DNA from: Botryllus schlosseri
Taxonomy: Eukaryota
Length of the DNA stretch: 64,000 bases
Assembly: GCA_051294905.1 (NCBI GenBank)
Contig: CM119382.1
Location: 8,556,001-8,620,000 of the forward strand
Direction of reading: 5' to 3'
Of this stretch, positions 1-64,000 are shown one piece after another. Both the position numbers and the translations under genes were made by a program. Within the stretch, counting starts at the first letter, position 1. Each line of letters starts with the position of its first letter. The notes below the pieces were generated by a model. That model searched no databases, was not told the DNA's origin, and was given only the letters and a program-made list of their open reading frames with translations.

Positions 1-96
1 AAATAGGGCCAGAAACTGCTAACAGTGAGGAAATTGGTATATTACGAATGCGAGGCATACAATATTACCCAAGCGGAGCAGTATAGTTAAAGGAGG

Positions 97-296
97 TTGA
101 GCTCCAGACTGATCACAACGACTTTGACTCTGACTCCAGTTTCAACACTGCAACTCTGACTCGACGCTCTGCTCACAGACTTGGACTCGGACTTGACAAT
201 AAGTGGTGAATTGAAAATAACTCGACGTAACTCGAATCGAAATCATAAAAGTAAGACTGAATTGGGACTCGGAACCTTGTGACTTGGTTACAATTA
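97..296 (-). mobile_element. Partial copy of the GACTCGAGTC MITE family
   Basis: Reverse-orientation similarity to 27033-27250. Confidence 0.7.
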
Positions 297-524
297 CAAA
301 CCTGCGCAAATGCGTCATTCATTTATTCTCATGCTCACTCTGTGGTAGGCATGTTGCGTGCTACACACGCCTCGAAAAAAAGAACACGATGAACTAATTT
401 GACCCCGTCATATTAATTGAAGATATGGTATACAGATAACACTGCGTTAGTTATAATTTTCCGTTGATATGACGCATCTTAGATAATAATCTGTCGAAAC
501 AGAATGACCTATTTTAGTATTTAA

Positions 525-1442
525 TGGGGATGGTGTGAACCTCTGAAAGGTTCAGGTTCGTGCGAACGCGAACCTTTTTGAAAGGTTCTGTGTGAACGCG
601 AACGTGAACCTCATGACGTCACGTGACGTCATATCGCTAATTCCTATGACGATTCGCGCCACAATACTGAAGTAGGCCTACATATTGACGTTTTAAACGT
701 CGCCAAATGTATCAACTGGGGCAATCAAATGATATAATATTCCCATAAAATCAATATCTTTCGTCGCTTTGCCAACAATTTCGACGAGGACTTGCAAGGG
801 AATATTTGCTTACGCCTTAACGGTCTAGGCCAGATCGGACAATGTATTTGGCGTCCGAGTATTGCTAGTACAAAACGGGTTTCTGTACCTCCTACATATA
901 TTACCGCATCAACAAGTTATACAGTAGTAGCCACACCCCAGATTTGGTTTTTATGATACAATAAACATGAAATCAAGGACTCCGTACACCTGCTAGATTT
1001 TTTACATCAGCCAACGATATCAATTGCATTGATTGGTAAAAAAGCATTATTCGCTGACTACCGTCATGTAGTGTATTGTGCTCTTGATGTTGTGTCATTT
1101 CGGGTCAAGCTCAGAGCAGAGAGTCACTAAATATTCACAAACGGAAAGCTGGATATTTCGAGCAAACTTTTGTACAAAAGCAAGTATAATTTTTGAGATT
1201 GGCAAGCTGCATGCCCGTTTGGTGTTGATTTTTTTATGCTGCAAGCGCCATGCACAGAGTGGTGAGAAGTTGAAATCCAAATAATTTCAACCAAAGATGT
1301 TATAATGACGTGAAAAATGGTATTCTATGAAAAAGGTTCACAGTGCAGAACCTACCAAGGTTCGTTTGTGAACGTGAACCTGTAAATTTCTAAGGTTCAC
1401 ACACAGAACGCGAACGTGAACCTCACGTTCACACCATCCCTA
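525..1442. mobile_element. Non-autonomous hAT-like element with GAACGYGAAC subterminal repeats
   Basis: TIR tggggatggtgtgaac / gttcacaccatcccta (1 mismatch), repeated gaacgcgaacc blocks at both ends; TSD not retained. Confidence 0.75.
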
Positions 1443-1460
1443 GATTGATCAAGATAGAAA

Positions 1461-1820
1461 CTAACCGTTAGGTGAAGTGGGATCTTTTTCGCTGTAGGAA
1501 GTGTGACGGTCAGTGCCGTGCTCGTATCTGAAGACGCTTTCGCTTCTGGATTCGGGTAATTTCGGGAGAATTCGCGAACGGCTTTTGTCGCTTCCGGAAA
1601 ACCCGGAACTGCTCGCGGAATCGGATTTCTTCATGTAATAGGATTGGACGTTTCCCCCGTCCTTGTCGCACAGAGACCAGTATATCTCGCCACCATGATC
1701 GTGGCTCAGAGCGTCGTTTTTGTATTCTTCGGCGGGTTCCTGAAAAATAACCGCGACCGTTCCGAGTATGAACAGAAAGTAGAGAATAAGAGCACCCATA
1801 ATGTCCAAAGTAGTCGGCAT
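1461..1820 (-). CDS. Possible secreted protein or first coding exon (119-aa ORF)
   Basis: Hydrophobic N-terminus ILYFLFILGTVAVIF then a hydrophilic Ser-rich body; the stop overlaps a potential donor ACG|GTTAGT. Confidence 0.45.
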   Translation of the reverse strand: MPTTLDIMGALILYFLFILGTVAVIFQEPAEEYKNDALSHDHGGEIYWSLCDKDGGNVQSYYMKKSDSASSSGFSGSDKSRSRILPKLPESRSESVFRYEHGTDRHTSYSEKDPTSPNG

Positions 1821-2190
1821 TGCTACTCAAGTTGGAATAAAAATTTTCTACCCAATTGCAAGCAGAACTAGTGGTTTCGACGATATGCCAGAACTATTTC
1901 AATTAGAAAGAAGTAGATAGTGAGAGACGAGAAAAGTACTCAAGTAAGTATACATTGGAAAAGGAGATTTAGTCGAGGCGTAGCATGCTTTTAGCAGCAG
2001 ATTAGTCGTGGATGTTTTCTCGTTAAAGTGATTCAGTATCAACAAAATACTTTCTATTATACAAAATCCAAATGTATCAAATTAGGAATCTTTGCTTCAA
2101 AGCCGTAGAGGAAGGTAGAAGAAGAAGCTGCATTATATTAAAGTGGCGACTGCTTGGGGTGCGTTTGTTGGATCGTTTATTCGTTTAATG

Positions 2191-3717
2191 CAGTGGTTCT
2201 TAACCTTGCCCCCAGCGCCCCTCAGGGGGCGCTGGCGATTATGAAGGGGGGCGGAAGCGCTCGGGGGGCGATATGGGGGGCGCTGGGCTCAGGGGGGCGG
2301 TATGGGGGGCGCTGGAGAAAAATGGCTTCGCAGTAGATGATGTGGTGATAGGACATATCCTTAATGAGTATTCAGATCAAATTAACACCGAAAACTTCGT
2401 TACATATAGCCTTCAAAATACATATAGGTTTAATTGTCCATGGGCGCCTAAATGACTGACACCGAATGTTCCTGTCTTGGCAATCTGAACCCCAGAAGAC
2501 GAATTCCATCTGGCAGGGAAAAATTATATGTCAGTGAAGATATACCAATCTGAAATCGTGTGCGTCTTTTAGTTTAGTACGATTGGGCGACAGGGATATT
2601 CCTGTTGGGCGATATCCCCGTTGAGCGATTCTATATTTTTTGTTATTGCAGACAGGGGGTCACGAAATAACATCATGCAACGAAGTCATACCAACGGGTT
2701 CGCCCGCTCGAATATATGTTTAATTATTAGTAACGGGCCCTACAGTTTCCAAGAAACCTCACAATGTTCGCTTTAAGGTTTAATGAGTCTGCGCACACTC
2801 AACAACTCACTGCGCTGACCCTTGAACAACAGTGCGTAACGACTAAAAAAAGGTAATAACTTCGGATTTGTTGTGCGCAACGTAGATTTTCTGTGCGCAG
2901 AGACCGTGTCAGCACTGCGCACGTGCGCAGCTTAGAGGGAACATTGCACCTCACTCAGCTCTACCGGTAAATGTGTTTACGTGAGCTGATTGATCTCAAT
3001 TTACATGCAATTCCCGATGTTATTGAACAATTTAATCATTAATTAGTGAAATTTTTCGCGCGCGACTAGGCGAGAATAGCTGCCTCAGTAAATGGACACC
3101 CAATGTAGATACCTAATAGGCTATCAGCAAATAGAGGACAGCCTAATTGGGGTCTGGGAGTAAAGTCCCCCGGAAGTTTGGTTTATCACCCGATGTGGGC
3201 CCTGGACCAACGTTTTTGTTTGGGGGGGGGAGGGGCTGACGAAGTGCTGTTACGGCCCTGGTAACGAATAATTGTACCTGCGGGCACGCCCGAATATGTT
3301 TGATTATTAATTACGTGCCCTTTATTTTCCTATACAACAGCTCACTCAGTGCTGCTGGTAAATCTGATTACGTGGACTGAGAGGATAAAAAGTTTATAGC
3401 GACTTATATATGTAATTACCAACTATTCATTCATGCATTATAGAAAATTTTGGTACCCTGGGCGACCAGGCCACACAAACTTTGCTGACCATCAAAATCA
3501 CGATATGGGGTTCGTTGGGGCGAAGCCCTCGGAGGTTCAGTTTATCACGCTATGGGTGCGCAAGGCAATCGTTTTAGGGGGGTTCACGAAGTGCTGTTAC
3601 GGCCCTCCCTCTTACTCATTGTCTTCATTACAGTCCTTACAATATGAAGTTGGGGGGCGCTGGAGCACGATAATTTTTGAAAGGGGGCGCTGGAAGAAAA
3701 AAGGTTAAGAACCACTG
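2191..3717. mobile_element. Non-autonomous hAT (Charlie-type TIR), 1527 bp
   Basis: Perfect TIR cagtggttcttaacct and perfect 8-bp TSD gtttaatg (2183-2190, 3718-3725). Confidence 0.93.
2762..2946. mobile_element. Small hAT-like MITE nested in the 2191-3717 element
   Basis: TIR caatgttcgctttaag / cttagagggaacattg (2 mismatches); imperfect TSD. Confidence 0.65.
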
Positions 3718-4753
3718 GTTTAATGGTTAACGACTATTCGTATTCCGTGTTTAAAATAGGACTGGTTAATTGGAAGAAAACTGAATAAGCTAACCATTGA
3801 AACAGTAAGATAATGTTCGTAAGATTTCTATATTTTCACTGAAAATATCCACATCGTGGCTATATTCACTGCATGGGCCAGCTTACAACGACGGCCGGAG
3901 GGGTACCCGAAGTTTTACAAACACAGATCGAGTTGATGAATAATTTAGCTATCAGTGTAGTAAAAACAAACCTCTTCGACCCTTTCGTTTTGAGCCGAGA
4001 TGTTCCTTGCTGGCCTTCGGGGAGATCGCCTTAATTCGTCTTTCCGGCGCGAAACCAGGGAACTTAATTTTGTACATCCTGTCAACGAGATACGCTATTA
4101 CGCAAAACGAAATTAAGCAAGGGATCGGGACAAATCTAATCCCACGACTGCGCGGGACATATGGAATGCGTTGTGTGTATCCTATCAATTGAGTCATAAC
4201 ATACAAGCCGCTAGCGTCCGATAATTTTGTAACGTTTTGTGTTCTAATCACTCGCTATCTGCCATATACAAGAGCATGTCTGCGCGACATCAAAATTGTC
4301 TTACGAACATTGAGAGTTTGAGACACATATCGAATATTCAAACAACTAACGTGGCTACCCGACACGATCTTGGATGTGACGGTTATACGCTACATTGCCT
4401 TATTTATATTGTCGAACCGTTTGTACGATTTAGGTATGATTATTGGACATGGGCTCGTTCATACAATGGTGATAGGCTTACAGATTATTTTATTTCGACT
4501 TCAAATGTTCGAGAACCGGTTTCATTTCTATCTCCATAACCTTATTTATGCAAAATGTGAAAATAGGTAATGCTGTGGTAAGTTCTACTGTGAATATCTG
4601 ATGTAGGCCCACTGCAGGTAAACACAAGCATAATGATTTGATATTAAGTAGTTGAAAACTCTAATCTGCTACTTCGTATAATTTGGACGAAATAAGGAAT
4701 TTATCACTGCACAAAAACAGTATAAGATTTTCGAAATATTTCGCAATCCACGG

Positions 4754-5839
4754 TTAGACAAAGACATACATACCTCTTTCCAATGAATCCCTGGATTTTC
4801 TCATTAATTCGTACACACCGACTTTTCTTTCTCCTTGCGTACAAAGCAACGATCGGCAGAGAATGGCTGTGAGGCAAAGAATTATGAGAAGCAATGCGAT
4901 TCCTCCCAAGATAATAGCGGTGATAAATCCGCGCCATGGAACAGAAACAACTTCAACCGTAGTGTCAGTAATTGGCGGTAAAGTAAGCGGCCAAGTGTAA
5001 TCCGGATAGGTTTCCGGTTCGTTTGATTCCGTAAACGTTGTAGCGTCGTAATAATCGATATCTTCGTAAGTCGAATCAACAGGATCCATAAACGCCATGT
5101 TAGTAGTGGGTGGCTTGCAGTATGAACTCCTCTGGCATTTCAGCGTCTGCAAATCGGACTGAACGAACGTGTCAGGGTTACACGGTGGCCTGTCGCCTGA
5201 CTGCCCGCTAAACTTTGATACATGCTCGCATGTCGTCTGGTAAGTAACTATACCCGGGGATGCTACAGCATCACAATCTGATTGAGAACAGTTAGCGCTG
5301 ATCGTAGTGTGAAATACTCTGTAACCTCGTGCGTTCTCCTGACACGATTCCACGTCACATCGTTCCCAGTCGACCCGGCAGAAAAACACCATTTCCTTCA
5401 GTAGCTTTCGTTTGTAGCACGGCGTGAAGCTGCGCCTGTACGGTTTCTGGCAATTGTTGCCTTCGCACGTTTCCGTGACTTTGGATTTCTCAAATCTCCT
5501 GGAGCATTGATTGTTTTTCAGGTAAAATGAACGATGTTCCATTAATTGGGATACGGAACAGGCTGGTTTATGGAACGATGATTGTTCACCTGTGGTTCCT
5601 CGCAAGCATAGTTTTCTTTCTATTTTCAGCCCGTACCGGCAGTACCTTGGAACGAAGCCTTTTTTGTACTTTGTAGGCACCGCAAACGGGTATGTTTTCC
5701 ACTTTATATCAGTTGAAAACGCAGTGTCGTTCCATTGTTCACAGTGACAGTCTAAGGGCAACTTTTCGGACGTCCATTCCACGGCATAGCAACGCAATCC
5801 GAGTTGCATAAACAAAATCGTCGAAATTAAAACGATCAT
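4754..5839 (-). CDS. Orphan type I single-pass membrane protein, Cys-rich ectodomain, 361 aa, intronless
   Basis: Signal peptide, 18 ectodomain Cys, T/P/acidic stalk, 25-aa hydrophobic TM (GFITAIILGGIALLLIILCLTAILC), short tail ending YVFV. Confidence 0.85.
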   Translation of the reverse strand: MIVLISTILFMQLGLRCYAVEWTSEKLPLDCHCEQWNDTAFSTDIKWKTYPFAVPTKYKKGFVPRYCRYGLKIERKLCLRGTTGEQSSFHKPACSVSQLMEHRSFYLKNNQCSRRFEKSKVTETCEGNNCQKPYRRSFTPCYKRKLLKEMVFFCRVDWERCDVESCQENARGYRVFHTTISANCSQSDCDAVASPGIVTYQTTCEHVSKFSGQSGDRPPCNPDTFVQSDLQTLKCQRSSYCKPPTTNMAFMDPVDSTYEDIDYYDATTFTESNEPETYPDYTWPLTLPPITDTTVEVVSVPWRGFITAIILGGIALLLIILCLTAILCRSLLCTQGERKVGVYELMRKSRDSLERGMYVFV

Positions 5840-5953
5840 GGCTGCATTAGGCTGTACCGCTACTATACTATACTGAAGTCATATATACGGATTATTTTTG
5901 TCCGTTACCTGTTTTAACGTGAAAGATTTAAAATATGGAACTATAGCATCCTC

Positions 5954-5954
<1 letters not shown>

Positions 5955-6000
<46 letters not shown>

Positions 6001-6017
6001 ACACACACACACACACA
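5955..6017. repeat. (CA)n microsatellite
   Basis: ~30 CA units with one interruption. Confidence 0.98.
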
Positions 6018-7824
6018 GACATGCGTAATATCAATTTGCGATTGCGTGGCTATCAGAACACATTCAGATCGGTATCCTTCATTTGGCTCAGGCATCCAAG
6101 AAGAACGGAATGTCAACTTCTTACGACCCAACTGGAACGCCTGCTTTCTAAATGTAACTGTTATTTTCGGTTGCTCTTTTTCTTATTCCGGATGATACTG
6201 ACGACTCGAGCATACAGCGTATATGTAGGATTGTAGGTATAAGCTATATATGTTTACAGGCCTGTACGGCTCTATATACACGGTGATTTGTCTCGCGTTA
6301 GATACCCAAGTCATACTCGTCGAAAAAAATCTCTAATCGTATTCAGAAAACCGGAATAGATACTCATTGACGCATGGGCATTGGGCAATTAGAATCTTTT
6401 TACATCTCCTTAATTACGTTCCAAAACATTGTGACAGGTTACCCGCAGTGCGCATCGTTTGATGTACGTTTTCTAGGAAGCTATCACGGATTTGTATATA
6501 TGAAGTTGAATTAATCATGTCCTTATCATGCGAATATTGTGGAATTAATCGCGATGAAATTTCGGTCGTCATGGACCAAAAACATTTGGATGTAGGCATA
6601 AATAGTAGAACGATACCCCACAAAAATTGTTTCAATCGCACTCGCACACATCGAGTTATTCTTTCGTATGCCTTTGTAAAGGCGAAAACATTGGAAGAGA
6701 CGAAATTCATAGAGAACTTGTAACTAGCTGGATCTCAATTGTTATGACATCAACACTTTTAACTGAAAGCTATACTCTACAGATTCACCATTAAAATATC
6801 CAGCCCTAGCGGTTATATATAATGCAACTAGCATATCGATGATGATATTTATTTTTAGAATGTTTATGAGGCAAGGGCTAATACACATGATCCTATATTT
6901 CCGGTATTTGTATGTAGGCCTACCCTGCTGTTGGACTGTTGGTGGATCTTCGTAATAGTATGATATCCGTATTCTTGTTATCATAACGATTCTGCACCTT
7001 ATACCTGCCGGACTATAGTGGTCGCATATGCACTGCAGTATAACTATTACGCGAAGCCAAGCAGTGCCCTATGGATATCGAAAAGTTAAACCATTTCTGT
7101 GTCTAGCTGACTCCCGAGTAAACTATACCTGTCAATTTATTGCATTGGGTAACATTTATCACTCTCATCACCGATATATATTTCTGTATACAACAAAAGT
7201 AAGCCAATATATTTAGTCTGAATGATAGTAAAAGTTATATGCTAAGAGAATTTTTTCAATAGTAGGCTATACGCATTAGCTCAACAACGAGTGAATAAAG
7301 TCGAAATAAGTATAAGTTTGATGTTTTTGCGGAAATTGGGATTACCTGCGTATCCAATCCAACTGTTTCTACGACAAGTGAAAACCAGACACCATTAGCA
7401 TTCACGGTTCCCGTATCACATATTTAATCGGATTAAACCGATTTCCGAAAAGCCCGCAGAGCTGCACGTCTTGGGAACTATTTTGATAGAATTCAGAGTT
7501 AAAATAATTTTTTATCCTCCAGACGACGGCAAATAGACGTTTGGTTTGAGATATTGATTGGACTGTTTCCCTAAGGATTCCTGCAAGTCCTTAATGTTGT
7601 TAAATGTACAGTCCCATGTTTCTATCAATTGAAGAATCGATAAAGCTGAAACCAATAGATCAAATGGCCAGTTTTAATGGAATAATTTTCAGCCTTTAGT
7701 TGTTGTGCGATTTTCATGCTCATTGTATCAATTGTCAATTACTATACCGAGGTGGAATTAGAACACATATCAAATATGATTTTAGGCCCTTCTATATTGT
7801 TAGGATTGCAAACAAATGGTGTTT

Positions 7825-7976
7825 TAAACAGTGTTTTAAACAAATGTCTTTTAATTTTTTTTCTTCAAAAGTTGTTTAATTATGCCAACGAATACATAAT
7901 TAAACAGTGTTTTAAGCAAATGTCTTTTAATTTTTTTTCTTCAAAAGTTGTTTAATTATGCCAACGAATACATAAT
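7825..7976. repeat. 76-bp tandem duplication
   Basis: taaacagtgtttta...gccaacgaatacataat occurs twice, near identical. Confidence 0.95.
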
Positions 7977-8412
7977 GAAATGGTGAGAGTTAGACCGAAC
8001 CCTCGAAATCGTCGTCGGTTCAACCGTTATAGCACGTAGATATAAATCATTGGTTCGGAGGGGATGTAGTCCTGTTAAAGATACGTTTATCCGTTTAGCA
8101 CGTTTCGACCCGATTTGCGATTTGAAAATGTTCCGAGACACACCCCTAAGTTTTGGTACCTAACTGGATATTGATAAAAAGGACCCCCCCCCAAAAAAGG
8201 GATAAAGAATCCGCGGGGGTTGTGGCATCAAGTTGAAAACAACTGACAGTGAATTGGACTGTGCATGTGGTTGACGTGACAACGACAAATGTAATACACA
8301 AACGCAGTAAGGCTGTCGTCGTAAAGTTCAATGTGGAGCTATTGAACAACAGAAATAATGTTAAAGCTAGTTAAAAGGAATACTGATGGATAACAAACCG
8401 CTTTATGTATAC

Positions 8413-9048
8413 CAGTGATTCTCAACCGAGATGTCATTTGAACTGAGTCAGTGGTGACCAACCTTTTTTGAAACCATGCAAGATCTACTTCAAATTAATG
8501 TGGAGGCCTAGCCAGACAGGATGCCTTCTTTTCACATCCGAAAAAGAGGACAATTTTTTCAAGTTTCAATAACAGACATAAAATCGGGAACTATACACAG
8601 ATAATTGTGATTCTAGACGAGTGGACGGAATTTTTAGTAGACGTTCGCGACATTTCCAAAAAAAATACCGGTTTTCACGTGTAGATTGTGTCGCTGTCAA
8701 ATGTGTGAGAGAGAGAGAGAGAGAGAGAGAGTCTTTATTTTCATCTAACCAAAATACATGAAAAACAGACGGCAACGATGGTGGTACCGAAAAAATGCAT
8801 GCACAGTATTCGGTATCAGATAGGAATGATCGATATAACCGTTGAGATCAACTAGTCTGATCTCACCAGCATCAAACAGGTGTACTTGACTCTATAAAGT
8901 CAGGCTGTAAAAAATGTTGGTTTAAAAAGGAAAATAAAAAAGAAAAAGTAAACGATGGTAGCAAATGATAAATGCGTGTGCTCAAAGTGCTAGGTTGCTG
9001 CGAACTACTTACCCATTCCAGACTGTACCGGGAGGTTGAGAACCACTG
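8413..9048. mobile_element. Degenerate hAT-like MITE
   Basis: Ends cagtgattctcaacc / ggttgagaaccactg; flanks do not form a TSD. Confidence 0.5.
8705..8731. repeat. (GA)n microsatellite
   Basis: direct read. Confidence 0.95.
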
Positions 9049-9060
9049 ATGACCGATGTA

Positions 9061-10413
9061 CAGGCCGTGTTATTTTTGGCATATGCCAAAACTGCCAAAA
9101 ATAACTTATTTTTGGCATTTTTCGATCTTTATTTTTGGCAGTTTTGGCATCGTCCTCTAAATAGATAGTTTCAGCCTCGAATTAGTCACAAAAACGCTTT
9201 ATTTGGGCCAGTTTGTCAAAAGACACCACAAAATGTGCAGCATCCACGTATAATCAGTGCCAACAAACAATAAGAAGAAAAAACCTAACGATTTCATAGG
9301 ATATTAATATCAAAAAAACCACAAAATGTGCAATATCCATCGGAATCGGTGCCAATAAGCAAAAAAAAGAAAGAAAAGCCCAACAAACACGCTCAACAGC
9401 TGATTGTGGCAGCTGTTGAATAGACTTAAATCGTTTGCACTGTAACGGTGCTTCCAAACTCAAGTCAGCTAAGTTTCTCCTAAATTCATTTCTCGCCCAG
9501 CGAATCTGGGAAATATCGGCTTTAACAGTAGCCGTTGAGGGAAAGAATGTTGCCAGTCATCCACAAAAGGTTTTCAGAGCTTCAAAATCTTTGGAGGGCC
9601 GAGCCGTCTTCCATGCATCATGAAAAGAGATCACTTCGCCAGTGTCATCGATCTCATCGCTGAAATAATTTTCTTGCCGATCCTTTTCCAGAAGTTTCCT
9701 GTGTTGTCTCTCAACACATTCTATTTAGTAGCCCGACTATCATTTCTCCTTCAGTCTACCGATATATTTTCGGAGGACTTTTGTCACTTCAGGTGGCTTT
9801 AATATTACCAACTCGCATGGAAGAGTCCTGGGAAGGTTAGCTTGTTTAAGAACATTGACGCAACAAGACTGTCTGGCAAAACGAGACTATGCAGCTCAGA
9901 AATAGCCAGACAGTTTGTTGCGTCACAATGTTCAACTCGATCACAATGCAAAGATCGTGGTTGATTTTGGGGGTTCCAGTTCCATGAGCAGAATATAATT
10001 TATATTTTAATAATCAGTACTGCGGCTGCTTCTCATTGATACCCGTTTTATCAAATTTAGCGCTCGACAAGCCGGTCAAAAATGGTCGTGAAATTGCCTT
10101 TGGACAAATGGAAAGTATGACGTAAACCAAATACAGTCAGCCGTTCAATCTCGCTGTGCCCACACCATTTACGACACCATGCTTTCACCCCTAATGGGTG
10201 GGCTGGACCCAGATTAAGAAACCTGCCTTCACAAACGCTCTTCTCGCTTGTAACGCGGTCCTGTTGACACAACACCATGAACGAAATACACTATTTGGCA
10301 GGCCGTGTTATTTTTGGCATATGCCAAAAATTGCTTATTTTTGGCATTTTCAAATTTTTATTTTTGGCAGTTTTGGCATCTGGCTCCTGAAATGCCAAAA
10401 ATAACACGGCCTG
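9061..10413 (-). mobile_element. Defective hAT DNA transposon with transposase C-terminal remnant, 1353 bp
   Basis: TIR caggccgtgttatttttggcat and perfect 8-bp TSD ccgatgta (9053-9060, 10414-10421); minus-strand remnant at ~9410-9850. Confidence 0.93.
9410..9850 (-). pseudogene. hAT transposase dimerisation-region remnant
   Basis: One frame with 4 stops: LPRTLPCELVILKP...SFHDAWK...LKTFCG*LATFFPSTATVKADISQIRWARNEFRRNLADLSLEAPLQCKRF. Confidence 0.8.
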
Positions 10414-10757
10414 CCGATGTATAAATGGGCTACACCGCCCCATGACAGGACAAGTCCCCATTCCTGCTATGATTACATCCCCATCTAGTGGTTTGTCGTT
10501 CATTGAAATGTAATCCTCTAGGGTAGGTCTTCAAGCGAGCGGGAAGACCAACTCGGCTGGCGTTTGCAATTTGCATTGACATCGCCGTGATAATTAACCT
10601 AGGAACAGTCACAGATAGAGGACCAGGGTTAATAGGATTCTGGCATTTAGTAATCACTGTCATTACAGCGTAGGTGAAGGTGTTCACAATCATAAATTTC
10701 GGAATAGAGTAAAGTCGTCCGTGTGTGATACATACGAAAAGTGGTTGGAACGGAAAT

Positions 10758-11498
10758 ATGACATTACCGCCGAAAAATGCCAGAGCAACCATTATTGCGC
10801 AAATGAGAAAAGAAATTGACGAATACAGAGCGGAGGGTGGTCGGATGGCGCAAGTTCTGAGGTCAGTAGGCATAGACATTGATCAAAGACAACCCGCAAT
10901 AGACGAAAATATTATAAAATCCCTAGTCACAGCTGCGGATGCATTATCGACAATTGAATTTGATGATATAAATTTGGAGTTGGCGGCATCTGGCTTGAGG
11001 AATGAATTACGCGGCGCGAAAAGAAGCGTTCAAAGATTACAAAGGCGCATACAATCACACAAAAAGAAATTGGACTCGACTTTGGAACAGCACAATGAAA
11101 TCGAAACAGCTAAAAAGCATCTTGAAAGTCAAGAAGAGGAATTGAGACAAGATTTAAGCAAAATGAATAAATCGACGGCATTTCATTCGAAGAAAAAATA
11201 TCAATACAATGGAACGATACAATCGACCAAAAAACTTCTGTCTAACTTGGGCTTCGAAGATCACATTTCTCATGAAAAGCTGGCCGAGTTAGGTAATGAA
11301 GTAAAATGTCTCGAGGAACGCTTGAAGACTTTGCGTGTATCGTTAAAGTCATACCAAGACTTACCACCGAGTGTTGCCGCCGCTCAAGTGCAATTGGAAG
11401 AAAAGAAAGCTATACTTGGTCAACTTGAATCGCGTCTCGCTGATGCATTAGGTGAAGTGGCTATTTCGAATCTTCATGAACAATCTGTCAGAAGATGA
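10758..11498 (+). CDS. HAUS1: HAUS augmin-like complex subunit 1, intronless, 246 aa from first ATG
   Basis: Coiled-coil protein. SHEKLAEL...LKSYQDLPPSVAAAQVQLEEKK matches HAUS1 SHQSLVAL...LESYLDLMPNPSLAQVKIEEAK, and EIDEYRAE matches KASEYESE. In-frame stop at 10710. Confidence 0.8.
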   Translation: MTLPPKNARATIIAQMRKEIDEYRAEGGRMAQVLRSVGIDIDQRQPAIDENIIKSLVTAADALSTIEFDDINLELAASGLRNELRGAKRSVQRLQRRIQSHKKKLDSTLEQHNEIETAKKHLESQEEELRQDLSKMNKSTAFHSKKKYQYNGTIQSTKKLLSNLGFEDHISHEKLAELGNEVKCLEERLKTLRVSLKSYQDLPPSVAAAQVQLEEKKAILGQLESRLADALGEVAISNLHEQSVRR

Positions 11499-11729
11499 CT
11501 CCTGCTATTTGCTAAAGGAATATGGTTTGATTGGATGTGTGATATGACAACTCAGTGTGAAATCGGTGTATTGTGCACGCCAAAGATTCTGCACACTGCA
11601 CAAAGGTGTATCACTGGGAACTGTCTTGGCACACCAATATATTGCGTTTAATGTCGGAATTTCAACCGTTGATAACTACAGCAAAATCCAATGTTTTCTT
11701 GCTGGATTAAGGATTCATTTTAAAAAAAA

Positions 11730-12047
11730 AAATTACTCGACTCGACTCAAGTCAATTTCTGTATCGATTTGACCAAGTCCTTTAAGTCATACAACCAATA
11801 CTTGTGAAATAGGCCCGGCAACTGTCGATTATCTGTTTGCATTTGAGCATGCTCATTGTTCATAGTGATAAAAATGAGTACATTTTGAATGCGAGACCCC
11901 AGATATCACCCTAGAGTTTCACAGAAGTGAATTGAACGATGTGACTCGAACTCAACCCGTTGCTCCCTGACTTGACGGCGAACTGAAAATGACTCGAGTC
12001 AAAACTATAGATTAATCAGATTGACTTGTGACTTAGCTACAGCCCTG
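11730..12047 (-). mobile_element. Partial copy of the GACTCGAGTC MITE family
   Basis: gactcgagtc repeats; ends gacttagctacagccctg. Confidence 0.7.
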
Positions 12048-12639
12048 CTGAAAACAGTTTTCCTGGCTTAACTTTCGGTTAAGATGTTCAGCTGCCTTGA
12101 TTAGGCCTATCTATGGTGGATTTGGTGTGGCGATCAATTTTAACCTATGTTGGAATTAGTAAATTAGTAGGCTTGGTTACAATGTTTGGGAATTTGTGGT
12201 TGATTTTTTGTAAGTGTGGCATTTGCTCTATCCTCATTTATGATGATCTGAATAAAAGTAACTGAAATTGAAAATATTGTCTCAATTGGAAGACAATAGT
12301 AAATTCATGTTGTATTGAACCCGAATATTTTCAGCAGTAGACATTTGGAAAGAACTTTGTATATCAAAAATCGTATACAACAAAACATGACATCGCCGGC
12401 ATGAAATGTCGAGTGTCAGCCGGAAATAATCGGATTCATTACAATATGAATATGCTATTCAATTGTATATAGAAGTTCTACACCTCCAAGAAGCTTTTCA
12501 ATAGGAATATTGTCTTCCTATTAAATTTTGTTCGACTAGTTTTGTTATGGCAAGATAGCATGTTCTGTTTATTATTACATGTTTTTCTTGAAACGAAACT
12601 GCTTCAACCTTTTTTGTTAGTGATCATCATTGTTATTAT

Positions 12640-12659
12640 TAAATATTTTCAACTTGCAG
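12640..12659 (+). promoter_or_regulatory. 3' splice or trans-splice acceptor 41 nt upstream of the SMPD4 ATG
   Basis: aaatattttcaacttgcag ending at 12659, preceded by T-rich sequence. Confidence 0.55.
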
Positions 12660-12700
12660 ACTTTAATTACTGACAAATCACGCATTATCCTATAAGCGAT

Positions 12701-14791
12701 ATGAAGCCATCTGAGGCTGAAGTAAAAACATCATTATCGACAGCACTGTCCGGCGCCACAATCCGAGACATATGCCGAAACCTGACTCAATTAATTGACT
12801 CGTGCGACACCCAGAATCTGGAAATTCTATTCCACGACATCATGGACGATATTATCTTGAAACGACCGTTTAAATGGGGATTAAAAAGCGAAAATTTGTC
12901 ACGCGAGGACTCGTTCTGCGTTCGCGATTTCATGGGATTGCAAGGGCCGCTTTTTAGACTTGTTCAACGTATGATGCAGCACGGAATGCAGTGCGTCGTG
13001 CCGATTCCTTACTATTCCGAATACCACGAAGGGCCCAATCGAATGTCTCCGTTTGAAGCTTTTTTCGTATACCTGGCTCATTTCATAACGGTCAAGCCTG
13101 CCTTTGTGGACATCGGTCACGAGTCATGTCTGCCGACATTTAGCCAGCATAATTCTAGCATCCAGAATTTGGAGGAAGCCCCATACTTCTTGTTACTCGG
13201 CGAATACTTTAGCTACTATTTCCCGATGACATCCGATACAAAATCTCCGAGCCTAAACCTAGGAATGCCGTTGAAATCATCTCCAAAGCCTTACCGCTCT
13301 ATCGCGCAATCCCGATCATTGCTTCGGCATAACGCTTCGAAAATCACATCACACGGAGAAACCTTGAGCTGTGACGTGCTGGCACAGCTTTTTTCCAAAC
13401 TGTGGATGGAAGATTATTTCAACAAAATCGGTGGCGCCATGGAAAGAAAAATACCGACGCAGAATCACGTCCGCGCAATTCGCCTTCTTGTGAAACATGT
13501 GCATTTCTTCTTCAACGCCCACACGGAGAACATAAGGCAATTGCGTTCCGAATCGCTTTGGGAGCAGGTCAATTCCGGCATCATGAATAAATTCGCACCA
13601 AAGTTGTACGATTTTCTGCTGCACTGCTTTGAGATTTGGCCTCGCGACCAATCGTTTCGTATCGTGCTCGAGACTTGGTTGAGCTTTATACAACCTTGGA
13701 GGTATGTTAGCAAAGATGGAATTGTTCGCTCTGATGCAGCAGTGAGCAACGACTGGTACTGGTTTGTGTATCAACATCTGCGCTTTTACTCTTCATTATT
13801 TCAAGCTGCTATAAAAAGACTCAAATGCACGGATCTCGGCACCCCGGCGAATTCCTTTCTGCTTTCACGTGTTGCCAAAGTATTCAAGCAGGCCAACCTG
13901 ATCACGCTTGTCGATCAGGCACAAGAGAATTCGATTCACGAAATGTCAAGATCCTACGGTAGCTATCTGATGACGTCTTCCAATAGTGTGAAGTCTGACG
14001 ATGGCATGTTTTCTCGCGAGTTTACAGACATAGTGGCTCAGCTGATGGATACTATCAGTCAAGTTCTCGAGTCTTTGAGAGATAGCTCCAATGAGGGTGA
14101 CACAAACGATTTTTCTAGCAAAACTCTGAAATTTTTTGGCTACGGCGCACTGCTCGATTCTAGTTCTGATAGAAATTCAGTAACGGACGCAGAAAACACA
14201 AAGCAGAACTTGAAGTCCGCCATGACATTTTTGTCTGATACATTCGATCTTCCAGTACCAAAGTTGGCCGCATCACGTCCTGTGTCACCAGACGGAAAGC
14301 CGGAGATAGCCGATCACCATGTGGACGATAATGGCCGCATTTTGTTGTCGCCTACCGGGAGATATCAGCTACGTAATAACTTGCGTAAATTCCCGGTCAC
14401 TCTCAACACCGACCCTGAACTCTGGCCCATTTGCGGATACGAGTGCGCCTTTTTGGTCCGATTTTTTTTCGCGCTGTCGTCGAAGTTCAATAGGAAGTAC
14501 CGGTCGAAAATGGATGCTTTGTGCAGGGAAAGGACTTTTGTCGGTAAAGCGTGTCGGTGGTTTTGTGTGCCGCGAATTGACGCGACGCGGTATAGGGTGA
14601 ATAAACGACTCGAGCCGCGGTTGAGTTTGAGGTTCCTGGCCCATTATCGTAATCTTGTTGGTTTGTTCACGGTTTTCCTGTTTCTGTGGTTGTTTGGATT
14701 TAGCTTTCCGAAGAGTCTGTTTAACGTTCTTGGCTTCACTGCAATTGTTGTTTTTATCCAAATTCTGTTCAGCTCTGATGATGTGTATTAA
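12701..14791 (+). CDS. SMPD4: Sphingomyelin phosphodiesterase 4 (neutral sphingomyelinase 3), intronless CDS, 696 aa
   Basis: Motifs matching SMPD4: SPFEAFFVYLA, PTQNHVRAIRLLVKHVH, WPRDQSFRIVLETWLSFIQPWRY, DPELWPICGYE, PRLSLRFLAHYR; C-terminal hydrophobic membrane anchor. Confidence 0.92.
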   Translation: MKPSEAEVKTSLSTALSGATIRDICRNLTQLIDSCDTQNLEILFHDIMDDIILKRPFKWGLKSENLSREDSFCVRDFMGLQGPLFRLVQRMMQHGMQCVVPIPYYSEYHEGPNRMSPFEAFFVYLAHFITVKPAFVDIGHESCLPTFSQHNSSIQNLEEAPYFLLLGEYFSYYFPMTSDTKSPSLNLGMPLKSSPKPYRSIAQSRSLLRHNASKITSHGETLSCDVLAQLFSKLWMEDYFNKIGGAMERKIPTQNHVRAIRLLVKHVHFFFNAHTENIRQLRSESLWEQVNSGIMNKFAPKLYDFLLHCFEIWPRDQSFRIVLETWLSFIQPWRYVSKDGIVRSDAAVSNDWYWFVYQHLRFYSSLFQAAIKRLKCTDLGTPANSFLLSRVAKVFKQANLITLVDQAQENSIHEMSRSYGSYLMTSSNSVKSDDGMFSREFTDIVAQLMDTISQVLESLRDSSNEGDTNDFSSKTLKFFGYGALLDSSSDRNSVTDAENTKQNLKSAMTFLSDTFDLPVPKLAASRPVSPDGKPEIADHHVDDNGRILLSPTGRYQLRNNLRKFPVTLNTDPELWPICGYECAFLVRFFFALSSKFNRKYRSKMDALCRERTFVGKACRWFCVPRIDATRYRVNKRLEPRLSLRFLAHYRNLVGLFTVFLFLWLFGFSFPKSLFNVLGFTAIVVFIQILFSSDDVY

Positions 14792-15854
14792 TCGATTTCA
14801 ATGAATTTTTAGTGGTGATTTTGTCGCAAGCGCAACTTAGTTTTTGTTTTAATGGGATTGATGCTTAATGGGGGGGCTCGGTGACTATTTATATTGCCAC
14901 CAAATTTTGCATCTCGCAAATTGAGTAATTCGATATTGCTACCTTGTAACAGAATTTATGTTCTGTTCTTTTTTATTACGTTATTTTGATGAGGGAAGTG
15001 CCATGCAAACTGCCAGGCAATATACCTCAGGAAAGCACACTTTTCCTATGGTTATAGCTCAGACGCAATTCTGCACCTACATGTATATTTTCATTGCTGG
15101 TATGCTGCTGGAGTCGTACACTGCTAGTTACTGCCCTTCCGCAAAAAATGGATACGATCTAACCGAAATTTCTTGAATTTGAATGTTCTTAACCTTCCCG
15201 CAATGTGCTGGTATGTGGTATGCGGCATACTGTACTTTGTATTCAATGGTTCTGGATGAAAATATCATAATATTATGCATTGAAGCCCACGTCTTCTCAA
15301 GACCTGAGAATTGAAATAGTGATCTCTGTTTACAACACTATCAAAGCGGTGTCCGACAGTTCATTGTCTGCCCTGCTTGGTGTTGTAGTTAATATTTTGA
15401 CCTATGTTTAATGCAATCATTGTTTTTTTATAGATGCCAGTTCACCGACAACCGATTCAATCTCATCAACAGCCCTTCAACTCTGAGATCTGGAGTTCCG
15501 ATTTTAGAACTATTTCCGTCACTCGTATATCTGAAACCGTTTTATTGTAACGAATAACAACAGATAGCAATCATATTTTCATGATTTTCAAAGCGGAAAA
15601 ACGCGGTAACATAATATCATTGTCAATGACATTTTTGGCAATCTAGAAATCTAACAAACGCAATGCTACGTATCTACTGATTTTTATGGAGTACTGCAGG
15701 AGTATGCTGTTCGGTAATGTTTATCTCCAGCCTCTCAAGATGGAAACAATAGTGCCGATTGTCATAACACTTGCAATTCCCTCTGACTTTTCAAGGGTCC
15801 AACAGTTGGTAGCAGCGAAAAAAAATCAAATTAGGAGCACTCGTCACACAGTTT

Positions 15855-17207
15855 TCAAATCGATTGCGCGAAATCTTCCGCAGACTGCAGCAAATCGTTC
15901 CTGTACTGTAATATTTTCGACCACGATTTTCGGTTCTTGTGCAGGGTCGTGTTTTTGTTGCATTCGTAATGAAATTCGGGTCCCGTCATTTCGTACCATT
16001 TTGGCTTCGGGCCGCGGATTCTTTCCAGTTCTGACTCGCGTTTTAATTGGAGCAAGTACTCCTCTTCTACACGCAACCGGTGGAGTCTTAACCTGGCAAG
16101 CTCTTGCTGATAGGGGCTGTTTTCGACTAGTGCTCGACGTGTGTCGATTTTGTCAGCAGACGATAGGAACCTCAATTCGGTTTCGCTGGGTAAAGGGTGA
16201 ATTTGCCTTGGATAGGTACCTGAGCTGAGAGACTTGTGATGTGTTACAGATCTTCCTTGTGCAAATAGCCCCGTGTTCTTTGGGGCAGATGTAGGTCGTT
16301 GCCTGGGCCGTTGCGTTGATTGTTTGAGCTCAGGTGGTGGTTGGGAGCATGCGTTTGTATTCCACGATACAGGCATCCAGCGAGGTTTTGGATCGGGAGT
16401 TTTACTCCTTGCTTTAACAGGCGCTCTTACCGGGAAATGAGGCACTACAGTTACTTCTGAACTATTCTCTTTTGAACCTGTAGTAGGGCGTTGCTCTTTG
16501 ACAGGGAATTTTGGAGGTAGGAGTGATCGTATTCCGACAATATGAGGTGCTGTGAGTCGCACAGGGAAGGTCTCCATGCTGGCTGCTAAACCAGATGAAG
16601 TGAGCTGCCCGTCCACGTTCTTAGTAGCCATTTCTGCTCCGAATATTCCGGCGCCGCGGTTACGTGGCGAGACCATTTTCGGTCTGACACCTTTACTTTC
16701 GCTAGCTTCGAAGTCTCCAATTGACGTCGATAAATGCCGAGGATCGCGAAACCAAGTGGAATCTTCTGGTGGTAAATGAGAAACGGCTTCATCGTCCTTC
16801 CTGCGTAAGAGCATTGTGAGCGTTTCGTCCTGTTGGTACGTTTGTGTGTTCTCTTTCGTGAATTCGTCGATGTACCTGTTCTCGTCATAGTAGGAGCTGT
16901 CCCTGGCGAATACTCTGCTTTTAGCGTAGTTTTCTTCCAAACTGTCGTTTAGATTTTTAATATCTGACTTAAGCTTTGATAAGGTAAACTCCAGTTGTTC
17001 AAGAGACGGCACTTTTTCGGACGTTTCGTTCGAGATTGAAGCCATTGCCGACGCTGGACGTTGGGGATCACGAGTATGAGTCCTATGATTCCCAGCAAAA
17101 TTCAAACTGGCGCTAAGGTTCTTGCTTGTTAATGTTTTCTGCGAATTCCCGAAATATGTTTGGTCACGATCTTTCAGGGGCTCCGTTTTCCCAATAACTC
17201 CAAACAT
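15855..17207 (-). CDS. Uncharacterised 450-aa protein, disordered body with helical C-terminal domain
   Basis: Long ATG-initiated ORF with coding-like composition; C-terminus QELARLRLHRLRVEEEYLL...GPKPKWYEM...EFHYEC looks conserved but I cannot name the family. Confidence 0.85.
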   Translation of the reverse strand: MFGVIGKTEPLKDRDQTYFGNSQKTLTSKNLSASLNFAGNHRTHTRDPQRPASAMASISNETSEKVPSLEQLEFTLSKLKSDIKNLNDSLEENYAKSRVFARDSSYYDENRYIDEFTKENTQTYQQDETLTMLLRRKDDEAVSHLPPEDSTWFRDPRHLSTSIGDFEASESKGVRPKMVSPRNRGAGIFGAEMATKNVDGQLTSSGLAASMETFPVRLTAPHIVGIRSLLPPKFPVKEQRPTTGSKENSSEVTVVPHFPVRAPVKARSKTPDPKPRWMPVSWNTNACSQPPPELKQSTQRPRQRPTSAPKNTGLFAQGRSVTHHKSLSSGTYPRQIHPLPSETELRFLSSADKIDTRRALVENSPYQQELARLRLHRLRVEEEYLLQLKRESELERIRGPKPKWYEMTGPEFHYECNKNTTLHKNRKSWSKILQYRNDLLQSAEDFAQSI

Positions 17208-17309
17208 ATCCTTCCATATACTGAGGAACTGTGCCGCAGCGTCCCTTCAATGCTATGGCGACGCCTCTTTGCACGGGCGTCACCATGTGGTTCAGTCCCA
17301 TTGCTGCAG

Positions 17310-17349
17310 CATAGCAATTTACAGCGTAGCTACGCTGTAAATTGCTATG
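17310..17349. repeat. Perfect 40-bp palindrome
   Basis: catagcaatttacagcgtag|ctacgctgtaaattgctatg. Confidence 0.97.
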
Positions 17350-17637
17350 GCTGCAGCATATTGCGGCGTACCCGCAGCATAGCTATGCCCGCAGTATGGT
17401 TGTTCAAAAATAACTTTTTTTCCGGATTCCAGGAATTCACTGATTATATTTTCAGGTTGCCTAAATCGATGCACAATGATTTTGGTTCGATTCCAACTGG
17501 CAGATGTGAACGCACAGGAACTGGAAGATTTTAATTTATTTATTATAATTTATACAAAATGAGGTGGCATGTCACAGAAGCGAGATCGAAATGTCCTGTC
17601 GTGGTCCGGTAAATTTCCACAAATTGTACATTAGTAC

Positions 17638-17677
17638 CATAGCAATTAACAACGTAGCTACGTTGTAAATTGCTATG
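17638..17677. repeat. Second copy of the 40-bp palindrome (1 internal mismatch)
   Basis: catagcaattaacaacgtag|ctacgttgtaaattgctatg. Confidence 0.95.
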
Positions 17678-17829
17678 TTAGTACTAATAACATGTCCTGA
17701 TACATATTCCCCCCCACTGCATTTGATCTCGAGATAAGTTGTGTTTGATACCACATAACTATACAATCTCACTGTGCGTATATGATTTCAAAAAGGTACA
17801 ATTTGTTCGAATGAAATATACTCTTCGGA

Positions 17830-18150
17830 ATTTTGCCATTGAGAGAACAAGAGTATTTGGTTTCCAATACTAGCCAGTCTTCAGGATTACCGGACCACAA
17901 CCTAACATCGACCTCGCCCTCCGCCACATGCCACCTCATTTTGTCGCTTGCGTCTTATATTCTCTGCATTACTTTTCATTCAGTGTGCATGCCTCTTATT
18001 TACTTCGCCTAGGCTAAGGTGGGTGTCTGATCTTAATGACTACTCCAAGTTGTTTCGACACCTTCCTATCTTTTCATTGTATCGCAGTCTTGTGATGTTT
18101 CGAAACGATGAAAATATTAATAAATCTGATTGATTGATTGATTGATTGAT
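17830..18150 (+). mobile_element. Probable 3' end of a LINE/SINE
   Basis: Ends in aataaatct followed by a (GATT)n tail, typical of retroposon 3' ends. Confidence 0.45.
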
Positions 18151-20224
18151 CCTTGGCGTCCTTCACAAATCGTAAATTGATATTTCAAAGTAATGGCTCT
18201 TGCCCGGGCTGGAAACCACTGCTTGGTTCGGTCACGTTCTCACTTCTACCACATTAATCTGCCTCATCTATGTCCGGTGACCATCTTTAGTACTGTAATA
18301 CTATTTTATCTCTATCTCTCTCTCTCTGTCGCATTGCTTACGTTTAGGATTGCTACTCCCAGACATCTAAGGAAAACCCGATCCATATCCGGTTCCATCT
18401 TGTTACTTCAAAGTAGGTGGACCGCAATCTAGCAAGTCGAGCCACGGATCAGCTTTAGTTGATTTGCAACCACGGGATTGTGTTTCTTATATTTGCATAT
18501 CCCGTACTCGAATGTAGGCAATATTTCACGCTATATATTATGCGTTATTTGGCGTCTTCAGAGTTTTATATTTGCCCGAGCCCATTTGTATTTTACTTTT
18601 TCTTGTTATATTCAAATGACGAAAATATAATACCACGAAGTTGCGTCCATGTTGATGTTGAAGTGTCTGTCTGCTTAGTTAACTCTTCGCTGTTGAATTA
18701 GTGTGTGAACTTTGTGTGATAAAAAAACATTTCTGCCTTATAGATACCAGTATTTTATTGTTTACCAAATTACTGTACCTCATGGCTCATTCTGTATTTT
18801 GAATTGAGAAGTAAGGTGGCGTATCTATATCTAGCTTTGCTAACAATTGCTAAAACAATTGTAAAAAAATATGCTCGTAACGAATTCACTGAAGGACTTG
18901 CTATCCATAATTGTGCGAATTAGACCGTGGATTCTGAAAATGTCTTTGATGTAGAAGTTTGTTTCCGTACCAGATTTCATTGAAAGTAAAGTAACAACAA
19001 AATGACCTAGTTTACTCCTTATACACCTGATTGAATATATTTACACATGTTTGTAATGTATGGTAATGATATTATAATGCCAATTATGTCGAAACTGTTT
19101 TGTCTGTGATATCATTGCTGATGACTAACGGGAAAAGAATCCAGTTATCGATGAATTGCTATTCATCTTACGACTTTTTGATGACTTTAAAATGGAATCG
19201 AAAATTAGTCTTCTCGTCAGAATTCGTGCCGTATTTTGCATACGTCGTGTCCGAATAAAGTCGAATAATTTTAAGGCAGTGACTCGAGTCAAAACAAGTC
19301 ATTCAGTAAACATGTATATTCATCCAAACAAGCAAGACCTTGTATTTATATATTTGAATGTCTCTATGAACTCTACTTATAATTAGCAACATCATTAGCA
19401 ATATAACATGAGGTCGCGAATGCTTGAAAAGGTAATTTTAGGTTCATCAACACTGTGTGGCTTGTAGGTAATAATGTTAGGATGCAGTACAGCTTAGTAT
19501 ATACAATACATTCATAAAATTTTCTACTGTGATGCCTGCCAAAATAAAGTTTCTGACTATTATTAGAAGTGTCAATTCTAGAACCACATAGGCACATGCT
19601 ATGATATTGTAGATAGAATAAAAAATGCAACATTTATGCTGTTGCAATGAAAGTATTATCAGTTATACTTATCAAAATGAATATTTCGATATTTCTTCAT
19701 TATTATTATGACATGGTGTTCATCATAATATTGCATATAATCTCTACACGAATATGTTGCCTCTGAACAATATGAACATGAACATGCATATAGCACCAAG
19801 ATACAAGTTTTGGATGGTATGTGATAAAGCCATTAATAGTATCAATGCCTGGGTATAAACCATAAAGTACTGAAACGATTATTGCCGCTGATAGAATAGC
19901 TATTTTTTTGAAAGGTTTTTTGAAAGGAGCGTGGTAACTGGTCGGTTGACTTCACCACTCCACTGTAATTGTTTCACTCAGTTCTAGTTATATGGCCGAT
20001 ACACTATTTACGGAGTTATTTGGACTTGAATCAATCTTTGACTAGGTCGATTGAGCCACAAATGTATTGTAGGATACATTGGCGGTAGTTTTCTGTCGTT
20101 ATATCTTACAATGGTTGTATTGATATGATAGGCTACTAGCGATTCCATCTAGCGACGTGCCGAAAATAGCATAGCATGACCATAAGATAACTGGCAAATA
20201 TACAAACCTGTTACTTCTATACGG

Positions 20225-20787
20225 CTGGGGTGGTCAACCCGTGGCCTACGAGGTAATTTTTGAAATAGGTTATATTATCAAAACATAAATTGCCCAGGTA
20301 ATTTATTGTGAAGTTGCAAGGCCAACCAAAGTTTTCATTAGCCTGACCGCGAAATTTAGGATGTTGATGACTAAAATATATATTCTTACGCATTGGTGTA
20401 GCCAGGGGACAGCCACATTATTTGTAGATCCACGTATATTTCCCTAAAGTAGTGTAGGCTATGTCTCGGCAGATTTATTTGAGTCTAAATTTTTCTTACA
20501 CCCAGTGGTATACAGAGGCGACCCACAATATCTGTGAGTAGCAACATTGTTGAACGAATTCATCTATTAACTTTAAATTCTTTTACGCTTAGCGCGGCTA
20601 GATTTGCACAGTCAGTGCTGTTCTATAAATGTTATTGATTTTGACTAAGATGAGTCTTGTTTTCTTCGTTACCTAATGCGGCTTGCTCCTATCGTACTAC
20701 TGAAGAAGGTCATCAACATTCAAGTGGCCTGCTCAATGGTTCGTAAATCTCATGTGGCCCTTTGGCCGAAAAGGTTAGCTACCCCTG
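20225..20787. mobile_element. Degenerate hAT-like MITE
   Basis: Ends ctggggtggtcaacc / ggttagctacccctg; no clear TSD. Confidence 0.5.
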
Positions 20788-22261
20788 GTCTAGGGTATAC
20801 CGCATGGAAGACATCTATATCTTTACTCAGAAATTTGAAAAGATGATGCCAGAAGTTTTCCCCAAACCTGTTCCGAGTTGACAGATAGTAGGGAAGTCCG
20901 CGGTAATGCCTATAACGCGTGAAAATTTTATGATTGAATAGACAGTAGTCAATTTAACAGGAAATGGATATCACCGGGTTGCTTTGAGCCGCAATATTCA
21001 TAAATTGGTATGCCTAACACCGCACAAATTTTGAATTCCAATGTTCACTTTGACAGATCGTTTGCCTGTAAAAGGGAAATGATCATCGATTCTTTTCATT
21101 GGTTGAATCACTAAAAATTCAAAAATAACTTGATCGCCAAATAAGATTGATATGAGGTATATATAGCGAAGAGCTTCATGAGCTGAAAATTGACGCAAAA
21201 AATACCTTCATCATGGCTTAAAGTATTTATTTTTGATTTATTCGAAAATTTTCCGTGTATATTTCATGTCCCAGCCATTGTGCACATCAGGCACATACAG
21301 TTCGCTTCAGACCCAATATCTGCGCAGTCAATGGGGCCTGAAATGCCCTGGGTTGAATGTATGCAATATTTTATTGCTATATACGACATCTCAGTATATT
21401 CAGACAAGTGATATACTCTGTGATATCGTAGCATAGCCACTGCATAGTGCACAACTGCACATGCTTTATATATCACTCAAAGAATTGCTAGTTCGCCTTT
21501 TTCATCTACTAGTACTTTAACATGTTTGAGTTGTTTTCAAATTATTCGCTTTCGACATTGAGCCGTAGCAATGATTTGCGACATGTATACTTTTATAGGC
21601 TATTTTTAAACTCATGTCATTGAATCAATAATTCAACCATTGAGCTGTTGTCACTCGCTGTTAAGGTAGAGAGAGCATGTATGAATCAGCTTCAGGGAAT
21701 TCGGCAATAACATGGCGCTGGGCGTGCGGTGTAATAGCCTCTTGCACGGTGCTGATTATTACGAGCGACCTCTTCAGTTTACTTTTCTTCATTATCTACA
21801 ATATTCTGTTTCGATATCAGGTATTAGTGTGGCTATCAAATGTGATATTTTGCTGCTGTAGCTTCCCGTGAAGTTATCGGATGCATTGATTAGCCTAGAT
21901 GGTACAAAGTATGTGCATTGACTGCGTACACGTTTCATAGTGTAGTGGATTCAAGGATCGTCAGTTGGGATATTCGTATCATCATGATGGAGCATCGGCC
22001 TGCAGATAGGGGTATGTTTTTTTGTTTCATGCTTTTGTGATAGAAAAAATTATTTGGTTGTCTCTTCATTTGATGTTTCATTGTTGAACACTGTTCAGAC
22101 TTGGATAACTGGAAAATTTTCAGTTTTTTTTGAATTAGATTAGAATTGGAATTTTTTTTACAAATTAGACTAGAATAAGAATTATATTCGAACAGTTTTT
22201 TTTCAAATTAGATTAGAATTAGAAATATAGCTACACAGTTTTTTTCAAAATTACATTTTAA

Positions 22262-22720
22262 AGGGGCACTGCACTCTAAAAATGATGTGGTCTCAAATTG
22301 AAGGGCAAAACGCAGTAAAATTTTTACCAGCAGCCGTTAGCCGATGTTATGAACAAGATACGAAATATGTCGTACACGCCAAGGTGGTTTAGATACCGCG
22401 ATCAACGGAAGATATCCAGTCAGGAGATTTATGTCAAAATCGAGCCTAGTGTATTCCATTTCTTTAGGACAGAAATAGATAATGTCCTATTCTTATGTAT
22501 AAAAAATTGTTTATGTATAAAACATTATTAACATCGGCTAACAACAATATAAAGTTTGATCTCTGCGTGACTGCTGGAGCGTGAAGTTTTTGTGGAAATT
22601 TCAATAAATTGCAGCTCCATTATTACGGTGGCGTTCTGAAGAAAACGACTGCTGCCAAATTTTTTTCTTCGTTTTGCTCTTCAATTTGAGACCACATCAT
22701 TTTTAGAGTGCAGTGCCCCT
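22262..22720. mobile_element. Kolobok-like MITE, 459 bp
   Basis: Perfect ~42-bp TIR aggggcactgcactctaaaaatgatgtggtctcaaattgaag; flanked by TTAA (22258-22261) and CTAA. Confidence 0.85.
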
Positions 22721-25403
22721 CTAATTAGTTATAGACTTGCTGAATTCGCGAAAACTTGGGTGTTGAATGAATTTTAGTTCATATCAAGGCAGAGTTCATA
22801 CACGTTGCAACAAGCGTGTCACGTTTCGCACTGTACAATTTTCCTTATTAATTTTCCGGAAAACCAGAAATTTTATTAGAATTAAAATTGGAGCATTGAA
22901 TAGAAACATTTCACAAATTAGATTAGAATTAGCTTGCCGGCATTTCAGTTTAATTAGTCAACTAGAATTATCTAGTTGTCGAAGTCTGCACTGTATGGCG
23001 TATGTATATACAAACATTTCAATCTTATGATACCACTTTTGTGTTGTTATGATTAGAACTAGCTGGATAAATTTGATTTCTCTACTAAGCTTTCCACGCA
23101 TAATTAAAATTCTCCAATGTGGGACATTACAATTTCCATCATCAGCCTCTAGTGGCGTTATTGAACTGGATTGAAAAACGTTCAATGTATATTCCTTATT
23201 TAGTTATTTTCATTTAGCGACATGCGTCTTTTACGAATAATTTTATTTTCATAAACTTTGTTTGATCAATGGGCATTCTCAAGCCATTTCAGCTCTTTTT
23301 TCTATCGAGGTCATGTGATTGGCTTGCCTTTATATGGTGGAATTTATAGTCCACGGTAGGCTAATGATTGAATAATGATTCATGTTGAAATAAACCTGGC
23401 ATATTTTCGACTGACACTCAGCTAATCGGCAGCGACTAGAATAGAATTCAAGAGAACAGTCTTATCACCAGTTATGATGTCACAGGCATAAAATTTCAAA
23501 TAATCGAGACAAACAGATGGCCAAAAATTATATAAGACTACAGGGTTAGGGTCGTTAAAGAGCCCGTTCATTCTTTCACAAATGTGCCTTCTAGTCGAGT
23601 TCAATCAAAATCCGTCAACTTAGTTTGTGACAACAGAAAGAGTTCCTGTATAATCTAAAAATAGTGCATTGATCCTAAGCCAGATGGCAGATGGTTCGCC
23701 TTGGCTATTCGAATTTTGAATATATCTTATCCAATTGTATATTGAAGTTCTGTACTTCAAAAAGTCTTATTAAAAACTAATGATTATATAATGCATCATG
23801 CATGTTCATGTTCATTCCAAAGAACTGTTTCGGTGCGATCATACCATATTCCTGTCAAACCTTGAAACTGTTTGCCTATGATTTACTTAACATGTCTGCT
23901 TGTTTTTATGCCATCCATCTGGTCAGTTAAAAAGCTGAGTACTGGGTATGGTCTGGCGTAATTTCCACAAAGTATTAAAGGTCTTTGTAAGCAAGAATGT
24001 GATTATTTTTTGTGCTGTTACCAGCATCATGTAATTGGCCGATGGTTATGATTTCTACCATTTGAATTTTATAAGCCTTCTGCTGGTTGTGTGTTTCAAT
24101 GTGACAAAGCGTCTTATAAATGTTCTCTGTCTGTTAGCCTACTGGAGTACAGTTCAGAGAGAGCTGTCTTCTTGATTGATATGGTGACTGGAAACTTGGT
24201 AGCAGACTTGTGCAGATTTACATTTATGATACATTGATCGAAATTCTCCAAGCGATTTCACAGCGATGGATCTGCATTATGCTAATCATGCATAAAGTTC
24301 TGAAGAGGTTCGTCCACTTTTTGGCAGTTGATGTTCATTGTGTTTGCCAATCAAGACTGAGCAAACATTTTGAATATGACTCGATTAGGTATGACGCACT
24401 ATTTTTCGCCGAACGAGTTTCTAATTAGCAGATGCCAGATGGGTTATCTCATGAGTTACAAGTTTATTTAACTTCGGAAGGTGACCTTTTGAATATACAG
24501 TGATAGAGGGAAAAATACACATTTCAGCGTTATGGGGAGGCTTGAGAATTTAGTCATATGGTCAAAATGGAATGTAATATCTTCTGGCCGATTCCAGTGT
24601 TGTGAAATGAACTGATGTTATTATTACATGTTGCTAGTGAACGGTGACTCTGTGACCATAATATGCATTAGTAAAAGTGTTTCCTCCTTTTGTTCATTCC
24701 TGATATGGATCGAAAAGCTCTGCAACTCCATGACTGATAACAATACACATGGAATCAATGTGCGATATTATGTTGTTTTGGCCGAAGTTGTATCTCATGC
24801 CTTCCCAAGTTTGAACATGCATTTGATTGTTATACAGTATCTATTGATCGCACACGCTCCATCTTTATGGATATGGCTTGTCAAGGTTGATTTGCTTTCA
24901 ATAGACTTCTTTTTGAGATTTGACAGTCTGGTGTAGACAACATGATTTGGTGAAATGCGATAGAAGTTATTAAAATTGTGCAAAGAAATGAAGAACATAA
25001 AATCATGACAAATCAATGTGTCCTTGCTCTATGAGTGAGAATGATGGCTGAGTTATGTTTGTACCTGAAAATAGTAGCCTACTGCCATGCACCAAAACCA
25101 ACTTGGGCAATGACAGTCTGGACCTTCGTACTATTCATAAATAGTGCCGTGCAGTGATGGATTTTTTACATAGCTTATTAACATTACCAGTCTGACATAT
25201 AACAAGGTAACGTTGTGAGCTTTGGAATTCTGACTTGATCTGGTGTTGCTACGCTTGTAACATCACCCGTTCTAGTTATTTTACCTTTGCTTGTGACATT
25301 GTGAGACACAATTTTTTTATCATTACCATTTTCCTTCCCTATTAATCAGAGCGAGTGGTTGCCTACTTCCAAGACTTTATCATGCTTCAGCTGCATATCT
25401 CTC

Positions 25404-25465
25404 TTGTTAGACGCCCTATTTCATAAAATATGTTTGTTAGACGCCCTATTTCATAAAATATGTTT
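25404..25465. repeat. 30-bp tandem duplication
   Basis: ttgttagacgccctatttcataaaatatgt x2. Confidence 0.92.
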
Positions 25466-27032
25466 GTATGAGCTTAGCAAACCATAATCATGGTGTGGAC
25501 AATACTCTATTTTTGCTTTTCGATCCTGTTACCTGTACCTCTGTATTTGTCTTGTTGGTTGTGTTTGTTTGTAAAGGAATTTCTACAGAAAAAAAACAAT
25601 GCCATGTTTTGATCTTCAACTGTGTAAGCTAAGGTATAGTTATAATCAGGTCCATTTCAAAATGAGACACACGTTTTTATGTTAGTGTCTTATGAAATGG
25701 TTAATAGCATTTCCTTAATCCTCAGGTTATTGCATTCAATGTCATTTTGTTACTTAGATTTATACAGTGGAGTGATACCCCCTGTAGTCATATTTGGTTA
25801 TCGTACTTCCAATTTGCGCTGCAAATGCGGATGTGTTCTGCTGTCAACACACCGAATTATTTGCTTCACCACTAATTAGCTAAATATGATGATCTTCTGC
25901 TGAAACAATTTTTACGTCAGTGCGGTGGATAAGTGCTACTTTAATAGGTCAATATTAAGCCATTATCAACTTGTTTCCTTCCTTGTTAATTGTTTTCCTG
26001 TTCCTGTCGCGTGGAGACGCTTGAACATACAAGCCTAACTTTTCTCACTAGGAAGATTTCGTAGAATATAGTCCGAGCGTGAGCTTAGGTCAAGCTGAAA
26101 GTGGGCAGTCCGGGTGTTTTTGTTCCGCCATCTCGGTTTGGTTTGACATTCGGTGTCTGAAGACTTCTGGATGGGTCGGGAGGCTCAGTTCTGGTAATGG
26201 TGGGTCGGTGTGTACTACGTCGGTAAGTACTACGAAAATGATGTTCAGTGTGTATCAAATCTGAGTTACGAGACTGGCAAATGTCTGTACAAGGACGAGT
26301 GCTGGCTTGGCTCATTTTGCATGATACAGATCTCTCAGGAAGAACGGAAATTCGACAAGAATGATAATTAGAGCATAGCAACATTCTACAGATCAGATTA
26401 GAATTTGAATTGGTGGATAGAAACATTTGACAAATTAGATTACCCGCATTTCACTGTAATCAGTCTAATTGATTGGTTCTTATGCATCACTAACGTGAGG
26501 AGCACTTAGTTATCTGCTAGATTTTGTGGAACCCCAAATTTTTGCTGATACATAAAAACAAAAATCTATCACAATACACAGCTAGTACATTACTATAGAA
26601 TACTCGCGCACAAACAGTGTTAAAAGTGCTAGACCATTAAATATAACTTACACACCAAACGAAAACAATATACCGGTAATGGATATTTATTGCAAACCAG
26701 TGTTACTTTTGCTGTTCCAGTTCAGAAATGCGAAGCTTCACCTTGGAACGTGTCGTCGTCGTGTTCGGTGGAAACGCAACAGTGTGACTGCTTGATTAGC
26801 CTACAAATAAGCCAATAAATATTGGAGATAGAATTTGCATTTTAGAAGGGCTTGGTTTGGGTTTTGATCGCCAACCTCTGCACCGTACGCCACTGGGTCA
26901 TGGCATGCCACCACTGTGACCATTCGGCTACCGATCGGGCCAAATTCCCTATAACCAATGACGGCCAAGAATGACGTATGCTCATTGCTCACAATCACAA
27001 ATCATATGGATGAATTGAGTGTGTGTCTTGAC

Positions 27033-27535
27033 CAGGGTTGTAACTAAGTCACAAGGCTCCGCGTCACAAGTCAATCTCCCTTTTATAGTTTTGACTTGAG
27101 TCAGGTCGAGTCATTTTCAATTCACCATCGAGTCAAGTCCGAGTCCAAGTCAACGAGCAGTGGGTCGCGTCCAAGTCATGGTATAATGACTCGAGTCCGA
27201 GTCCAAGTCATTGTGATAACTGCTCAGTTTCCAGTTGAAAGTCAGGTTAAACCCACTTTTTATAACTCTTATTGGTGATATCGAATGGTTCGCATTTATA
27301 ATATACTAGGTAATTTCCCTCACTTTTACTAGTTTCCGGTCGCATTTTCAAGTACGGTACCAGTGTCAATAGATGAAATCCCAATATGGTGGTTACTTTA
27401 CTATTCTTCGAAAGTACAATGAAATGTTGGTCTTGGCCGTCTGAGTCTCGAGTCATATGACTTGGTTAGAGTCCTGCACAATGACTCGAGTCCAAGTCGA
27501 GTCAGAAAATCGTGACTCGAGTCATTACAGCCCTG
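27033..27535. mobile_element. hAT-type MITE rich in GACTCGAGTC repeats, 503 bp
   Basis: TIR cagggttgtaa / ttacagccctg, perfect TSD gtcttgac (27025-27032, 27536-27543). Related partial copies at ~97-296, ~11730-12047 and ~62291-62530. Confidence 0.92.
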
Positions 27536-27828
27536 GTCTTGACCTTCACGGAACCCCTGAGACTGGCTCATGGCACCCCTAGTATTCCGTGGAACACCGG
27601 TTAAGAGTCACTGGTCGAATTATACAGTTAGAATTAGGTAGTTAATCCAAGTCTGGTTGAGGAATTCAGTCTTGTGTAATAAAAGTATTGTGTGTCCGCT
27701 CTTCCGTATGACTAATACACGTTTTGAAGTCGAATCGACTGCTTGCTGAGATGAACAAAAATTGTTACCCAAGTACAGGTTTATATGGAAGAAATGTGCT
27801 TCACTGCATAGGTTAGGTGTATCTAACA

Positions 27829-28503
27829 CAGGGCTCACCAACACGTGGCCCCCGGATTCGTTTTTTGCGGCCCGCGATCTGATTTGAGATTCTGGTTTGA
27901 ATTCTTTCCGATTTGAATTCCGTCTCAAAATATAGTTTTATTTTCAAAATAGATATTCTCCTGTGTCCGACATCACTATTCCTCACTAGCTGAACCGGCT
28001 TCGGCGATGGAATCGGCATTCCATCGAATGAGAATCAGCTGATATGAATTGGTAATGGGCATATATTGCCTTGACGTGCAATGTCCCAGACACTGTCCGG
28101 ACCAAAACGCTTAGATAATGGCTTAGGGCTTCCACAGTGGATCAGGATTTACGAGAAAATATTCTTTCAGCTGTAGAACCGTGTCTCGCTATTCCTAATA
28201 TCGATGCCTTAGTTACTGAAAAGTGGTGTCACTTGTCAGATATCGTGCGCAGCTCGTAGTTCAAAATAACATGAAAGAAATAATCATGATGGTTTTGTTG
28301 TAATTGTATTTCTATATCAAATATTACTTTTTTGACTTTGACCGTCGCCCATGTTAGAGAGCACAGCGTTGTATTGACGTGAAGTTTTAAAAACGAGGTT
28401 GCTTAACTACGTGGCCTGTTTTGTCTCGATATTGCATTCTTGCGGCGTGCGGCCTTTGCGAAATTTGGAAAGTGACCCGCGACCCGTTTTGAGTTGGCGC
28501 CTG
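27829..28503 (+). mobile_element. Degenerate Charlie-type hAT derivative with transposase C-terminal remnant
   Basis: Left end cagggctcaccaacacgtggccc; remnant DLRENILSAVEPCLAIPNIDALVTEKWCHLS at ~28125-28220; eroded right end. Confidence 0.6.
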
Positions 28504-30792
28504 ACGCGGTGCTTCGACGTTTCCTATAAATTGCGCTAACCAACCTGTCGGAGCGTCAAGCGGCATCCGTGTTTACTATGCATTCGTCTCGAGAGCAAAC
28601 CAGTAAAAATACTCGGAATTGTCGACCTATCGCAAGCGACGACCGCGATTGGCATCCGCGGGACGACGTGTCTCGGACAGTCATCGCGCAAACACAAACG
28701 TTATTCCTGGCCTCCCGACTTCGCTCGCGGTCGCGAATACCTTTCGCATATATTCCCGATTACGGCGCGGCAAATACTATGCCGATGACGCACGCAACGC
28801 TCTTTGATGTGCTTTTCTTGCTTGGTGCGCGAGTGTTTGTCTTGCGAGAAGCCGGCGCACAACGGTCTTTCTATGTAGATTTCGTTTTACGCTAGTGATT
28901 TACAGTGGGGTGGAGTGCCGACGTGTTACATGCGTGATGTAATTTACGGTGTCGATTTGGGAGGGAGTAAAAGTAGCCATCGATGGTGGCTTGGTGCTCC
29001 AGTAGTAGCCAATTCTAAATGAGTAAAAATTAAGTTAACGCAAAACCGACTTGAGTACTCCGCTACTGGCCACCTCTGGGGTGTCGTTATCTTGCAGATC
29101 TACCATCTACTCTCGATATTTTGAAGTTCAATGCGTCTGGTGTGTGTTTACACCGTGTCGATACCGCTCGCGAAGGCTCCCAGAATGTCTCAATAGCATA
29201 CACGATTAGCCTCGCCTTTGACGTAATCTTGCCCGCTTTTCGCCGCAAACGGTTTCGCGTAATGCGCGCTGACATTATAGCTCGTGGAAACGATACGCTA
29301 TCGGGCCGATCTTGATCTTGATAAGCACGCGAGATAAGCGCAACACCTCGGGCGCCAGCGCTAATTTAAACGACGCGAAGCGAGGACATCATCCTGTGGC
29401 ACTGTTGTTTCTCGGCGATGGTTGTGTAATTTTTTACGGCGGGTGCGTTGCGTTTCCGTGAAATCTTGCGACTCGCTTGTGTGTCTACAATTTGAGCTTG
29501 ACGGATATTGCGATCGAGGAACAGACTCAGAAATAGCTAGGGTGTGAACGTGGTGCGCGTTACTGTTATGAATGAGGATGGATAATGGCATATCCGTTAT
29601 CAGAAATTATATCGCTTGTGATAAGAGTTCGGAAAGGTCCATAACAATAAGAATGATGCGGAAAATTCAAGGTACATTTTACGTGACCGCAATGAATGTA
29701 ATACCAGTTCTGCATCACATTATAAGGTAATTTGGCGGTTTTTCGACTATACACCTCTTGCCTTGTGACGACTTCACAGGTCTCGTTGACACTAATTGCA
29801 TACTACGTTGTTTGCGGTTTTCATGGTGTTTGTCGACTACTATTCTCAATTGGTCATTTACACCAGGCCAATGGTCTTCATTTTTATTCCGTTTTATTCC
29901 GTAACGGCCCACTTCCAGGCTTTTATAAGTCACCGCATACACGGATGAGCGGGAGCCTAGATAAACGTGCAACACTTCAGTAGGAATTATGGAGTCGACC
30001 TCGGTCGGACCCGCAATCCGTCGGTGTTTTAGCTGTGGATTATACCACTACGCTATCTCGCGACGATATCACAGATGTCTCATTTACACTAACTTGCAAA
30101 GCTTTCTACTACATTGTATATTAGGGCTGTTCAAAAATAACTTTTTCTTCTGGATTCCAACCAGTCAGGCATTAAATTGTCAGGTTACCCTGAAAAACGC
30201 TGCTCACCAAATTTGGTTCAATTCTATCAAGTATAAGGCTCCGCGGATCCAATTAAAATTTTTAATTTATAATGAAAAATTAAAAATAAAAATTTTCAAA
30301 TTTTTCTGTCGACCCCACGAAATTGTTGAGCTGTCTTCAAAGACGATGCAAAACAAATTTGGTCAATTCCAACTAGTAGAAGCGGAGTTATTTGAGTTTT
30401 TCGTTGATGATCCTCAGATTATCACCGTATATGCTACAATGCGACCAATCGTACATTATAATATAATACTCGGTTCGGCTATGCTCTATGCTGTTCTCGG
30501 TATCTATGGACTGCGATCGTAGGCGGTCAAACTTGGTAATCAAATAGGCGTAGCGTAACTTCGTGAAAGTAAGTGACAATGTCAGTGTCTGAAGACGTGC
30601 AGAACTTCAATACACAATTGAATAATATATTCATTATTCATATTGAAATAAACCCGAATAGTTTTGGCTGATACTCGTCATGGATAATCAGCGACTAGTA
30701 GAGAATTGAAGAGAACTTTATATCAACAGTCGTATCACCAAATATGACGTCACACGCACGGAAATTCGACTAATGAAGGATAAGAGATGGTC

Positions 30793-30858
30793 ATGGTCAA
30801 TGTACTGGTTTTCAGTTTATGCACGATGGTCAATGTACTGGTTTTCAGTTTATGCACG
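30793..30858. repeat. 33-bp tandem duplication
   Basis: atggtcaatgtactggttttcagtttatgcacg x2. Confidence 0.92.
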
Positions 30859-32451
30859 AACTCCTTCTGTTGTCACAAACTAGGTTGGCGGATTGGATAA
30901 AAGTCGACTCTAAGGCACATAAAGAAGGTAAAAAAAGGCCACTCCCGGCGACGCGAAATCTGCCGCCTCCATAAATTTGGCAGGCATGCAAGGGATAATT
31001 CTCTTCGTGCGAAATATCATCGAGATGACAGATTTCGCTTGCGACTAAAAAAAAGTTAGATCGGGGCCTACGATAACCCGTCTTAGGCCCTGGCAAGATA
31101 CCTCAAACGTGCGGATTGTGTAAATATGAACCCCACTAGGGCAGAGTCTTGTGACCTGAAATGCAGTGCGGGTCGGATATCGGCGACCGAATTCACGCAG
31201 GATATCGCTTTAACGTGACGCTGCAATTATTAGCCGTGCTACTATTCCCCATTGAAAATGGTCGTCTAATATCAACAACGACGGCAAAACGTGGCACCAA
31301 ATGGGGTCGGTAACTGCAAAATTGCGTCAATTTCGTCAAATTGGCGCGCGTTTTGCGTTCAGCAAATCGTTCGTCGGTAGCGCGCGGAATTGGCTCGTAT
31401 TGACGGCCGGTAATCAACCAGTTCGTAACGAGCCAAGGGAGAATTGATATGTTTTTTTTCATGTCGCCCGAGACGAGCACCGAGTATTTGCCAACTGGGA
31501 ACGCGAGATTCGAGAGGCCAAAGGTCGATAATAAGTCTCCGGATTCCTGCACATCGACGCGGAAACGGTGGCGTGGTGCACGCAGACTTGACAACTAGAA
31601 CGTTTTCAGATTTTTAAAATTAGATTAGAATTAGAATTGTAGTTACACGGCTTTTTCTAAATTAGATTAGAATTACAGAATTCGCGAGAACTTGGAAATT
31701 GAATGAAGTTCGTATCAAGTCAGAGTTCTCACCCATAAGCATCAGAATGATGAATGTCTGCGCAGCGAGTTTGGCTAGTTTCGTACGACACGGTTCTCCT
31801 GTAGCATTTTCAGGAAAACCAGAAGTCAATGAGAGCGTGGAAACATTTCACAAATTAGATTAAAATTGGAATTGGAGCAAAGAAACATTTGACAAATTAG
31901 ATTTGGATTATATATTACCGCCCCAATTAGTATGATTGGACAAATGGAACGATCTAGTTGCCCGTGTCCGTCTTCACTCAGCTGATGTTCGACAGATTTC
32001 GACGCACTTGTCTCTCTCTGCGATTTTAACGCATTTCTTGAGTGGCGTTGCGGTATTATCGCAGTTGCATACTTAACGCACAGAAGACACCATCAAATGT
32101 ATGCGTATGCGTATCTCCGATAGTAGATCTGATAATCACGCGATGGAATCGTTTCGACCGAATTTGATATGACGGATTCGATGGTGTGTTCCCTGTCGTG
32201 TTCCACTCAATATTTTTGTATGATATCTACTACTGATCAGGACTGGTCAGTGACGCGGTACTTCACTACTTTTTCGTACTTTAGTACTATAGTAGGTTTC
32301 CTCTACTTGTACTTCTTGCTGTTTTGAGACTATTTCCACTTCTACTTAATAACAATGTTCAGTTCCAGTCAGGCAAAACAGGCCCATAGCTGTGTCTACT
32401 TCTACTATAGTATTAATTAACGACCTTACATCTATTTCTGCCAGTAACAAG

Positions 32452-32690
32452 GTGGCGAGATAGCGTAGTGATATGATCCACATTCCACAGCTGCAACACC
32501 AATAGCTCGCGGATCCGAGTCCGACTGAGGTTCACTCCAAAATCTCGCCTCAGGTGTTGGAGGTTTCTCTAGGCTCCTCGCCTCACAAAAGCCTAGACGT
32601 GGGCCGTGCTACAAGTCGGCATCTGTGGAATCAAAATAAAGAATATCAGCCTTGTGTAAATGACCATTACAGTCGATAAAACATCGCAGA
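32452..32690 (+). mobile_element. Degenerate tRNA-derived SINE (second family)
   Basis: A-box-like tagcgtagtg (32461-32470), B-box-like ggatccgagtcc (32511-32522). Confidence 0.5.
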
Positions 32691-32917
32691 TACCGCAAGG
32701 CAAATACTAGAGTGCCAATTATGACTATTCTGACCGCATCTACTTTTGATATCGGGCCGACTGAGATCATGTGACTGGCGTCCGCGTACGTTGTTGACGA
32801 TCACGCAGAACCGCGGGGAATTGTTCTATAAAGATTGGCGGGCGATTTATCATCCACCAAAATAGACCGGGCGAAAGGGCGGTCTTTTATTGAGAACGCG
32901 GAGCGCGCGCTCGCCTG

Positions 32918-32927
32918 CTAAAAATAG
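32918..32927. promoter_or_regulatory. MEF2 consensus site CTAAAAATAG
   Basis: Exact YTAWWWWTAR inside a CpG-rich island. Confidence 0.55.
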
Positions 32928-33630
32928 CGACTCCCGCGGCGCGTATAATTGCAGCGAGGGCGTGATGGATTATACAATTGCGATTGATTTTACGCGGTAA
33001 TTCGTGGCGCGTTATCCGCTCCGCGGTGCTAACAAAAACGGGTTCTTATTGCCACGAAACGCAGACCAGGATATGAAACGAATTTACGGTGCTATTATCA
33101 CGGGGTCGCCACACAAAATCGGGAGAAGGCAAAAATTCCGACATGATCAAATTTTCGGCGCCGCGTACACGTCATGTGTACGATTGTGACGTCAAATTCA
33201 CGGGCAATACGATGTCAGAAGTTCGGAACTTGGGCATGGGGTGAGCTATTATGAGAGGAGTTTCAGTTTCCTGTATAAAATCAGGATATGTATTGGGTGT
33301 GCGCGTTCGCAACTTCGCTGTGTTCTGGCGGTATCGGGCCAGATCAATATCGCACAAGCATGTCTGTGCTATTTCAAATCAAAGGGGGTCACTGGTCAAA
33401 GTAGGTGTCGTATGTGCTGGAATAGTATTAGCGTCCCAATATATTCACATTGAAATGAAACTGAATATTTTCGGCTGACTGTCGTCAGGCGGTCAGTGGT
33501 AATTGTCAATAACTGTTCTTCACAAATTTCTCCTAGGTTATTGGTCAGCAACTAGAAGACAATTGTAAAGAACACTTGCTGAAAATTGCCCCTGACAGGA
33601 CAGGGCAGTTTTTTGCGGCATATACACCGA

Positions 33631-33900
33631 CTCGTGATATACATGCACAGTGCACACGAACTGTGCATATGCATACAATGAGTGCATACTGCTTATGCCG
33701 CTGGACAAGGAAGCTGCAGAAATAGCCTTGTAAGACTTTCTAAGTCTTGCACAAACCCTCCATGCTATCCGATAATGCCGAGGGCCAGGCCGGGAAGTCG
33801 TGGATGCCAGTGTTACTAATCAGGTCTTTGGTCTGACCCGGCTGAGGATTGAACCCACGACCTGCCGATCTAGAAGCGGGACTCTTCACCATCACGCTAT
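33631..33900 (-). mobile_element. tRNA-derived SINE
   Basis: Minus strand: A box tagcgtgatggt, B box ggttcaatcc, then ggtcagaccaaagac central domain and a simple-repeat-like tail. Confidence 0.8.
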
Positions 33901-34483
33901 CTTGTCTTGACTAGTTTGAGCCGAATATATTCAGGTTTATTGCAATATCAATATATTATTCAATTGTAGGTTGAAGTTCTGAACCCCTCCAAACGTCTCT
34001 TCAAATGTTAAGTAGAAGTAGAAAGTATGTACTGCAAAAGTAGCCAAAACCTACTTGAGTACTTCGAAATAGTAGAAGTACTTTGTTGCTGACGACTTCT
34101 GTTTGAAATAGAAACTCATAATTTCTGTTTTGCTCACGTAGACTTGCATTGGGAAGTTCGCGGATTACGTGATGGTAGCTGCTAGCTAGCGACTTTGTTG
34201 GCTGTTACCGGGCGACTTTCTACGTATATTGTGTTACCGACTGCTTCGTACGCAACACGTAACTGGCGCAAATTTCGCACTTAGATTTGCTGCAAAAGAA
34301 AACCGACTTTTACAGTGATCGGATGGAATCGCAATGCGTTTTTATTCAAATCCGCATATTACGCGGCACAAGAGTCGGCATCAAGTCTGCAATATCAAAG
34401 TCGACGAGGTTGTTGTACGGTGGATCGCGTGCAAAATGAAGCAGGGAGCCGATTGCAGACGGCGTGCCCTTTTCCTGCGCGTT

Positions 34484-34493
34484 CTATTTATAG
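34484..34493. promoter_or_regulatory. MEF2 consensus site CTATTTATAG
   Basis: Exact consensus inside a GC-rich island. Confidence 0.55.
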
Positions 34494-36911
34494 CGCGGCT
34501 TCGATGCTGTGTCATATCACATCCCGGCTAGGCGTGTGTATTCTCACACCCGCAGATGGTGTTTGCGGCCGACGCCGGCTGCCAGCACACGCACGGGAAA
34601 TCGCATGTTTTTCGGGCAGTAATTTATGGGGCTCTCCAAACATTCGAGTCTGAGTCGAATAGCGGGAATACTGAAATTATGTGTCCCTTTTCACCAAGAG
34701 TTACATTATCAGCTGGATTTGTAGTTTCTATACTTTTTCCCCAACGTGGAAGCCTTGAAACCTCGATTGATGATATCGCAGTATCCAATACATGTAGTGC
34801 AAAGTCATAATCAACCCACAGCTTTGTCACAAGTGCAATGAAATCTAGGCGTAGTCGAAAAATCACAGATTATAATTAGATTATAGATTATTAATGTGAT
34901 GGGGAACTGGCATTAATACCTTTGTGGCTGCATATTTCGACTTTAAATAGAATATTCGTATCGAAATCAACCCGTATATTTTCGGCTGACACTCGTCAGG
35001 GGTAATGGTCAGTAACTAGTAGAAAATTGGAAAGAACATTGTATATCAACAATCGTATCATCAATGACGCCACCAGCATGAAACCTCGAATAATCGGGGT
35101 GACGAGACGAGTGTCAGCCGAATATAGTCGTATTTATTTCAATTAAATATACTACTGTCCAAATCACAGTTAGACTAACGTTTAGAATTTGGGGTTCGTA
35201 AAATGTCGTTGGGTAGCTTCTACTCAGGGTTTTGCGTCAGGCCGACAGCGGAACAATGTCGAGTAAATAGCGCGGAAATCTCATGGGATAACTGGGCATG
35301 TGGACAACGTTGCGTTTCATAGCTGAATAACACGCTGACACCGCAGTATCCGGTCGCCGCGAAGTTGTGGTTGATTGCAGTCCCATGTCCTTCATAACAC
35401 AGTATTCGAAATTTTCGATACCGGCATTGGAAGTCCGTTGGAAATTCCACCAGCACTGAATCCTTGCCCGTTTTAACTTGCTGGATAGGGCATTTGACAT
35501 CTTATGCCACGGTATGTTTAGTTGTTTACTCTGGAAAAGCGAAACTGCAGGTGTCCAGAAATCGCATAGCCTAAACGTTTCAAATATCGACTCCGTTTGA
35601 TAGCGACTAGACAATGCAGATACTGTTTTCAGTTGTGTAGCTCTATCGAACGCATAGTGTGCATAAAACGGTTTCGATGAAGCCACAAAGGTTTTGACTT
35701 TTTGGCAAAAACAAGACGCGTTGTGTTGTGATGAGCGCCGCATTATCAAAACATATCTCACGTTACTCATATCTTGTTGATTGCGAGTTGTGTTTTGTGT
35801 GATTATGCAATTAATATTTTGGATGGCCGTTTCCGAGTCATTGTGTTGCTCCGTGCGATCAATCGAAGTGTTTTCCTACCGAGGTATTTTTAGTAGTCCG
35901 TGTTTGTAAGCCGAGTCTTTGAATAGGTTGGTTGACTGAAGTAAATAAGATCGGGATATTATTGTTCTCCACGGCTGGATGACAGGCAGCGTGTTTACAG
36001 TGCACTGCACATATAGCGCCCCAATCGTAGTGATCACAGGATTATAACAACAGTAGAATGGAGATATCGGTTTAGTTACGATCTTATTGCTTGAAAGATT
36101 GGCTGAAGCCATTTGTAGTAGATGAGGGGGCGAATTTTGTTTTGTAGATTCAGTATGCAGTAGGTAGAGTGTCGAATGTTCAACTTCGTGTCAACATTTC
36201 TGTCGATATTGTGTACAGTGGTTTTCAAAATCGCGAAAGAGGTAAATCTAGCGTATATAATTGCTTGCCCATGTCCGCTAATCCAGATAATGTGGGGTAT
36301 TCAGACAGTAGCACGGCCGTGAACGCTCTTCTTCTGATCAATTATAAATTCGGTCTGAACATGACGTCATGTTATCCGGGAGGTCTTGAACTCTTGAGGT
36401 ATTCATGTGCCTATGGGCCGATATCCAATTGGTAAGCTATTAGGATATTAACCCTACTATCAGAGCGATGGTTGTGATCTAGCAATAGACGCAATAACAT
36501 CACACAACAGAACACAGGTATCACGATTCACGCCAAACCACCACGCGTGTTTTCTAGCTGTTATACAACTATTTTGTAAATGCGCAATTAGAACTACAAC
36601 TACTGGCTTTGCAGAATCCACAAATAGAACTATTAAAGAACGGTGGCTGATAGTAATAGGTAGTGTGCACAAGGCTGATTTTATTGCAGCCACGATTTTT
36701 ATTCAGAGCGATTTAAGCGTAATCCCCGGATCCGCGGTTATAGCGAAAAATAAAAGCGAATTCGGCATGACAACATGAATTTCATAATTTAACATAAAAT
36801 ATTAGCGAGTAGCGATTGGTGTGCCCTCCGCGCGACCCGCTCAATGTAAACCCACCTGCCAGCGGCCGCGTCGGCACTCTCGCTGAAACATCTCCGTATC
36901 CCAAACGATCT

Positions 36912-36995
36912 CTATATTTAGCGCAGCGGCGATTGACGTCAGGGTCGTATTATTACTGCTTTCTCTCTCCTACTTACGGACTCGGTTTGACGTCA
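36912..36995. promoter_or_regulatory. MEF2 site plus two full CRE palindromes
   Basis: CTATATTTAG 36912-36921; TGACGTCA 36934-36941 and 36988-36995. Confidence 0.6.
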
Positions 36996-38410
36996 ATGCG
37001 GGAGAGAGTGAGAGAACGGAAGAAAGGCGGTCTGCGTCGTGGGCTAGCGCGCGCGAAAACACGAGCGATAAGCACAAAGCGTCGATTTTATCGAATAATA
37101 ACCTACCGTAATCTATTTGCCCGTTCAATTTAACCCGATATAGGGTCGATATTTGAGTAACACCGCGGTCCGTAGCCCATCGGGAATGGCATGGTTTAAC
37201 GCAAACAATAATGTTGCGTTGCGACAAAGCGTTTGAGATGGTATCTTCTCGTACGTGTCCATGGGGTATTTGTTTTCGACAAGGTATTTCTATTTTGATA
37301 TCTCGGCATGTTTGACTTCTGAGCTACTTTTCGGCGGAGGCATTTCTCTCGCTGAGCCGACGGTAGTATTGTGCAAAACGGAGCGTCTCTATTTTGGAGC
37401 CGCGCGCTGCTATATCTGGGATGTTATTTCATGCACAACAGAAAACGAATACTATTGAAAAGCATTGCTTCAGGCACGGCCTGGTGTGTGTAGAAAGGTA
37501 AAAAACAGAACAGTTAAACTATTATTTTTCTTAGATTCGTTGTGTTTAAGCAAAGTTGTGTAAGTTTAGATAAGGCGATCGGATTGCGTGTCACGCTCTT
37601 CGGCGAGTTGCGCGTGTATATCGATTATTGTTGCCAACGAAATGTACTGTTGAAGTTGCAGAACTCGATATACAATTGAACGCTATTTCATATTTAAATA
37701 ACCCCGGATATTTTCGGCTGACACGCGTCAGGTGTAATCGGCAGCAACTATCAGAGAATTAGAAAGAACATTGTACATCAACAATCGTATCGTAAAGGTT
37801 CATAAATTTTTGCCGAGTGTTCTTTAGTAAAATAAGTGGTGGTACAGGGCACAGGAGATACGCGTTTTGATTATAAATGTATCTGCGCTACATCGATATT
37901 GGAGATGCACTGAACTGATCAGGGAACCGTGTCTAACTGGCCACGCCGTCCGTCCGGACGTAACTGAATTAGTTCGGCGGTATTTTATGCAAATCGTGAC
38001 ATTGGGATAAGCAAGTTCTGGATCGCTTTACTGTGAAGGAAAAGGCGATTACGGATGTCACTACTATCTTTACGGTGTGCCGTGCATAGTTGATTAGTGA
38101 CGAAGTGCTTCCAGGCTACATTTTCGAAGTACCCAAAGTAGTTGTAAATACTTGTACTACTTAGTGGTTATGATTTTTAGCGACTCTTACGTAACAGTTT
38201 ACGGTTGTCCCTTTTCATGCAAAACTAGGCCTACGTTAGAACTAGTGTAGAAGTTTCGACGTTACTTGTAGTTCTAATCTGGTACCAAGGGCGACTACTT
38301 TGAGGCTTTGACCACCACCACTTGTACCTTGCCAGCGCAAACACACTTGATCCTATACCGCTAATGTTTAATGTTGGCGAAACTACTGACTGCAAATTTG
38401 AGTGTGGGAT

Positions 38411-38747
38411 CACGTGCTATTTATAACCGCGGCGATGAGATATGTTGTATGATAGCAGTCCGCTGGCAGGATGCACTTCGATCGGTTCCGTAAAAACGTC
38501 TCCGCGGAATCTATTCCCGGACGGCGCGCGAATGGTTGATTAGCGGCGCGTGCAGCCCGGATGCGCGGATTTCGTGGAATCCGAGACTTTCGCCGCGCTC
38601 TGCCCAAATTTCTTAACCGAAGAAGCGCGCTGCAAGGCTTCGGCCGGCCAACGGGACATTGATCCGGCGTAGCGCATAATCGTGATTGTGCTCGTGAGTC
38701 ACGGAATCTTCTGAAGAATACACAACACGGCGCTGTGCTATTTATAG
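38411..38747. promoter_or_regulatory. E-box plus two MEF2 sites around a CpG island
   Basis: CACGTG 38411-38416 abutting CTATTTATAA 38417-38426; CTATTTATAG 38738-38747. Confidence 0.55.
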
Positions 38748-39549
38748 AATTGCGCTGAGCTGTTACAATAGAGATCTAAGCAGATATTGTGGTAGCCGTA
38801 CGGGCGATCGGCTGACGCTCTCGCACTTTCCTTTCTGTCGATTCAGTTCTTGCAAAACCAGGTAGCTGTCCTGTGAGGCAAGTTGACTTTGTTCTCTGGT
38901 GAGAAAGTTCGTGCGTCTTGAGGAATGAGCAAGGAGCAAATCAGTACATCTCACGTTGTAGGCTATACGATTCCCGGTGGCCAAGTAAACTTAATCTGCG
39001 GGTAATAATTATTGAATAATAGATTCATATTGAAACATACCGGAATATTTTCGGCTGACACTCATCAGGGGTAATCGTCAGCAACTTGCAGAGAATTGGA
39101 AAGAGCATTGTATATATCAACCGTATCATCAAAAATGTTCGGGTTTATTTCAATATGAATATCTATTTAACTGTATATTGAAGTTCAGCACCTCCGTGAA
39201 TATCTGCATAATAATATTTTGCGCGGATGCCGATGCTGATTTAGATTAGATTGGAATGAGGTAGGCTGAAAATAGATCTATTCATGCTCTGAGCTAGCGT
39301 CTTAGTGGTTTACCGTAAGAGAAAACCATTTGACACCGGCTTGTCGTATGGTCGCGATTACTCTGAAACAGGCCCTCGAAGTAATCAACAGTTGGAGTTG
39401 AATACAGTTTTGTAATATCTGTAGTCACTACTGTATCATCGACGGCGAATATATTACTAATTATCAGCAACATGCTTTTAGATTGTGCTTTGAAAATTCG
39501 ATCGTTAAGTTCGGCGTGAGGGTATAAATTTATAAGAAACTCTTGGATG

Positions 39550-40025
39550 TACAGAACTTCACCATACAATTGAATAATTTATATTGACAATGAAACAAAC
39601 CCTATTATATTTTCGGCTGACACTCGTCAGGGTTAATCATCAGCTACTAGTAGAGAATTCAAAAGAACTAAGCAGTCGTGTTACCAATTATGACGTCACA
39701 TACGTAAAAATTCTAATAAACGAAGCTAACAGATGGTCCGATATACTACTTTTGGATTATACACGAACTCCTTCTGTTAGCACGAACTAGGTCGGCGGAT
39801 TTTGATTAAAGTCGACTCCAACTCAATATTAGTGAAAGAATGAATGTCGTCTCGGAGAATTTTTCGCCATCTGTTCGCCGCGATTATTCTAATTTTTGAT
39901 GTCCGTGTCACTGTCTGTTGATATACAAAGTTATTCTTAAATCTCTGCTAGTCGCAGACGATTACCCATGAAGAGTGCCAGCCGACAATATTCGGGTTTA
40001 TTTCAATATCAACGTATCATTCAAT
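39550..40025. mobile_element. Most complete copy of an abundant foldback family (core ttttcggctgacactcgtcagg...actagtagagaattg)
   Basis: Inverted arms at both ends. Further full or partial copies near 12270-12500, 23380-23770, 30590-30915, 33445-33570, 33915-34000, 34950-35150, 37640-37795, 39010-39200, 44540-44600, 58690-58820 and 61425-61500. Confidence 0.8.
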
Positions 40026-40678
40026 GCTTTCGAGGAGTTGCCAAAGTTCGTATCTGTTGAAGTTATATAACCTACTATTTAATAGTATATTCATATTGCA
40101 ATGAACCCGAATATAGTATAGAAGTTTATGTATATACAACGCCAGACAACAATAGTCGCATTCAGCTAGTACAGTTTCAGTATTGCGTGGTTGCTTATTT
40201 TGTTCGCGCTTCGGATAGTTTGCATAATTTCGTATTAATTCATTGTACAATGTACAATTGTCGGCGTGGAATATTCATGTCGCTGTTGATGTATTTAAGA
40301 TTGCTAGGCCTAATTTAATTAACGTGTACTTATTTTGTTTTCATTTTCGCTGGTATTAATAATGCTTTGTGACATTTCTGCGTCATGCAATCGAATTGTA
40401 AAGTTTTTTCATGAGTGGTTCTCGCTATTCATAGAATTACTTTGTTTTCGTATCGCGGCAGTGGCGTAATGCCTTATTGCGGTCCGCTTTTATTGCGAAT
40501 GTGTCGAATTATTTAGATCTGTATCGCCTTTGGCTAGTGTAAAGGTCGTATCTGTCTCTCGTAACAGAAAATAGCGAATCGCCACCATCGACAACGAAGG
40601 CGCCGTCGGGTATTGCGAACGGGATTACGGAAGCGATTCCAGGTTGGTGGCAATTTCAATACCGATTGTTACGCTTTA

Positions 40679-40905
40679 TGACGTCATACTCGGATGAAGA
40701 TACGCGGCAGGCGGCAATCATATCGTCGCGCGTATCGTTTTACGAAGCAATTTCGTAGTGTCTATGAGTCATTGCCGTGGGATATGATGAAAACGTTTCA
40801 TGCTTTGGCCTATTTTGGCGTTCGAATGGATGTGTAGAGTGCTTTTCGATAACATTGTGCGGACGCACCTTCGCTATCACACGCACTCTGGGTGTCTATT
40901 TATAA
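40679..40905. promoter_or_regulatory. CRE plus MEF2 site
   Basis: TGACGTCA 40679-40686; CTATTTATAA 40896-40905. Confidence 0.45.
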
Positions 40906-42725
40906 CGTGCTCCACTCGACTTATGGATTATTCATTGGTGTTCTTGAAATAGTCGATCGATTTTAAAAGCGCGCTGATTTTTATTGTTATCTAGGCGCAT
41001 TCTGGCTCCTGTTTATTGGTATATGAATGTACCTTCTAACCTTCACACCATTACTTTATCTATCTTTTCGGCGTTTTCGCGAACAATATGATGATATCTG
41101 ACCACGGTTACAGTAGCTGAGCTATTTGCAGTGTCCTTCCCGTTCTCTAACCCAGAGGTATTATGACCACGACTTAACTTGATAGATATAGTTAGCCTAC
41201 ATTGAGATTGTGTCACAGAGGCTGGCCTAATGGTGGACCTTAAACCGTGCGCTATCGCCCTCGAAATTTTGTTTCTCATGGCCAGATTTTAGGTGATAGC
41301 TGTTGCTTGCTTGTGACTTCATATATGCGTACTCTATATGTGCTACACTGCTTTAAATTGAAAATAGGACACTAATTTTTGGACGAACTAATGTCCTGTT
41401 TAGAGATTACTGCGCTACTTGTAGCTGGCTTCAAAATGCATAGGCTACTTTATGTTACGAAAGTTTTCTCTATTTAAAATCGGGGCTGAAAACGGCCTAT
41501 CTAAACATAACATATTGACAATGAACCCTGTGTGCAGCGAAATATTGGCGTGTAAATGTAGAGTGGAAGACGTTCAGTGGTAATTTCTCGATTGATTGCC
41601 TGGTTATAGAGACACGCCTTCAAAAACAGCAGAGGCCTCATGGTATTAAGTCCTTGCTAATGTAAACTATGACCAATTATCTAAATTGCCAGGATGTTAT
41701 ATACTTGTCTCGCTTCCAATTGTGTTGTAAGATTGAGCACTCTATCTGTTGTACCTTCAGACATGACTCTGGTTATTTTGGTTCAACGACACAATTGCAT
41801 TAGATCACAATGTAGCTAAATTCCGATAGAATTCTCTACATAGAAATAAAGGACTATTGCGAAAAAAAGCCCTTGGTGCCAAGGGCCCATGGACGGTAAT
41901 TGTCACATTCAATTTGTTGCAAGTTTACAAAGCTTCAATTCAGCCCCAATGTTGAGTGTGTAGTTTGTTGGTAGTGTGTGTTTTAAAATTGGCTTTTGAA
42001 AATTATTTCCTGTGCGTACACTACATATGGAGTACTAGCTCACAGCTTTCCAAATTACATGTGTTGCTGGATTGTGCTATGACTTGCACTCTGCACATGA
42101 CTGCTGCAAAGCTGGCTTACATCCTTCAGGTTGCAAGCTTAGGTTGCGTGTATCTCATTGTTATTTCCCTTCTATAGTTATAGCACGGCATGGATCTTCC
42201 ATGTAATATATGGCATTGCTATAATAGCGTTTATGATTTCCTGCTTTCCATCTTGTGCTATTAATAAATCATTGAGACCGCTGCTCAATGAAGACTTGCA
42301 CATAACAGACACGCAGACATGAATCATATTATATAAATGGAAAGTGTGCATTGTATTTTGGGCAGATGCAAGGATGCACTCATGTTATGCAGTTTAGTGG
42401 TTACTGAAGCTGAATTTTACGTGTGACATTAACTGAAGAACTTTGCGACAATGAAATGTGATTTTATGCGTCTCTTGAATTGGGATGTAGTCATTTTAGC
42501 ATAAAAGGCTAGAACTCAACATTTAAGAAGTGTTATACAGGAATGATAATGGCACAACTGCATATTTGTGATTGCTAGCTGTATATGCTCAATTTGAGAA
42601 TGTGGGTGACAGTGACACCATGCGACTTGCTTGCGAATGTAGACTTCTAACATTATTTTGTTACTGGCAACCTGCCTGTGCGATTACTCGTTATCAAATT
42701 GCTTACATCATGTCATTCTTTGCAG

Positions 42726-42859
42726 AACGAATCCCTGGATTAACTCTCGCTGGTTTCAGCACTGCAATGGCTGCTGGCCTTGCCGGGGCTCACGCAATGG
42801 GACTAACGAACGAAGATTACCAGAAGATCATCAAAATGAGACAGCAACACATTGACGAT
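42726..42859 (+). CDS. HDAC4: HDAC exon 1 of model (candidate ATG 42767; [15 protein letters not shown] helix)
   Basis: tttgcag acceptor, gat|gtgagt donor, phase 0 into 46939; weak similarity to the Gln-rich helix. Confidence 0.7.
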
Positions 42860-45800
42860 GTGAGTGTAAGTTTGTGATTTGATTAAAATTGAGTTTTTCA
42901 TCTATTTCCTTCCCTGTGTATGAATTATACCGCTATGTTTTATTCTGTTCTTTATGGTGAGGGCAGTTGTAAAATAAATCTTGCAGATAACAGTACTCGT
43001 ATCATTCGGAAATGGTGATATAGTCTTGACTGCCTCATAGCTGAATATCAGGCTGATAACTGATCAAGATCAGATCAATCTCTGCCGGTATCTTACCAAT
43101 ATCTTCCCTCGATTTGATGGGGATTTGGACGTCAAAATTTGCGATAAATTACTAGCAATAATAAACACACTGATAGTGGGCATAAAGGAGAAAGAAAATA
43201 CGCTGTGAAGTGATCTATTTTATAAGGAAACTGATTTTGTAACCTTGTCGCTGCCAACTTATTATCAAAACAGTTGTTCTCATATTGTCAGAGGGTATTT
43301 TGACAGTAACATTCCGCTGTTTCTGCTAATGGAAATTCCTGAAACCAACCCACTGCCCTCCCACGTTGGTGCGGTTCAAATCTAGTCCTGCATTTTCCGT
43401 GAGCTGTCTTCACTTTGGTAATCTCAGATATGGTTTTACCTCAAACAGCCAAGGTAGTCTCTGATTCTGCTCACGTGGCTTGAATTTTAATTGTAATAGG
43501 CTGTAAAACAAAATTACCGAGTAATTAAGTAAAGCAAGCAGAGAAGGCCTACTCAAGTACTTAGAAGATGTTGCTAAGCTTAGTTACTGATTATCCTGGC
43601 TTGCGGACATCATCATCTATCTCTTTGCCACTGTACAGATTGGCTTTAATGAAAATGTGAAATTGACCTTGTTGTGTTAATGGGAACAGAATCAGCATTA
43701 TGGCTAGCATTATTGAGCCATTAGTACCGTAATATTAATGATTAGTACTGGGTGAATCCATTACAATGGTGGACTATCCTAGTCTTTGAAGTATGAATCC
43801 CTTTAGTACCTCACTTGTCATTAAAATAATTTTATTGTCAGGAATTTTTTATTCAAATTCGGATGTATTCCACTCAGCGGCATACCACTCGATGTAGCTA
43901 GTCACTCAATTATATTAATACCTGTGGTTTTTCTCAGCCTGTAATTTTAAGTGTCTCTCCCATTTGTCATGACTCACTGACGTTTCTTGTATCTCTATCT
44001 GTGTAATCAAAATATGAGTGGTGCAGCTGCCCTGCTTAGTGGGTATCACAAATGGCCACTTTAAACTCGTGCTGTTTTCCCACTATTCCAAATACCTTGC
44101 CTGGCTATTTATTGTCTTTTGAGGATTGGTTCACACAAGGCCGACAACTTTTTGCGCCTTAACGGGCTGGTGTAATTCTGTTGAATCTATGATATAATTT
44201 GGTTCTAAATTAGCCAAAATACAAATTCGTCCCATGGTCTCATTAAAGTTTTGACGTTTGCATGATGCATTAACCTTAAATACCTTAACTGTCAATAATC
44301 AAGTGTATGTTGAGTGACCAATAACCTACCCTACAGTCGGAAGAGATCGTCGATTGAAAATTTCTTACATGAGCCTATATTATTAATTCATTATTATAAT
44401 TATATTATGATTCACATTAAGGGATTTACACTTTACAGGCATCTCTACTCCAATTGTCCACTATCAGTATCTTTTAGAGTCCTATGCTCTCAGTATTGCA
44501 ATGATTTTAAGAACAGATTAACCTATAATTCGAAAGCATAATCATATTCATCTTTTCAATTGTATATTGAAGTTCTGTACCTCAAGGAAGCTCTACAGAT
44601 TAATCTGTGGTTATAACATCACTAGAATATTTCTGCAGTATTACATTCCACTCTGGAACTGGCGATGACATTTGATTTGATTGATGGCCACCTTTGTGAT
44701 GCGATAATCAAGTTTATTTATGTATCAAACAATATTTTTGTAATAAACTTGGTATCTTTTTCGACATCTGATCCATACTAATAACAAACACTGGGCTGCT
44801 TAATCTTTGCGTTTTTCAATCGTGCCCAACGCTTGGTAATTGGATCTTTCGCAATTTCGGAATGGAAAGCGCGCACTGTCGTTATCTTGAGGTCGATCAT
44901 GACCTGAACTGAAAGTCACCATATCATCTCAGCTAAAAATAGATTATAGGTTCCTAGAAATGCATCATAGAGAACACTCTGTGCTAGATGGGCGAGTCTT
45001 GACGATTTGATCAAGGATTAATTTGCAAAGGTACCAAAAAAATAGGGGAATTGTGGCTTGAATAAATCATGAGCTACAAGTCGTAGAACCGTCCGTGCAT
45101 GGTCGCTGGGGATAACCGCTAATTATGTGTAAGTTGTGATGAAATTAGTATCATCATTAGTATCACGATAGTGAATATGTGAAACCTTTTGGGTTAATTT
45201 CTGAAAGGCCCTGTTTCAGATTACCAAATCACGTTGACATTGTTTGAATTTGCGTAAGGAATACCTAAATTTGTTGTCTGCACAGATGGGTTATTACCAG
45301 AATCAGAATGTGTTTGATATTGTGGAATCGCTGGATACATAGTAATTATTGCAAACTATGTAGTAATTGTCCTGCTACTGCAGTCATGCTTGTGGGCTGT
45401 GATTTGTGAAGTTATTTGTGATTACTCTTTTAGTTTCTGGCTCGACAGCAACTGCAGCATCATTTCCAAGTGAGTAAACCATCCGTTTCTTTATATTACT
45501 TGCTTAATTGCTTCGAATGTTAAGTGCATCCGTCCTTTTATCTATAATATCACAAAATACTTGACATTTTATGAGTGGTTTGCTTATACTGATACTGATA
45601 GGTAATCCTAAGGTACATTTGTAACCGCAGCGCTGGCCTGGCATTTGAAGTGGATTCCCGGAAAGCCGGGGTATTAATATAGCAATTTGGGTTGTGAATT
45701 AACAACAGAGGGTGAATGTTCTTCCATATTTAGAATATCATGTCATTAAAACAAGGATGATGGTACCATGTCTTCTGTACTTTATGTAGATGATCAAATG

Positions 45801-48800
45801 ACTATTTGCTCGGAAACATTTACGACTATTCATAGCAATCTATTTATAGTAATAAGACTGATGTGTACATGTATGATGTGGGGATCTGGTCATGTTATTT
45901 ATACGATTCATGTAGCCCTGAAACCTATTCCGAGCAAGCATTTCCTTTACTGTGATCGAGGGCCTTTGATTTCACTGTTTTTATTTACAAAGCGACCTCG
46001 CAATTAGAGGTCGCGTTTGTTTTTATGACTGAAAGGTATTTTGGAACTTTCGATTTTAATCTCTGACACTATCGATTATTTCGAGCATGAGTCACAGGGA
46101 AATTGGATGTCTTAATATAGCTCCATAGGGTGCCAGGACAATATTATGATTTCAATAAATCCTATTGATTTTTTTTTGGGGCGTATTGAGGCGTGTCCGG
46201 TTTTTGATGATAAAACGTGTTCAAAAATGACCTTTTTTTTCTCAAATTGTACTGGCTACTTGATAAAATTGTTAGGTTACCTAATTAAAGGCTGCACACC
46301 AAATTCAGTTCCAACCAGTAGCCTCATTGCTACGAAAGAAAGTTATTTATTTATTATATAAAAATAAATGAATTTTTGTTTCAAAATTCTACATTTACCC
46401 CATGAAATAGTTAGGTTGTCTATAGAAAAGATTCTCACCGAATTTGGCTCAATTCCAACCAGTGAAAGCGGAGTTATTGTAGTTGACTTTGGATTTGAAT
46501 AAAATAGTAGGCCTACTTGCGGTGGCAAATTCTTCAATTATTTTTTATAGTTTTGCCCATCGTAAATACTATGATTTGAAATCTCAAATTTTGAACATCA
46601 ATAACTTTGTTTCTTCTGGTTGGAATTGAGCGAAATTTGTTGTGCATCGTTTTTTCACACAATCCACCAATTTTATGAGGCAAGCCAGCAAAATTAAAAA
46701 AAAAATCATATTTATTTTCATTAAATAAATCCAAAACTTTTTCTCTTATGGCAATGCCACAGTATGTCGGAATTGAGCCAAATTTAGTGTGCAGCTTTTT
46801 TGTAGGTACCGGTAACCTAATTTTATCAAGTAGCCAGTACAATTTGAAAGCAAAAGTCTTTTTTGAACAGCCCTAGTGTTTAGTGACCGCATTATTGAGT
46901 AGTAATTTGGTGCAAATGTGATTTTGTTTGCTCTTTAGCAATTGCTCCAAAGCCAGCAGCAGGAGCACAACGCTGCCAAAAGCCAACTACGGCAACAGTT
47001 GGAGGAACAACACCATAATGATCTAATGAATCAAGTATTGAACAAAGACAAAAGCCTTGAGAGTAAGCCGGGCCCGGTTATAGCTTTTGAAATCAATGCG
47101 ACGGTGTGGGTACATTTTAGGTGCGAACGCGTCCACCGCCGTGAAGCAGCACCTGGCGAATTTTGTAATCGGTAGGCGGAGTGTTAAAAAGTACGACGGT
47201 TATCCAAACAGTGCAAGGTAAACGGATATGTTGGTTTGGCGATCGCTCAATGTCAGGGGGTGTGTCTGTTTGATGTGTGCCGTGAAGTTGGTGAATGTAT
47301 TTTGTATTTTTCCTGTCTGTGCTCTGCTAATGATTGCTTAGTTTTCTCAAAGTCAGAGGCTGTAGCTAGTAAAATACCCAATAAATGTGACATCACTCTG
47401 ACACTATTGCATTGCGGCTTGCAGTCATAGAAGTGATGAGACGCAGTGCCAGGAATAGTATAAAAAAACTTGGTGGTGAAAAGTTAAGCGATCGAACGTG
47501 AGATCGTCGTGAATTGAAATCCGAGAGAAGTTGAATGTTTAAATTTGAAAACACGGTGAGGTGGGTCAAAATCATCATGTTCAGCCTGTACAGGTTATGT
47601 CAAATTGTCCATGCATTGTTTATATTACTATTTTCTATGGATTTGAGTGGTTGTCAAGGAGTTCGGCACTTAGAGATTATGGCATTAGAAATGCAATGAC
47701 TATTATTGTCATGGAATTAATGTATCGATATTGTATTAATAAATATGAAAATGAATGTTTCACTGAATGTGAGTGTGAACTGTGATATATACCCAACTTG
47801 GCGAATTTGGTGATAGGCGTTAGCAGGGTTGCCAGATTGGCCCTTTTTAGAGGCAGTTGGTCCCCCCAAATTTTGTTAGGCCCCTTGGCTCTCTGTTTTC
47901 AATATTTGGCTCTATTTGAAAGCAGTTGGCATATAGTATCAAACTAGCTATCTTTTGATGAAAAATCCAAAAAATTAAGCATATAAGTTCGATAAGTTTC
48001 AAATTTTAAATTAAAATTCAGAAAATTTAATCATTAGAATTTTCACAACTCTCATATTATAACAAAGTTTTACATAACGAATTTATATACAATTGGAAAA
48101 GTCTTGAAATATTAGCAGTTGTCGACCGTGTCCCACAATACTATCAACAGTTGTGGTAGATTTGGTGTCCCAACAGTATCAACAATATAAATCTGGCATT
48201 CCCAGTGATTGACAAAAGGTGTATAGGTAATATTGCGACGTTATCGACGTTTTTAACATTATTAACAACGTTATTGAACAATTTAGGAATTTTTAGACAC
48301 TGTTTGGTCCTTTTTCTCGAAAGCTGTCTGCCAACCCGGGGCGTTAGGGGTAGGGTTAGGATTCGGGGCCGCCAAATGTCGAATTCACTCGTATTTGAGT
48401 ATCTGGATTCAACTTCTCATCTCTTGATTCGGAATGGCTTGCGTTTTGTTTCAGCGGTCGGAGTTTAAGGTGGACCCCGTCTCTGGACAACAGAAACGGA
48501 CACCACGATCTCGCCGCGCCCTATCCCCACGTGTTCGACAAGAAGAACAGTTTCCCTCTCCGAAAAACCGGTATTATTTTGCGAATTTCTTCCGTCTTCG
48601 CGGCATTTTTTATCGTCTTTTTCCGGTAGCGTCGGAGCCTAATCTGAAAGTGCGGTCGAAACTTCGTCACAAAGTCGCGAACAATGACAGACGCTGCTCG
48701 CCGTTACTTCCGAGGCACGGCGGCGTCACAGGTAGCCGTGCCGAAGTGAATGATCACATAAAGAGAAAACTCAATAATGACCAAGGTAACTTAACGATAT

Positions 48801-51800
48801 AATTCATCAACACAGTCATAAGCTTGTGATGCCGTTAGTCTAGTGATGTAATGATTGCGTTGTCGTAACACGCCGCTTATCTTGCAGGGAATGCAGATAA
48901 CTCTGCTAGTAGCAGCGCTCCCAATTCAGGACCTAGTTCGCCGCTAAGCAGCAACAGCAATATTAACAATAGCTCTGCCGGGCCAGTGCACTCTACCGCG
49001 GGAATGGGACTACATGGCTCTGAGGTTTGGAGTGATATGTTCTGTAACCATTTTTTTCCAACTTTTGTTTATTGCATGCAAGTATGCAACTACCATGGTG
49101 ACTATCCTTACATAATTTAAGATTGCGTTTCTTGTTTTGAATACCGGTATGATAGATAGTGATAGTTCATCAGATTAATGGCTTACCATTAGATACATAC
49201 TGTGAATTGATATGTATTTTGTGCTTAAGCTACTTATGTGTGGCACATGGCGCAGCAGCTATGATGTCCATATCTCATAAGCGTCATCCGATTGTGTCTT
49301 GTTTATAGCATTGTATACTTCGTGTGTGCAAATAAAAAATAATAAGACCGCTGATGATTTCTGAGAGCACATATTTTGAAAGAATGTTCAATGATAATTT
49401 TATTACTTTAAAAGGAAGGTAGAAAAGATAGTCTAATTATAACGATAGATTGATTATTTCTTTTGCAATTTTTGTGACTTAGCATAGCACAAAGCATAGC
49501 ACATAGCTTCAAGTACCTTCATATTTTTGACTTGGTTTGTGAAGTTTCTGAAGTTCGCACAGTGTCAAATATGCAACGAAAACTTGGGCCGTGTCGTTTT
49601 GATTATATGTTTCCGAGCGACGCCAATGTTATTACGAGCTGGCTAACCACACGTACGCGGGCCCAGAGGTAGTAATTACGGTCCCACATGCGCTCCTGAT
49701 GAGCGGCTCGTAATTGTCTCGTTTCGTTTCTCTTCAGAGCGAACTGGCTGCCATACATTCATTGGTCGGATTCAGGCCGAACGCGATCCACGCGTCGCCT
49801 TCGCTACCTAACATTTCTTTGGAGCTCTCGCAGAAAAAATCGGTAAAATTTTTTCTGCAGGTTACCCTGTGCATGCCGCGGTGTTTTCTTTGTTTGCGTG
49901 CGTCATTTTCCGGGCTTGCTACATTGCGATGGTTATGTTCTGTGATAGATTTCACTTTCACATTATCTCACTTAATATGGAATTCAATTTTGATTGCGTT
50001 AAGATAAGAGATTGATTGTTGTTTTTGTGGGATAGCTCTTCGAAAATTTGTTTCTAATTTCGTGTTTGATATGTTTTTGCGGTAATGGGCCATGTTATTT
50101 TATGGACATCCGATTTTATGGGTCATTGAAGATATTGTGTGTGATGCTGTTGTTGCTGGTAGTGGATGTACCTTGTAATTTGTTAGTTGTGACGTGACAA
50201 TGAAATTGGTGGTTGTCCTTTCAAAGATGTGCTTCCTGCCTGAAAGTGATATAATCCTAGGTGGTCATCCATGAACTGCTACTGTAACAAAAGTATGAGA
50301 TCTTCAGTGTCAGCGTATTTAGTTATTGAGGACATGACACCACTTGATAAAATTGTGTGCAATTTTACAACTGCAACACAATTCTAAACCCCCTGTTGTT
50401 TTTTAATTGTCAGACGGGCATTGCATGGGAATGCACTGTCCCAAACAACTTTAAACTATTTTCCTGTGTGCTGTTCAAGCTACCCTCGCCCATATTGATT
50501 TTTAAACAGTAGAGGTATCAGTCATTATCAGTCCTTGAGGAGTAAAAATTTAATTTTTTACTTCTAATCGAGTAGGCTACAGTAATTTGACATTTCGCAT
50601 TTGGCATGTGGCAATGACGGTGTGATAATTTTATAGTTATGTTATGTTCATTTTTGAACTGGTGGCTTCATACCTTTTTGTTAAACTTCATGATACTCTC
50701 ATGATCTTCAAAATCTTGCAGCTAGTATTTGCGATTTTTTCTGTGCATGTTGTCATTTCGAAACCCACACCCGTTGGCACCCTTTAAGTGCATCTCGGGA
50801 GTAGGGAATAAGGATTGGTAGAATTCAGTGTGGAAGGACCCACGCCATGATTAAGATTTTTAGTGTATAGTAGCCTCTACTCGCCTATGAGCATTCCAAT
50901 GTGGAAGCCAACACTATGAGTTCACTTCGTGTACCGTGGACGTGGATGCTGAATGAAATTGTGAAAATATTGCGCTTGTATCAAAGTTGATGTTATCTCT
51001 TTTGCAGTGGTTCATTACCTTTTTTTTGGCCGGCTGCGTTGCTTGGAACCCCATTGCAAAAATGAAAATGTTCTGTATTGCACAGCCAGAGACCAGAGTA
51101 AAATTATAAAGGTCATCACCTCTGCCCATTCCTAATCACATTACCATCCGGTGCCTGATAAGCTACATGATGACTAAAAAAATATCATCACTTTGACTTG
51201 TGAAATATGGTGAGCGCTTAAGATAAGGACATAAATCAGAAATAAGGACATAGGCCTAACCCCCAAATAAAGACAGATCTTATAGAATTGAAAGCAATTT
51301 AGTTTTTATAGCTGCAGTTTCACCTAGCTACTAGCTCATGGACCCCAAGTTGAGAACCCCTGCTCAAGTGTGCTGCGCGATTCATTGTGGGTTTAAAATC
51401 AAATGAGTGTGAGTCTATCACCAATTGATGCTGATACTGAGCACAGGCCGCTCACAAAGTCGCCTTGTGCACAACACCCACTGCCGCTTGAAAATCTGAT
51501 GTTTAACGGCACCCTTCAGAATCCCAATCCTTTGCTGGCCGGATCTCAGCCTCGATTACTGATGTCGTATCCCGAGATGGAATTGCACAGGGCGGCGTTG
51601 GACCGTGCCAGGTCGCTGCCGTACGTGCATCATCAGAGCCAGCCTCAACCGTTCCCGTTCAAACCCTCGCCTATGGACATCGACCCCGTGATGGTACAGC
51701 AGCTTATTTTGCAGCAACAATTCGGTGAGTTGGGATATCACGCTCTTGCTCCATTTGAAGAAATCTTCAGCAATTTGTGTGATTTCCGATTGTTACCTTG

Positions 51801-54800
51801 TTTTGTACTATATCTCTACATTATCACTTCCATTTCTCAGCATATCAGATTCCGCCCCACATTATTGCAATCAATTCATCAATCTGTTATGAGGAGTTGC
51901 TCATGGTATCATGTTATTGTTGGGTGAGCAGAGAAAGATGAGAATTTTGCCTCATAGAAATTAGATACATATATATATCAATGAATATCATTATCTTCCT
52001 TTTCAGGTAGGCTACAGACTGTGTAACAGCATTCACATCTGTACAGTAGAGGGTTTCTCTGGGGTGCAATTATTTCAAAATAAAAGAAGTGTTGTGATAT
52101 TGATATTCTGGCAGTATATATCATGTATGACCATGACCATTGAACAATTTCTTGAAGCATTATCAGTAACTAGAGTTTTTATTTTTAATGAAGTTTCATT
52201 TCTTCCTATTCGAAGATATCAAGCAGTTTCTTAATTTCAGCCGGAGTCGGTGTCCCTTCACCTGAAAAAGATAAGCCTGGTCCGATGCGTCATTCTCAAC
52301 AGACTCGCCCGCACAAAGTCCTGAGCCGGACACACTCTGCGCCAACGACGTATGCGTTGCAGCAACACCTGGTACGATTTAACTACTGGTGTAGGTTGAA
52401 CATAGTGGCTGTGTTCTCCCATTGCTAATTACAAGTCTCACATCCTGTTGTGTCATTAACAATGCGATTCGCAATAAAGGGTAATTGAATTAATTGAATT
52501 CTTGGCAGCACGTATTTATTCACAATCGGTGATTGAAAGAAATGGTAGAAGCAGTTTGATGACACATGTATGAAGAAAGTGAAATTTTGCCAATCTTTCA
52601 GAAAATAACTTATTTCTCGTCTAGATTTGGTTACGTAAATAATCCAATTCAGCGGTGGTCAACGTAGACAGCTAGCTATTGAGGATAGAAGCTGGATTAT
52701 ACCATAAATTTTTACTCTTCTAAAATAAGATATCCAAAAAACTACTTAGTACCATCTGTAGTTTTAAAGTAGATTTGGTCAAGGCCTTTTAGTAATAGAA
52801 CGGCGGTTTCTAATAAAAACTCTCAGTTTCAATGATGTAGGGGCTAACTCATTTGGTTGTCATGACATTTTGACTCGCAAAAAGGATGCAAACCTAGCCC
52901 AAAACTACTCTCTCCTTCCCATGCAACGTGTATAAAACTGAGTGACTGTCGCGTAGAGGTCCTTAATTTTAATAACCGTAAGTAACTAAGTATCCTCGGA
53001 AGCCACAAAGAGACCGTAAGAAGAGAAGAGAAGTCTCGTTCTAAGTCGTCGCTGCTGTTCCTACAGAAAAAAAGACTAATGATGCAGCACTCGCAGCAGC
53101 CCGCGTCTCACAAGCATGCGCCCCACGTCATGTCTGGTCTGACCGCCGAACAGTACTGGCCGCTCGCCACCCATCAGGAAACGGCCGAACGCGCCGAGGC
53201 CCCCACACAGGCTTCTGCTAAGCAGAGGAAGCAAAAGCTGGCGGCATCTCCGCCTCCGACACACCCCGCGGCTATATCGACTACTACGGTGCAGGCGTTG
53301 CAGTCCCATCTCAACAAGCACAGCAACAAGGGGTTGGGACAGTTTGGGAAGCAGTCGGACGGCGCGCGGCACTCGCCGCTTGAGCGGACTGCGACCACAC
53401 CAGAGAAATCGCGGTTGGTATTTTTTATTTTTCCTGTATGTGATTTTTTACTTTATTCTCTAGTTCTTTATCTTTCAATTTTTTCAATTTTCATTAAACC
53501 CATTTTATTGCAATGTTTGAATTTTGCGTTTTTTGATTCTGTCCTCTAGGCAGGGTTGACACACTGTCCTTTCATTTCTGTAAATCTTGTTAATTATATT
53601 TTTATTTGATTATTTGTAATGTTATAGTTTTGATTTTTGCTGTACTGTCTTGTACGCAGGGTTGCCATACGGTCCTGATTTGTCCTTATTTTAAAGAGCG
53701 GTGTTTTATAAAAGTATATTGTCCTTATTTACAAGACGTGGCCTTATTTTTCACATGTGTCCGTATTCAGTCTTGTTCTCAGTGCTGATGACAATAGTTA
53801 CCAAGTATCTATGAGGCAACGAGGCTGTGATTAGCACTGGGCCTAAGTAATGACCTTTTTGTCATCAGCATGACAAATTTCGAGATTAGGCTGCTTAAAG
53901 TTTTTGGTTGGCCTTAAATTTTGATCCACGTCGATAGCAGCCCTGCATATAGGCCTTGATTTATACTGGTTATTGAACTATTGCCAATTATGACGTGTGA
54001 TTCTAAATATGCAGAAGACATTATCCTAGTGAGCAAAGCGGTATTGATAATGATTTGAATATATGCAATTCGATACCGTTTGTAATGGGTTTCAATGGTT
54101 TGATGGCCAGCGAATTGCTTGTTAGCAGATATTGAGTCTTGAAATTAGATTTGTTGCTGTGTTTGTGTGGTGTTTCGGATTGAGAATTTAAATCAGAGTC
54201 TGTGTCTTTGATCCAGTCTTAATCTATAGCCAATGATATTGGATTTTGAAATAAGAAGACGTTGATACCCCTTCGTGTGATTATGCAATATTTGCAGTTG
54301 ATCTGGAAACCAATTTGATACGCGCCCAGTGTGTGGCCTAGGGCTAGGCTATTGGATCTAGGAATTGGCGATTGACAGCCGCTCTTATGTGTTTGTGTGA
54401 TATTTGCATATAGGCCAGCGCATTTGGAATTGAAATCAGTGTCGCCTGCATATTTGATACCCTTGTTATGGGTAGTCTATGTTATTGGATCTTGAAATTG
54501 GAAGAGATTGATACTCGTTTCAGATGTGTTGGCGTGATGTTGCGATGATTCCATATGGTATATTATAGGCCAGGCCAGAGTCAATTTGGAATCAAAATCA
54601 ATAGTGTCTAGTGTCTGCGGATTTGATGCGCTCCCAGTGTGTGTCCGATGCTGTTGCATCTTGAAATCGATGCTAGTCCTAATGTGTTAGTGTATGTTGC
54701 TATATTTGCTTACAACTCCAACGCATTTTGAAGGCAAATCAGTATTGTCTGGAAATTTGTTACGCTCCTAATGTGTAGCATATCGCACATGCACACATGT

Positions 54801-57800
54801 TAGTCCGTATTGGTCTCAAATTGAGGCTAGCTCCCGTAGAGAACTTGGGTCTGAAACATAGTAGACAACGATAGGCGTTAGGCTATATCACAATATCACA
54901 GCATCCCCTAATCTCTTTCGTATTTGTAAAATCTCCAGATCGCACAAGCCCATACAATCCGCTCTGTCGAATGACAAGAGAGATATGGTCGTAGTAAAAC
55001 GAGAGGCGCCCGATAACGACGAACTCAAAGACTACCCGACGCCATCCAGACACGTGACCTTACAGGACAATAGGGTAAGAAATAACTGGTTGGAAGCCCT
55101 GAAGAATTATTATTCAACAATGTGATTGCAGGTAAAACCATCGCCTTTGCAAGCGCGTCGTTCGCTTCTAGACGGCGATCTAGGCGCACATAAACCTGTG
55201 ACGAGGACGAAGAGTTTACCGGCTGCCGCTATCACTCAGCAATCGAAGCACAAGGTGGGATTCCTGTTTTTACTGTGTTTTTGTAATTACTTGTGTAGAA
55301 GAGACGCATCTCGTACTCTGAACAGTAAATTTCACATAGTCTGTAAATTTTTCATGTTGCCACCAACACATCCTCCAAGTCTTAGGATGTACGATACACC
55401 AAAAGTGGAATAGGATCGTGTGCATTCGGCCTAAATCCAAAAGTTGTGGTGTGATTTGAGCCCAAATTCAACAGTTGATGTCTTTTATATCGCTAATCAG
55501 TAGAGTGGTCATTAGACCTGATTTAAACCCAAAATATGAATCAATGTTGAACCTGGGCTGACCCGGATCTGAATAGCTACTTCTACTTGCACTTGCGTAG
55601 AAATTTACGAAATTACTTTTACTACTATGGCCACCTCTGGGTGTTATCCACCTGACTGACAAGGAAAACAAAAGACAAGAGTAGCAATGCTGCTTGTTTT
55701 TCAGAATTATCGCTACACGACGGGCTTAGCCTACGACCCGGTCATGCTGCGCCACGGCTGCGCTTGCGGCGACGCGCACGCCGAACACGAGGGCAGATTG
55801 AGAGAGGTGTGGTCTCGGTTGACGAGCGTGGGGCTGACGGAAAGATGCGAGCTGATAGAAGCGCGAAAAGCGACAATGGAGGAATTGCAACTGGCGCACA
55901 CCAAGGAACACACGATAAGATACGGCGCTACCACGCTGGCTAGACAACAGTCGGGTATGTGGACACTAAACTATATTCGTTGTAACTTCATTGAGGAAGC
56001 TCATTCCATTTTTGGTATAATATAACATAATCGGGGTTGTCAACGATAGCAACAATAATTTTGAGTTACCCAACCGCCACTAATGTCTGAAAAATCGCAT
56101 TTGAGCATGCCGCACAATAAATAATGCTCGAGTGCATCCCCACCGACCATATTTAATGATTAATGTATCCAGAGAGTTACGAATTGCAATTGTCATAGAA
56201 TATGTAAACAGTATTATTGAGTACGATTTTTAGTGAAACTGTGAGTACAAATGTTATTAATAGTTGCGCTAACTGCCTGCCCCATTAAACAATATAACCC
56301 AAATATATCGACTCTTGCAAAGTGTTGCTGACCGTTGTCACATCGCATTCACACAATGCCAAGCTAGGTGGTAGGCAAGGAACGTTGCATAGGGTTACCA
56401 TACTTCCTCTTTTAGAAAGATTGGTTCCCCTTTTTCAAGAAAACTCCAAGTGACGTTTGAGCTAGTAGCTTTTGAAAAATGACTTTATTTTTAGTCAACA
56501 CAACAGTATTTTGAGTCAAAATGTTCAAATTACCCGTATTCTCGTACGGTTTTATAAGTTTTGTGATTTGTAAAAAGTGTCCTCTTTACCGGATCTCAAA
56601 ATTTGGTAGCAGTTATTGATGATGATGCAATTCGTTTTGACCTCCACTTAACTGCACCTCAGCAGGAACAAATTGCTATATATCCGAAATAATTATCTAG
56701 TATTGTTAAATCGAAATCCAACGTTGCGCTATTATTTTCAGTCGTGTCAGACAAGTTCATTGTCTTGCCGTGCGGTGGCGTTGGCGTCGACATCGACACG
56801 GTTTGGAACGAGCAGGACACGATCAACGCTGGTAAGCTTTACAACATCAAACTGTATCATGTTTCCTTTTGATGTGACGCGTTCAATCATAATTTCAGCA
56901 CGAATGGCCGTCGGACTAACGGTAGACATGGCGCTGAGCGTTGCGGCTGACGAGTTGAAGAATGGTTTTGCCGTAGTACGCCCGCCTGGTCACCATGCGG
57001 AAAGTAATTTGGCAATGTGAGTGAATTTATTCGATTATGGGGAATGGTTTTAGTGTCCGGATTGAATTTTGGCAGTGCTTTAGGGAAATTTTGTCTTCAT
57101 AATGAATAATGGCAAACTTTCATTACCGTACAGATTTTATTTTGGTCAACTTTTATATTAATATTGTATCGTGATTGAATATATCCTCATTTTTATAATC
57201 AGTTGTCACCAGATTGAATTTTGGCTAAATTTTATGCATATTTCATGTGCAGAACAATGGCTCTAATGAGAACCATCATACACTTGACTTTACACACCTG
57301 TTTTGTTTATCGTGATTCAACTATTGCCACACTTCGCGTACAGTACATCTTAGCTTTTGTCTCCACCCAGTCTAACCTCCAGACCTCGCACAGGGCGTTC
57401 TGCTATTTCAACTCTGTCGCCATCGCCGCCAGACGGCTGCAGAGAATGTACCCGGACAAGATCAGGCGCGTGCTGATCGTGGACTGGGACGTCCACCATT
57501 GTAACGGGACTCAAAATATATTCTACGACGACGACTCTGTGCTCGTGGTGTCAATACATCGATATGATGAAGGAAATTTTTTCCCCGGAACTGGAGCTCC
57601 GGATGAGGTAACGAGCGCGCCGGGCTTATTTTGTGCCTGCCCGGACCAGAGGTGGTCAGTAAGGATGTACTTACACTTGGCAGTAGTTTCGGTATGTCTT
57701 CGAAATATATACCGCTACTCGTTGTTGAATAGAAATGAACGGTTTTACTTCTACTTGAGAACCAACGTTGACCACTCTGAGTCTGCGATGTCGTCTGTCG

Positions 57801-60800
57801 AATTGTAATTTCGATACTGGTTTTGTCTCTGGATCGAATTTCGGCAATGTTGTACAGTAATTTTTTGTCTGTATTAAATTAAAACTTGCATACTAAATTT
57901 GGCAAACTTTAGTACTAATTTTGTCTCCAGATACAATTCATTCTCATTTCCTCTCAGGATTGAACGTTGAAGAACTGATATATGCTTATTTTGTATATGA
58001 ATTGATATTGGCAATCTGCTGCAGAAATTTTATCCTGTGTTAAATTTTGGTTAACTTTGATCTGGCATTTCCCAAACCTTAACACTAATTTTGTCTCGGG
58101 ATTGAATTTGTACTGATTTTATTCTGCGGATTGAAGTTTGGCAAATATTTATACGAATTGTATACTTACATACTCATTATGACGACCTTCGCCCTGGACG
58201 CGGGTTTGATGTTTGCGCCTTCTTTTTCAGACCGGTTCCGGATCCGGAGTTGGCTTCAACGTCAATATCGGCTTTAGCGGCGGATTGGAACCGCCAATCG
58301 GAGACGCCGACTACCTCGCCGCGTTCCGTTCCGTTATCATGCCAATCGCCGAGGAATTCAAGCCCGATTTCGTGTTTGTGTCCGCGGGGTTTTCGGCCGC
58401 CGAAGGCCACCCGTCTGCCCTGGGAGGGTATTCGGTGACGCCGCAATGTAAGTCGTTTCTAGGTTTTGTGCTGGGCAATGTGTGCGTTTACGTTGTAAAT
58501 TCGGCTGGCCACATTGATTCGAGTTGAGTAGTTACAGGATTTTTTGGAGTATACTGAAATTATACACTCCTTGTCGACAAAAGGAGTTCGTGTACCATCT
58601 AAAGATAGCGCATTTAATGCTCTCTTATTCGAAATTTCACGCTGGTGACGTCATATTTTGTGATACAATTGCTGGTATACAATGTTCTTTCCAATTCTCT
58701 ACTAGTTGCTGACGATCACCCCTGACGAGTGTCAGCCGAAAAATATTCGGGTTCATTTCAATATGAATATACTATTCACTTGTATATTGAAGTTCTGTAC
58801 CTCCAAGAAGCTCTTAGAGAATTAATTTAACAACAAAAATCATACCTTTGATATAGTATATGTTGTGGCTTTGTACAATTTGGTGTGTGTGTGTGTGTGT
58901 CTGTGTGTGTGGAGGACAGTAACGAATCACCTCTACGTAGACTTTTTCAGACTTTATTTAGATTTTGTCAAGTAGAACATATTTTGGGGGATGTGTTTCC
59001 AGCACGTTTACGTGTGAAATTGGCATAATCACTGGGTGAAATAATTTGCCGTTAGTCAGTTGGCGTTAATCGCAAAAATGTGGAGATTGCACACTGCAAT
59101 TTCAAAAGTAGCTACCCACTAAAAGTACGCAAAGTCTCTACCGAATCTCCAACAGAAAACTGCTTTCTTAATAATTTTCAAATATTAATTTCCTACTCTC
59201 ACTTTCGAGAAGAAGTTTTAACGTATCTCGGAAATTGGTACTTCTTTATGTCGTTGTGTCTACGTCTTGAGTAGGCTACCTCATCTAGTCGCTCGTCACA
59301 TTTGTAATCGACCTGTCGCGTCCTATTTCTCGCTATTCTAATTTGGGTAGCTTATGTATAATGCAAATCCCTGTGACGGTATCGCCTGTGTGTTGTGTTC
59401 TATTTTCGGAAAATGTCTCTGTGTATCGAGCACTGATGACCTTTGTGAAAGAGCTCGCCCGCATTAATCTGTAATGAGATGTTTGTGTGTGAGGTATATG
59501 CGTAAGCCGTTTCTGCATCACAACAGAAGACATAGGCATGTACAAACTATTGGATTTCAAAATGTGCAACTAGAACTAGAACTAGAACTAGAACTACTTG
59601 CTTTTCAAGAGCGGCAACTAGAACTAAAACTACTCAAAATAACAGTAGTTAGTAAAAAGTCAACTGACGAACTGGATTGGCAGTTTGTACAAGTTTGGAC
59701 CGTGTAGCTTGGAAGCTGTGTACTTGGGATTTTCTGCTATCGTTTCAGATTGTTAATGAGATGATTTTGTCTTCCACCTTCTTGCCGAGCAAATACCAAT
59801 TATAACCTAGCCTAAGGGTGGGTTTTTACTAATTACTTATTGGGCATTTTATGTGATGATTAGTGCTGTCCGGTCACAATTGTTACTATTAATAGCACTG
59901 TTTGAAAATAGGCAGTTTCTATCTTTGAATTGGCCTTGTGTTGTTATTGATGTCAGTGTTGAGGTCATGGGTCGTTGACCTGTGTTTTTGGCTTCCGCCA
60001 TGATGCCAAGTAACTATCAATCAGACGTAAGGCCTAAGGGTGGGTTTTTACTGATTATCTTATACCAGGGCTGCCCAACCTTTCCGACCAAAGGGCCACA
60101 TTCGATTGACGAACGTTTGCGCGGGCCAATATCCGCGCCAAGCGCGAAAATTTTTTGAAGTTCATAGGTCAATAATATTGTCATTTGACTATATTGCGGG
60201 CCTGCTGTATATCGCTGGGCTATGTTTGCGAGGACTTGGCTATTTGGCGCATGGACATATCGATATCGAAAGCTGCGACCAACATGCGTCAATCATTTCG
60301 TGCCTATAGGTTTCATAGTCGACGGTCTTACTGCGAGAGCAAACGCAAGGTCGCATATGTTGAACGACACTTTGTCTCGTAATCGCGAATATAGCTAGAC
60401 TCAATCTGATACATTAGGTGTTCTTCCATTTTCACAAAAGGGCAACAATATTAAAAACCAGAAATCCAGTGACAACATTTTGCGCTAAGCTTGTAGAAAA
60501 TTTTTACCTTTGATAAATCAATCGCAAATTATTCTGCTTTATTGTAGCGTACGAAGATATACCAATATGTGAATGGCTGATGGATCTGTCAATGCGTCGG
60601 AACTGATATTTTAGTCATCACTTGCGGTCAGACTAATCAAAATTTTGGTTGGCCCTGCAAGTTCGCAATCTGTGCAATCCATTTTTGATGATATTAGAAA
60701 TTTCGGAAATTATCTCGCGGGCCACTCAAAACCTTCTCGCGGGCCACATGTGGCCCGCGGTCCACGGGTTGGCCGGCCCTGTCTTATACCCTATAATATT

Positions 60801-63008
60801 TGGCGATTTGTGCTGTCTGATTATCATTGATCCTATTAATAGTACATGTAGAAAATAGGAGGAATTGAGCGTGCTTGTAAATAGAGGTCAAAGTAGTCGT
60901 CATTGGTACTCAAGCACGATTAGGAGTAGTGATTTCCGAGTAGGTGGACACTGGACATGTAAGTAAGTATTCTGGGCTTAGTTTTGCGTAAAAAGACTCG
61001 AAACTGTTGAGTACAAGTGGAAGTAGTCTTAAGCCATTATAACCCGAGTAAGTAGTGAAGGTAGGTGAAATCTACTTGAGTACTTTACTGAACTGACTCT
61101 GGTCGCTACTGTTACTGTTGCGGTCATGGGTTGTTGACCTTGGCAAATTCCCGTTACAGGTTTCAGTTACCTCACGAAACGACTGTCGCAACTGGCTGAC
61201 GGGAAGCTCGTTATGGTTCTGGAAGGCGGTTTCGAACTGAAGTCTCTTTGCGACTGCGTCGAAATCAGTGTCCGAACGCTGCTAGCAGACCGTCAGGAGC
61301 AGGACGTTTCTGTGGCGGACCTGCCCGAATCTTCCCTAAACCGGGCCCCGTGTGAAAACGCGGTCCGATCCATCAACAGAATCTCGCGATACCAAGGTGG
61401 GCAACAATGTTTTTACTGTTTTTCTGAATTCTCTACTAGTAGCTGATGATTGCCCCCGATGAATGTCAGCCGAAGATATTCAGGTTGTTTCAATATGAAT
61501 TTAAATTCAGATATGGCAATGCTATAGCTTACATTCCTAGTGTATAAGTTATTGGAGTGGTCTCGAACGAAAGCTACTGTAGCACTGATTTTCTGATACG
61601 ATCAATTATATTCCGGTCGGGCACTGTATATTCCCTATAATTGTCCTTAAAAGTCTAAAATCAGCATTGTTCCGAACAATGAAGGCGTCGCAGTACGGTC
61701 GGTTATGATCTATAGTTGAAGTCCATATCCGGTATTGACAGAATTGTTTGAAAGTCGCATAAAAACTGTGAATTATTGGAAATTCTACCCGTAAATCGTA
61801 GTCGTAAATCAGTTCCTAATCTGGCCAACATCTTTAAATCCATTTTTACAAATCCAATTCCATGCTCTTCTCTGGTGGATCGAATAAAGAATTTTTCTCA
61901 ATTTTCTCAGAGAGGTACTGGTGTAAGTTGAAGCGTATGTCGGCTTACATCAACGTGGCACACGCCACATACCTGGACCAGGATCCAGAGGACCGGGCCT
62001 GCGTGGCGATCGCCTCACTTACTGTGGAACACCCGAAGCACACGGACAGCAAAGGTAAGCAGAGACAATTTCGCCAGTGCACTACTATATTGTTATGTAG
62101 CGTTTCATGGCGCTGGAAATTTTTGAACTGAAATGTTTGCTTCGATGCGATGTCACTTGAATGTCAAAGTAGGGTGTTCAAATATTTGATTGGTCTGGTT
62201 GGCTTGAATCTGGAAAATTTGCCTGATTGAAATTAGCATAGTCAGTCATGAGACTATATATAGTCATGGGGTGGTCAAGTCGTTTTTATTAGGGCTGTAA
62301 CCAAGGCACAGGGTTCCAAGTCACCAGTTCATTTGATTTTTATAGTTTTGACTCGAGTCATTTTAATTCACCACGTAGTCAAGTCCTAGTCATAGCGTTA
62401 AGACTCAAGTCCGAGTCAAAGTGTTTACTGTTCAGTATCGAGCTCAAGTCAGGTTTAACTCACTTCGCTAAAACTCTTGGGTGATATCGAAGGCCTCGGA
62501 TTCATAATACACTTATTATTCTCACTCTAAACATGTTTATTCAAACAGATAATGGACAATTTCTGGGCCTATTTTTCAATTAGCGATCCTGATATACGAG
62601 ACTTGAAAAAGTTATATAGAATGTGTCGTGTCATATGACTTTACAATGAGCAGTTTTGCATAACCCGACTTTATGATTCACCCAGCCAAGTTACGGGAAG
62701 CGTCCACCACCAAGGCCCCAAACCGACCGCCTGCCCCGCTCGTGACCGGCCCCGACCACACACGACTCTCGGTCATCGCGGACGACAACGAAGACCCACG
62801 GACGCAGAATCGTGACGAAGCGATGAGCGCGGAGTCCTCGCCACTCGACGTGGTAGGACTGTCCCCGTCTTCCGAGTCTCCGGCCTCGTCGCCCAGCCGC
62901 GCCAGGCCGTTCGTGGCCCGGGACCAGGGTGGTTCGGACAAGCCGGGCGTGTCCAAAGAGGAGCCGATGGAGGACGAGGATTGTGATGTAACGACTGATA
63001 ATACGTAG
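42767..63008 (+). CDS. HDAC4: Class IIa histone deacetylase (HDAC4/5/7/9 orthologue), 20 coding exons, ~1120 aa, degenerate active site
   Basis: Hand-spliced exons: 42726-42859, 46939-47062, 47121-47217, 48455-48570, 48630-48785, 48888-49024, 49738-49842, 51520-51724, 52241-52371, 53067-53413, 54939-55074, 55132-55254, 55705-55954, 56742-56831, 56899-57016, 57394-57607, 58231-58447, 61160-61396, 61911-62054, 62686-63008. All introns are GT-AG and all phases join with no internal stop. HDAC4-like motifs: [108 protein letters not shown]. The start is tentative (in-frame gcaATGg at 42767); upstream exons are unresolved. Confidence 0.95.
46225..46874. mobile_element. Long-TIR foldback MITE (tagggctgttcaaaaa family)
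   Basis: ~110-bp inverted arms; related copies at ~17397-17520, ~30121-30400 and 63440-64000. Confidence 0.8.
46939..47062 (+). CDS. HDAC4: HDAC exon, Gln-rich helix ([10 protein letters not shown]...LNKDKSLE)
   Basis: ctctttag acceptor, a|gtaagc donor, resembles QQLKNKEKGKE. Confidence 0.88.
47121..47217 (+). CDS. HDAC4: HDAC exon, MEF2-binding motif ([19 protein letters not shown])
   Basis: 58-bp intron upstream; matches SAVASTEVKMKLQEFVLNK. Confidence 0.92.
47824..48205. mobile_element. hAT-like MITE in an HDAC intron
   Basis: Ends cagggttgccagatt / aatctggcattccca. Confidence 0.55.
48455..48570 (+). CDS. HDAC4: HDAC exon (...[12 protein letters not shown])
   Basis: tttcag acceptor, g|gtatta donor, matches DDFPLRKT. 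Confidence 0.92.
48630..48785 (+). CDS. HDAC4: HDAC exon, 14-3-3 site and NLS ([16 protein letters not shown]...RRCSPLL)
   Basis: 59-bp intron upstream; matches [25 protein letters not shown]. Confidence 0.95.
48888..49024 (+). CDS. HDAC4: HDAC exon ([15 protein letters not shown])
   Basis: cttgcag acceptor; matches SACSSAPGSGPSSP. Confidence 0.9.
49738..49842 (+). CDS. HDAC4: HDAC exon ([13 protein letters not shown])
   Basis: tcttcag acceptor, tcg|gtaaaa donor; matches YTSPSLPNITLGL. Confidence 0.9.
51520..51724 (+). CDS. HDAC4: HDAC exon (NPNPLL...RARSLP...QQLILQQQF)
   Basis: cccttcag acceptor gives the required phase 0; g|gtgagt donor. Confidence 0.8.
52241..52371 (+). CDS. HDAC4: HDAC exon, 14-3-3 site ([11 protein letters not shown])
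   Basis: ttaatttcag acceptor; matches HRPLGRTQSAP. Confidence 0.92.
53067..53413 (+). CDS. HDAC4: HDAC exon, low-complexity linker
   Basis: cctacag acceptor, cg|gttggt donor, phases fit both neighbours, GC-rich coding-like composition. Confidence 0.82.
54080..54830. repeat. Degenerate intronic tandem array (~130-170 bp units)
   Basis: Recurring atttgatac...cagtgtgtg and tattggatcttgaaattgg motifs. Confidence 0.6.
54939..55074 (+). CDS. HDAC4: HDAC exon with SUMO consensus VKRE
   Basis: ctccag acceptor, agg|gtaaga donor; only one frame is open; equivalent to VKQE. Confidence 0.85.
55132..55254 (+). CDS. HDAC4: HDAC exon, 14-3-3 site ([11 protein letters not shown])
   Basis: 57-bp intron upstream; matches HRPLSRAQSSP. 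Confidence 0.9.
55705..55954 (+). CDS. HDAC4: HDAC catalytic domain exon 1 ([17 protein letters not shown]...HAEHEGR)
   Basis: clear class IIa domain start with structural-zinc Cys/His. Confidence 0.97.
56742..56831 (+). CDS. HDAC4: HDAC catalytic exon ([16 protein letters not shown])
   Basis: motif match; an alternative in-frame acceptor at 56751 is possible. Confidence 0.95.
56899..57016 (+). CDS. HDAC4: HDAC catalytic exon ([17 protein letters not shown])
   Basis: motif match; His-His dyad intact. Confidence 0.97.
57394..57607 (+). CDS. HDAC4: HDAC catalytic exon (AFCYFNS...[12 protein letters not shown]...[11 protein letters not shown])
   Basis: motif match; gag|gtaacg donor. Confidence 0.97.
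58231..58447 (+). CDS. HDAC4: HDAC catalytic exon ([11 protein letters not shown]...[12 protein letters not shown])
   Basis: motif match; the Asp of SAGFDA reads Ser. Confidence 0.97.
58882..58910. repeat. (GT)n microsatellite
   Basis: direct read. Confidence 0.95.
60066..60781. mobile_element. hAT (Charlie-type) MITE, 716 bp, in an HDAC intron
   Basis: TIR cagggctgcccaacc / ggttggccggccctg, perfect TSD tcttatac (60058-60065, 60782-60789). Confidence 0.92.
61160..61396 (+). CDS. HDAC4: HDAC catalytic exon (CFSYLTKRL...LEGGFEL)
   Basis: ttacag acceptor; matches CFGYLTKQL...LEGGHDL. Confidence 0.97.
61911..62054 (+). CDS. HDAC4: HDAC exon with NES-like segment (CVAIASLTV)
   Basis: ttttctcag acceptor, g|gtaagc donor; matches TVTAMASLSV. 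Confidence 0.92.
62291..62530 (+). mobile_element. Partial copy of the GACTCGAGTC MITE family
   Basis: Starts agggctgtaaccaagg, colinear with 27033-27330. Confidence 0.75.
62686..63008 (+). CDS. HDAC4: HDAC terminal exon (...[17 protein letters not shown])
   Basis: cccag acceptor, phase fits, EEPME matches the HDAC4 C-terminus. Confidence 0.88.
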
Positions 63009-63404
63009 CCGTGCGTTGGGGGATACTAAATTACCGCTTGACGGTATTGAAAAGTACGACTTCGCGGGGGCTGACGCAGGTGTGCGGACTGGATTGTGTG
63101 CCCGCAACGTGCGGGACTTGTTTCAACCCCAATTGCTGCCGAAAGTCGGGTCGAACTCAGATGACAGGTCGAGGTTACGTCGTGATTATCACGCCGCAGA
63201 CTACACTAGGGCTGGACGCAATGATTTGAGTGCTCGAATCTGAATAGAGTATTCATTCTGATGCTTCCAGTCGATGCTTCCAGACTCCAGAGAGTACTTG
63301 AGTTATACGCTCCCTGCTACTAAGAGCTATGCTATCTACGAATATCATGGTTTTGAGAGTATTTTCAACCGAGGAAGCCTTGAATCCGTGATGTGTCGTA
63401 TCGC

Positions 63405-63410
63405 AATAAA
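63405..63410 (+). terminator. Candidate polyadenylation signal of the HDAC gene
   Basis: AATAAA ~400 bp after the stop, followed by GT-rich sequence. Confidence 0.5.
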
Positions 63411-63439
63411 TGAAACGTGTGGAGTGCATGGCTAGGTGA

Positions 63440-64000
63440 TAGGGTTGTTCAAAAATATATTTTTTTCCCAGATTCCATGGATTCACTGATTAAATTGTTA
63501 GGTTGCTTAGGAAAAGGCTGCACACCAAATTAAGGTTAATTCCGACCTGCCGTAGCCGCGGCAGAGCCAAATGAAATGTTTAGATTTTTTGTAAACAACA
63601 ACTTTTTTTTCAAATTCACTGTCAACTCCATGAAATTGTTAATTTGCCTAAAAGAACGATGCATAACAATTTTTGCTCACTTCCAACCGGTAGAAGCGAA
63701 GTTATTACAGTTGAAAGTTTTGGACTTGCAAAAATAGCAGTGATGGCGGGTAATTCCAGAATTACTGGATGAAAAACTCAAATTACTTCGCTTCTACGGG
63801 TGGGAATCGCGTCTAATTGCTTCTGTGTCGTTTTTGTAGACAGCTTAACGATTTCGTGGTATTGACGGTAAAATTTGGGAAACAAATTTTCTCATTAATA
63901 CATTGGCTCTGCCGCAACTTCAGCTGGTTGGAATTGAGTCCGACTCTGGTGTGCAGCCTTTTTACAGGCAACCTGACAATTTAATCGGTGAATCCCCGGA
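63440..64000. mobile_element. Copy of the tagggctgttcaaaaa foldback family, right end beyond the window
   Basis: Starts tagggttgttcaaaaa; the inverted arm begins reappearing at ~63930-64000. Confidence 0.75.

What the first reader, a model, noticed from the sequence alone, without database searches (positions are those of the whole stretch)
32900..44950. Cluster of MEF2 sites upstream of a MEF2 co-repressor: candidate negative-feedback loop
Seen: CTAAAAATAG 32918, CTATTTATAG 34484, CTATATTTAG 36912, CTATTTATAA 38417, CTATTTATAG 38738, CTATTTATAA 40896 and intronic CTAAAAATAG 44933. Most sit inside GC/CpG-rich islands rather than AT-rich background. Rough hand estimate assuming ~62% AT: about 0.4 CTAWWWWTAG expected in 8 kb versus 4 seen; this was not an exhaustive count. 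Established: vertebrate HDAC9 is a direct MEF2 target forming a feedback loop. Inference: that circuit may predate the vertebrate class IIa duplication and here act through a catalytically dead repressor.
Basis: partly seen in the sequence, partly recalled or inferred. Interest (0 to 1): 0.72.

Follow-up and report, generated by a model that had tools for sequence, protein, structure and literature searches.

The report
Conserved MEF2–CRE promoter inside HDAC4 gene
A sea squirt's gene for a protein that silences the muscle/nerve regulator MEF2 carries a non-random cluster of MEF2 docking sites. One of them sits in a small control element kept almost unchanged in four distantly related sea squirts, so the self-limiting loop known from vertebrates probably exists here too.

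Summary
All seven motifs are at the stated coordinates. CTAWWWWTAG occurs 4 times in the 8 kb before exon 2, against 0.2-0.3 expected. Six upstream sites lie in GC/CpG-rich patches, unlike other A/T-rich look-alikes in the window.

The gene is a single-copy ascidian class IIa HDAC (HDAC4-like) that encodes the MEF2-binding helix. The sites are not simply upstream. I located exon 1 at 21984-22011, so sites 32918-38738 lie in the 18.5-kb intron 1.

The site at 36912 begins a ~110-bp module: MEF2 site, CRE (TGACGTCA), GTATTATT block, second CRE. It is the only alignable non-coding DNA between the window and Styela clava. The same order and orientation recur in Ciona and Clavelina. In S. clava it ends ~105 bp before an annotated alternative first coding exon, so it is probably an internal promoter.

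S. clava independently has five CTAWAAATAG sites in the equivalent 8 kb, against 0.12 expected. The other window sites show no alignable flanks.

MEF2 binding, MEF2 dependence and homology with the vertebrate HDAC9 sites are untested. A TATA-box reading is not excluded.

Verdict: a new, testable member of a known kind of circuit.

The parts
21984..22011 (+). Putative coding exon 1 (MMEHRPADR plus 1 nt, GTATGT donor, phase 1) of the class IIa HDAC gene. It makes 22012-40567 intron 1.
   Evidence: Local alignment to the N-terminus of the Styela sp. transcript product P0151. Sequence read. The phase fits exon 2 and gives ...ADRENSESPP, compared with S. clava ...LNQRDSDSPP.
21600..21609 (.). CTATTTTTAA (fits YTAW4TAR) about 375 bp before the exon 1 ATG. 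Possible MEF2 site of the distal promoter.
   Evidence: S. clava has CTATATTTAG 288 bp before its exon 1 ATG, and both are followed by AATCAATAAT. MAFFT did not align the two regions, so this is only suggestive.
32918..32927 (.). CTAAAAATAG, the top-affinity MEF2 10-mer, in the most CpG-dense patch (flank GC 0.70, 11 CpGs).
   Evidence: Affinity from PMC7470950. No alignable flank in S. clava.
33187..33194 (.). Palindromic CRE, TGACGTCA.
   Evidence: CREs in the 8 kb before exon 2: 5 against 0.13-0.45 expected.
34484..34493 (.). CTATTTATAG (CTATAAATAG on the minus strand), MEF2 consensus in a CpG-rich patch.
36911..37025 (+). Conserved module: MEF2 site 36912-36921 (CTATATTTAG), CRE1 36934-36941, GTATTATT block 36947-36954, CRE2 36988-36995 within TCGGTTTGACGTCAATGCGGGAG. 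Probably the proximal promoter of an internal first exon.
   Evidence: Best non-coding HSP between the window and S. clava (E 2.5e-6). Alignments A1-A3 with S. clava, Ciona and Clavelina. The strict architecture is found exactly once, on the + strand, in each of the four loci. The S. clava isoform X3 ATG lies ~105 bp after CRE2.
36362..36369 (.). Additional palindromic CRE.
38411..38426 (.). CACGTG E-box abutting CTATTTATAA (TTATAAATAG on the minus strand; fits YTAW4TAR).
38738..38747 (.). CTATTTATAG, MEF2 consensus.
40568..40642 (+). Coding exon 2 (..NSESPPSTTKAPSGIANGITEAIPG).
   Evidence: Local alignment to S. clava exon 2 DSDSPPPTTKNSNG. AG acceptor and GT donor read.
40679..40686 (.). Palindromic CRE just inside intron 2.
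40896..40905 (.). CTATTTATAA (fits YTAW4TAR) in intron 2.
42767..42859 (+). Coding exon 3 ([31 protein letters not shown]).
   Evidence: tblastn with S. clava P0268.
44933..44942 (.). CTAAAAATAG in intron 3, in an AT-rich context (flank GC 0.36, no CpG). No supporting evidence.
47120..47218 (+). Exon encoding the MEF2-binding amphipathic helix ([19 protein letters not shown]).
   Evidence: Translation. It keeps the equivalents of HDAC4 A167, S168, V171, K172, L175, F178 and V179, which contact MEF2A (PMC10954479).

Best explanation
The window holds the single class IIa HDAC (HDAC4-like) gene of a stolidobranch-type ascidian. Its 18.5-kb first intron is a regulatory landscape with MEF2-type and CRE sites in CpG-rich patches.

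At its centre (36911-37025) is an ancient cis-regulatory module: a MEF2 site, a CRE 7-12 bp away, a GTATTATT block, and a second CRE 54-65 bp further on. It always points toward the gene body. In Styela clava it ends about 105 bp before an annotated alternative first coding exon. I therefore read it as the proximal promoter of an internal transcript.

Inferred mechanism: MEF2 and a CREB/ATF-type bZIP factor bind the module and switch on the gene. MEF2 probably also binds the four or five flanking sites. The product keeps the MEF2-binding helix and the 14-3-3 phospho-site, so it would bind MEF2 again and shut down MEF2 targets, its own promoter included. That would give signal-gated negative feedback.

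Shown here: the motifs, their excess, the replication in S. clava, the four-species conservation, and the MEF2-binding helix.

Inferred: promoter status in the window species, which factors bind, and the feedback itself.
For: - Motif excess over Markov orders 0-6 and dinucleotide shuffles.
- GC-rich context is specific to the cluster (Fisher P = 1.2e-4).
- Independent replication at a region fixed beforehand by homology: the S. clava 8 kb before exon 2 holds 5 CTAWAAATAG against 0.12 expected (P about 2e-7). These are all five in its 60.7-kb locus.
- The layout is the same in both species: two sites, the module, two sites, exon 2.
- The module is the only significant non-coding alignment in a 25 kb by 33 kb comparison, and it starts exactly at the MEF2 site.
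- It recurs in Ciona intestinalis and Clavelina lepadiformis.
- The strict architecture occurs once, on the gene's strand, in each of the four loci. None of 300 simulated windows had even a MEF2+CRE pair.
- In the module CTA and TAG are kept in all four species, while the W4 core differs (TATT, TTTA, TTTA, TAAA) and is flipped in Clavelina. This fits MEF2, which makes base contacts only at the YTA/TAR half-sites (PMC7470950).
- 12 of 13 sites have G/T before and A/C after the core.
- The sites show no strand preference relative to the gene.
- The S. clava isoform X3 first exon starts ~105 bp after CRE2.
- The MEF2-binding helix is conserved.
- Precedents: HDAC9 driven by MEF2, Hdac7 driven by JUN. 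CREs are functional in Ciona muscle promoters, and Mef2 is expressed in tail muscle.
Against: - There are no binding, accessibility, TSS or expression data for any of the four species.
- The core also reads as a TATA box (TATAAATA) in three species, 7-12 bp from a CRE, as in classical CRE-TATA promoters.
- The five non-module sites in the window have no alignable flanks in S. clava. Ciona and Clavelina have no extra cluster.
- The first exon after the module could not be identified in the window.
- The G/T...A/C flank preference for MEF2 is recalled from motif libraries, not checked here.
- Only four species were compared.
- A trout hdac5 locus has no such module.
Confidence: 0.6

Rival explanations
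1. The A/T element of the module, and perhaps of the other patches, is a TATA box bound by TBP. The module would then be a CRE-CRE-TATA promoter, possibly firing on the minus strand as an antisense or divergent transcript. MEF2 would play no part.
For: CTATAAATAG contains TATAAATA. In S. clava and Ciona it reads TATAAATAG on the minus strand directly after the two CREs, with 8-11 bp between CRE1 and the A/T element. All four TATAAATA matches in 32.9-41 kb are the 'MEF2' sites.
Against: - The flanking C and G, which matter for MEF2 but not for TBP, are kept in all four species and in 11 of 13 cluster sites.
- The asymmetric core is flipped in Clavelina, and in the window it is a poorer TATA (CTATATTTAG).
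- CTAAAAATAG sites (4 of 13) are weak TATA boxes.
- Orientation relative to the gene is mixed (7 of 11 point away).
- No minus-strand gene is called in the introns of S. clava, Ciona or upstream of Clavelina.
- The annotated S. clava exon lies on the plus strand, downstream of both CREs.
Confidence: 0.2
2. The conserved module is a real promoter or enhancer, but the A/T element is read by another A/T-binding factor (forkhead TRTTTRY, Cdx/Hox TTTAT, or another MADS protein). The loop with MEF2 would be illusory.
For: CTATTTATAG contains TATTTAT (a forkhead-like core) and ATTTATA (Cdx-like). This rests on general knowledge of those consensus sequences, not on a test here.
Against: - CTAAAAATAG and CTATATTTAG do not fit forkhead or Cdx cores, yet they belong to the same clusters and, for the second, to the same orthologous position.
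- All 13 sites fit YTAW4TAR, and 10 of 13 fit the narrower CTAWAAATAG.
- CC(W)6GG (SRF) is not matched.
Confidence: 0.1
3. Apart from the conserved module, the other sites (32918, 34484, 38417, 38738, 40896, 44933) are chance matches in a region that the reader picked because it contained them.
For: No flank conservation with S. clava. Ciona and Clavelina lack extra sites. A decoy class (GAA-W4-TTC) is as frequent over the whole window. Sites 44933, 45840 and 23655 sit in ordinary AT-rich DNA.
Against: Local excess of 15-20 fold under every background model. The GC-rich context is specific to the cluster. An equally strong and positionally equivalent cluster exists in S. clava, in a region fixed beforehand.
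Confidence: 0.1

Closest known systems
Vertebrate HDAC9 promoter MEF2 sites and the MEF2-HDAC9 negative-feedback loop (Haberland et al. 2007, cited in PMC7912504; Di Giorgio et al. 2020, PMC6954409; Velasco-Aviles et al. 2022, PMC8853665)
   Same: A class IIa HDAC gene whose product binds and represses MEF2 carries consensus MEF2 sites at a promoter. Two sites are reported in the human HDAC9 promoter; one sits in the ascidian module, with more nearby.
   Different: - Here the gene is the single pre-duplication-type class IIa gene of a tunicate.
- The site is tied to two palindromic CREs, lies at an internal promoter in intron 1, and sits in CpG-rich DNA. The HDAC9 promoter is described as lacking TATA and CpG-rich elements.
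- Binding and function are untested.
- Sequence homology with the vertebrate sites was not examined.
JUN-driven Hdac7 and MEF2D-driven Hdac9 compensation among mammalian class IIa HDACs (PMC8853665)
   Same: bZIP (AP-1/CRE-type) and MEF2 inputs control class IIa HDAC gene transcription.
   Different: In mammals the two inputs act on different paralogues. In ascidians both site types sit side by side in one module of the single gene. Whether this reflects an ancestral dual-input promoter that later split between paralogues is speculation.
CRE-containing promoters of Ciona muscle terminal genes (reviewed in PMC6589888)
   Same: Palindromic or near-palindromic CREs close to the start of transcription. 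Mef2 is expressed in the same tail-muscle cells.
   Different: Those promoters are described with Mrf and Tbx6 sites, not MEF2 sites. No MEF2 target has been described in tunicates. The tissue in which the HDAC4 module acts is unknown.
Classical CRE-TATA promoters (somatostatin type; from general knowledge)
   Same: A full CRE lies about 10 bp from an A/T-rich box.
   Different: The A/T box keeps the MEF2-specific outer C and G, flips in one species, and lies on the far side of the CREs from the annotated downstream exon.

Membership tests
MEF2 binding site (YTAW4TAR) | 10-bp match to YTAW4TAR, with CTA/TAG half-sites for high affinity | tested here: met
   Sites 32918, 34484, 36912 and 38738 match CTAW4TAG. 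Sites 38417 and 40896 match YTAW4TAR. Three match CTAWAAATAG; CTAAAAATAG is the top-affinity 10-mer (PMC7470950).
MEF2 binding site (YTAW4TAR) | More frequent than a composition-matched background | tested here: met
   4 against 0.18-0.24 in 8 kb (window) and 5 against 0.28-0.37 (S. clava) for CTAW4TAG. 5 against 0.12 for CTAWAAATAG in S. clava. Ranks first of 64 decoy classes in the window's 8 kb.
MEF2 binding site (YTAW4TAR) | Evolutionary conservation of the site | tested here: inconclusive
   Met for 36912: kept in four species of three ascidian orders. Not met for the other five, which have flank scores at null level. The cluster as a whole recurs in S. clava only.
MEF2 binding site (YTAW4TAR) | Occupied by MEF2 in vivo or in vitro | not testable with these tools
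   Needs EMSA or ChIP with ascidian Mef2.
MEF2 to class IIa HDAC negative-feedback loop | The gene product is a class IIa HDAC with the MEF2-binding amphipathic helix | tested here: met
   tblastn to S. clava HDAC4-like across about 19 exons. Helix [17 protein letters not shown] keeps the V, L, F, V contacts and A, S, K. The 14-3-3 site motif ASEPNLK is also present.
MEF2 to class IIa HDAC negative-feedback loop | MEF2 site lies in a promoter or enhancer of that gene | tested here: inconclusive
   In S. clava the module ends ~105 bp before the ATG of the annotated alternative first exon. Order and orientation toward the gene are the same in 4 of 4 species. No TSS data exist, and the corresponding exon was not found in the window.
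MEF2 to class IIa HDAC negative-feedback loop | Transcription of the HDAC gene depends on MEF2 | not testable with these tools
   Needs Mef2 loss or gain of function with HDAC4 read-out.
MEF2 to class IIa HDAC negative-feedback loop | Site homologous with the vertebrate HDAC9 promoter sites (common origin) | not tested
   No vertebrate HDAC9 locus was fetched. One trout hdac5 locus shows no MEF2-CRE-CRE module, which says little.
cAMP response element (CRE) | Full palindrome TGACGTCA, conserved | tested here: met
   CRE1 is TGACGTCA in 4 of 4 species. CRE2 is TGACGTCA in three and TGACGTAA in Ciona. In the window's 8 kb there are 5 against 0.13-0.45 expected.
TATA box | TATAWAWR at about -30 from a TSS, in a fixed orientation | tested here: inconclusive
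   The sequence matches in three species. It is imperfect in the window and the orientation is flipped in Clavelina. Distance to a TSS is unknown.

The most novel reading that the evidence does not exclude
The MEF2-CRE-CRE module would be the ancestral dual-input (MEF2 plus CREB/ATF/Jun-type) autoregulatory promoter of the single class IIa HDAC gene. It would be older than the split of the three ascidian orders and perhaps shared with the vertebrate ancestor. After the vertebrate duplications its inputs would have been divided among paralogues (MEF2 to HDAC9, Jun to HDAC7). It would also be the first direct MEF2 target defined in tunicates, and one of very few non-coding elements alignable across ascidian orders.
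Probability: 0.3. Interest if true: 0.7.

Novelty: new member of a known kind. Interest (0 to 1): 0.52.

Why it matters
MEF2 and class IIa HDACs form a central signal-dependent switch in muscle, heart, neurons and immune cells. The feedback from MEF2 onto HDAC9 is known only in vertebrates.

A conserved MEF2 site, coupled to two CREs, in the single class IIa HDAC gene of four ascidians suggests the loop is much older. It may also have been wired to cAMP/calcium signalling from early on.

The finding names a ~110-bp element that can be tested directly by reporter electroporation in Ciona. No MEF2 target has been described there (PMC6589888).

Non-coding DNA of different ascidian orders is generally not alignable, so an element that survives is a strong candidate for an essential control.

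The ascidian protein also lacks a zinc ligand and has Phe at the activity switch. A working loop here would add to the evidence that repression of MEF2 does not need deacetylase activity.

Tried and rejected
- **Repeats.** The sites are not part of the MITE family that has at least seven copies in 30.6-40.1 kb.
- **RNA genes.** No Rfam match and no tRNA in 30-46 kb, so the patches are not small-RNA gene promoters of a known family.
- **Whole-window enrichment as proof.** Weakened by a decoy class of equal frequency. I relied instead on the local and cross-species tests.
- **Orthology of the other five sites.** Flank alignments to every S. clava site score at null level.
- **Exon 1 at 24699.** Rejected because it has no donor. 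The exon is at 21984-22011.
- **Coding first exon after the module in the window.** None found with the right phase. It may be non-coding.
- **P1 promoter alignment between window and S. clava.** MAFFT did not align the sites. A shared AATCAATAAT next to both is only suggestive.
- **PDB search with the 33-aa helix exon.** No hit because the query is too short. I compared by eye with the residues listed in PMC10954479.
- **Identifying the window's species.** An exact look-up of a 696-aa ORF found nothing on record.
- **Isoform X3 transcript of S. clava, to place the TSS.** Not on record.
- **JGI metagenome scan for the module.** 0 hits.
- **Tara/JGI contigs with an intronless class IIa HDAC-like ORF (L006-L008).** No module; organism unknown.
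- **Trout hdac5 locus.** No module.
- **Haberland 2007 (PMC1800816).** Not held, so it is cited through later papers.

Full report
**1. The observation**

- The window has 11 CTAWWWWTAG. Dinucleotide shuffles give 1.5 (none of 100 reach 11), and Markov models of order 0-6 give 1.4-2.5.
- A decoy test tempers this. Among the 24 classes XYZ-W4-rc(XYZ) with the same base make-up, GAA-W4-TTC is as frequent (12). The whole-window count is therefore not specific by itself.
- The local signal is stronger. In the 8 kb before exon 2 there are 4 CTAWWWWTAG against 0.18-0.24 expected, 3 CTAWAAATAG against 0.05-0.10, and 4 YTAWAAATAR against 0.4-0.6. There CTA-W4-TAG ranks first of all 64 classes.
- The six sites from 32918 to 40896 have flanks of 46-70% GC with 3-11 CpGs. 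Only 1 of the 21 YTAW4TAR matches outside the 32.9-41 kb stretch reaches 46% (Fisher P = 1.2e-4).
- They coincide with five CpG-dense patches at about 32.8-33.2, 34.2-34.6, 36.8-37.2, 38.4-38.8 and 40.4-40.9 kb.
- They lie outside the MITE copies that fill the spaces between the patches.
- No Rfam family and no tRNA is found in 30-46 kb.
- Palindromic CREs (TGACGTCA) are also concentrated here: 5 in the same 8 kb against 0.13-0.45 expected.
- The site at 44933 sits in ordinary AT-rich intron sequence and has no further support.

**2. The gene and where the sites lie**

The exons downstream encode a class IIa HDAC. A search of protein representatives with the exon at 55687-55953 gives Styela clava 'histone deacetylase 4-like' as best hit (80% identity). 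Ciona, Clavelina and Phallusia proteins follow. An earlier scan note calls this genome a sea squirt. The window is a relative of Styela but not S. clava itself.

tblastn with the S. clava protein maps about 19 exons from 42767 to 62861. I added two exons:

- Exon 2 at 40568-40642 (NSESPPSTTKAPSG, compared with DSDSPPPTTKNSNG).
- Exon 1 at 21984-22011 (MMEHRPADR, GTATGT donor, correct phase).

Intron 1 is thus 18.5 kb, against 17.5 kb in S. clava. It holds the sites 32918-38738. Site 40896 is in intron 2 and 44933 in intron 3. Part of the fifth 'island' is exon 2 itself.

The product keeps two regulatory features. The first is the MEF2-binding helix ([17 protein letters not shown], exon 47120-47218). 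It has the equivalents of HDAC4 V171, L175, F178 and V179, and of A167, S168 and K172, which contact MEF2A. The second is the 14-3-3 site motif ASEPNLK.

Like the S. clava, Ciona and Clavelina proteins, it has GFSA (Ser for a zinc-ligand Asp) and LEGGF. This agrees with earlier scan notes on this window.

**3. Comparison with other ascidians**

I fetched the S. clava locus (L001), the Ciona intestinalis locus (L002) and the Clavelina lepadiformis locus (L004).

Between the window and S. clava, a sensitive blastn of all non-coding DNA from the upstream neighbour gene to exon 3 (25 kb by 33 kb) gives one convincing hit: window 36911-37025 against L001 22498-22623 (E 2.5e-6). It begins exactly at the MEF2 site.

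The alignments show, in all four species and always in this order and orientation toward the gene body:

| Element | Detail |
|---|---|
| MEF2 site | CTATATTTAG (window), CTATTTATAG (S. clava), CTATTTATAG (Ciona), CTATAAATAG (Clavelina) |
| Spacer | 7-12 bp |
| CRE1 | TTGACGTCA |
| Spacer | 5 bp |
| Block | GTATTATT (TTGTTATT in Ciona) |
| CRE2 | 54-65 bp after CRE1, within TCGnnTGACGT(C)AAT(G/A)CGGAG |

- A strict pattern for this architecture matches exactly once, on the gene's strand, in each locus. None of 300 simulated 64-kb windows contained even a MEF2+CRE pair.
- In Ciona the module's site is the only CTAW4TAG in 37.5 kb, and its flanks are 64% GC.
- In S. clava the ATG of the alternative first coding exon of isoform X3 (MPYCAG, then a GT donor) lies about 105 bp after CRE2. 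This is why I read the module as a proximal promoter.
- No other protein-coding gene is called in these introns or upstream of the Clavelina gene.

**4. The rest of the cluster**

S. clava provides an independent test, because the region (8 kb before exon 2) and the motif were fixed beforehand. It has 5 CTAWAAATAG against 0.12 expected (P about 2e-7). These are all five in the 60.7-kb locus.

Two sites lie before the module and two between the module and exon 2, as in the window. Their flanks, however, do not align with those of the window's sites. Ciona and Clavelina have only the module site. The extra sites are therefore supported by recurrent enrichment in two species, not by site-by-site conservation.

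A further possible MEF2-type site lies before exon 1 in both styelids: window 21600 and L001 9713, each followed by AATCAATAAT. The regions did not align as a whole.

**5. MEF2 or something else?**

For MEF2:

- MEF2 dimers make base-specific contacts only with the outer YTA and TAR and read the W4 core by shape. CTAAAAATAG is the best 10-mer (PMC7470950).
- The module shows just this pattern. CTA and TAG are kept in all four species, while the core varies and is inverted in Clavelina.
- All 13 sites (six in the window, five in S. clava, one each in Ciona and Clavelina) fit YTAW4TAR. Ten fit CTAWAAATAG.
- 12 of 13 have G/T before and A/C after the core. This matches my recollection of MEF2 matrices, which I did not verify here.
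- The sites have no preferred strand relative to the gene.

Against certainty:

- CTATAAATAG is also a good TATA box, and it lies 7-12 bp from a CRE, as in classical CRE-TATA promoters.
- Forkhead or Cdx cores fit some of the sites, but not all.
- No binding, accessibility or TSS data were available.

I put MEF2 at about 0.6, a TATA role at about 0.2, and another A/T-binding factor at about 0.1. Chance is excluded for the module but remains possible for individual flanking sites.

**6. Mechanism proposed**

Signals that phosphorylate the HDAC at its 14-3-3 sites release MEF2. MEF2 and a CREB/ATF-type factor then act on the internal promoter and probably on the flanking patches, and raise HDAC4 transcription. 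The new protein returns to MEF2, including MEF2 at its own promoter, and ends the response.

Only the sequence features are shown here. The loop itself is an inference from the vertebrate precedent:

- MEF2 drives HDAC9 through two promoter sites (PMC7912504, PMC6954409).
- JUN drives Hdac7, and MEF2D drives Hdac9 (PMC8853665).

In tunicates Mef2 is expressed in tail muscle, but its targets are unknown. CREs are functional in muscle promoters (PMC6589888).

**7. Comparison, novelty and verdict**

The circuit is of a known kind. New here are three things: its presence in the single class IIa HDAC gene of tunicates, its coupling to two CREs at an internal promoter, and conservation across Stolidobranchia, Phlebobranchia and Aplousobranchia.

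Homology with the vertebrate HDAC9 sites was not tested. A trout hdac5 locus lacks the module, which says little. A JGI metagenome scan found no further copies.

The scan had noted the catalytic-site changes of this protein before, but not this regulatory element.

Noticed in passing
window 30587-40114: A MITE-like family with terminal inverted repeats around ATATTTTCGGCTGACACTCGTCAGGG has at least seven full or partial copies in 10 kb of intron 1. They lie between the CpG-rich patches and never inside them. One copy contains an exact 33-bp tandem duplication (30793-30858), and two copies carry a TGACGTCA (30745, 39691).
   Followed up: partly
window 614-631: Two TGACGTCA overlapping a CACGTG form an 18-bp palindrome, TGACGTCACGTGACGTCA, near the start of the window. 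It may be a promoter element of a neighbouring gene.
   Followed up: no
window 15855-17207 (-) and L001 1137-2501 (-): The intronless 450-aa ORF upstream of the HDAC gene is conserved and syntenic in S. clava (454 aa, 67-73% nucleotide identity, same orientation). No Pfam family is recorded for it.
   Followed up: partly
window, whole: GAAWWWWTTC occurs 12 times in the window, as often as CTAWWWWTAG and far above most classes of equal composition. I have no explanation for it.
   Followed up: no
window 36947-36954; L001 22533-22540; L002 13579-13586; L004 7106-7113: A GTATTATT block (TTGTTATT in Ciona) 5 bp after CRE1 is conserved in all four species. I could not assign a binding factor to it.
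   Followed up: partly
L006 6716-9574, L007 7325-10183, L008 51-2909: Tara Oceans and JGI marine contigs carry an intronless 952-aa class IIa HDAC-like ORF (37% identity over 83% of the S. clava protein) in 29-30% GC DNA, with more than 6 kb of gene-free sequence upstream. The organism is unknown.
   Followed up: partly
window 12701-14791 (+): A 696-aa single-exon ORF with a hydrophobic C-terminus. An exact look-up did not find it on record. Function not examined.
   Followed up: no
window 5898-6236: A (CA)n microsatellite that reads as a THTHTH... ORF.
   Followed up: no

What the first reader, a model, noticed from the sequence alone, without database searches (positions are those of the whole stretch)
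58381..58410. Class IIa HDAC has lost a catalytic-zinc ligand (SAGFDA reads SAGFSA): candidate pseudo-deacetylase
Seen: codons tcc gcg ggg ttt TCG gcc gcc gaa ggc cac, with Ser (TCG, 58393-58395) inside an otherwise well-conserved exon. Established: zinc-dependent HDACs bind the catalytic Zn with Asp-His-Asp (HDAC4 D840, H842, D934), and the Asp of this SAGFDA-type motif is essentially invariant. GAY to TCG needs three base changes, so a single sequencing error is unlikely. The other two ligands (DVH) are intact and the gene is full length with no stops. Inference: this is a maintained gene whose product cannot bind catalytic zinc normally, which goes further than the weak activity of vertebrate class IIa enzymes and points to a pure scaffold or acetyl-lysine reader.
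Basis: partly seen in the sequence, partly recalled or inferred. Interest (0 to 1): 0.92.

Follow-up and report, generated by a model that had tools for sequence, protein, structure and literature searches.

The report
Tunicate class IIa HDAC: dead deacetylase
The sea-squirt version of the HDAC4-type gene regulator has lost one of its three catalytic zinc-binding residues plus three neighbouring active-site residues, yet selection has kept the rest of the enzyme-like domain intact across all sampled tunicates, a natural test of whether these regulators need enzyme activity.

Summary
Codon 58393-58395 is TCG (Ser), at the position of HDAC4 Asp934, a catalytic-zinc ligand. It is unchanged in spliced mRNA contigs from five independent studies.

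It is not peculiar to this gene. All 11 full-length tunicate class IIa HDACs recovered share four active-site changes:
- G811A
- G844C
- D934S (Ala in two pelagic forms)
- Tyr/His976 to Phe

These include Styela, Ciona, Clavelina, Phallusia and pelagic forms from ocean surveys. Amphioxus, a hemichordate, insects, a brachiopod and vertebrates keep G, G, D and Y or H.

Of 92 positions nearly invariant in other class IIa enzymes, only these three are replaced in the tunicates tested.

The domain is under strong purifying selection:
- 20 synonymous against 1 non-synonymous polymorphism
- dN about 0.1 against Styela, with dS saturated

The structural-zinc ligands, 20 of 21 SMRT-docking residues, the MEF2 motif and the 14-3-3 sites are retained.

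Best reading: an obligate pseudo-deacetylase fixed once in a tunicate ancestor and kept as a signal-responsive corepressor adaptor. Zinc loss and partner binding are inferred, not measured. I found no paper describing this. I class it as a new variant of a known kind.

The parts
42767..63008 (+). Class IIa HDAC gene, from the first exon matched by the Styela orthologue to the stop codon. The true 5' end was not determined.
   Evidence: tblastn of Styela clava and Ciona class IIa proteins onto the window. Stop TAG at 63006-63008.
55705..61396 (+). Deacetylase-like domain in six exons: 55705-55954, 56742-56830, 56898-57016, 57394-57607, 58231-58447, 61160-61396. Spliced product is 375 aa without stops.
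   Evidence: Spliced translation. All five splice joints are seen in RNA contigs. Pfam PF00850 matches the five exons tested.
58393..58395 (+). TCG, Ser at the position of HDAC4 Asp934 (catalytic-zinc ligand)
   Evidence: Invariant in reads and contigs. Ser in 9 and Ala in 2 of 11 full-length tunicate orthologues.
57395..57397 (+). GCG, Ala at the position of HDAC4 Gly811 (end of the H803-G811 loop that forms the cleft wall)
   Evidence: Ala in 11 of 11 tunicates, Gly in 44 of 45 other class IIa (the remaining row is a gap).
57500..57502 (+). TGT, Cys at the position of HDAC4 Gly844 (DWDVHHCNG; two residues after zinc ligand His842)
   Evidence: Cys in 11 of 11 tunicates, Gly elsewhere. G844 is a rim residue needed for SMRT binding in human HDAC4.
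61231..61233 (+). TTC, Phe at the position of HDAC4 His976 (Tyr in active deacetylases)
   Evidence: Phe in 11 of 11 tunicates. Tyr in 28 and His in 17 of the others.
57482..57496 (+). Retained D838, D840 and H842 (DWDVH): the potassium-site Asp and the two remaining catalytic-zinc ligands
56991..56996 (+). Retained tandem His802-His803 (RPPGHHAE)
55753..55788 (+). Class IIa-specific structural-zinc ligands H665, C667, C669, H675 and H678 ([13 protein letters not shown]). C751 lies at 56771-56773.
47132..47167 (+). MEF2-binding motif [12 protein letters not shown] (HDAC4 L175, F178 and V179 kept)
   Evidence: tblastn with a primate HDAC4. Coordinates.
48552..48649 (+). First 14-3-3 phospho-site, FPLRKT|ASEPNLK, spliced across an intron (HDAC4 Ser246 site)
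52321..52344 (+). Second 14-3-3-type site, LSRTHSAP (HDAC4 Ser467 site by motif)
   Evidence: The correspondence to Ser467 rests on my knowledge of the HDAC4 motif.
55201..55221 (+). Third 14-3-3-type site, TRTKSLP (HDAC4 Ser632 site by motif)
   Evidence: The correspondence rests on my knowledge of the HDAC4 motif.
62003..62032 (+). C-terminal [10 protein letters not shown], resembling the class IIa nuclear export signal
   Evidence: The resemblance to the export signal is from my knowledge and was not tested.

Best explanation
This is the single class IIa HDAC (HDAC4/5/7/9 orthologue) of a stolidobranch ascidian close to Styela. Its deacetylase-like domain is an obligate pseudoenzyme.

In an ancestor of all tunicates sampled, the catalytic centre was remodelled at four positions:
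- Zinc ligand Asp934 became Ser (later Ala in some pelagic forms).
- The transition-state Tyr became Phe.
- Two otherwise invariant glycines beside the metal site and substrate cleft became Ala (811) and Cys (844).

The protein therefore most likely neither holds the catalytic zinc normally nor hydrolyses acetyl-lysine (inferred).

The rest of the domain has been kept by purifying selection: the class IIa structural-zinc module and almost the whole rim that docks SMRT/NCoR in human HDAC4. The N-terminal MEF2-binding motif and the 14-3-3 phospho-sites are kept too.

The most likely working mode is a signal-regulated corepressor adaptor. It would be brought to DNA by MEF2, exported on phosphorylation, and use the dead domain as a docking surface for an NCoR/SMRT-HDAC3-type partner (inferred).
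For: Shown:
- Ser codon in the window, and in mRNA from five studies, spliced as modelled.
- The signature A811/C844/S-or-A934/F976 is in 11 of 11 full-length tunicate sequences. It is absent from 45 other class IIa sequences, including amphioxus and a hemichordate.
- With the four columns masked, the tunicate sequences form one clade with 100/100 support on a 0.54 stem.
- Of 92 positions at least 95% invariant outside tunicates, only 811, 844 and 934 are replaced in the five tunicates tested, and 73 are kept in all five.
- Polymorphisms are 20 synonymous to 1 non-synonymous.
- dN is 0.10-0.115 against Styela, with dS saturated.
- 20 of the 21 HDAC4 surface residues required for SMRT RD3c binding are kept.
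- All structural-zinc ligands are kept.
- The MEF2 motif and 14-3-3 sites are kept.
- An AlphaFold model of the Styela domain has pLDDT 90 and matches SMRT-bound closed HDAC4 (5ZOO) at TM 0.90 and rmsd 1.7 A.
- Annotated tunicates show one class IIa gene each, as does a preprint.

From the literature: the catalytic zinc is held by D840, H842 and D934.
Against: - No biochemistry exists: zinc occupancy, activity and partner binding are all unmeasured.
- In human HDAC4, D934N abolishes NCoR1/HDAC3 co-precipitation, and a G844 mutation weakens SMRT RD3c and HDAC3 association. Two of the four tunicate changes therefore hit positions that matter for the very docking proposed. It would have to be retained through co-adaptation.
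- Cys844 is invariant and next to the remaining ligands, so a rebuilt metal site is not excluded.
- Whether tunicate NCoR carries the GSI docking motifs could not be checked.
- Appendicularians were not sampled.
- The structure model is of the Styela orthologue (82.6% identical), not of the window protein.
Confidence: 0.62

Rival explanations
1. Rebuilt metal centre. Cys844 replaces Asp934 as the third ligand (Asp840-His842-Cys844), so the domain still binds a metal. It might then have an altered catalytic, ligand-binding or redox-sensing function.
For: - Cys844 is invariant in 11 of 11 tunicates at a position that is Gly in every other class IIa and class IIb sequence examined.
- It lies two residues after ligand His842.
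- Position 934 itself tolerates Ser or Ala. The Ser hydroxyl is therefore not what is conserved.
- The tandem His, D838, D840, H842 and N845 all remain.
Against: - Phe976 removes the transition-state hydroxyl, and Ala811 alters the wall of the cleft leading to the catalytic site. That pattern fits abandonment of hydrolysis rather than retuning.
- G844 is described as a surface residue on the rim of the entry site.
- No coordinates were available, so the Cys-to-metal distance could not be measured.
Confidence: 0.1
2. Dead domain kept for something other than corepressor docking. NCoR/SMRT-HDAC3 recruitment would have been lost together with catalysis. The fold would persist for export-signal presentation, regulated intramolecular contacts, oligomerisation or an unknown partner, and repression would run through the N-terminal half, as in the domain-less HDAC9 isoform MITR.
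For: - Human HDAC4 D934N and H803A lose NCoR1/HDAC3.
- G844 mutants lose SMRT RD3c and HDAC3 association.
- The tunicate stem branch is long, at 0.54.
- That N-terminal fragments suffice for MEF2 repression is my own knowledge and was not tested here.
Against: - 20 of 21 SMRT-binding surface residues and all structural-zinc ligands are kept.
- The only replacements at invariant sites are at the catalytic centre.
- The model resembles the closed, SMRT-binding conformation more than the open one: rmsd 1.7 A against 5.1-5.3 A.
Confidence: 0.2
3. Artefact or decaying copy: a sequencing or assembly error, or a pseudogenised duplicate beside an intact paralogue.
For: - A preprint reports a duplicated class IIa gene in Botryllus schlosseri. 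The species of the window is not known to me.
- One RNA run holds two variants of the exon that differ at five sites.
Against: - The codon is the same in five independent RNA data sets and in the DNA.
- Both variants in that run keep TCG and differ only at synonymous third positions.
- The change is shared across tunicates.
- pN/pS is about 0.016.
- The domain has no stops or frameshifts.
Confidence: 0.01

Closest known systems
Vertebrate class IIa HDACs (HDAC4, 5, 7, 9)
   Same: - Same family and architecture: N-terminal MEF2 motif, 14-3-3 sites, C-terminal deacetylase fold with the class IIa structural-zinc module.
- 53-56% identity over the domain.
- Both have lost the catalytic Tyr, and reviews already call the vertebrate proteins 'pseudoenzymes'.
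   Different: - Vertebrates keep all three zinc ligands and both glycines. They have His at 976 and retain weak activity, notably on trifluoroacetyl-lysine (my knowledge).
- Tunicates have Phe at 976, lack ligand Asp934, and carry A811 and C844.
Class IIa HDACs of amphioxus, hemichordates, insects and brachiopods
   Same: Orthologous single-copy genes with the same domain and structural-zinc ligands.
   Different: They keep G811, G844, D934 and Tyr976, the presumed active ancestral state.
Engineered human HDAC4 D934N, H803A and G844 mutants
   Same: They change the same positions (934, 844) as the natural tunicate protein.
   Different: In the human protein these single changes abolish NCoR1/SMRT-HDAC3 association. 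The tunicate protein carries four co-fixed changes and is under strong selection, so it may be compensated. This is untested.
MITR/HDRP, the HDAC9 isoform without a deacetylase domain
   Same: A class IIa product that represses MEF2 without any catalytic capacity (my knowledge, not tested here).
   Different: MITR lacks the domain altogether. Tunicates keep a full, conserved, folded domain.
Copepod class IIa HDAC (Lepeophtheirus salmonis)
   Same: Independent natural loss of a catalytic-zinc ligand in a class IIa HDAC.
   Different: A different ligand is lost (D840 to Ala). G811, G844 and D934 are kept, and Tyr976 is kept in the named species.

Membership tests
Class IIa HDAC (HDAC4/5/7/9 orthologue) | Histone deacetylase domain (Pfam PF00850) | tested here: met
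   The five exons tested match successive parts of PF00850, best E 2e-29. The tested exon hits HDAC4 and HDAC7 structures at about 1e-29.
Class IIa HDAC (HDAC4/5/7/9 orthologue) | Class IIa-specific structural-zinc ligands (H665, C667, C669, H675, H678, C751) | tested here: met
   All six are present in the window protein.
Class IIa HDAC (HDAC4/5/7/9 orthologue) | N-terminal MEF2-binding motif and 14-3-3 phospho-serine sites | tested here: met
   [12 protein letters not shown] aligns to HDAC4 165-183 with L175, F178 and V179 kept. RKTASEPNLK aligns to the Ser246 site. Two further RxxS sites are present.
Class IIa HDAC (HDAC4/5/7/9 orthologue) | Groups with class IIa and apart from class IIb in a tree | tested here: met
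   The class IIa clade has 100/100 support against an HDAC6 outgroup. The window is sister to Styela.
Active zinc-dependent lysine deacetylase | Asp-His-Asp catalytic-zinc triad (HDAC4 D840, H842, D934) | tested here: not met
   D840 and H842 are present; 934 is Ser.
Active zinc-dependent lysine deacetylase | Transition-state Tyr (HDAC4 position 976) | tested here: not met
   Phe, codon TTC at 61231-61233.
Active zinc-dependent lysine deacetylase | Tandem catalytic His (H802, H803) | tested here: met
   RPPGHHAE.
Active zinc-dependent lysine deacetylase | Measurable deacetylase activity and catalytic-zinc occupancy | not testable with these tools
   Needs recombinant protein.
Pseudoenzyme (conserved inactive homologue) | Loss of residues essential for catalysis | tested here: met
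   D934S and Y976F, plus G811A and G844C.
Pseudoenzyme (conserved inactive homologue) | Maintained by purifying selection over long time | tested here: met
   - 20 synonymous to 1 non-synonymous polymorphisms.
- dN about 0.1 with saturated dS against Styela.
- Signature shared across stolidobranch, phlebobranch, aplousobranch and pelagic lineages.
SMRT/NCoR-docking class IIa domain | Surface residues required for SMRT RD3c binding in HDAC4 (21 residues of Kim et al. 2015) | tested here: inconclusive
   20 of 21 are kept. The exception is G844C, itself a position whose mutation disrupts binding in human HDAC4. D934N also disrupts binding.

The most novel reading that the evidence does not exclude
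Tunicate class IIa HDACs did not simply die. They carry a re-engineered Asp840-His842-Cys844 metal centre, with G844C taking over from D934. This would give the domain a new metal-dependent function, such as a redox- or thiol-sensitive switch or a different acyl or ligand specificity, in the sister group of vertebrates.

A second, milder novel reading: loss of the catalytic Tyr in both tunicates (Phe) and vertebrates (His) reflects release from catalysis already in their common ancestor.
Probability: 0.1. Interest if true: 0.85.

Novelty: new variant of a known kind. Interest (0 to 1): 0.62.

Why it matters
Whether class IIa HDACs need their residual enzyme activity, or act only as adaptors, is a long-running question. 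It bears on how class IIa-selective inhibitors are interpreted.

Tunicates are the closest living relatives of vertebrates. Here their only class IIa gene has lacked a zinc ligand and the transition-state residue since before the ascidian lineages split. Yet the fold, the structural-zinc module and nearly all of the corepressor-docking rim are conserved.

That is a natural loss-of-catalysis experiment in a genetically tractable chordate (Ciona). It makes three things directly testable:
- whether the domain is needed at all
- what the domain binds
- whether the four co-fixed changes compensate for one another

It also shows, together with the copepod and other cases seen in passing, that loss of a metal ligand recurs in this family.

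Tried and rejected
- **Raw RNA reads.** The one bulk run served as raw reads (X23) gave zero depth on the exons at the 6% of the run that was read. Assembled contigs of older runs were used instead.
- **NG86, LWL85 and YN00 dS** against Styela could not be computed because synonymous sites are saturated. Only dN and a maximum-likelihood estimate are quoted.
- **First word-index search** with the domain was flooded by two-domain HDAC6 proteins. A second search with the class IIa-specific N-terminal region listed the tunicate genes cleanly.
- **Hammerhead idea.** A hammerhead-like string (CTGAyGAG...GAAA) sits in a very highly transcribed intronic repeat near 58720. It was checked against Rfam at gathering and at E up to 1, with no hammerhead match. 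Idea dropped.
- **Alternative exon.** I looked for a mutually exclusive exon carrying Asp. None exists in the window.
- **Lahm et al. 2007**, which may contain an alignment with non-vertebrate class IIa sequences, is not held. Prior notice of the tunicate state there cannot be excluded.
- **Cys844 geometry.** Distances between Cys844 and the remaining ligands could not be measured, because model coordinates are not exposed.
- **Species.** The species of the window and the organisms behind the ocean-survey contigs could not be named. 'Pelagic tunicate' is inferred from the tree and the sample type.
- **Second paralogue.** This genome could not be scanned for one.
Full report
**What is there**

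They lie in an exon (58231-58447) that translates to [72 protein letters not shown].

That exon hits the HDAC4 and HDAC7 catalytic domains in the PDB at about 1e-29. In the printed HDAC6 alignments the Ser stands opposite the Asp of aGFDA.

Six exons between 55705 and 61396 splice into a 375-residue deacetylase domain without stops. The five exons tested match successive parts of Pfam PF00850.

Numbering on a primate HDAC4 (offset checked on the HQCTCG motif) places the Ser at HDAC4 position 934. D840 and H842 are intact. A crystallographic paper states that the catalytic zinc of HDAC4 is held by D840, H842 and D934.

**Is it real and expressed?**

- Assembled RNA contigs from public runs of the same species join the exons at all five modelled splice sites.
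- A second, narrow lay on the exon gave a complete list of differences. The runs came from three further studies plus the DNA of the probable source sample.
- Five sites vary: 58296, 58332, 58350, 58356 and 58386. None touches the Ser codon. The contigs continue into the flanking exons' sequence.
- Contigs of two more studies cover the codon with only 58296 differing.
- No other copy of this exon exists in the window.
- The raw-read RNA run had no depth on the exons at the fraction read, so this support rests on contigs.

**It is a clade character, not a quirk**

An exhaustive profile search with the exon returned 150 class IIa and IIb representatives. I mapped 29 functional positions onto them. 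One group stands out with four departures at once: Ala for G811, Cys for G844, Ser for D934, and Phe for the Tyr/His at 976.

The named members are all tunicates:
- Styela clava
- Ciona intestinalis
- Ciona savignyi (a fragment)
- Clavelina lepadiformis
- Phallusia mammillata

The unnamed members are intron-free transcripts from Tara Oceans and other marine surveys, and from one transcriptome run.

Amphioxus, a hemichordate, insects, a brachiopod and vertebrates all have G, G, D and Y or H.

With the four signature columns masked, the 11 full-length tunicate-type sequences form one clade. Support is 100/100, on a stem of 0.54 changes per site. The window is sister to two Styela sequences. The marine-survey forms nest beside Ciona, Clavelina and Phallusia.

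The remodelling therefore predates the split between stolidobranchs and the other ascidian and pelagic lineages. Appendicularians were not found in the searches, so 'all tunicates' is not shown.

**The changes are targeted**

Among 92 alignment positions at least 95% invariant in 45 non-tunicate class IIa sequences, exactly three are replaced in the five tunicates then in hand: 811, 844 and 934. Seventy-three are unchanged in all five. Position 976 is the fourth change; it varies between Tyr and His elsewhere.

What the literature says about these positions:
- G811 closes the H803-G811 loop that forms the wall of the cleft leading to the zinc.
- G844 lies on the rim of the entry site, two residues after ligand H842.

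If about 14 of the 92 invariant positions are counted as catalytic-centre residues, three out of three falling among them has a chance of roughly 0.003. The set was defined after the fact, so this is only a rough guide.

Two pelagic sequences have Ala (GCA) rather than Ser at 934, and the Ser codons elsewhere are TCG, TCT and TCA. The hydroxyl at 934 is therefore not what selection keeps. By contrast A811, C844 and F976 are invariant in the clade.

**The gene is maintained**

- Twenty-one exonic differences between the window and RNA contigs of other individuals are listed. Twenty are synonymous third-position changes and one is non-synonymous (E to K at 61261).
- With 271 synonymous and 854 non-synonymous sites, pN/pS is about 0.016. 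One search did not print all differences, so the count is a sample.
- Against the Styela clava coding sequence, recovered from its genomic locus, the domain is 82.6% identical in protein. dN is 0.10-0.115, and synonymous sites are saturated.

**What else is kept**

- All six structural-zinc ligands of the class IIa module are present.
- So are the tandem His, D838, N845, F812, F870/F871 and L943.
- A mutagenesis study found 21 HDAC4 surface residues to be required for binding SMRT RD3c. The window protein keeps 20; the exception is G844C.
- Upstream exons encode a MEF2-binding motif with L175, F178 and V179 kept.
- They also encode the RKTASEPNLK 14-3-3 site, spliced across an intron, and two further RxxS sites. 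A C-terminal export-signal-like stretch precedes a stop at 63006.
- An AlphaFold model of the Styela domain is confident (pLDDT 90.4, pTM 0.93).
- That model is closest to HDAC4 bound to a SMRT peptide in the closed conformation (TM 0.90, rmsd 1.7 A). Open, inhibitor-bound HDAC4 structures fit at 5.1-5.3 A.

**Interpretation**

The most likely mechanism is a signal-responsive MEF2 corepressor whose dead domain serves as a docking module.

Two published results temper the docking step:
- Human HDAC4 D934N (and H803A) no longer co-precipitates NCoR1/HDAC3.
- A G844 mutant shows compromised SMRT and HDAC3 association.

So there are three options. The four changes may be mutually compensating and co-adapted with the tunicate corepressor. 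The domain may dock something else. Or, less likely, Cys844 rebuilds a metal site. None of these can be settled with sequence tools.

**Single copy?**

Searches with the domain and with the class IIa-specific N-terminal region found one gene per annotated tunicate: Styela, Ciona, Clavelina and Phallusia. A preprint reports a single class IIa gene in ascidian genomes, apart from a duplication in Botryllus schlosseri.

One RNA run holds two variants of the exon, differing at five synonymous sites. Both carry TCG. This genome itself could not be scanned.

**Novelty**

Eight full-text searches found reviews that describe the Tyr-to-His change as a vertebrate event and call class IIa enzymes 'pseudoenzymes'. 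The searches combined class IIa or HDAC4 with Ciona, tunicate, urochordate, ascidian, pseudoenzyme and related terms. Nothing turned up on the tunicate active site.

The 2007 paper that first analysed the Tyr/His switch is not held, so earlier notice cannot be excluded.

The scan's own notes hold a first-reader entry on the Phe at 61213-61242 of this window. I confirmed it and found it to be part of the same signature.

I class the finding as a new variant of a known kind.

Noticed in passing
window 58555-58948 and 60131-60918 (intron between the Ser exon and the Phe exon): Two intronic repeats carry RNA-contig depths in the thousands to tens of thousands, against 5-80 on the exons, so they belong to high-copy transcribed repeat families. 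A hammerhead-like CTGAyGAG...GAAA string near 58720 has no Rfam support at E up to 1.
   Followed up: partly
P0102/P0177 (Lepeophtheirus salmonis) and unnamed P0058, P0074, P0077, P0106, P0122: Another group of class IIa HDACs has lost a different catalytic-zinc ligand (D840 to Ala, motif DAHH). Two unnamed members also have Phe at 976. This is an independent case of ligand loss, in a copepod by the one named member.
   Followed up: partly
P0118 cluster (12 members from JGI, Logan and ENA; also fragments P0144, P0145): Unnamed class IIa HDACs from environmental transcript assemblies have Asn at position 934 while keeping Tyr976 and both glycines.
   Followed up: no
P0112 (Trichomycterus), P0125 (Danionella), P0114, P0117, P0121, P0135, P0149: Extra HDAC4-like copies (two are named teleost proteins) carry Asn or Gly at 934 together with many other active-site changes. 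They look like decaying duplicates, unlike the tunicate gene.
   Followed up: no
HDAC4 position 678 in P0207, P0209, P0210, P0211, P0214, P0008, P0056: His678, a structural-zinc ligand of the open conformation in HDAC4, is Asn, Ser or Thr in Clavelina, Phallusia and the pelagic forms. It is kept in the window, Styela and Ciona.
   Followed up: no
window 55955-56741 and 56831-56897, against L003 37001-37369: The stretch that is a single exon in Styela clava (residues 697-819) is split by two introns in the window gene, so intron gain or loss has occurred within stolidobranchs.
   Followed up: no
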